Below, piece by piece: positions 1 through 32,786 of a DNA stretch of 32,786 nt. The notes under the pieces were generated by a model that saw only the letters and a list, made by a program, of their open reading frames with translations, did no database searches and was not told the origin of the DNA. This stretch comes from Chthonomonadales bacterium (GTDB lineage Bacteria; Armatimonadota; Chthonomonadetes; Chthonomonadales; Chthonomonadaceae). A program made the position numbers and the translations under genes. Numbering within the stretch: the stretch's first letter is position 1; each line of letters begins with the position of its first letter. The DNA is taken from contig JBBQPO010000027.1 in assembly GCA_038217285.1 (NCBI GenBank), positions 1 through 32,786 of the forward strand. Direction: 5' to 3'.

Positions 1-2
1 CC

Positions 3-884
3 TTTGCGCAGGAGTTCGGAACGGCTGCGTTTGTCGATGCCGCCGCGATGATGCGTGAGACGAAACTCGACTTTGTGGATATCGTGACTCAGCCAGAGTC
101 GCATCGCTCGCTGGTCGAACTTGCCGCCGCGCATCGACTGCCCATTATCTGCCAGAAGCCGCTGGCGCGTGAGCCGGAAGACGCCCAGGCGATGGTCCGC
201 GCCTGCGCCGCAGCGGGCGTGCCGTTCATGGTACATGAGAACTTCCGGTGGCAGAAGCCGATGCGCGCGCTTAAGGCCGAAGCCGCCGGTCTTGGCGAAC
301 TGTTCTTCGGGCGCATCAGTTTCCGCAGCGCCTACGATGTATTCCGTAACCAGCCCTATCTTGCCGAAGATCCCCGTTTCATCATCGCCGATCTCGGCGT
401 GCATCTGCTCGATCTCGCACGATTCTTCTTCGGAGAGGTGGCTGCGCTGACCTGCTCTACGCAGCGCATCCATCCGGCCATCAAAGGCGAGGATGTCGCG
501 ACCATCCTCCTTAAGATGCGGAGCGGAGCCACCTGCCTGGTAGACCTGAGTTATGCCACCCAACTGGAAATGGATCTCTTCCCGCAGACGCTGGTCACGC
601 TCGAAGGTCGCGCCGGATGTGTCACTCTCGGCCCGCACTATGCCGTGACAACAGTTCGCGGTAGGGAAACTACCCACCGTACATTGACACCGCCGCTCTA
701 TTCCTGGAGCCAGCCCGTTTTTGAATTCGTGCAGGACAGCGTGGTGACCGCGCAGCAGCACTGGATCGACTGCTTGCACACCGGCCGGGAGACGGAGACC
801 TCGGGTGCGGATAACCTGAAAACCTTGGATCTGGTCTTTGGATCCTATCGTTCCGCCGAGACCGGGGAGATCTACCATCCATGA
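3..884 (+). CDS. apsD: Gfo/Idh/MocA oxidoreductase, probable D-apiose dehydrogenase (5'-truncated by window edge)
   Basis: Frame is open from nt 3 (FAQEFGTAAFVDAAAM...). Motifs: DIVT..ESH, ICQKPLA, MVHENFRWQ, DLGVHLLDLARF. Stop overlaps the RLP start (ATGA, 881-884). Apiose specificity is inferred from the neighbouring genes. Confidence 0.75.
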   Translation, partial: FAQEFGTAAFVDAAAMMRETKLDFVDIVTQPESHRSLVELAAAHRLPIICQKPLAREPEDAQAMVRACAAAGVPFMVHENFRWQKPMRALKAEAAGLGELFFGRISFRSAYDVFRNQPYLAEDPRFIIADLGVHLLDLARFFFGEVAALTCSTQRIHPAIKGEDVATILLKMRSGATCLVDLSYATQLEMDLFPQTLVTLEGRAGCVTLGPHYAVTTVRGRETTHRTLTPPLYSWSQPVFEFVQDSVVTAQQHWIDCLHTGRETETSGADNLKTLDLVFGSYRSAETGEIYHP

Positions 885-2152
885 GAATTCTAGCCACCTA
901 TCTTCTGGAGACGCCTCACCCGGTGGAGAGGGTAGCGGAGGTCATCGCAGGCGAGCAGTCCTCCGGAACCTTTGTACCGGTTCCGGGCGAAACTCCGGAA
1001 CTCAAGGAGCGCTCCGGGGCGCGCGTAGAACGCATTACGCTGCTGGACTCCACAGACACGCCGAGTCTGCCGGGGTGTCGCGCACCGAAAGGCGCTTCCC
1101 GGCCGCTTCGTTATCAGCGTGCCGAAATGGCGATATCGTTTCCGTACGACAACATCGGCGCAAACCTTCCGACTCTCGTGGCGACGGTCTGCGGCAATCT
1201 TTATGAGTTGAGTGACCATTCCGGCCTGAAACTGCTGGATCTGGAGCTTCCCGACGTCTATGCACAGCACTATCCTGGTCCCCAGTTCGGTATCGACGGC
1301 ACCCGACGGCTTTCCGGCGTGTACGACCGCCCCCTGATCGGCACCATTGTCAAGCCCAGCGTTGGGCTTACCCCGCGCCAGACGGCGGAACTGGTGCGCG
1401 AACTGGTGGAAGCCGGCCTGGACTTTATCAAAGATGACGAGCTGATGGCCAACTCTCCTCACTCGCCTCTCGAGGAGCGGGTACACGCTGTGATGGACGT
1501 CATCAACTCCCATGCAGAGCGTACCGGCAGGAAGGTCATGTTCGCATTCAACATTACCGACGACCTGGACAACATGCTTCGGCATCACGATACCGTACTG
1601 GCCGCAGGCGGCACCTGTGTCATGATCAGCCTGAACAGCGTGGGATACGCCGGCGCCTGCCATCTGCGCCGTCACTGCGCGCTGCCGATCCACGGCCACC
1701 GCAACGGTTGGGGTCTGTACACGCGCTTTCCCTACCTCGGCATAGCGTTTGCGGCCTATCAGAAACTGTGGCGACTGGCGGGTGTGGATCACCTCCACGT
1801 CAACGGACTGCAGAACAAATTCTGGGAGCCGGACGACTCGGTCGTCGCCTCGTTTCATGCCTGCCTGACCCCCCTGTTCCCCGGTGTAGACAGATCCTAT
1901 AACTGTATGCCCGTGGTCGCTTCCGGGCAGTGGGCAGGCCAGGTGCCGGAGTCCTATCTTCGGTTTGGAACCACCGATCTCATGCATGTTGCAGGCGGCG
2001 GTATTATGGCCCATCCTGGCGGACCTGGAGCGGGAGTCGCCTCCATGCGGCAGGCCTGGGAGGCTGCCATGCAGGGGATCGCTCTGGAGACCTATGCCCG
2101 GTCGCACCGCGAACTCCAGGAAGCGATTGCGAAGTTCAGCAGATTGAACTAG
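881..2152 (+). CDS. oiaT: RuBisCO-like protein (form IV), 3-oxo-isoapionate-4-phosphate transcarboxylase/hydrolase or decarboxylase (OiaT/OiaX type)
   Basis: AGEQSSGTF, GPQFGI, GTIVKPSVG (second catalytic Lys replaced by Ser, so not a true RuBisCO), DFIKDDE carbamylation motif, HGHR, GGGIMAHP. Lies next to a DUF1537 kinase and ApnO. The OiaT versus OiaX assignment is uncertain. Confidence 0.75.
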   Translation: MRILATYLLETPHPVERVAEVIAGEQSSGTFVPVPGETPELKERSGARVERITLLDSTDTPSLPGCRAPKGASRPLRYQRAEMAISFPYDNIGANLPTLVATVCGNLYELSDHSGLKLLDLELPDVYAQHYPGPQFGIDGTRRLSGVYDRPLIGTIVKPSVGLTPRQTAELVRELVEAGLDFIKDDELMANSPHSPLEERVHAVMDVINSHAERTGRKVMFAFNITDDLDNMLRHHDTVLAAGGTCVMISLNSVGYAGACHLRRHCALPIHGHRNGWGLYTRFPYLGIAFAAYQKLWRLAGVDHLHVNGLQNKFWEPDDSVVASFHACLTPLFPGVDRSYNCMPVVASGQWAGQVPESYLRFGTTDLMHVAGGGIMAHPGGPGAGVASMRQAWEAAMQGIALETYARSHRELQEAIAKFSRLN

Positions 2153-2180
2153 ACGCGCCCCCTACCGGAAGGACAAAGAG

Positions 2181-3548
2181 TTGACACTGCCCGAAGGCTT
2201 GCTGCTGAGTTTCTACGGAGACGACTTCACCGGATCGACGGATACGATGGAGGTGCTTGCGAACGTCGGACTGCGGACAGCGCTGTTTCTCAGTCCGCCA
2301 ACTCCGGAAGAGCTTGGCCGGTTTGAGGGACTACGGGCCGTTGGCGTCGCGGGGGTCAGTCGCAGCCTGACTCCTGCTGAAATGGATCGGGAGATCCCGG
2401 AGATCTTCGCGCGACTGCACGCATTGAAAGCGCCGCTCTTCCACGTGAAGGTCTGTTCCACCTTCGACTCTGCACCGCACATCGGCAGCATCGGGCACAC
2501 CATCGAAATCGGGCAGCGGCTGTTTCCGTCCGACTTCGTGCCGCTGGTGGTGGGCGCGCCGTCGCTCAGCCGGTTCTGCGTGTTTGGAAACCTGTTCGCC
2601 CGCTCCGGGCCGGAGAGCGACGTGTTTCGTCTTGATCGGCATCCGACGATGTCGCGCCATCCGGTCACGCCGGCGGAGGAGGGTGATCTACGGCTTCATC
2701 TTGCACGGCAGACGACGCATAGCATCGGGCTGGTAGACGTTCTGCAGTTGGATTCAACTGCAGAGCATGTCGCGGCATCACTGCAAAGGCAGGTTCAGGC
2801 GGGCAAGAAAATCGTTCTGTTCGACACGCTTACAAAGGCGCATCTGGCGTCCATCGGGCGACTGTTATGGCAGCGAGCGCGTTCCGCGCCTCCCCTCTTC
2901 ATCGTCGGCTCCTCCGGCGTGGAGTATGCCCTGACCGCATTCTGGAAGGAAGAGGGCCTGCTGGCACCCCTGCCTCGTTTTGCTGTCGGCCCCGTGAAAC
3001 AGATCGCCGTCGTGTCCGGAAGCTGCTCTCCCGTCACCGCGCAGCAGATAGACTGGGCGACAAAGAACGACTTCGCGGAGGTCGCGCTCGATCCGGTACG
3101 CCTGCTCCGTGCGGACGGCGACGGCGCAGCCTTGGAAGCGTACTGCGCGACGGCTCTTGCCGCGATGCAGCAGGGGCGCAGTGTCATCCTACACACCTGC
3201 CGGGGTCCGGAAGACCGCCGGTTGGTGGAAGTAGATCAGGCTTTTCCACACTCTTCCTCCGAGAGGGCGGGACGCCGCCTTGGCATGATCCTCGGGCGCA
3301 TTCTGCGAACGCTTGTGGAGCGAACCGGCATCCGGCGCGCCGTCGTGACAGGCGGCGACACCTGCGGCTACGCCGCACGCGAAATGGGAATCACGGCTCT
3401 TGAGATGGCGGCTCCGATCGCGCCCGGCTCTCCGCTCTGCCGCATCTATGCAGAGAACGCCTCGCTGGACGGAATGGAGATTCTCTTCAAAGGCGGGCAG
3501 GTAGGGCCTATCGACCTTTTCGGCAACATTCTCAATGGATCTCAATAG
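2181..3548 (+). CDS. oiaK: Four-carbon acid sugar kinase family (DUF1537), 3-oxo-isoapionate kinase
   Basis: N-terminal YGDDFTGSTD, KVCSTFDS, GSCSPVT, TGGDT and C-terminal KGGQVG are family signatures. TTG start after GGA RBS. Sits between the RLP and apnO. Confidence 0.85.
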   Translation: MTLPEGLLLSFYGDDFTGSTDTMEVLANVGLRTALFLSPPTPEELGRFEGLRAVGVAGVSRSLTPAEMDREIPEIFARLHALKAPLFHVKVCSTFDSAPHIGSIGHTIEIGQRLFPSDFVPLVVGAPSLSRFCVFGNLFARSGPESDVFRLDRHPTMSRHPVTPAEEGDLRLHLARQTTHSIGLVDVLQLDSTAEHVAASLQRQVQAGKKIVLFDTLTKAHLASIGRLLWQRARSAPPLFIVGSSGVEYALTAFWKEEGLLAPLPRFAVGPVKQIAVVSGSCSPVTAQQIDWATKNDFAEVALDPVRLLRADGDGAALEAYCATALAAMQQGRSVILHTCRGPEDRRLVEVDQAFPHSSSERAGRRLGMILGRILRTLVERTGIRRAVVTGGDTCGYAAREMGITALEMAAPIAPGSPLCRIYAENASLDGMEILFKGGQVGPIDLFGNILNGSQ

Positions 3549-3563
3549 AAGGGAATCAGCACA

Positions 3564-4403
3564 ATGACGACGATCGTGTTATTGGGCGCGGGCGGCAAGA
3601 TGGGCTGCCGTCTCACGGACAACCTGAAGAATCACCCGGAATACGAGATGCTCTACGTCGAGGTGAGCGAGGCGGGGCTCGCCCGGATGGCGGAGAAGCA
3701 GGTATCGCCGACTCAGATGGACACAGCGCTGGCCCGCGCCGACGTGGTTATCCTGGCCGTGCCGGACGCCTTGATCGGCAGGATCAGCGCGGAGATCGTG
3801 CCCGATCTGCAGGCCGGCACGCTTGTCCTGGGACTGGATCCTGCCGCGGGGTATGCGGGCGTGTTTCCGGAACGTGGAGACATCTCGTATTTCGCGGCCC
3901 ATCCCTGTCATCCGCCGCTCTTCATGGAAGAGACGACCCGCGAGGCGCAGACAGACTGGTTCGGAGGTTATCATGCGCGCCAGAGCGTGGTGTGCGCCCT
4001 GATCCAGGGCCCCGAATTCCACTATGTACTGGGCGCAAAGATCGCCGCCGATATGTACGCGCCGATACTGCGCATGCATCGCATCACCGTTGAGCAGATG
4101 GCGATCCTGGAGCCTGGGGTCGTTGAGACGACCTGCGCCTCGCTCGTTACCGCCATGAGGGAGTCCCTCGACGAAGCGATCCGGATGGGCGTTCCGGAAG
4201 AGGCTGCCTGGGACTTTGTCATGGGCCACATTCGCATCGAACTCGCGATCGTTTTCGGCTTTGCCGGTTTTCCGTTCTCCGACGGTGCGAAGCTTGCGAT
4301 TCAAAACGCACAATCGCAGATCTTTCAGCGTGACTGGAAGCAGAATGTGCTTTCTCTGGAAGCGATCCAGCAACAGGTACGCGACATCACGCATAAGAAT
4401 TAG
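3564..4403 (+). CDS. apnO: D-apionate oxidoisomerase
   Basis: Rossmann LLGAGGKMG, VILAVPD, AHPCHPPLF, ALIQGPE, QMAILEPG, GVPEEAAWDF..GH match the ApnO (PGDH_C) family; context agrees. Confidence 0.88.
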   Translation: MTTIVLLGAGGKMGCRLTDNLKNHPEYEMLYVEVSEAGLARMAEKQVSPTQMDTALARADVVILAVPDALIGRISAEIVPDLQAGTLVLGLDPAAGYAGVFPERGDISYFAAHPCHPPLFMEETTREAQTDWFGGYHARQSVVCALIQGPEFHYVLGAKIAADMYAPILRMHRITVEQMAILEPGVVETTCASLVTAMRESLDEAIRMGVPEEAAWDFVMGHIRIELAIVFGFAGFPFSDGAKLAIQNAQSQIFQRDWKQNVLSLEAIQQQVRDITHKN

Positions 4404-4421
4404 GAAAGCGAGATACTCGAT

Positions 4422-7400
4422 ATGACGAAAATGAGCCGATGCCGTCTCCTGGTACCCCGTGTATTTTATCTGGCCGCCATCTGCGTCTTCCTCGTGCAGA
4501 GGATGGCGCCGGCATCCGCACAGATGGTCACGGGGAAGGACATGACGGATTTCGCGAAGGTGTTCAAGCTTGGCAACAGTCCGCAGAGCGATTCGGTGAG
4601 CGCGGATCTGCTCTCCAGCACGATCCCCGGCAATATCCTCTGGCCGAACGAGAAAATCACACTCACGCTCCGCATCACAAATCGCCTCACAACCCCGTTG
4701 GACGCGACCGGCAACCTGGACACTATCCCCTACGGGACAAAGGGGAAACCAGGAGATGTCTGGGTTCCGACCGTAATCAATATTGGCGAACCCCGTTCGA
4801 TGCCTGTGAGTATCAAGCTGGGCGCCGGCGCGACGTCCATGCTCACGATAACGCCCGACATTCCGGCTCGGTTGGGAGCCTACGGCCTCGTTCTGGATCT
4901 CGGGCCGCCGTACGGCAGACGCTTCCTGGTCTCCTGCGTGCGCACATTCAAGCCGGATTCGGCTCGGGTCCAGTATCCGACGCTCAGCCTGGACGATCTT
5001 GGCCCGAAGGTTCTTCAGCGACTGGGAGTCCACGCCATCCGCTGGGGGGTCGGCTATAAACCAACGACGGACGCCGATTTTGAGCGTTGGTACCAGGCGC
5101 AGGGACAGCAGTTGAAAGAGCTTCAGGATTCCGGCGTCACCGTGTTGGCGATGGTAGGCGGAGGAGAGTTCTTCGGACCAACACAGCCGCTCGGACGCCC
5201 GCGCCCGTGGCTCGACGCGAGCGGCACGATGCTCGATACAAAGTTCGACCTCGCCTGGTCTCCTGCCTATGACGAGGATTTCCGGAAGTTCGTACACCGT
5301 TTCTGTGCGGATTACGGCTGGCCCAGGGGACCGATCACCGCCTGCTCTCTGTGGAACGAACCCTGGGAAGGGATCTCGATCTCGGGATGGGGCGCAGATA
5401 TGCTCCGCTACCGGGATATGTATGCCAAGATGGCGGCAGGTGTCGCGGAGGCCCGGCGCGATGCCAGGGTGGATGTGCTTGTCGGCGGCTGCGACTCCTC
5501 CTCGAACGCGCTGGACAAGCTGTTTCCGGATGGAACCGACCGCTTCCTGAACGATTTCGACTTCCTGAGCGTGCACTATCAGGGGATGGCATCATTTGCA
5601 AACTACAAACCCTGGTTGAACCGCAAAGGCCCACGGGGCAGGGTACGGATCTGGGACACGGAGAGTTGGGTGGCCAACACCGACGATCGGGTCGCCGCCG
5701 TTATCGCAGCCAACCGCTCTGCCGGATACGACCGAGCCATGGGTATCTACGGCGGCAATATCCACGAGGGACAAAACGCCTGGTCGGCTGCGGCCGCTGT
5801 CGGCGCAGCACAACATTTCCTGGGTGACCGGAGTTTCAAGGAAATGGTCTTCAAAAACGGCCTTCCCTGGGCGATGGCGTTCGAGGGTCTGAACGGGAAT
5901 GCGGAGGATGGCACGGTCGTTGTCGTCGGTGACCTGGGGGAGGAGTTCGGCGCAGACAATCTGCTCTTCCGAACGGCGCGAGGGGTGACGGAGGTTGCGC
6001 ACAAAGAAGCGATGTACAAACAGCTTGACGCGCTCACCTTCACGGAAGCCGCCTCCCCTGCCCCCGGCGCCGGAGAGCATACTGGGCGGCAACGGTCGCT
6101 TACGCGGCGAGAGGCGCTGCTCAAGGAGATTCAAAAATCCGAGACGCTGTCTCATGCACAGATGCGCGTGGCCGACAGAAATCAGATCGTTCGCGCCTAT
6201 GACTTTTACGGCAACCCGGTCCCGACCAGCGGAGGCTCCCTCGTCATCCCGCTCGACGGGCGCGGTTTCTTCCTGCGTGGCAACGGACAACGGGGCTCCT
6301 TCGCCGCTCTACTGTCCGCCCTCCGAACGTCCCGTGTGGAAGGTATCGAACCGATTGCAACAACGGTTCACGACCTGACAGCGCCTGTCGGGGAGCGTCC
6401 AACGCTGCGCCTCACCCTCACCAATGTGTTGAACCGCGCCGTGCGCGGTACGCTCACGGTCAAGGCAGGCAGCCTGGTTTTGGAACGTAACGTGCAGCCC
6501 CTCGCTTTCGCCGGGAACGAAACAAAGCAGATATCGCTGCGCGTCTCGGGCGGAAAATCGGCTGCTGGCAACACGTATCCGCTGGTGCTGCGGTACGATG
6601 CCGGCAAGGACGGCCTTGCGGTCCATCGAGAAGAGATTCATGCGAACGTCATCGCGAAACGCACGATAACCATAGACGGCAAACTTGACGACTGGATGGG
6701 CGTGCTGCCGCAAACTATCGTCAGCGATGGCGGGTCGCCGACGCTGACAGAAGCGGCGTGGTTCCCGTTCAAAAGCTTCGACGCAAACATGGGACAAGGA
6801 GTAGCCACGGGCTACCTCGCTGCCGACGACACCTACTTCTACTTTGCCGCCAAAATCGCCGACTCCACGCCGGATGGCGGTACACTGCGCTTCGAAACTC
6901 GGGACGACGACGCCTTCTTCTACCCGGCCGTCTCGTATGTTAAACGCCTTAACCATCCCGGAACTGCCCCTGTCAAGGAGTCCGACACCTCCACTCCACA
7001 GCCACTGATATGGCCGGAAGGGATGCGGCGATACTCCTACCGGATGGACCCGATCGTTCCGTCCGGAAACTTCCCTAACTTCGACAACGTGCAGATCGCG
7101 TTCAATGTGCTGCCCCGCGAGCAGAAACGCTTCACGGCCAACCCACCCGGCACCATGCCGGACTATACGATATCCCCGGACACGGACTACGAGTATGCGC
7201 TCAATAAGGTGGCGGAGAAGTACGGAGGCGGCACCGAGATATGGCGACTGAACGCGCCGGGAATGCCGCTCAAGCATTTCTACCCGCGTCAGCCGAAGTC
7301 TCCACTGGACGGTCCCGTCCAGAACGGGAAGCTTGTGGTCGTTCACGACGGAAATACGCGAATCGTCGAAGCGGCTATTCCCTGGTCGGAGATTCCTGAA

Positions 7401-7580
7401 GTCAGAGCGTGCAAAGAGGCGGGGAAGCCGATCAAGTTCTCTTTCCGCATCAACGACAATGCCGGGGTCGGCTGCATGGAGCTTGCACGGGGACGGAGCG
7501 TCTCCAAGCACGGCGGCTCATTCCATGTGGACTGGGTGGAACACTGGGAGAACCAGGTCGAGTTTGGCTGGGGCAAATAG
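4422..7580 (+). CDS. Large secreted clan GH-A-like (GH39-like) glycoside hydrolase with C-terminal CBM9-like domain
   Basis: Signal peptide ending ASA-Q. Putative acid/base motif LWNEPW, SVHY, putative nucleophile IWDTESW. C-terminal ITIDGKLDDW...GYLAADDTYFYFAAKIAD resembles CBM9. Confidence 0.65.
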   Translation: MTKMSRCRLLVPRVFYLAAICVFLVQRMAPASAQMVTGKDMTDFAKVFKLGNSPQSDSVSADLLSSTIPGNILWPNEKITLTLRITNRLTTPLDATGNLDTIPYGTKGKPGDVWVPTVINIGEPRSMPVSIKLGAGATSMLTITPDIPARLGAYGLVLDLGPPYGRRFLVSCVRTFKPDSARVQYPTLSLDDLGPKVLQRLGVHAIRWGVGYKPTTDADFERWYQAQGQQLKELQDSGVTVLAMVGGGEFFGPTQPLGRPRPWLDASGTMLDTKFDLAWSPAYDEDFRKFVHRFCADYGWPRGPITACSLWNEPWEGISISGWGADMLRYRDMYAKMAAGVAEARRDARVDVLVGGCDSSSNALDKLFPDGTDRFLNDFDFLSVHYQGMASFANYKPWLNRKGPRGRVRIWDTESWVANTDDRVAAVIAANRSAGYDRAMGIYGGNIHEGQNAWSAAAAVGAAQHFLGDRSFKEMVFKNGLPWAMAFEGLNGNAEDGTVVVVGDLGEEFGADNLLFRTARGVTEVAHKEAMYKQLDALTFTEAASPAPGAGEHTGRQRSLTRREALLKEIQKSETLSHAQMRVADRNQIVRAYDFYGNPVPTSGGSLVIPLDGRGFFLRGNGQRGSFAALLSALRTSRVEGIEPIATTVHDLTAPVGERPTLRLTLTNVLNRAVRGTLTVKAGSLVLERNVQPLAFAGNETKQISLRVSGGKSAAGNTYPLVLRYDAGKDGLAVHREEIHANVIAKRTITIDGKLDDWMGVLPQTIVSDGGSPTLTEAAWFPFKSFDANMGQGVATGYLAADDTYFYFAAKIADSTPDGGTLRFETRDDDAFFYPAVSYVKRLNHPGTAPVKESDTSTPQPLIWPEGMRRYSYRMDPIVPSGNFPNFDNVQIAFNVLPREQKRFTANPPGTMPDYTISPDTDYEYALNKVAEKYGGGTEIWRLNAPGMPLKHFYPRQPKSPLDGPVQNGKLVVVHDGNTRIVEAAIPWSEIPEVRACKEAGKPIKFSFRINDNAGVGCMELARGRSVSKHGGSFHVDWVEHWENQVEFGWGK

Positions 7581-7618
7581 CCCGGCCACACAGTGGACCG
7601 GAGAAGGAACAGAACCCA

Positions 7619-8644
7619 ATGAAGAAGATCTTGATCATCGGCGGTACCGGACTGATCAGCACCCCGATGACCCGCCTTCTGCAGGCACGCGGTGATCAGG
7701 TAATGGTCTACAATCGCGCGAAGCGGTCCCAGGACTTGCCGGACAGTGTAGGGCAGATGATCGGTGACCGCAACGATTACCCTGCTTTCGAGGCTGCGAT
7801 GCGGGAAGCCGAGCCGTTCGACGTCGTTATCGATATGATCTGCTATAAGCCGGGCGATGCCGAGAGTCTCTCCCGCGCGTTTGCCGGACGCGTGGGACAG
7901 ATGATCGTCTGCAGCACCATCGATGTCTACGCGAAACCGGCGGGCCGCTACCCCATCACCGAAAGGGAGCCGCACCGACCGCCACCCTGGGAATACGCTC
8001 AGAACAAGGCAGCCTGCGAGGCGATCCTGCAGCGTGCGCACGAGCGCGGTGACTTCCCCGTGACCATCCTCCGCCCTGCCCACACCTACCATGACGGCGG
8101 CACCCTTCTGCACAGCTTTGGCGGTGGCACCACGTATCTCGACCGGCTTCGCAAGGGCAAACCGATCGTAGTGCATGGCGATGGAAGTTCGCTCTGGGCC
8201 TCCTGCCATGCAGACGACGTGGCCCGCGCGTTTGTCGAAGCGGCGGGCAGTGCCCGTACATTCGGAAAGTCGTACCATACGGCGGGCGAAGAGTGGATGA
8301 CCTGGAACCGAATGCATGAGATCGTGGCCGAGGCGCTGAACGGGCCACCTCCCACGTTCGTCCATATTCCCACCGATGTTCTTGCGAGCATGGCCGGGCG
8401 CGCCTTCATCTGCCGCGTCAACTTCCAGTACAACAACATTTTCGACAACGCGGAAGCGCGCCGTGACCTGGAATTTCGCTGTACGATGCCGTTTGCGGAG
8501 GGCGCACGGCGTGTCGTCGCCTGCCTGCAGGCGACCGGCCGAATAGCGAACAGCGACGACGATCCCTACGACGACCGCATCATCGATACATGGCAGCGTC
8601 ATCAGGAACAGTTAAGGGACCTGGACATTGTCACGACAGAATAG
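7619..8644 (+). CDS. NAD-dependent epimerase/dehydratase (extended SDR)
   Basis: Likely start ATG 7619 (MKKILIIGGTGLIS) after GAAGGA; CSTIDVY, YAQNK (YxxxK), ILRP, HADDVA. The ORF-track start at 7409 overlaps the upstream gene. Confidence 0.85.
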   Translation: MKKILIIGGTGLISTPMTRLLQARGDQVMVYNRAKRSQDLPDSVGQMIGDRNDYPAFEAAMREAEPFDVVIDMICYKPGDAESLSRAFAGRVGQMIVCSTIDVYAKPAGRYPITEREPHRPPPWEYAQNKAACEAILQRAHERGDFPVTILRPAHTYHDGGTLLHSFGGGTTYLDRLRKGKPIVVHGDGSSLWASCHADDVARAFVEAAGSARTFGKSYHTAGEEWMTWNRMHEIVAEALNGPPPTFVHIPTDVLASMAGRAFICRVNFQYNNIFDNAEARRDLEFRCTMPFAEGARRVVACLQATGRIANSDDDPYDDRIIDTWQRHQEQLRDLDIVTTE

Positions 8645-8672
8645 AACTGCGAAAGTAGAACGGAGACGAAAC

Positions 8673-9989
8673 ATGCGTTTGCAAATCAGTGACAACCGGC
8701 GCTTCCTGGTGTTCGAGGATGGCGCGCCCTTCTTTTACCTGGGCGATACTGCCTGGGAACTGTTCCACCGCCTGAACCGCGAAGAGGCCGATCTCTATCT
8801 GCAGGCGCGCGCCGCGCAGGGCTTCACGGTCATTCAGGCCGTCGTGCTTGCCGAGCATGAGTTTGCAGCGCCGAACCCTTATGGCGACCATCCCTTGCTC
8901 GGCAGCGACCCGGCGCAGCCGAACGAAGCCTATTTCCGGCACGTGGACTTTATCGTTGATCGGGCTGCGGAACTCGGGATGTTCGTCGGAATGCTGCCTA
9001 CGTGGGGCGATAAGTGGAACAAAAAGTGGGGCAGCGGGCCGGAGATCTTCACCCCGGAAAATGCGCGTGCCCTTGGGACATGGCTGGGGCGGCGGTATCG
9101 GGATCGGCCCATAATCTGGATACTTGGCGGCGACCGCCCCGTCGATACAGATCTGCACCGTGAAATCATTCGTGCGATGGCGGCAGGACTGACGGAGGGC
9201 GACGGAGGGCGGCATTTGAAGACCTTCCACCCCATGGGCGGGCAAACCTCGTCTCCGTATTTCCACACTGAAGACTGGCTGGACTTCAATATGTACCAGA
9301 CGGGCCATGCTCGTAACACCGCTTGCTACAACCTTCTCGGGGCCGACTACGCGCTGACACCTATCAAGCCCTGTATGGACTCGGAACCGGGATATGAGGA
9401 CCATCCGAACGGCTTCAAGGTCGAAAACGGCTATCTGGACGACTATGATGTGCGCAAGGCGGCCTACTGGGACCTGTTCGCGGGGGCGCATGGCCACACC
9501 TACGGCTGCCACGATATCTGGCAATTTCTCGACACAAGCCGGTTTCCAGCGGTCACCGCTGCTCGCACGCCGTGGCAACAGGCGCTCCACCTACCGGGTG
9601 CGGAACAGATGCGGTATGTGCGCAGACTGCTCGGCTCACGTCCATATCTAGGTCGAATCCCGGATCAGGCTCTCCTGCTTTCCGATCCACGCGAGGGTGG
9701 CGACCATGTGCAGGCGACCCGTGCCCAAGATGGCGGCTACGCATTTGTCTATATCCCAACCGGCAAGCCGGTTACGGTAGACCTGAAATTGCTCTCCGGA
9801 AAACTGGTTACGGCCCACTGGTTCGATCCGCGCACGGGCACGACAGATCGGATCGGCGAGTTCTCAACCCAAGAAGCCACCGAGTTTGTGCCGCCTGCCG
9901 ATGGTCCGGACTGGGTGCTCTGCCTCGACGACAGCGCGCGCGGATTCAGCGCTCCCGGTAAGGAGAAGGAGAAGCGGAAAATTGCCTGA
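8673..9989 (+). CDS. GH140 family apiosidase (DUF4038 + C-terminal collagen-binding-like domain)
   Basis: Start ATG 8673 after GGAG. Motifs: PFFYLGDTAWELF, GFTVIQAV, IIWILGGD, TFHP, WLDFNMYQTGH, DSEPGYEDHP, GHTYG, WFDPRTG, DWVL. No signal peptide. Confidence 0.9.
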   Translation: MRLQISDNRRFLVFEDGAPFFYLGDTAWELFHRLNREEADLYLQARAAQGFTVIQAVVLAEHEFAAPNPYGDHPLLGSDPAQPNEAYFRHVDFIVDRAAELGMFVGMLPTWGDKWNKKWGSGPEIFTPENARALGTWLGRRYRDRPIIWILGGDRPVDTDLHREIIRAMAAGLTEGDGGRHLKTFHPMGGQTSSPYFHTEDWLDFNMYQTGHARNTACYNLLGADYALTPIKPCMDSEPGYEDHPNGFKVENGYLDDYDVRKAAYWDLFAGAHGHTYGCHDIWQFLDTSRFPAVTAARTPWQQALHLPGAEQMRYVRRLLGSRPYLGRIPDQALLLSDPREGGDHVQATRAQDGGYAFVYIPTGKPVTVDLKLLSGKLVTAHWFDPRTGTTDRIGEFSTQEATEFVPPADGPDWVLCLDDSARGFSAPGKEKEKRKIA

Positions 9990-10150
9990 ACTTGGATGGT
10001 ATACTGAAAACGCGTTAGCCTCTACAAAAAAGTGTCGGTTAGTGGATCCCTATGCGTCTATAATAGTTGAAGGCTCAAAGATCGCCTGCAAGGCGACGCC
10101 ATGAGCCTATCCGGACCGAATACGAGTAGAGAATCATGGAGGTACTATCT

Positions 10151-10474
10151 ATGCGACGTGATAAATTTCAGAATTCTCTTCGGAGGTTGCGGACGCCCGC
10201 TGTACTTGCCTTCTCAAAAGCGAGAACTCTTGAGAAGGTAATTGAAGGGGCATGTACAGTTTCTGCCTTTTTTATCGCTGCACGGATTACTGGAACCATG
10301 GGGTTGTTTAGGGGTTTCTTCAACCAACATGAGCCCGCAATTCTCCATACCCTGTTAGTGTCGATGGTTTTCTATCCCCTTCTATCGGTGATAGCGGACA
10401 TGGCACTCGTTTTCTTTCGCGAACTGTTTGCGTCGAATTCAGCAGATCCGAAATTGCCTGACCATGTCAGATAA
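10151..10474 (+). CDS. Small hypothetical membrane protein (about 107 aa, about 2 TM)
   Basis: GGAGGT RBS at 10138-10143 before ATG 10151; TATAAT at 10059-10064; two hydrophobic segments; visibly AT-richer than flanking genes. Confidence 0.5.
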   Translation: MRRDKFQNSLRRLRTPAVLAFSKARTLEKVIEGACTVSAFFIAARITGTMGLFRGFFNQHEPAILHTLLVSMVFYPLLSVIADMALVFFRELFASNSADPKLPDHVR

Positions 10475-10526
10475 TAACAGTGGGCTATCAAGTCCCTAAC
10501 CGACATTTGGGTCGTTGCCCGGCAGG

Positions 10527-11693
10527 TTACCGCGTGGGGAGCAGGTCAGGGCGCTCTTGAACGGTGAGGCGCACTTCCCGGGGGTGAATTTCGCCAGGAC
10601 GCAGGACACGCAGAACGGCCGTCTCTCCATTATGGTGGTCGGTGATAGCCTCGCGCACATCGCGCACGTCACCGATAGGCTTGCGATCCACGGAGAGGAC
10701 GATGTCGCCTTCGCGGAGACCGGCAGAGGCGGCAGGCGTCGCCGGAACGATCCTGTTGACGACCGCGCCGGTATCGGGAGGCAGACCTAGCTCCTGCGCG
10801 CGTTCGAAGGGAACGGGATCGAGGCCGACGCCGATCCAGGCCTGACGCGGTTGGCGGAAGGTGGTCTTGCCGGTCGCGATCAGCTCCCGCGCAACGCGGC
10901 GCACCGTATTGGCCGGAAGCGCGAAGCCGAGGCCGATACTGCCGCCGTTCGGACCGGAACTGAGAATGGCCGTATTGAGACCGATCAACTGGCCGTTGAT
11001 GTTGGCGAGCGCGCCGCCCGAGTTGCCACGATTGATGGGCGCATCCGTCTGGATGGCGCCGTCCAGATTCCGGCCTTCGTCCAGTTGCAGGTTGCTGCGG
11101 TTGAGGGCGCTGACGACGCCGACGGTGACCGTCGAGCCGAGGCCAAGCGGGTTGCCGACCGCGATCGACCACTCGCCGACCTGCACCTGATCGGAGTCGG
11201 CGAGGTGCGCGATGGGCAGGTTGTGGGCGTCTATCTTCACGACCGCCAGGTCGGTATGGGCGTCTCTACCGACGAGATGCGCATAGTACCAGGCCCCGTC
11301 CGGAAGCGTGACCCTGGTACGGTTCGCGCCCTCGATGACATGGTTGTTGGTAACGATGTAGCCGTCGGGAGTCAGAATCACGCCGGAACCCTTGCCACGC
11401 ACCTCCATACCCGTGGTAAGCGGCCCGCTATTCGCCTCGTCCGGGCGTACCTTGCCCACCGTATCGATGTTGACGACCGCAGGTGCGATGCGTTTCACGG
11501 CCTCGACAATGCGGTTATCGCCGATACTGGTCACGAGCGGAGGCTGTTCGAGCAGATGCAGGGCGCGACGTTGCGCTTCGGTCGGGTTGTCCGCACGGGA
11601 GGCGTAGAGATGCAAGAGCGTCCCTCCCGCCCCGATACCCATCATAAAAATTACCAAGGAACCCAGAACACGTCGCCACGTCATCTCGCGCAC
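10527..11693 (-). CDS. htrA: HtrA/DegS-family trypsin-like serine protease with single PDZ domain
   Basis: N-terminal TM anchor; triad motifs TNNHV, DLAVVK, QTDAPINRGNSGG; one C-terminal PDZ domain; GGAGG RBS before GTG. Confidence 0.92.
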   Translation of the reverse strand: MREMTWRRVLGSLVIFMMGIGAGGTLLHLYASRADNPTEAQRRALHLLEQPPLVTSIGDNRIVEAVKRIAPAVVNIDTVGKVRPDEANSGPLTTGMEVRGKGSGVILTPDGYIVTNNHVIEGANRTRVTLPDGAWYYAHLVGRDAHTDLAVVKIDAHNLPIAHLADSDQVQVGEWSIAVGNPLGLGSTVTVGVVSALNRSNLQLDEGRNLDGAIQTDAPINRGNSGGALANINGQLIGLNTAILSSGPNGGSIGLGFALPANTVRRVARELIATGKTTFRQPRQAWIGVGLDPVPFERAQELGLPPDTGAVVNRIVPATPAASAGLREGDIVLSVDRKPIGDVRDVREAITDHHNGETAVLRVLRPGEIHPREVRLTVQERPDLLPTR

Positions 11694-11749
11694 TCCTCCC
11701 CTCTCTCTCCCATCGGACCAAGCCCCCGAAGTCCGGGCGGCTCCTGCAA

Positions 11750-12223
11750 TCAGGAACGGATCTGGCGCAGTATCTGGGCCATCTCGACGGCGACGAGAGC
11801 GGCCTCCGCGCCCTTATTGCCGGCCTTGCTGCCCGCGCGCTCGATCGCCTGTTCGATACTCTCCACCGTGATGACGCCGAACGAGACGGGAATTCCGGTT
11901 TCCAGTGCGACACTACTTAGCCCGGAGGTGACCGCCGAGGCGATATGATCGTAGTGCGAGGTCGATCCGCGGATGACGCACCCGAGCGCGACCAGTCCGT
12001 CGAACTTCCCCGACTTCGCAAGAGCCTGTATCGCCACCGGGATCTCGAAGCTGCCGGGAACCCAGACGACGGTGACCGCATCCTCGGATCCGCCGTGCCG
12101 CCGCAGCGCGTCGAGCGCGCCTTCGAGCAGGGCTTTGGTGATGAACTCGTTCCACCGGCTGACCACGATGCCGACACGCAGCCCTTGCGCCGTGATATTG
12201 CCCTCAATCATTTGATGCGTCAT
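11750..12223 (-). CDS. ribH: 6,7-dimethyl-8-ribityllumazine synthase
   Basis: IVVSRWNEFIT, VPGSFEIP, LGCVIRGSTSHYD, AIERAGSKAGNKG. Confidence 0.97.
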   Translation of the reverse strand: MTHQMIEGNITAQGLRVGIVVSRWNEFITKALLEGALDALRRHGGSEDAVTVVWVPGSFEIPVAIQALAKSGKFDGLVALGCVIRGSTSHYDHIASAVTSGLSSVALETGIPVSFGVITVESIEQAIERAGSKAGNKGAEAALVAVEMAQILRQIRS

Positions 12224-12256
12224 TACTACTCCAGGGTTCAGTTAAAATGGGTTCGA

Positions 12257-13510
12257 CTAGGCCTCTTGTTCGTGAAGCGGCGTCGGGAGTCCTTCTGCGG
12301 TCGGCGCCCCGACATCGATCCGATGGCCCATCTTCTCCTGCTTGGTCTTTAAGTACCGATAGTTGTAAGGGTTGGGCGCGATGGGAATCGGCACCCATTC
12401 GACGATCTCCAGACCATACCCTTCGAGACCCGCGACCTTTTTGGGGTTGTTAGTCATGAAGCGCACCTTTTTCAAACCGATGTCGGCCATGATCTGCGCC
12501 CCGATGCCGTAGTCGCGCAGGTCCGGTTTGAAGCCGAGCATCTCATTGGCCTGCACGGTGTCCGCGCCTTCGTCCTGCAGGGCATACGCCTTTAGCTTGT
12601 TGATGAGGCCGATCCCGCGTCCCTCCTGTTCGAGGTAGATGAGCGCGCCTTTACCCGCCTCGTCGATCTGCTGCAGCGCATGATGCAACTGACTGCCACA
12701 GTCGCAGCGCAGGGAGTCGAGCAGATCTCCCGTGACGCAGGAGGAGTGGACCCGCACGAGCGTCGGCTCGCCATCGGTGACATCTCCCCGCACGAACGCA
12801 ACCGCCTGGTAGGGCGCGACGCTAGCCTCGTAGGCGTGTACGGTAAACTCTCCGAAGTGCGCGGTCGGCAGTCGGGTCGTGGCGACACGCTCGATCAGGC
12901 GCTCCTTTCGGCGGCGATACGCGATCAGGGCGGCGACCGTGATGATCTTCAGATCGAACTTCCGGGCCACGCCCTCAAGCTCGGCCATCCTCGCCATCGT
13001 CCCGTCGTCGCCGACGATCTCGCAGAGCACCCCCGCTGGCTGAAATCCGGCCAACCGCGCCAGATCGACGCAGGCTTCCGTATGTCCCGCCCTCCGAAGC
13101 ACTCCCCCCTCTTCGGCACGCAGCGGGATCACATGGCCGGGTCGGGCTAGATCCTCTGGCTTCGCCTCCGGGTCCACGAAGACCTTCACCGTCAGCGCGC
13201 GGTCGTAGGCGGAGATTCCGGTGGTAGCGCCGCTCAGAGCGTCCACCATTTCGCCCATGGCGGTGCCATGGCGCGCGGTGTTGTTCTTCACCATCATCGG
13301 AATCTGCAGTTCCTTCAGGCGTTTGGCGGTCGTCGCCACACAGGGGATGCCCCGGCCATGTTTAATGATGAAGTTCATGGCTTCCGGCGTACAGGTCTGC
13401 GCCGCCATGATGAAGTCGCCCTCGTTTTCGCGATCTTCGTCGTCCGCGACGATGACGATTTTGCCCTGACGTATATCTTCGATCGCTGCCTCTATGCTGC
13501 TGAATCCCAT
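12257..13510 (-). CDS. ribBA: Bifunctional DHBP synthase / GTP cyclohydrolase II
   Basis: Start ATG 13510 ([16 protein letters not shown]) after AGGTGAG. DHBP synthase motifs [23 protein letters not shown]; cyclohydrolase motifs [28 protein letters not shown]. Confidence 0.97.
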
Positions 13511-13570
13511 CCCGTTCTCACCTTCTTCCGCCGCCCCTCTCCGCCGAAGAGGCCGACTGTCGTAACCGTT

Positions 13571-13576
13571 ATTGTA
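13571..13576 (-). promoter_or_regulatory. Putative sigma70 -10 element (TACAAT) for ribBA-ribH
   Basis: Minus-strand GGTACAAT about 60 nt upstream of the ribBA start; no clear -35. Confidence 0.35.
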
Positions 13577-13718
13577 CCTTACGCACAGCGGCCAGGAAGG
13601 AACTGCCGTCGACTGATTCTGGCAGGAAGTCCATGCTTGTTCGTTGAACTTGCCGTGAGAGCTTCGTTCGGACGACAGAGCACGGCGTCGTACAGAAGAG
13701 TCAACCACAGGAGGCAGC

Positions 13719-14303
13719 GTGTTTCTCAGCTTTACACCGGCGGGCGTCGAATTCGCCTACCGGCGCGGTGTCTTTCCCATGCATAACCACTGGACCGCAG
13801 AGATCGAATGGTATCGTCCGGATCCGCGGACGATCCTTCCTTTGGAGTCGTTTCATATTTCGCGGTCGCTGGAGAAGACTTTGCGCCAGGGCATTTTCGA
13901 GGTCCGATTTAACACCGATTTCGAGGGGGTCATGCGGGGATGCGCGGATCGCGAGGAGGGAACCTGGATCTCCGAGGAGTTCATTAAGATCTACGGCGAA
14001 CTCCACCGCATCGGCAAGGCGCACAGTGTCGAGGTTCTGCTGGACGACCGTCTGGTCGGAGGAACGTATGGCATCGCGCTGGGAAGCGCGTTTATGGCGG
14101 AGAGTATGTTCCACTATGAGACGGACGCATCGAAGGTAGCGCTGGCATCCCTGGTGGCCCGGTTGAAAGCTCAGAACTTTACTCTGCTCGACGTTCAGTA
14201 CCTGACGCCGCATCTGGCAAGGTTCGGCGCAATCGAAATTCCCTTTCGTGACTACTATGATCGCCTGCGCCGAGCGCTGCGCCGAGACTGTCAATTCGGA
14301 TAA
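13719..14303 (+). CDS. aat: Leucyl/phenylalanyl-tRNA--protein transferase
   Basis: [71 protein letters not shown]. Confidence 0.95.
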
Positions 14304-14419
14304 GACTTAGAGTCAGGCACGTTCTGATGGAACCGAAACCCATCTCGCTCTGTCCTCTCCCTGAGAGAACGACTGCACGAGCGGCAATTTCAAGTTAGAG
14401 AACCCCCGGGGAGAAAATC

Positions 14420-14737
14420 ATGATAGGCGAGACGGAGAGACCGGAGACAGCAGACGAATTAAAAGAAGACACGAATACAGGAGCCGAGTTAGGTGGAATT
14501 GGCGGGGCTGTAGCAGGCGCCGTTGCCGGATCGATGGCCGGTCCAATCGGCACCATTGCGGGCGCGGTGATAGGCGGCATCGTTGGCGCGGTCACCAGCA
14601 AAGCGGCCGTCGGCGTCATAAACAGAATCGAACAGGACCACTCCGTGAGCGGTGCCGAAGGTTCGACGGACGCCCGTCCGGAGGAGGAGCCACAAGAGCT
14701 CGTGAACCCTGTCCCATCGACTCGAGAGGATGCCTGA
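14420..14737 (+). CDS. Small glycine-zipper membrane protein
   Basis: GAELGGIGGAVAGAVAGSMAGPIGTIAGAVIGGIVGA between acidic tails; GGAG RBS; TGATG coupling to the next gene. Confidence 0.7.
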   Translation: MIGETERPETADELKEDTNTGAELGGIGGAVAGAVAGSMAGPIGTIAGAVIGGIVGAVTSKAAVGVINRIEQDHSVSGAEGSTDARPEEEPQELVNPVPSTREDA

Positions 14738-15465
14738 TGCGGGTCTACCGGATTGAGGAGGGAATCTGGCAGATCTCTCTGGCGTGGAGTAACGTCTGGC
14801 TCTTATGGAATGGAGATGACGCTGCTCTCATCGATACGGGGCTTCAGGCGGATCGAAACGAACTGTTGGAGGCCCTGCGGCAGATAGGAGTAGCGGAGAC
14901 GCAGGTACGCACGGTATTGCTGACCCACGCGCATTGCGATCACGGCGGAAACGCCGCCTATTTCGCGGCCCGATCCGCGACCACTCGTCTCCATAACGCC
15001 GAGTTACCGTTTCTCGGCACACCGCGTCGAACGTACATCCCTACCGGTACGGCGCTCCTGACGCGTCCCCATACCGCCCTGGCTTTCGCGATCGGTGAAG
15101 CGCGTTTTCCGGTCGAGCGTGTTGCGCGTGGGCTTAGCGGCCTCGCTGCGGACGATTACATCGACGTTCCGGGAGGCCCGCTGCGTGTCATCGCCAGTCC
15201 AGGTCATACGCCGGGCCACATCGCCTTTTTCCGAGAGCGAGACGGCGTGCTGTTCAGTGGCGACGCCGTGTTGAATGTCATCCCAATTCGGCGCGTCGTC
15301 GGGCTGAGCCTGCCCATCCAATTCCTCTCCTCGGACTGGGAGCAAGGCAAATCCAGCGCCCGCCGTCTGGCCGAACTCGCGCCGCGGCTCCTGCTCGCTG
15401 GGCACGGCCCGCCTCACCAGGAGAACACTGCCGAGCGACTGCAGGAGTGGGCCACAACTCTGTGA
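14737..15465 (+). CDS. MBL-fold metallo-hydrolase
   Basis: LIDTG, THAHCDHGG (HxHxDH), PGHTPGH, LFSGD, AGHG. Confidence 0.9.
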   Translation: MRVYRIEEGIWQISLAWSNVWLLWNGDDAALIDTGLQADRNELLEALRQIGVAETQVRTVLLTHAHCDHGGNAAYFAARSATTRLHNAELPFLGTPRRTYIPTGTALLTRPHTALAFAIGEARFPVERVARGLSGLAADDYIDVPGGPLRVIASPGHTPGHIAFFRERDGVLFSGDAVLNVIPIRRVVGLSLPIQFLSSDWEQGKSSARRLAELAPRLLLAGHGPPHQENTAERLQEWATTL

Positions 15466-15507
15466 ACTACCGAGCCAGCAAGGTGCGAGGTGCGCTCGGC
15501 TTCTGCA

Positions 15508-15993
15508 TCAACCGGCAGAGGTTGCTGGAAAGGGCAGTTCCAGCGTATCGCCCGGCATCAGGTGGTTCCACTGTCCACAACATTCCTGAAGACGGGATCG
15601 AACGGCAGCCAGTTGCGCCGGACTGACCTCCGGTGCAGCGACATCGTGGGCGCTGCAACTGAGCCCCGCCAGCCCCACAAGCTCCTCCTGTTCTCGGCCG
15701 CTCGCATACTCGCCCTGAAGCAGGATGACCAGGCTTTCGGCGTGCATCGCTTCCTCCGGCATCGCCCGAAAGCTTCCGTCCGCCAGGCGCGTCGTGAAAT
15801 CGTCGATGTTCCAACCCTGCGCTATCAAACCATAAAAGGCTCCTCGGAACCCTAACGTCGTCTCGACCGCATAGTGCGTCAGATCATGATGCGGCGTGAT
15901 GCTCTTCAGCGTTGTCCAGGTTTCCGTTCCATCGTCCCGCAGGCAGCGCATCGTACTGGGTCCGTCGGTACCTTTTTGAAATCGAATTTGCAT
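15508..15993 (-). CDS. Hypothetical protein with HDxxH motif
   Basis: Likely start ATG 15993 (MQIRFQKG) after GGAG; motifs PHHDLTHYAVE, GFRGAFYGLIAQGW and a downstream AESLV. Confidence 0.65.
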   Translation of the reverse strand: MQIRFQKGTDGPSTMRCLRDDGTETWTTLKSITPHHDLTHYAVETTLGFRGAFYGLIAQGWNIDDFTTRLADGSFRAMPEEAMHAESLVILLQGEYASGREQEELVGLAGLSCSAHDVAAPEVSPAQLAAVRSRLQECCGQWNHLMPGDTLELPFPATSAG

Positions 15994-16140
15994 GGTTTTC
16001 TCCAACGGTCATGTTTGCATTCTCATCACCGGGCATAGGCTCCTCGTATCGCCAGGCTCCGTAGGGCTAATTTTGATCGACGCGATGATGAACCTGTTTC
16101 AGGATGCCTAAACGATGTCAGCAAACTCGTTGGTTCGTAT

Positions 16141-17364
16141 CTAACGCCGCCTCTTCAGGAGGCGCATAAGCCACGGGGCACGAGACTCCGATCCGCCTTC
16201 CATGCCGTCGGAGGCCCGCGCCATCTCGTCCGGTCGACAGGCGATCTTCGTCTCGTCAGCGGCGCGCAACAGATCCGCTCCATCCGTGCTGGAGCCACTC
16301 GCGCGGAGAAGGATCGTTTTATCGAGACGGGCTGTGATCTCCGCGATGACCGTATGGATCGCCTCTCTCGTCTCCGGAGTTATCTCTTTCTCCAGCAGTT
16401 CCTGACAATATTGTGGCACGGAACGTGATCGGTAGTCCAGGCGAATATCATTGACGCGAAAGCGGATCTTAATGAGAGCTGTCATGGTATCCAGTTTCGT
16501 GGCAACAGACATTTGCGGGTCTGTCAGCAACGCAATAGCCAGCGCATCCTTGTCGCCAAATTTGAGAAGGGCTTTTCCCGCGTCTTCCCGTTCCAGTGAA
16601 CTGACTGCTGTCAATGCACGCATAAGCAGGGGAATCGCCTGGGGCTCCCGCATCTCTGCCAGTGCGGTCATTGCGGAAAAACGATTAAGCACGTGTTCGT
16701 CGAGCATAGCCTCCAGAACAAAGGGTAGCGTCCGCGCTTCACGGTGTCGGCAGAAAGCCTGAATAACAACCCAACGCACAGGATCACTCGGATCGTTGTG
16801 GGCATCGATCAGGGCTGCTATCGCACGCTCGTCCCCCCAAAAGAGGCGACGGGCGAGCATCGTTATCACCACAAGACGAACCATTGCGTCGTCATCCTGG
16901 AACATCTCGATCAGCTCGGGGAGGATAGGGGTATGCTGAAACTGATCTAACGCCAACGCGGCGGCGTGCCGCACCAGTCGATTTTCATCACTGAGAGCTT
17001 TGGCCAATGGCCGAACGGCGCGTGTATCTCCCAGATCGCCCAATAGTTCGGCCGCGTACAGGCGCATCCTGTCATCGCCTGACTGAAGCGCTCCCAGTAG
17101 TGGCAGAACTGCCGTCTCTCCGAATGCGACAAGCTGTTGCTTCACTCTCTTCTCGTCATCGGCAGGTAACTCCGGAAGAACTCCCAGGATAGGAATGACC
17201 GCACGAGCGTCGCGACTTTGCACAAGGGAATCTATTGCCTGCATACGCATGTGTGCATCAGGATTCGACTTCAGCAGGTCGGCATCGTGCTCAACCGCAT
17301 CCACCAAGGAGGAGGCTCCGACACCTTTTTGGGATGCCTTTGCGACACGCGCATTAAGCGTCAT
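16141..17364 (-). CDS. HEAT-repeat (PBS lyase-like) protein
   Basis: Tandem repeats such as RLYAAELLGDLGDTRAVRPLAKALSD, VRHAAALALD, RFSAMTALAEMREPQAIPLLMRAL; TAAGGAG RBS. Confidence 0.88.
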   Translation of the reverse strand: MTLNARVAKASQKGVGASSLVDAVEHDADLLKSNPDAHMRMQAIDSLVQSRDARAVIPILGVLPELPADDEKRVKQQLVAFGETAVLPLLGALQSGDDRMRLYAAELLGDLGDTRAVRPLAKALSDENRLVRHAAALALDQFQHTPILPELIEMFQDDDAMVRLVVITMLARRLFWGDERAIAALIDAHNDPSDPVRWVVIQAFCRHREARTLPFVLEAMLDEHVLNRFSAMTALAEMREPQAIPLLMRALTAVSSLEREDAGKALLKFGDKDALAIALLTDPQMSVATKLDTMTALIKIRFRVNDIRLDYRSRSVPQYCQELLEKEITPETREAIHTVIAEITARLDKTILLRASGSSTDGADLLRAADETKIACRPDEMARASDGMEGGSESRAPWLMRLLKRRR

Positions 17365-17448
17365 TTCTTACTCTCCTTATCCCTTGAAAGTCGGAGACGA
17401 TACCTTCCCTTAGTACCCGTCCTCCGAAATAGCGGTGACGCCGCGAGG

Positions 17449-17454
17449 TATAAT
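17449..17454 (+). promoter_or_regulatory. Putative sigma70 -10 element (TATAAT) for the 17475-18102 gene pair
   Basis: Perfect TATAAT, then AGGAAGGA RBS (17460-17467) and ATG 17475. Confidence 0.5.
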
Positions 17455-17474
17455 GATCCAGGAAGGAAATTACG

Positions 17475-17729
17475 ATGCCTGTACAAACATTCGAAGCCCT
17501 GACAGATGAAAACGGAAACTTACGTTTCGCGGATACGGTGCACCTGCCTGCGCACACCAAGGTCTATATCGTCGTCCCCGAGCAAGCGACATCCTACGCC
17601 GAGATAGCGCCGGAAACGGGAGAGATCTCCCCTGCTTCCATGCGCTTTCCGCTGGTTCGCGTCACACAGGAGGGACTGGCGAAGCGGCTGATTAAGATCA
17701 TTGTCGAGGATACGCATGCCGAACTATGA
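17475..17729 (+). CDS. Small AF2212/DUF104-like putative antitoxin-type protein
   Basis: N-terminal pattern FEALTDENGNLRFADTVHLPAHTKVYIVVP resembles AbrB-like AF2212 beta-hairpin proteins; overlaps the next gene by 14 nt. Confidence 0.55.
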   Translation: MPVQTFEALTDENGNLRFADTVHLPAHTKVYIVVPEQATSYAEIAPETGEISPASMRFPLVRVTQEGLAKRLIKIIVEDTHAEL

Positions 17730-18102
17730 TGCGAGTTTCGCCTCACCTCCGGCTCCCGTCACCAGGGTAGTGATAAGAAACCCGGCAGCGAACAAAAGTG
17801 TCACCGAAGTTCCGATACTGATAGACACCGGGGCCGACGCGACGCTGATCCCGCGCGCGCTACTCCCCTACTTGGATATTGTGGAGGAAGCGCTCGAACC
17901 CTCGGGATATATGCTTGTGGGATTCGATGGCACTCAATCTCCAGCGGTATTAGTTCCCGTCGAACTGGAGTTCTTAGGCAGACGACTGGCAGGAGATTTC
18001 CTTCTCACTGCGGCAAACTATGGCGTTCTCGGGCGTGATGTGCTCAATCTGTTCCGCCTTGTTTTTGATGGCCCCAATTTGGTATGGGACGAATTACCTT
18101 AG
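17716..18102 (+). CDS. Retropepsin-like (clan AA) single-domain aspartic protease
   Basis: Start ATG 17716 after GAGGA; catalytic ILIDTGADAT and C-terminal GVLGRDVL motifs; 128 aa. Confidence 0.85.
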   Translation: MPNYDASFASPPAPVTRVVIRNPAANKSVTEVPILIDTGADATLIPRALLPYLDIVEEALEPSGYMLVGFDGTQSPAVLVPVELEFLGRRLAGDFLLTAANYGVLGRDVLNLFRLVFDGPNLVWDELP

Positions 18103-18149
18103 AGCGTGTTTAGCAAATCACGTTTGCTGTCTGCTCCCGTGTTACCTTC

Positions 18150-20372
18150 TTAGGGCTTCCAGCGGTAGAGGATCACTTTGGCATCCAGGTCTTCTTCGAC
18201 GAAGACGAGATATTCGCCGTTGCTGCGTCGGAAGGCACGGACGGCGTAGGGGAAATCGAGCCAGCCGCTGTTGGAGCCAACGGTGGCGTCGGGTTGGAGT
18301 TTGCCGACGGGCACGCCCGTTTTCGCGTTGTAGACGAAGATGGCGCACGGTTCGCGCCCCTCGCCGGCGAACACATAGTCACCGGCCACCGCGAACGACT
18401 TGATGAACTTTTTCGCATCGCGAAGCCCATCGTAAGGGAGGACGATCCGTGTGGAAGCGGTGCGACTGCCTTGACTCCAGTTTTCGTAGCGCAGCACCTC
18501 CGTCCCGACGACCCCCCACTCGCCGCCCTTGTGCGGATGGTCTGTGGTGTAGCCGGCCAGGAACATCGTATCTGTCTCCGGCACATACTCCAGGCGACAG
18601 AGCTCGGTAAAGAGCGTGGGAGTCGGCACGGTCTGCATGGAGGCATAGGTGTAGATCGGGTTGCCGATCCTATCCAGACCCTGCACCGGGAACTTCCGGA
18701 TGCCGTCGTGTTCGGTGGCCTGCCAGACACTCCCCTGACTGTCTACGCACCACCCCCAGAGCCCAGGCGCGTTCGTCGGTTTGCCATCGTATTCATCGGA
18801 ATTGAGCGTACCGTTGCCGTTGTTGTCCCGCCAGATCCACTCACCTTTTTCCGGCTGCGTCGTCGGCCAGGGCTGCTTCGAGAGGGCCAGATCGGGCTTT
18901 ACATGCTCCTTGGCGAAATAGCCGGACGGGATGGCGCACTCGCCGTCGCTGTCTGGCTTGAATCGGAATAGGCGCAGCCCGCCGGAGTACATATCGGTCA
19001 CGAAGAGGAATGGCTTGCCCTGGATGCGGCGGAAGAAGACGCCACAGTCGCCGGATCGCAGGCGTGGATCGTCGGGATATTTGAAGCGGTTTGCGGTGTA
19101 ACCTCGGTAGGTCGCCTCCTGCCCCGCCGACTTGCTGAAGTCCATAAAGAAGTGTTTGTCTTTGGTATAGACGTGTACGCCATCACTCGTCGGGTCCACA
19201 TCGGCGGTGTCGATGAATGCCAGCCCTTGTAGTCGCCAGAGGCGTTTGTTGTCCTCGTCGTAACTCTCCAGCACCGTCCCGCCGCCAGCGACGGAGCCGC
19301 TGGAGCAGACATAGAGATTGCCGGTCCGATCAACGCCTACCCCAACTGGATCGTTAAAACGGAGCGGCCCGTCCCGACCGATCTCGCTCCCCTTCCCCGC
19401 GAAGATTCCGCCCCGAACTCCGATGGTTCCGGTAAGCGCAGGCGGCACATTGTGGGTATCGTAGACGCGGATCTGCTGCGCCACGCCCCGATCCGTCAAC
19501 AGCAGTCGCCCCTGCGCGTCCAGGCAGATTCCGCCCGGTTTGACCTCCCTGGGCAGATCGAACCCGTCGGGCATCGGTCTGCCGTCCGCTGTAAGGTGGA
19601 GAAGCCGGGCATTTTGTGCCGCTATGCCGGTCGTCTGTACCACCCAGAGCTCGCCCTTGCCATTGACCGCGAGGGCTGCGGGTCGCTCGACGCGCCAGGA
19701 GTGGAGCAGCGCCATCGTCTCCGCATCGTAGACCTTGACCTGCGCACTATACGGATCGCTGACGAAGAGATGATTTTTGGTATCGGCGGCGAGGCCCGTG
19801 ATCTCCGCGTTCACGCCTTCGGCCATATCGTTGATCGGCAGAAAGACGCCCTTCAGCGTATCGCCATCGCCGCCTTTGCCACTTTCGAACGGGGCCGGTG
19901 CGCCGTCGCGACGCCGACGTGACACTCCGTACCAGACACGGCCTTTGGAAGGCCAGGTTCCCATACCCTTCAGGCCGCCGCCTTCGTTGCCGACCGTTTG
20001 TGCGAAAAACAGGTAGTCTTTGCTCGCGGTGACCGCGCTGCCGCCGCTGTAACCCCAGCCATGCGTATGCCCGGCGCTGCCGACGACGTCGCCTTCCCGA
20101 TAGATCCCGATCTCCGCGCCGTCTTCGTCCCATCCTGTCGCGGTATAGCAGGTGCCGTCCGAGGTCACGTACATCGCCCGCACATCCAGTTGCACATGCT
20201 TGCGGCTTCGCAGTCCCGCCACTTTCGTGCCTGCGAAGGAGTTACCGATCCAGGTGGTGGTGTAGTGCAGCAACGGTATGTCGGTCTGGGTTTGTGTCTG
20301 TCCAGTGGCGACACCGAGCAGCAACGCCGTCAGCAGAGAGGAAAGGACCAACCTTTGGGTCAAAGAGGGCAT
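18150..20372 (-). CDS. Secreted NHL/beta-propeller protein of unknown function
   Basis: Signal peptide; NHL-like blades (ITGLAADTKNHLFVSD, PGGICLDAQGRLLLTD, PVGVGVDRTGNLYV); EF-hand-like DNNGNGTLNSDE. Confidence 0.75.
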   Translation of the reverse strand: MPSLTQRLVLSSLLTALLLGVATGQTQTQTDIPLLHYTTTWIGNSFAGTKVAGLRSRKHVQLDVRAMYVTSDGTCYTATGWDEDGAEIGIYREGDVVGSAGHTHGWGYSGGSAVTASKDYLFFAQTVGNEGGGLKGMGTWPSKGRVWYGVSRRRRDGAPAPFESGKGGDGDTLKGVFLPINDMAEGVNAEITGLAADTKNHLFVSDPYSAQVKVYDAETMALLHSWRVERPAALAVNGKGELWVVQTTGIAAQNARLLHLTADGRPMPDGFDLPREVKPGGICLDAQGRLLLTDRGVAQQIRVYDTHNVPPALTGTIGVRGGIFAGKGSEIGRDGPLRFNDPVGVGVDRTGNLYVCSSGSVAGGGTVLESYDEDNKRLWRLQGLAFIDTADVDPTSDGVHVYTKDKHFFMDFSKSAGQEATYRGYTANRFKYPDDPRLRSGDCGVFFRRIQGKPFLFVTDMYSGGLRLFRFKPDSDGECAIPSGYFAKEHVKPDLALSKQPWPTTQPEKGEWIWRDNNGNGTLNSDEYDGKPTNAPGLWGWCVDSQGSVWQATEHDGIRKFPVQGLDRIGNPIYTYASMQTVPTPTLFTELCRLEYVPETDTMFLAGYTTDHPHKGGEWGVVGTEVLRYENWSQGSRTASTRIVLPYDGLRDAKKFIKSFAVAGDYVFAGEGREPCAIFVYNAKTGVPVGKLQPDATVGSNSGWLDFPYAVRAFRRSNGEYLVFVEEDLDAKVILYRWKP

Positions 20373-20460
20373 TGCATACTTCTCCAGAAAAGCGCGATTG
20401 ATTTGAGGACCGATGTGATATCCCTGCCTCTGCGCGCCGGAACAGATCGAGCCGAGCCGT

Positions 20461-21720
20461 CTACTTCTCCACAGACGGCACGTCGTGGGTTTCCAGATTC
20501 AGGCGGCGCAGCTTCGGCGCAGCGACGGCCGTGATCGCCACGACGAGGAGGGTGACGACGCCGCCCAGCCAGACCGAGCGCACGGTTCCCAGCAGGCTCG
20601 CGGCGATGCCGCTTTCGAACGCGCCGATCTCGTTGGACGCGCCGATGAAGATCCAACTGACGGAGGCGATCCGCCCGCGCATATTCTCCGGCGAGAGCAA
20701 GCGCAATACGGAGCGGCGAACGACGACACTGACGCCATCGAATATACCGGCCAGGAACAGAGCGAAGAGCGAAAGCAGAAAATTACGCGACAGCGCAAAC
20801 ACGATGATCGCCACGCCAAAGCCGGCCACACTGATCAGCATATTGCGGCCCGCGTGACGGATCGGCGGATGGTGCGTAGACCAGAGCGCGATGAGAAGCG
20901 CTCCGACGGAGGGCGCTGCATTCAGAAATCCCAGCCCCTTCGCGCCGACTTTCAGAATGTCGGAGGCGAAAATGGGCAGCATCGCGATCGCTCCGCCGAA
21001 CAACACGGCGAACAGATCGAGGGCCATCGAGCCGACGATGACCTGATTATGCAGCACGAACCGCACACCGACGGCGATACTCTCCCAGATCGATTCGCCT
21101 GCCTCCGGCACAGGAACAGGCTTCGGCGCGATCCGTGAGATGCAAAACAGCGAGAGCCCGTACAGACCGGCGATCAACAGATAGGTGTTCCGTACGCCGA
21201 TCAGATCGTAGGCAAAACCCCCAAGAGCCGGGCCGACGATAGCACAGCCCTGCCACACGCTCGACGACCAACTGGACGCGTAGACGTAGACCTCGCGTGG
21301 AATCACCTGCGCCTCGAACGCGGTAGAGGCCGGGTCTGCGAAGCCGCGTGCGATCCCCGCCAGAAAGATGATCCCGTAGAGTCCATAGAGCGCGGCCGCA
21401 TGGCCCTGCGTGGAAAGGAGGGCAAAGCCCAGGGCGCATAAAACGGAGACCGACTGCGTGATCAGAACGATCCGACGGCGGTCCATGCGGTCCGCCACAT
21501 GTCCCCCGAGCAGCGCCAGGGAGAGCGCAGGCAGCGCCTCGAAAAATCCGAGCCAGCCGAGCGCAAGCGGACTTTTGGTCAAACGATAGACCTGATAACC
21601 GATAACGACGGCCAGCGCCCGACCGGCAAGCGTACCGAAGCCGTTAGCACACAGCAGATAACGAAACTCCGGTAACCGCAGGACAACCTTCGAGGCAGCC
21701 CTGGCTTCGCCTTGCAGCAC
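20461..21720 (-). CDS. MFS transporter (EntS/DHA3-like)
   Basis: About 12 hydrophobic helices; motif [39 protein letters not shown]. Confidence 0.9.
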
Positions 21721-21851
21721 AGTCCACTCCCATCACACGACGAGGCAGCCGTTCCCGCCTCCACGCAAGAATATCTCCTGTAGTTTACCCTGTCGAACAG
21801 CAAACAGTGCCGGGATTCAGGGAAGTTTCGGCCATGCCTGGCGCGTGACAC

Positions 21852-23801
21852 TCACGGCGTAAACGCAAAAATCGTCGGGTTGAAGCCGACAGCCGTACCC
21901 AGCGGCGGCGCGAACAGCACCTCTCCCCTGGGATCGAGGCGCAGGCTTAGAGGAGGCGATGCCAGGCGGAATGTCAGATGAGTCGTTACGCCGTCGATCT
22001 CCTTTGTCGTCTGGACAGGCGCTCCCCCTGCAATTTCGAGCAGGACCGGGAGCTGAAGGCGGTAGGGCTGACCTTCCTGTTGGACGTCTGTTTCGACGAC
22101 ATAGCCGGTGTCGTCCTTGTGAAGGGTGGTGTGCGCCAGCGCGAGGGTCGGCAGACCTTTGCGCTCCAGCCATTCGCGAAAGAACCAGTGGTAGTCCGTA
22201 CCGGTCTCGTTCTGAACCGCCCCTTCGAACTCCGGCCAGTCGGCAGCTTTGCCTCTGGGATGCTGTGCGAAAAAGCGCCGCATGCTGCGGAGCATAGTAG
22301 CCTGTCCGAGTTGCGTTTCCAGCATCTTCAAGACCTGCCGCCCTTTGTCGTACCCCACGGCAATGTGATGGTCGTTTTCGGTGTCGAAAGCCTGGGACAA
22401 AGGAATGGCCGCGTAGGAGGCTGCCTTCGTTCGCCGCTCCTCCAGAAGTTTGGCGGGAAGAGGATAATCCGAATGGGATTTCGGAGCGGACTCCTGGCGG
22501 GAGCGCGTGAAGAGGTCATCGGAATACTCTGCAAAGGCCTCATCCCACATCGAGTGCGTATAGGTGCAGGGCGTCGCGCCACCCCACCAGGTGTGCGCCA
22601 GTTCGTGCGGTATCAACTCCGGCAGGGTATGCGGTCCGAAGGTGGCGAAGGAGTAGGCTTCTAGCGCTCCGACAAACGCTCCCTGCGTCTCCACAATCGC
22701 ATAGCGCGTGAACGGGAACGGCGCGAAGCTGCGCTCATAGAAATCCATCGCCGCTTCCAGAGTGTCCAGACACAACCGTGCCAACGCGGGATTCGGGGCG
22801 AGTTGATAGACGGAGAGAGTGCGATTATTGATCCGTCGGGTAGTGAGCGTGTAACGGCCAATATCCAGCGTATAGAAACAGTTCGGCATGTCGTTGCGAT
22901 AGGTTACGGCGGTGGTGCCGTCCAGCGAATGTGTCTCTTTCGTGCGCTCGCCCTGCGCGATTCCTGTCCATTCAGGCGGTGTCGTGACGGTCACGGTCGT
23001 CGTCGCGGGCAGACGCGCAATGTGCGGATACCAGTAGGAGCAGAGCACCGCCTCATTGGGCCGGATGTAGTCGCTCTCCTTGTTGTCCAGGTGCCCGCTA
23101 TAGTGTAGCGTCAGCGCGAACCGGCGCGCCTCTGGGGGCGTGAAAGCTATAATACCGCCCGCCTGGTGGAACGGCACAGCCGTCTTGCCGACCGATATAG
23201 ACTGCACAAGGAAGTCATGGGAGATGCGCAGGAAGGCGAATTCAGGAACGCGATTTGCCGTCCGCTCGACCTGAATGGTATCCAATAACATGGCGGTTTT
23301 GAGGGGTACATCGAACGAAACATGCAGATCGTGGTCGCGAACACGGAAGCCAAGCGTCTCCGTTTCGGGTATCTCCGGACCGAGGCGCCAGCCCTGCGAC
23401 GTCGGGACAAGGCGATGCACATGGTCCCCGTCGCTCTGACTGGAGTGCCACGCATGAAAGACCGCCAGGATTCCGGGTGGTGCGTCCGCGCCCGAAGGCT
23501 TGAACGGCTGCGGGATCTGTAACGCCGCGCCCTCCCACGTCTCGTGTGCGCTCTCGACCCAGGCGAACGTCCCGGTCGCTCCCTCCAGGAGGAGAGGCCT
23601 GAGTCCTGCCACCTGTCGCGAATTGACAGCTTTTGTCGCCTGGGCGATAAAACCTTCCAGGCTGTTGTTCGCACCCTGTTGCGCAGCGGCGACACCTGGG
23701 CCTGTCTTCGGCTGCTGCCCGGAAAAATCGAGACCAAGCAAAACGGTCAGCCCCGCGACGGACAGCAACCGCATCGAACCCTTCCAAACACGCTTAAACA
23801 A
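21852..23801 (-). CDS. Secreted M1-family zinc aminopeptidase
   Basis: HELAHTWWG plus DEAFAEY (HEXXH-X18-E), GALE variant of GXMEN, YDKG catalytic Tyr motif, signal peptide. Start is TTG 23801 or ATG 23774. Confidence 0.88.
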   Translation of the reverse strand: MFKRVWKGSMRLLSVAGLTVLLGLDFSGQQPKTGPGVAAAQQGANNSLEGFIAQATKAVNSRQVAGLRPLLLEGATGTFAWVESAHETWEGAALQIPQPFKPSGADAPPGILAVFHAWHSSQSDGDHVHRLVPTSQGWRLGPEIPETETLGFRVRDHDLHVSFDVPLKTAMLLDTIQVERTANRVPEFAFLRISHDFLVQSISVGKTAVPFHQAGGIIAFTPPEARRFALTLHYSGHLDNKESDYIRPNEAVLCSYWYPHIARLPATTTVTVTTPPEWTGIAQGERTKETHSLDGTTAVTYRNDMPNCFYTLDIGRYTLTTRRINNRTLSVYQLAPNPALARLCLDTLEAAMDFYERSFAPFPFTRYAIVETQGAFVGALEAYSFATFGPHTLPELIPHELAHTWWGGATPCTYTHSMWDEAFAEYSDDLFTRSRQESAPKSHSDYPLPAKLLEERRTKAASYAAIPLSQAFDTENDHHIAVGYDKGRQVLKMLETQLGQATMLRSMRRFFAQHPRGKAADWPEFEGAVQNETGTDYHWFFREWLERKGLPTLALAHTTLHKDDTGYVVETDVQQEGQPYRLQLPVLLEIAGGAPVQTTKEIDGVTTHLTFRLASPPLSLRLDPRGEVLFAPPLGTAVGFNPTIFAFTP

Positions 23802-24006
23802 GATCTCTTCCCCTCCCTCTTCCTACCCTGAATACGTTGTACGCTCCGTCGGCAGCGTCCGTTCCGCCCCACAGGCTGTCTCAACAGACGACCGTCTGCC
23901 GCCGAAATTCGCCGTTGCTTCGCGGCTCGAATGCACAACGAGGCAGGAAATCCGGCGGGCGTGTGGAACAGTACCGTCAATGCAACGTCCTGAGGAGTAG
24001 CAAATC

Positions 24007-24237
24007 TTGGCCCGTAACCGTAGTGTGACCATCAAACTGAGCCTGGAGGAGTATGAGTGGCTGCGTCGCCACGCGCATTGGGAAGAGAAACCGATGGCCA
24101 CCCTGCTGCGTGATCACCTGCACCACCGTATCGCGGAGGAGGGCTATCTCCGTCCCCCCGATGACGACCCGCAGGATTTCGGTTACGAGAAAGAGATGAT
24201 GCAGTTCGTGGTCGGGATCCAACATCGCCGTGAGTAG
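24007..24237 (+). CDS. Small ribbon-helix-helix (CopG-like) DNA-binding protein
   Basis: GAGGAG RBS + TTG; SVTIKLS strand followed by helices LEEYEWLRRHA and MATLLRDHL. Confidence 0.55.
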   Translation: MARNRSVTIKLSLEEYEWLRRHAHWEEKPMATLLRDHLHHRIAEEGYLRPPDDDPQDFGYEKEMMQFVVGIQHRRE

Positions 24238-24322
24238 CCATAACAGCGCCGGAAGAATTTTCCGGGCCTCTTGTGCGTAGAACTACACACACTCTCTCTC
24301 CCAACTCCGAAAGGAATCTGTC

Positions 24323-24997
24323 GTGGCCGGTTCACCTCTCCTTGAAGAAGCCGTCGAGTTTGCCGAAAATCCGGAACCGAGGTGCCCCTGCGTTCTGTTG
24401 CTGGACACTTCGGGTTCTATGAAGGGTGCCGCCCTGGACGCCCTCAATGCAGGCTTGCAAACCTACCGCAACGATCTGCTCAAGGACGGTCTCGCCGCCA
24501 AACGCGTGGAAGTCGCCATTGTCACCTTCAACAGTGAGGTTACGGTTGTGCAGGACTTTGTCACTGCGGACCAGTTCGATCCACCGCTCCTGGCGGCGCA
24601 GGGGCTGACCCACATGGGCGCAGGAATCCATAAGGCCCTCGATCTGATCCAGGCCCGCAAGGCGCAGTACCGCGCCAACGGCATCGCTTACTACCGCCCC
24701 TGGGTCTTCCTCATTACCGACGGCGCTCCGCAGGGCGAGGCCGATGGCGTGGTCGACCAGGCGGCGCAGCGTCTGCGCGAGGATGAAACGGCGCGCCGTG
24801 TGGCTTTTTTTGCGGTCGGTGTGAAGGACGCCGACATGGCGCGGCTGACCGACATCGTCGTCCGCACACCGATCAAACTGGAGGGTCTGAACTTCGTGGA
24901 GATGTTCGTCTGGCTCTCGGCCAGCATGCAGCGGATTTCACAGTCGAAGCCCGACGACCAGGTGGCGCTCCCCCCGCCCGGTTGGGGAGCGATCTGA
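24323..24997 (+). CDS. TerY/YegL-like vWA domain protein
   Basis: EFAENPEPRCPCVLLLDTSGSM (MIDAS DxSxS), THMG, YYRPWVFLITDG, FVWLSASM, C-terminal PPPGW. Confidence 0.92.
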   Translation: MAGSPLLEEAVEFAENPEPRCPCVLLLDTSGSMKGAALDALNAGLQTYRNDLLKDGLAAKRVEVAIVTFNSEVTVVQDFVTADQFDPPLLAAQGLTHMGAGIHKALDLIQARKAQYRANGIAYYRPWVFLITDGAPQGEADGVVDQAAQRLREDETARRVAFFAVGVKDADMARLTDIVVRTPIKLEGLNFVEMFVWLSASMQRISQSKPDDQVALPPPGWGAI

Positions 24998-25032
24998 ACC
25001 GGCGCAGCCGACGCTCCAGATCGGCCTGACCA

Positions 25033-27450
25033 ATGCGACTTCAGCGACAATCCAACGGCCTCCCGCTTGTCCTCACCCCAGAATCCGTACTCGGTGCGGG
25101 CGGGGAAGCCCGTATCTATGCCGTTCGTCCCGGTGAGGCGTATGTCGCCAAGATCTATCACCGCACCGAGGCGGAGCGGGCTCAGAAGCTGCGCGCCATG
25201 CTTGCCAATCCGCCGGAGGATCCCCTGGCCGCGCAGGGAAAGCTCTCCATCGCCTGGCCCCTCGACCTGCTTCATACCGCCGACGCCGAGGCCCGTTTCG
25301 CAGGCTATCTCATGCCGCGCGTCACCGGCGCCTTCCCTCTGTTCCACTGCTACAATCCCGGTTCGCGGCGCCGCTTCTATCCGACGTTCGACTCACTGGC
25401 GCTGCATCGGGTCGCGCGCAACCTGGCTGCGGCAGTCCACGCTCTTCATAGCCGCGGCTATGTCATCGGCGACATCAACGAATCCAACGTCCTTGTCTCC
25501 GATTCCGCCCTGATCACCCTCGTGGATACCGACTCGTTTCAGGTTCTGGATTCCCGCACAGGGTTGACGTTTCGCTGTCCGGTTGGAAAGCCGGAATATA
25601 CGCCCCCGGAGCTGCAAAACCGCTCGTTCGCAACCACAGACCGCCGACCGGAACACGATCAGTTCGGCTTGGCGGTCCTGATCTTTCAACTGCTGATGGA
25701 GGGAACACATCCGTTCGCGGGGATCTATCAGGGCACCGACGACCCTCCGCCTTATGAGCAGCGCATTCTCGCCGGACACTATCCTTATGGCTCCCGGTCA
25801 ACCCCTTATCGCCCTGTTCCGACCGCGCCTCCGCTCGACACGCTGCACCCCGGCGTGCGGCAGTTGTTCACCCGCTGTTTCGAGGACGGCCAGACGAATC
25901 CCGCCGCGCGCCCGGAGGCACGGACCTGGCAGCGTGTCCTGTTGGAAGCGGAAGGCGCCCTGCTCGCCTGTGACCTCAATCCGCGCCACCGTTACGACTC
26001 GCATCTGACCGAATGTCCCTGGTGTGAACGCACGCGCCTGCTCGGCGGGCGCGATCCTTTTCCCCGCGATCCTACGGCCCCCACGCCCCCGATTCGCCGC
26101 GTTGTCGTTCCTGCAGTGACGCCGATGATTCCGGCCCCCGCCTCTTTTCCGGGCAGGGCAGCACCCCAGTCGGTCGCGATTGTCGGGTCCGCCGCGCGGA
26201 CGTTCCACAGTGCACCGTCGCCCGCGGCGACGGTGCATCTGCCCCGAAACCCGTGGGCCTGGATGACGATGGGCTGCGCCCTCCTGGCCCTCCTGGCGCC
26301 CACGCAGAATCTGCCCCTGCTGAATCTGCTCGCCGGATGTGGAGCGATTGCCGTGGGAATGTTGGCTTACCATCGGGCGCCGCGTTATGCCGGAACCGGA
26401 CGGTGGCTGGCCTCCACGGCGGCGCTGATGGGAGGAGTGGCTGGCCTGAGTGTCGTACCCTCACTGGTTCGAGATGCGCACGGCGCGGCCGCCGTGCGGA
26501 TACTGTCGGCCAACGGCGGCGGGCTGCGCGCCCTCTCCTTTTCGCCGGATGGAACCATGCTGGCCACCGCCGCCGACCGTGCCGAAGATGCGAGGCTTAT
26601 CGGGGGGCAGATCACCCTCTGGAACGTTCGCACCGGACGTGTCGACCAGACGCTCGCCGAGGACAAGGGCAATTTTGTCGGGGTCGCCTATGCGCCGACA
26701 GGAAAGACCCTGGTGGCAGCCGTCGATTCGCCATTTGAGAACGGCGCTGTTTTCCTGCTGGATGCGTCCATCCGGGGAAGCCGGCACAACTTGCGGGGCC
26801 AGAAGGGCCACATCACGAGTGTGGTCTACGCGGCGGATGGGCATCTCATCGCCAGCGCCAGCGATGACCATAGAGTGCGGGTGTGGGATGCCCGGTCCGG
26901 TACGCTTCTGCAGGAGTTCTCTCTCTCCGGCCCGGTCTACGCGCTGGCCTGTTCCCCCGACAGCCGCACCCTTGCTGCGGGCAGTGTCGCGCCACGGCGC
27001 TCTATTCAACCCGGAACCGTCACGATCTGGGACTTGCAGACGTTGCGTCCCGTGTGGACGCATCCGGCCCATAGCGACGGGGTGCTTTCCCTCGCTTTCG
27101 CGCCCGACAGTCGCACCGTCGCCACTGGCGGGAAGGACGGTATGGTGCGGCTCTGGGACGTCGTGACAGGGAAGCTTCTTCGCGAGTGGGATACCGCAGG
27201 CTACGCCGTGACCGCGCTGGCCTTCGCGCCGCGCGGCGATCTTCTGTCGGCAGGCGTCGTCCGGCGCAGCGAAGAAGGCTCCTCTGAGCAGAAGTGTGAA
27301 ATTGCCGTCTGGAGCCTCCCGTCAGACCCACGCATTCGGACCCTGCGCGGACACAAGGACCTTATTATGGCCCTGGCGTTCTCCCCAGACGGACACACTC
27401 TCGCCAGTGGCAGCCGTGACACCACACTGCGCCTCTGGCATTTCCCCTAA
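25033..27450 (+). CDS. YegI-like Ser/Thr kinase fused to TM helices and a 7-blade WD40 propeller
   Basis: Kinase motifs LGAGGEARIY, VAKIY, VIGDINESN, LVDTDSF, YTPPE, GTHPF; C..H..CPWC Zn motif; Pro-rich linker; hydrophobic segments; seven WD repeats (e.g. LAFSPDGHTLASGSRDTTLRLW). Confidence 0.9.
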   Translation: MRLQRQSNGLPLVLTPESVLGAGGEARIYAVRPGEAYVAKIYHRTEAERAQKLRAMLANPPEDPLAAQGKLSIAWPLDLLHTADAEARFAGYLMPRVTGAFPLFHCYNPGSRRRFYPTFDSLALHRVARNLAAAVHALHSRGYVIGDINESNVLVSDSALITLVDTDSFQVLDSRTGLTFRCPVGKPEYTPPELQNRSFATTDRRPEHDQFGLAVLIFQLLMEGTHPFAGIYQGTDDPPPYEQRILAGHYPYGSRSTPYRPVPTAPPLDTLHPGVRQLFTRCFEDGQTNPAARPEARTWQRVLLEAEGALLACDLNPRHRYDSHLTECPWCERTRLLGGRDPFPRDPTAPTPPIRRVVVPAVTPMIPAPASFPGRAAPQSVAIVGSAARTFHSAPSPAATVHLPRNPWAWMTMGCALLALLAPTQNLPLLNLLAGCGAIAVGMLAYHRAPRYAGTGRWLASTAALMGGVAGLSVVPSLVRDAHGAAAVRILSANGGGLRALSFSPDGTMLATAADRAEDARLIGGQITLWNVRTGRVDQTLAEDKGNFVGVAYAPTGKTLVAAVDSPFENGAVFLLDASIRGSRHNLRGQKGHITSVVYAADGHLIASASDDHRVRVWDARSGTLLQEFSLSGPVYALACSPDSRTLAAGSVAPRRSIQPGTVTIWDLQTLRPVWTHPAHSDGVLSLAFAPDSRTVATGGKDGMVRLWDVVTGKLLREWDTAGYAVTALAFAPRGDLLSAGVVRRSEEGSSEQKCEIAVWSLPSDPRIRTLRGHKDLIMALAFSPDGHTLASGSRDTTLRLWHFP

Positions 27451-27483
27451 ATTTTCCGAAAGAATCGCGGCAAAGCACCGACT

Positions 27484-27499
27484 TGGCACGGTTTGTGCA
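27484..27499 (+). promoter_or_regulatory. Putative sigma54 (-24/-12) promoter
   Basis: TGGCACGGTTTGTGCA: GG (27485-86), N10, GC (27497-98); one mismatch to TGGCAC-N5-TTGCA; about 120 nt upstream of a PEP-CTERM gene. Confidence 0.65.
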
Positions 27500-27619
27500 A
27501 TACAGTATCATGTATGATATGTTGTCTCACGAAGGACCACGATCAGGTATTTATGGTGTATATAGATCCTTTTTCATGGGCACACTATCCGAAACACAAT
27601 ATTACGAAGGATTCAATCT

Positions 27620-28285
27620 ATGAAAACGCATTTCAAAGTCGGGGTAGCTCTTTACGGGCTGTCGATAGGTGGGCTGATGGTCACGTCTTCGGCACAGGCA
27701 CAGGGGTTCCTTGTCGGCGCGTATCTCTTTGCAGCGGATGGCAGTGGGAATACCACGAGCACCACCTATCAGTACGATACCAATTCCAGCAACAACACGT
27801 TTGCACTGCTGGTCAATGGGGGAGGCAAGAGTTTTAGCCAGGCGCTCACCTTGGGAAACAATGCTTTTACATTCGCCCCCGGTACGTCCCCGGTGACACT
27901 CAACAACACTGGCGTTCTGGGACTCTTCTTCAACACGACGAACACTCCCTACAATCCGAGCATTACGGCAAGAACTCCTGATCTGGTGATCGCAAGACCA
28001 GTGAACGGGGCAGGGTTTGCCTTCGTGCCGGCAGCGGGTACAAACCTTAACAACTATCGGTACTCTGGCACTTCGTCCGCCAACGGCCTGAGTACGTTTA
28101 CACTCGGTGCGGACACCGTGTCAATTTCAAGCTTCACGGTCACATCGACGCCGAACGGCTCTTTTACTCTGAACCTTACAGGTCCGGCAGCACCCACTAC
28201 GCCGGAACCTGGTACCGTTGGTCTTCTGGCCGGATTGATCACGTCCGGAGTCGTGTTCATGCGGCGACGCGCTGTCAAGAAATAG
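27620..28285 (+). CDS. PEP-CTERM (exosortase-sorted) surface protein
   Basis: Signal peptide (AQA), Ser/Thr/Asn-rich body, TPEPG + TM helix + RRR..KK tail. Confidence 0.9.
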   Translation: MKTHFKVGVALYGLSIGGLMVTSSAQAQGFLVGAYLFAADGSGNTTSTTYQYDTNSSNNTFALLVNGGGKSFSQALTLGNNAFTFAPGTSPVTLNNTGVLGLFFNTTNTPYNPSITARTPDLVIARPVNGAGFAFVPAAGTNLNNYRYSGTSSANGLSTFTLGADTVSISSFTVTSTPNGSFTLNLTGPAAPTTPEPGTVGLLAGLITSGVVFMRRRAVKK

Positions 28286-28302
28286 CCTCATGAGGCCTTA
28301 TG

Positions 28303-28350
28303 ACGACGGGAGCCGGGTAGAGTAAAATCTACCCGGCTCCCGTCGTTTAT
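28303..28350 (+). terminator. Intrinsic terminator (19-bp perfect stem)
   Basis: ACGACGGGAGCCGGGTAGA (28303-28321) / TCTACCCGGCTCCCGTCGT (28328-28346), followed by TTAT, just after the PEP-CTERM stop. Confidence 0.75.
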
Positions 28351-28419
28351 GGTGCTGATCCGGTATTGTCATGCTTTCGTGGTGCTGAACGTCCACGAGG
28401 TGAGCTATGCCTGACACGC

Positions 28420-28460
28420 CGAAAGAAGGCTTCCTGCACAATGCAGGAAGCCTTCTTTCG
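28420..28460. terminator. Second perfect 19-bp hairpin, probable bidirectional terminator
   Basis: CGAAAGAAGGCTTCCTGCA-CAA-TGCAGGAAGCCTTCTTTCG, between convergent genes. Confidence 0.7.
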
Positions 28461-28591
28461 TATTGAGACAACTACCCGATTGCAAGAGAATATTCCAGCA
28501 ACCTGACCACCCAGAGATCAAATCTTGCCATATACCGACACAACGTTGTGTGCCCTCTAGCATCGATTGAGCACAACGCACGAGGGTTGCT

Positions 28592-29290
28592 TTATTTGCG
28601 CAGACGTCGTCGTCTTAGCAGCGCAGAACCTGTTACGATCAGGCATCCGAAGATAGACAGAGCGCTCGGCTCCGGTGTGCTCGGAGAATAGCGAAATGTA
28701 CCGGCATCTAGTTGTCCCGTAAACGTGTTTAGCGGGTACTTGTCTAAGCCCTTAAATTGAGGCAGTTGTTCATTGTAACGATATCTGGTCTTGTTGATCG
28801 AAATCAGGTTACCGGCCTCGTTATAAGTAGGGGGAGTGAAGTTGGCGAAGTTTGAGTTAGCATCTGGATCATTATTATTGACCGTCGTCCACGCTACGAC
28901 GTAACTGCCAAGACCCAAGCTGATGCCATTCAGGCCGCCAACAGGCTTGAACAAGTATCCACCGCTAAGGGTTCCAGGGCTAGCGGAACTGAAAGATGCC
29001 GTCAACCCAGGCACTGGTAGTTGCGTGGAACTATCATAGATAGTGGTGATAATCGTGCCGTTGAGCGTGTGTGCTACGCCTGTAACCGGAGCCGCTGTAT
29101 CGACAGAGCCTAATGCATTGATGACGATAGGCGTATTGACATTGAACTCCAACCCGAGGGTCGCACCATATTGTTCCTGGCCAACTACAGGAGCGGCCAG
29201 ATCATAAGCTGTGAATGTCTGAGCCGACACAGACCCCCCGATGACGGTACACCCTAACAGCATGCCTATGAAGACAGAAACCTTTGACAT
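28592..29290 (-). CDS. PEP-CTERM surface protein
   Basis: Signal peptide (VSA-Q), beta-rich body, TPEPS + TM helix + RRRRLRK tail; GGAG RBS. Confidence 0.9.
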   Translation of the reverse strand: MSKVSVFIGMLLGCTVIGGSVSAQTFTAYDLAAPVVGQEQYGATLGLEFNVNTPIVINALGSVDTAAPVTGVAHTLNGTIITTIYDSSTQLPVPGLTASFSSASPGTLSGGYLFKPVGGLNGISLGLGSYVVAWTTVNNNDPDANSNFANFTPPTYNEAGNLISINKTRYRYNEQLPQFKGLDKYPLNTFTGQLDAGTFRYSPSTPEPSALSIFGCLIVTGSALLRRRRLRK

Positions 29291-29502
29291 TATATGTTCT
29301 CCGTTCCGAATGTTTTACAGCGATGTTTAAAGAATGGTAGCAGTTACCGAAAAAGATGTTGGCTCAGATGTTAGCGGCATCGAGTCATTGGAAATTTTCG
29401 ACAGTGGATCTAAATCCATGATGCCGACGGCTATCTCTACCGAACGAGCAGGCACACTAGAAGTGTAGCCGAAAAGTCGGATTTCCGGTTAGTCCGTTAA
29501 AT

Positions 29503-30489
29503 TTACAGGGTTATATTTTCCTCAGCCGTGTCGTTTGACGCTTCTGGGGCCACAACGTCTGGAGCGTTGGTGGCTGACTGTCTAAAATGACAGTAAACGT
29601 TTACATATTCTGATCGAGAAGCAGGCGGCGGAAAACTACTCCTAGTTCCATCTCTCTCCAGCACCTCTTGCTGACAACTGCCTATCTCGTCGAAAAAAGC
29701 GGACAGATCTCCAGGCCCACACTGCGCGGCCGTTAACATGGGTGGATTGAACTCGTAAAATATATCCGGCTTACGTTGGGAAAGCATCTTCTTTGCTCCA
29801 CGTAGAACCGAAAGCTCAAATCCTTCGACGTCCACCTTGAGTAGACCGACCGTATCGAACGCAGGTTGTTTTTCCGACAAGAGCGTATCGAGGGTCATAC
29901 ACTTGACAGAAATGGCTGTCGCACCCTCTGCTTCAGCACCTACGGCAGACACGACATCGGAATGCCCAGGCGTACTATATATATTCAGTATACCATTTTC
30001 TGCGCCCAACGCGATAGGAAACAGGCTGACATTTTCAACGGTATTCAACGCGAATGTCGCACTGGCCCGAACCACCGTTTCCGGAAGGGGCTCGAAGGAC
30101 CAGACTTCTCCGTCCCGGCCAAGCCATAACGACAGAGCGACCGACGTGATGCCAATATTACATCCGATGTCAAAGTAGAGGCCTTTGTGCCGGGATGTCT
30201 GCGATTCCAAAAATCGCATCATGTCATCGTCGTAAACATCGAACACTTCCCATGCCAGCGAGTATTCGTCGCGATAGTCCCCCATGAACTTGATTCCCGA
30301 TTTGGTGGAACCGATAAAATAAGGCCGCGATGGATTACAGAAACGCTTCAGAATCTGATAGGTACGTGCTGGGAAATAACCCATTTTACGGGCCCTTGCC
30401 CGCAACAGCTTTATCATCCAGCGGTAATTACTTATAGATGGCTTGAGAGACTTAAGCGACTGCCTATAGTCATCAGGTGAAAGATTCAT
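29503..30489 (-). CDS. FkbM-family SAM-dependent methyltransferase
   Basis: YFDIGCNIG, VWSFEP, IALG, TLD, LLKVDVEGFELSVLRGA, IFYE. Confidence 0.9.
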   Translation of the reverse strand: MNLSPDDYRQSLKSLKPSISNYRWMIKLLRARARKMGYFPARTYQILKRFCNPSRPYFIGSTKSGIKFMGDYRDEYSLAWEVFDVYDDDMMRFLESQTSRHKGLYFDIGCNIGITSVALSLWLGRDGEVWSFEPLPETVVRASATFALNTVENVSLFPIALGAENGILNIYSTPGHSDVVSAVGAEAEGATAISVKCMTLDTLLSEKQPAFDTVGLLKVDVEGFELSVLRGAKKMLSQRKPDIFYEFNPPMLTAAQCGPGDLSAFFDEIGSCQQEVLERDGTRSSFPPPASRSEYVNVYCHFRQSATNAPDVVAPEASNDTAEENITL

Positions 30490-30888
30490 TTAGTCTCGAC
30501 ATTAACAGCGTTGAAAGCCCTCATGCGGGTATTCAACCGGAGTTCGACGGCAGGTTAAGTATGCTTGCCCTCTTAATGTAAGTCTAATGCACATTCCGTG
30601 CCAAACTGGTGATTCGTACTGTTCAAGCGATAAATTTTGAAAAAGCGTCGTCTTTCGATCCGTTCCTGCGCTCGCTGAGCCAGAAGCACACGGCCTTTAC
30701 GCCCACTGTACCTAAATTGAGAAAGGCGTGATCCCACAAAAAAACACCTGGCAAGCATTGCATCTCCGTTTTTTTCGTGGTAGGATAGATTCAGTGTTGT
30801 CTGGAGACTCGTGACGGTTCCCTGACACCTCCCTATCCCCAGATGGATATATCCTATCCGAGGTCGCTTTAGAGAGGAATCAAGGTTT

Positions 30889-32786
30889 ATGAATCCGTCA
30901 CGTTTCCGACTATCCTTACGCCACCAATACAAAAATCTCTTTCATGGTATCCAGAATGTCTGTCTGACGGTGTCCCTAGTGTTAGGAATCACCGGCATCG
31001 CTCTGCATTCCAACTCTCAGACCCTGCGTCCGACTCCTGCCCCGAGCATCGAAGTTTCCGCCGTGGTGCCGAATGAGGTGCTGGTGGGTGTCCGCGCCGA
31101 CCAGGACGATGCACAGGAAGCCTATCGATTAAACGCTGCGGTCGGCGTGGCCGTCGGCTGGCAGCCTGAGCTGCACACGTATCGCATTCAACTGCAGCCT
31201 GGGATGACGATCAGGGCCGCCATAGCCCGCCTCCGGCAGCGTGGAGACGTGGTCTTTGCCGAACCCAACCACATCTACCATGTGCAGTCTACGCCCAACA
31301 ACCTTTCCTATGGCAATCAGTGGGGCCCTCCAAAGGTGCAGGCGAACCTGGCGTGGGACATCTGGAATCCATCCGCCACCATCGTTATCGCAATCGTCGA
31401 TACGGGCATCGACAACACCCATCCTGCTCTGACCAACAAAATCTATCGCGACGCTCTCGGCATCGTCGGTTACAACGCGTTTACCGGCCTGCGCGACAAC
31501 GCTTCCGACGACTACGGCCACGGCACCCACTGCGCCGGGATCGCCGCCGCTCAGATCAACAACGGTATCGGAGTGGCCGGGATCGCAGGCTGGACCGGGC
31601 AGGCAGGCGTGTCCGATACGACCTACACGAAACTGATGCCGGTCAAAGTGCTGGACGGCACAGGATCCGGGTCGGATTCGAGCGTGGCGAATGGGATCAT
31701 CTGGGCCGCGAACAACGGAGCCAGAGTCATCAGCCTCAGCCTGGGAGGAACCGGCTCGTCGACCACGCTCGGCAATGCCGTGTCGTATGCCTGGACCAAA
31801 GGCTGCGTGGTCGTCGCCGCCGCTGGTAACAGCGGGGGTTCCACGCCTTCCTACCCGGGTGCCTATCCCAACGTTATCTCCGTCGCCGCCACCGACAGTA
31901 ACGATCAACTGGCCAGTTTCTCCAACTACGGCTCCTGGGTAACCGTCGCCGCCCCCGGTGTCAACATCTACTCCACGGTGCCGACCTACGCTGCTGGCGG
32001 TAACTTCGGCCTCAACTACAACTATCTTTCGGGCACCTCCATGGCCACTCCGCATGTGGCCGGTGAGGCCGCTCTGATTCTGGCGCAGAATCCTGCGCTT
32101 ACCAATAGTCAAGTGAGCTCCCTCATCACCTCCAATGTAGACCCCTATACGCCCTACAGTGGCAGTATCGCCCCTGGCGCCGGACGCATCAACGTCTATC
32201 GGGCTTTGAAGGCTGCTGGCGGCGGCGCTGCCAAAATTCCCACGGCCCCCACCAGTCTGGTCGCTACACCCGGTAATACACAGATCAACCTGGGCTGGAG
32301 CGGCAGCGCAGGAGCCGTGACCTATAACGTCAAGCGCTCTCTCGTAAACGGCGGTCCCTATCTGCTTCTCGCCTCAGGCGTCACCACGGCGACGTATACC
32401 GACATCGGACTGACCAATGGCACGACCTACTACTACGTGGTCAGCGCGGTCAATGCGACGGGGGAGAGTCCCAACTCAGCGCAGGCTTCCGCAACGCCGG
32501 CACCGCAAACAACCGTCTACAAAATCCAGAGCGGGCCGGGAGTCATCGGTACCTTCAACCCGGACGCTTACTTCAATGGCGGCAGTCTCTACTCCGTTTC
32601 ACAGGCCATCGACACCTCCGCCGCCAACGCCGCTCCCATGGCGGTCTATCAGACCCAGCGCTTCGGCAACTTCGCCTACAACATGCCCGCCCTATCCGCA
32701 GGAGCCAGCTACACCGTGCGCCTGCACTTCGCGGAGTCCTACTTCACGATTGCCGGACAGCGCTACTTCAACGTCGCCATCAACGG
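30889..32786 (+). CDS. S8 (thermitase-like) subtilase with prodomain, FN3 and malectin-like domain; 3'-truncated
   Basis: Translated by hand (not in the ORF track): GAGAGGA RBS + ATG 30889, signal region, prodomain ending FAEPN, IVDTG (Asp at 31399), GHGTHCAG (His at 31519), AAAGN, SGTSMATPHV (Ser at 32038), FN3 (PTAPTSL...YYYVVSAVN), malectin-like YQTQRFG...VRLHFAE...QRYFNVAING. No stop before the window end. Confidence 0.93.
   Translation, partial: MNPSRFRLSLRHQYKNLFHGIQNVCLTVSLVLGITGIALHSNSQTLRPTPAPSIEVSAVVPNEVLVGVRADQDDAQEAYRLNAAVGVAVGWQPELHTYRIQLQPGMTIRAAIARLRQRGDVVFAEPNHIYHVQSTPNNLSYGNQWGPPKVQANLAWDIWNPSATIVIAIVDTGIDNTHPALTNKIYRDALGIVGYNAFTGLRDNASDDYGHGTHCAGIAAAQINNGIGVAGIAGWTGQAGVSDTTYTKLMPVKVLDGTGSGSDSSVANGIIWAANNGARVISLSLGGTGSSTTLGNAVSYAWTKGCVVVAAAGNSGGSTPSYPGAYPNVISVAATDSNDQLASFSNYGSWVTVAAPGVNIYSTVPTYAAGGNFGLNYNYLSGTSMATPHVAGEAALILAQNPALTNSQVSSLITSNVDPYTPYSGSIAPGAGRINVYRALKAAGGGAAKIPTAPTSLVATPGNTQINLGWSGSAGAVTYNVKRSLVNGGPYLLLASGVTTATYTDIGLTNGTTYYYVVSAVNATGESPNSAQASATPAPQTTVYKIQSGPGVIGTFNPDAYFNGGSLYSVSQAIDTSAANAAPMAVYQTQRFGNFAYNMPALSAGASYTVRLHFAESYFTIAGQRYFNVAIN

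Follow-up and report, generated by a model that had tools for sequence, protein, structure and literature searches.

A probable accessory apiose-utilization operon with a RuBisCO-like oxidative branch in a Chthonomonadales bacterium

The gene cluster described here is probably an accessory operon for apiose utilization in which, judging from homology, apiose would be both released from glycosides or glycans and catabolized oxidatively by an ApnO-type oxidoisomerase, a DUF1537-type kinase, and a RuBisCO-like protein (RLP). The first-pass annotation had proposed that one operon couples apiose release to this route, a proposal supported by the presence of a homolog for each step and by recurrent gene neighborhoods. 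The RLP apiose pathway itself is already known; the Armatimonadota variant has two extra putative enzymes, a secreted 1052-aa protein (BIG) and an extended SDR. What was observed directly is the gene order, the gaps, the family matches, the conserved motifs, the folds, and the neighborhood statistics; the mechanistic steps proposed below come from homology and context.

Organization of the locus

The window (the whole stretch of 32,786 nucleotides that was analyzed) starts at base 1 of contig C27. In the whole-window ORF list, positions 3-9989 are filled by seven co-directional ORFs on the + strand with intergenic gaps, in gene order, of -4, 28, 15, 18, 38, and 28 nt (range -4 to 38), in full agreement with the earlier description of seven co-directional genes that overlap or lie at most about 40 nt apart. 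Two start codons were refined before the final coordinates were set, and families were assigned with Pfam and NCBIfam. No ABC or other transporter gene was found in the window locus. The downstream neighbors of position 9989 are HtrA, ribH, and ribBA, all on the - strand and unrelated to the apiose operon. A scan of positions 1-10600 found no terminator-like site 3' of 9989; the eight such sites in this region were all upstream of 9989, compared to 7.9 expected from shuffles.

Because the window is the start of contig C27, the 5' end of the operon is cut. The last genes on contig C145, which belongs to the same genome, are a GntR/FCD regulator, an ApnL-like gene, and the initial ~60 codons of the Gfo/Idh/MocA oxidoreductase gene (GFO); C145 thereby encodes the GFO N-terminus missing from the window, and its end overlaps the window start. 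In an independent public run, one contig continues from C145 position 15355 directly into the window sequence. On this sequence evidence, the joined locus comprises nine genes, the seven of the window plus a putative ApnL-type lactonase and a predicted GntR regulator from C145. The seven genes initially listed were confirmed, within a locus that is longer than had been seen.

The identical seven-gene order was observed in a second genus of the family (genome G018, locus L021) and rearranged versions of the operon were present in four further genomes of the family, so the gene arrangement is beyond chance. Order variants were seen in G010, G020, G008, and G289 as well as at the Chthonomonadales locus L032.

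Candidate enzymes of the oxidative branch

The oxidative D-apiose pathway is said to come from the work of Carter et al., published in Nat Chem Biol in 2018. It is summarized in PMC13753588. The candidate D-apiose 1-dehydrogenase of the window is GFO (3..884, + strand; PF01408, PF22725, and PF02894), which shares 52% identity over 282 aa with the product of the Gfo/Idh/MocA gene adjoining ApnL in the Rhizobium oiaX cluster. The ApnL-like gene of C145 matches NF049900 at 1.4e-90, covering 4-593 of the 595 profile positions, with a score of 304.6 bits against an NCBIfam equivalog cutoff of 750; the ApnL of the Rhizobium cluster, at 1044.9 bits, is over this cutoff. The ApnO-type D-apionate oxidoisomerase (3564..4403, + strand; PF16896, 1.7e-54) matches PDB 5t57 at 5.7e-79 over residues 4-276, and His113, His116, and His222 are all present in the alignment. 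In AaApnO, the same three residues are the metal and base histidines and were targeted by mutation (PMC13753588).

The candidate 3-oxo-isoapionate kinase (2181..3548, + strand) has both DUF1537 domains (PF07005 and PF17042), and its best NCBIfam model was OiaK (NF042436), with 505.4 bits vs a cutoff of 700; the kinase of the named Rhizobium oiaX cluster is also below that cutoff, with 477.6 bits. The RLP (881..2152, + strand; PF00016, 2e-72), a candidate for processing of 3-oxo-isoapionate-4-phosphate, had OiaX (NF042437) as its best NCBIfam model, with 530.7 bits vs a cutoff of 700. It shares 50.6% identity with the PGAP-named Rhizobium OiaX and 57.8% with an RLP encoded on a Cupriavidus plasmid. 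In the RLP tree, the clade of the window RLP does not include the named Rhizobium OiaX, whose branch is long. Neither a profile model nor a named sequence was found for OiaT with which the RLP could be compared.

Two proteobacterial clusters served as references. The Rhizobiaceae example of route 1, on the Rhizobium ruizarguesonis plasmid NZ_CP071679.1, is a PGAP-annotated cluster that contains oiaX, a kinase, PGDH_C (ApnO), an ABC transporter, Gfo/Idh/MocA, and ApnL. It shares with the window and C145 the Gfo/Idh/MocA, ApnL, PGDH_C/ApnO, DUF1537 kinase, and RLP genes as well as a GntR/NanR-type regulator, with identities of 50.6% for the RLP, 45% for the kinase, 48% for ApnO, and 52% for Gfo. 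In contrast to the Rhizobium cluster, the window locus, whose host belongs to the phylum Armatimonadota, has no ABC transporter, contains in addition GH140, a secreted protein of GH39-like predicted fold, and an SDR, and encodes an RLP and a kinase that, like the lactonase, do not reach the NCBIfam equivalog cutoffs. The second cluster, on the Cupriavidus plasmid NZ_CP080769.1, contains an SDR dehydrogenase, an alpha/beta hydrolase, the RLP, a kinase, a TRAP transporter, NanR, PGDH_C, enolase, and pyruvate kinase, and is presumably of the route 2 (OiaT) type. Its RLP, named only as a "family protein" by PGAP, is the nearer of the two references to the window RLP, and the kinase and ApnO are also in common; however, it differs by another dehydrogenase and hydrolase, by the TRAP transporter, and by having no GH140.

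Candidate glycoside hydrolases and the SDR

The last gene of the operon encodes a GH140 beta-D-apiosidase homolog (8673..9989, + strand, with an alternative TTG start, the earliest possible, at 8628). It has the PF13204 catalytic domain (4.6e-120, 401.5 bits against a cutoff of 26.5) followed by the C-terminal beta-sandwich domain PF12904 (6e-27, 93.8 bits), as expected of a family member, and closely resembles a solved apiosidase, the mangrove-metagenome enzyme 8t9w (PDB title "Apiosidase"), which it matches at 3.3e-146 over residues 19-443. The structures 3kzs/5msy of BT1012, from the RG-II utilization loci of Bacteroides thetaiotaomicron, were matched at 2.2e-77. These reference enzymes have the same PF13204 and PF12904 domains but, unlike them, the window GH140 lies within a catabolic operon and has no signal peptide, the catalytic domain beginning ~4 residues past Met16. 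It is the sole PF13204 gene over cutoff in the host genome.

The absence of a signal peptide, together with the failure to find GH28 and PL1 (PF00544) genes in the host genome (95% complete), makes RG-II and apiogalacturonan, suggested at first as substrates, doubtful, and the GH28/PL1 result is itself evidence against pectin backbones as the substrate. None of the Chthonomonadales GH140 proteins (window, L113, L114, and L032) has a signal peptide or a ribose-type ABC transporter, whereas the orthologs in Acidobacteriota, Pirellulales, and Myxococcota clusters have signal peptides and ribose-type ABC transporters alongside. A GH140 without signal peptide, a locus without ABC transporter, and the added secreted GH39-like protein and SDR are the lineage-specific traits.

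The linkage of GH140 with the pathway, by contrast, is not special to this lineage. We surveyed the neighborhoods of 42 ApnO loci (36 of the 80 loci from a genome-contig scan and six from relatives) and found a kinase in 37, the RLP in 35, an ABC ATPase in 17, Gfo in 16, an ApnL-like gene in 16, and a solute-binding protein in 12. A GH140-family gene was within 10 kb of ApnO in 17 of the 42 loci, in at least four phyla, and 14 of these 17 neighbors were at least 44.8% identical to the window GH140. The linkage was seen repeatedly, in Acidobacteriota, Planctomycetota, Myxococcota, and Armatimonadota, and a distant PF13204 gene is found ~15 kb from the Rhizobium oiaX cluster. Our literature search found no paper describing a linkage of GH140 with the ApnO/RLP pathway.

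The secreted protein BIG (4422..7580, + strand) was placed by its signal peptide and predicted fold as a candidate new glycoside hydrolase. Whole-protein searches gave no Pfam, NCBIfam, or PDB sequence match (PDB to E 1), and, when GH39 membership (PF01229) was considered, no Pfam family was matched by the barrel segment or the whole protein even with an E limit of 10; with no Pfam or PDB sequence match, BIG was ruled out as a GH39 by sequence. Behind the signal peptide, the AF2 model (pLDDT 73, pTM 0.72) predicts a beta-sandwich, a GH39-like (beta/alpha)8 barrel, further beta-sandwich domains, and a C-terminal CBM9-like module. With VIA-align, the barrel with its beta-sandwich aligned to the B. 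cellulosilyticus GH39 5jvk_A with Z 20.1 and rmsd 3.5 over 410 aa (model residues 60-621) and to PslG (4zn2) with Z 15.4; the C-terminus (model residues 742-1052) aligned to the CBM9 structures 7nwn/1i82 with Z 14.8/14.4. All these structural matches share 12-16% identity. The C-terminus reached E 0.02 and 15.3 bits with Pfam CBM9_1, below the cutoff of 23.4, and CBM9_1 is carried by 23-94% of the members in the Atlas look-alike clusters.

N312-E313-P314 and T413-E414-S415 are invariant across 16 BIG homologs. In retaining glycosidases of clan GH-A, the acid/base Glu belongs to an NEP motif after strand 4 of the (beta/alpha)8 barrel and the nucleophile Glu comes after strand 7. The model places the NEP motif of BIG after a beta-strand and a second Glu at the end of a later strand, E313 and E414 both lying at strand ends, but it is weak (pLDDT <50) at residues 313-326, just around NEP. 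On this model, BIG is a candidate clan GH-A-type enzyme. It differs from the GH39 and CBM9 references by its ~1050 aa architecture, its small family (1.84 billion proteins yielded 248 representatives at E<=1e-30), and the absence of a sequence-family match. In all 15 homologs, an N-terminal signal peptide precedes a conserved QMVTG. The initial label of "unknown GH" can be refined to a secreted protein with a predicted GH39-like/clan GH-A fold and CBM9-like module, still outside any sequence family.

The extended SDR (7619..8644, + strand; NAD-dependent epimerase/dehydratase family, PF01370, 8.6e-19), one of the seven genes, had been left uninterpreted by the first-pass annotation. Its sequence contains the nucleotide motif GGTGLIS as well as Y126-x3-K130, and its matches in the PDB are weak (best 1e-7).

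Proposed route, competing explanations, and distribution

In the route that we propose, the operon would be controlled by the GntR/FCD regulator on the adjoining contig. BIG, including its CBM9-like module, may act outside the cytoplasm and trim a plant glycan or glycoside that bears apiose; the small apiosides would be imported by a transporter encoded outside the locus, and GH140 would free D-apiose in the cytoplasm. D-apiose would then be oxidized to D-apionolactone by the Gfo/Idh/MocA dehydrogenase, hydrolyzed to D-apionate by the ApnL-like lactonase, converted to 3-oxo-isoapionate by ApnO, and phosphorylated to the 4-phosphate by the DUF1537 kinase. The RLP is predicted to cleave 3-oxo-isoapionate-4-phosphate, acting either as a decarboxylase to form L-erythrulose-1-phosphate (OiaX chemistry) or as a transcarboxylase/hydrolase to form 3-phosphoglycerate and glycolate (OiaT chemistry). 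The SDR could carry out an NAD(P)-dependent step tied to GH140.

It is tempting, if rather speculative, to go further and propose that BIG founds a new GH family for apiose-bearing glycans or glycosides, that the Chthonomonadales "import, then cleave" with BIG outside and a cytoplasmic GH140 and dedicated SDR inside, and that the widespread GH140-ApnO-RLP linkage marks the actual apiose consumers. If true, "import, then cleave" contrasts with the design of a periplasmic GH140 and apiose ABC transporter in Acidobacteriota and Planctomycetota, and the organisms with this linkage consume the apiose left by RG-II degraders such as Bacteroides and Flavobacterium. The D-apiose that B. thetaiotaomicron and Flavobacterium free from RG-II is secreted or goes unused (bioRxiv 10.64898/2026.03.13.711244).

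One could argue that the RLP, with its PF00016 catalytic domain and a KDDE motif at residues 184-187, is a true CO2-fixing RuBisCO and that the locus is unrelated to sugar catabolism. This has almost no chance of being correct, as the best solved match of the RLP (3nwr, 5.5e-132) is titled "a rubisco-like protein," a DUF1537 kinase flanks the RLP gene in 66 of the 80 related loci, and the scores with rubisco_III (236.1, cutoff 497.45), PRK04208 (224, cutoff 438), and PRK13475 (151.6, cutoff 489) are far below the cutoffs, compared to 530.7 with OiaX; a bona fide RuBisCO of forms I-III was rejected because all three of these NCBIfam RuBisCO models scored below cutoff. A quite improbable but more serious possibility is that the acid-sugar module (Gfo, ApnL-like, ApnO, kinase, and RLP) serves another sugar or sugar acid, for example D-ribonate, D-erythronate, or some other branched sugar than apiose, that the GH140 homolog has a different glycoside specificity, and that apiose is not the physiological substrate. 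AaApnO is promiscuous in vitro and accepts D-erythronate, D-ribonate, and other C4-C6 sugar acids (PMC13753588), which leaves room for other substrates of the acid-sugar part of the locus; in a 24-member clade of related RLP-kinase pairs, no ApnO gene was seen over a distance of 10 kb, so this pair serves in other contexts too, and the missed OiaX, OiaK, and ApnL equivalog cutoffs point the same way. However, the strength of the match to the solved apiosidase, the mirroring of the full five-enzyme set by the Rhizobium cluster with its PGAP-named OiaX and an ApnL over cutoff, and the presence of the GH140 family beside ApnO as often as the dehydrogenase and the lactonase (17, 16, and 16 of the 42 loci) all favor apiose.

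The link between BIG and apiose is circumstantial, since BIG was absent from all 80 RLP loci outside the order and most BIG loci have no apiose genes. BIG and the SDR could be passengers that rearrangement in the Chthonomonadaceae inserted into, or fused with, an apiose operon and that act on unrelated substrates, the functional unit being GH140 and the five pathway enzymes. This is unlikely, even if gene order does vary among G000, G010, G020, G008, and G289, SDR orthologs are mostly distant from GH140 in the relatives that carry them, and C123 of the host genome carries another copy of the SDR (60% identical). The two genes follow their upstream neighbors closely, at 18 and 38 nt, and no promoter-like site was found between genes; PF13204 genes directly adjoin BIG in three more genomes (L011, L012, and L015) independently of the pathway, whose genes are absent from those loci; and the SDR has stayed next to GH140 in G018, G008, G289, G010, and L032 while other genes were rearranged.

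The operon is accessory in its Chthonomonadales host genome. RLP and ApnO were not found in any of the four congeners, and the RLP is present in 10 of the 301 genomes of the phylum sample. GH140 orthologs (28 of 41 order relatives) and SDR orthologs (29 of 41) are far commoner in the order than the RLP is in the phylum sample and are mostly unlinked to each other, so linkage is optional. The host is a soil or sediment bacterium of the Chthonomonadales, in the little-studied phylum Armatimonadota.

Organization and distribution of the operon

The interval 3-9989 of the window is filled by seven ORFs on the + strand (ORF calling, with two start codons refined): a Gfo/Idh/MocA oxidoreductase (Gfo, 3-884) whose 5' end is cut by the contig start, the RuBisCO-like protein (RLP, 881-2152), a DUF1537 kinase (2181-3548), a PGDH_C/ApnO-type protein (3564-4403), a 1052-aa protein without family match, here called BIG (4422-7580), an extended short-chain dehydrogenase/reductase (SDR, 7619-8644) and GH140 (8673-9989, earliest possible start TTG 8628). 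The successive gaps are -4, 28, 15, 18, 38, and 28 nt, and the seven co-directional genes with tight gaps or overlap described in the first-pass annotation were thus confirmed. Downstream lie a 112-aa ORF and, on the - strand, HtrA, ribH, and ribBA, all unrelated to the operon. Rfam and tRNA scans of the window found nothing, and promoter and terminator scans of the operon region gave counts at shuffle level.

The genome assembly (6.2 Mb, 459 contigs, 95% complete) breaks at base 1 of the window, where contig C27 begins. When proteins of a Rhizobium apiose cluster were searched against the whole genome (tblastn), they matched another contig, C145, which carries a GntR/FCD regulator (12370-13065), a 698-aa ApnL-like ORF (13071-15167) and, from 15172, the 5' part of the Gfo gene (first ~60 codons), within which the contig ends. 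The 698-aa ORF matched the NCBIfam D-apionate lactonase model NF049900 (ApnL) at 1.4e-90; the alignment spans positions 4-593 of the 595-position profile, with 304.6 bits against an equivalog cutoff of 750. C145 (12370-15463) and the window (1-100) overlap by ~70 nt with mismatches, and the last ~110 nt of C145 diverge, which suggests strain microdiversity at this junction inside the Gfo gene. In a separate public run (X3), an assembled contig that is ~92% alike continues C145 position 15355 straight into the window sequence. Together with the gene content of C145, this bridge extends the unit to GntR, ApnL-like, Gfo, RLP, kinase, ApnO, BIG, SDR, and GH140; it is preceded by pyrG on the opposite strand.

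The RLP was found in 10 of the 301 genomes of our phylum sample (this genome counted), in 5/17 of the family and in 2/15 of a sister family. Neither RLP nor ApnO was found in the four congeners (73-98% complete). The operon-adjacent HtrA is 86-92% identical in all four, with HtrA-ribH-ribBA synteny kept, and in two of them no operon gene lies beside HtrA within 15 kb and 10 kb, respectively. With RLP and ApnO not found in the congeners, and no operon gene beside the conserved HtrA in two of them, the operon is accessory. Mis-binning of the contig was considered and ruled out by the same HtrA identity and synteny in 4/4 congeners.

The closest copy is in G018, a member of another genus in the same family, where all seven genes occur in the window's order (L021) with 65-83% protein identity; the window RLP groups with that of G018 and of a public Chthonomonadales-labelled contig (SH-like support 97, FastTree). 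The RLP locus of a further genome from the phylum is identical to a public Armatimonadota-labelled contig, and the organism is accordingly placed in Armatimonadota, order Chthonomonadales. Elsewhere the arrangement varies. G289 (L113) has GntR, ApnL, Gfo, RLP, kinase, GH140, SDR, and ApnO, and G008 (L114) keeps this order, with nothing ApnL-like matched there. G010 (L018) has Gfo, RLP, kinase, ApnO, and GH140, with BIG 2 kb away; its SDR and the remaining part of GH140 are on contig C82. The operon of G020 is split across two contigs (L118, L020), and the Chthonomonadales contig L032 carries Gfo, RLP, kinase, ApnO, GH140, and SDR. GH140 and SDR orthologues, present in 28 and 29 of 41 relatives, are much commoner in the order and usually unlinked.

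Elsewhere in the window, 28001-30000 has a GC of 0.51 against ~0.61 in the rest and encodes an FkbM-type methyltransferase (29503-30489, - strand) besides two ORFs that match no family; this stretch may be foreign DNA. An 805-aa WD40-repeat protein is encoded at 25033-27450. The subtilase gene at 30889-32784, whose product has fn3 and malectin domains, runs past the window end.

Proposed assignment to the apiose/apionate pathway

In PMC13753588, four apiose/apionate pathways are described as reported in 2018 by Gerlt and co-workers, three of them using ApnO; ApnO is said to accept other sugar acids too, and new cluster types with a lactonase and other dehydrogenases are mentioned. The window ApnO matched PDB 5t57 at 5.7e-79, and His113, His116, and His222, the residues mutated in AaApnO according to the same paper, are present in the alignment. 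The best NCBIfam models for the RLP and the kinase were OiaX (530.7 bits) and OiaK (505.4 bits), both with a cutoff of 700. The RLP scored far under the cutoff of every true-RuBisCO model; its closest solved structure by PDB sequence search was 3nwr (5.5e-132), annotated as a RuBisCO-like protein, and a KDDE motif lies at residues 184-187.

As a reference we used the PGAP-annotated cluster on the Rhizobium ruizarguesonis plasmid NZ_CP071679.1, which contains NanR, oiaX, a kinase, a PGDH_C protein, a ribose-type ABC transporter, a Gfo/Idh/MocA gene, and ApnL. Identity between the window proteins and their counterparts in this cluster is 50.6% for the RLP, 45% for the kinase, 48% for ApnO, and 52% for Gfo. 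The reference oiaX and ApnL scored 781.5 and 1044.9 bits, and the reference kinase reached 477.6 bits to OiaK, also below cutoff; the sub-cutoff scores of the window proteins therefore do not count against membership, and these proteins stand as candidate members.

The RLP would act on 3-oxo-isoapionate-4-phosphate by the chemistry of either OiaX (decarboxylase) or OiaT (transcarboxylase/hydrolase), and the sequence evidence favours neither. OiaX is the best profile match, and in the plasmid collection it was the sole RLP name of the pair, while profile searches of NCBIfam gave no OiaT model. The window RLP is closer to an RLP on a Cupriavidus plasmid (57.8% identity) than to the Rhizobium OiaX, and this Cupriavidus cluster (SDR dehydrogenase, alpha/beta hydrolase, TRAP transporter, ApnO, enolase, pyruvate kinase) is one that we take to resemble the 'route 2' (OiaT) type. 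Homologues of both the window and the Cupriavidus RLP carried generic names, none being a named OiaT, and the named OiaX sat on a long, weakly placed branch of the FastTree tree. ORF clustering of 42 ApnO-bearing loci found no triose-phosphate-isomerase-like, RpiB-like, or aldolase gene conserved beside the pathway; since these genes are also missing from the Rhizobium cluster with the named oiaX, this does not separate the two chemistries.

RLPs 56-58% identical to that of the window also occur on haloarchaeal plasmids (Halalkalicoccus, Natronosalvus, Haloarcula, Haloterrigena, Halomarina). In addition, a well-supported 24-row clade (FastTree; L045, L055, L061, L062, L068, L076-L080, L083-L088, L091, L092, L094-L097, L100, L101) unites RLP-kinase pairs of Bacteroidota, Verrucomicrobiota subdivision 3, Opitutaceae, and Planctomycetota. 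ApnO is absent from the 10 kb around these pairs, which may use a different acid sugar as substrate.

GH140, BIG and the SDR

GH140 was identified by PF13204 (4.6e-120) and PF12904 (6e-27). Its match to PDB 8t9w ('GH140 apiosidase derived from a lignocellulolytic enriched mangrove metagenome') was 3.3e-146, compared with 2.2e-77 for the Bacteroides structures 3kzs/5msy, and no other PF13204 gene scored over cutoff in the genome. The catalytic domain starts ~4 residues past Met16 of the longest ORF, and the enzyme therefore has no signal peptide. Several GH140 matches in relatives (G008, G015, G036, G029, G012, G022, G023, G010) contain one or two in-frame stops (TGA, TAA, TAG); either the genes are truly disrupted or the alignments run on into adjacent genes.

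Sequence searches of Pfam, NCBIfam, and PDB assigned BIG to no family, even with E relaxed to 10; the Pfam model CBM9_1 reached E 0.02 at best. A Sec-type signal peptide is present at its N-terminus, and 15/15 homologues from relatives likewise have a signal peptide, with a conserved QMVTG after it. We built an AlphaFold2 model from a 16-sequence alignment (pLDDT 73, pTM 0.72), for which the top Foldseek match was the GH39 enzyme 5jvk (E 2e-11). In VIA-align, 5jvk aligned to model residues 60-621 (Z 20.1, rmsd 3.5, 410 residues), the GH39 enzyme PslG gave Z 15.4, and CBM9 modules matched residues 742-1052 (Z 14.8 and 14.4). Enzymes of clan GH-A have their acid/base and nucleophile at beta-strand ends; in the model, N312-E313-P314 and T413-E414-S415, both invariant in the alignment, lie at strand ends and may correspond to them, although the model is poor at residues 313-326 (pLDDT below 50). 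Some members of the Atlas look-alike clusters carry CBM9_1, GH42, GH39, or Glyco_hydro_cc domains. BIG, the 'unknown GH' of the first-pass annotation, is a candidate secreted glycosidase of the retaining kind and lies outside GH39 by sequence.

Homologues of BIG are few: of 1.84 billion proteins searched, 664 representatives match at E<=0.001 and 248 at E<=1e-30. BIG was found in 19/41 relatives at E<=0.001, this genome counted and two being weak partial matches, and in 0/4 congeners. At three sister-family loci without pathway genes (L011, L012 and L015) it is directly flanked by PF13204 genes, two of them in L012, an adjacency that lends independent, circumstantial support to a functional link with GH140. 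A 975-aa paralogue lies between GH95-like and GH2 genes, along with an MGH1-like GH, in L023 (G039:C63, 2390-13249) and L024 (G033:C74, 3466-15100), a PUL-like glycan degradation context in which genes of the apiose pathway are absent.

The SDR belongs to PF01370 and carries the motifs GGTGLIS and Y126-x3-K130; its PDB sequence matches are weak, its Atlas look-alikes are generic epimerase/dehydratase clusters, and neither pointed to a substrate. It might act like UDP-apiose/xylose synthase or uronate dehydrogenase, although neither enzyme was among its 10 PDB matches. A second copy in the genome (C123, 6286-7275) is 60% identical to the operon SDR and matches the congeners' resident copy. The operon SDR is 75% identical to that of G018, from another genus, and the two copies fit acquisition of the operon as a block.

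Linkage of GH140 to the pathway and likely substrate

An RLP search of genome contigs returned 411 relatives, of which the best 80 loci were taken (55-72% identity, many on short contigs). They include Verrucomicrobiota, Armatimonadota, Acidobacteriota, Planctomycetota, Latescibacterota, Bacteroidota, Gemmatimonadota, Myxococcota, Actinomycetota, Chloroflexota, and Alpha-/Betaproteobacteria. By tblastn, these 80 loci contained the kinase in 66, ApnO in 36, Gfo in 20, an ApnL-like gene in 18, GH140 at >=45% identity in 9 (one more at 44.8%), a distant GH140 paralogue in 10, the SDR in 1, and BIG in 0. For ORF clustering, the 36 ApnO-bearing loci were combined with 6 from relatives. GH140-family genes were present in 17 of these 42 loci, 14 being close orthologues, as frequent as Gfo (16), ApnL (16), and an ABC ATPase (17), although these counts are not independent events because the loci are partly akin to each other. 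The neighbourhood survey of apnO, RLP, and GH140 proposed in the first pass thus found this co-occurrence. The clusters with a close GH140 gene bear the labels Blastocatellia, Acidobacteriota, Bryobacteraceae, Pirellulales, Myxococcales, and Chthonomonadales, and the linkage is not special to this lineage.

Two Heliomicrobium-labelled contigs (L058, L059) carry a GH140-RLP-kinase-ApnO cluster whose RLP nests inside Blastocatellia, so the label looks doubtful. On the R. ruizarguesonis plasmid, a gene with DUF5060, PF13204 (weak, 71 bits), and DUF5605 (167684-169204; L109 85-1605) follows a second, CUT1-type ABC transporter ~15 kb downstream of the oiaX/ApnL cluster; in Rhizobiaceae, too, the pathway may thus be supplied by a distantly GH140-like enzyme.

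The branched pentose apiose occurs in plant cell walls, namely in RG-II and in duckweed and seagrass apiogalacturonan, and in many plant glycosides. To our knowledge, the known routes of its catabolism came via transporters, not glycosidases, and Armatimonadota is a phylum with few assigned pathways. According to a preprint (10.64898/2026.03.13.711244), the best-studied RG-II degraders free apiose without consuming it, B. thetaiotaomicron and most Flavobacterium strains leaving D-apiose in the medium, usable by other microbes. Homology and recurrent neighbourhoods support the proposed reading of the locus as an apiose operon, in which an apiosidase is physically joined to the ApnO/RLP route; the linkage recurs in at least four phyla of soil/sediment bacteria. 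It would serve as a genomic marker for complete apioside consumers, gives the 8t9w-like GH140 subfamily a physiological context, nominates two uncharacterised enzymes (the small GH39-like BIG family and the SDR), and adds a defined operon to Armatimonadota. The locus is a variant of a known system and reveals no new kind of biochemistry. The papers covered by literature searches gave no report of GH140 encoded with ApnO/RLP genes and none joining Armatimonadota or Chthonomonas with apiose or GH140; beyond that coverage, GH140/DUF4038 neighbours may be listed in the figures and supplements of Carter et al. 2018.

The cellular design appears to differ between lineages. In the Acidobacteriota, Pirellulales, and Myxococcota clusters, GH140 has a signal peptide and a ribose-type solute-binding protein, permease, and ATPase are encoded, which fits a design where apiose is freed outside the cytoplasm and the free sugar imported. 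Unlike these orthologues, the Chthonomonadales GH140 enzymes (window, L113, L114, L032) have no signal peptide, the Chthonomonadales cluster holds no transporter genes, and the secreted BIG is inserted in the window and G018 operons. Matches in the genome number 13 over cutoff for GH78, 6 for GH127, and 2 for GH95, and neither GH28 nor a PF00544 pectate lyase was found in it; the organism is therefore more likely to scavenge side chains, oligosaccharides, or plant apiosides than to degrade the pectin backbone. Duckweed walls are rich in apiogalacturonan. Armatimonadota have repeatedly been isolated from duckweeds and promote duckweed growth, according to PMC12524902 and PMC6308005, and from an ecological viewpoint this association may hint that members of the phylum use apiose.
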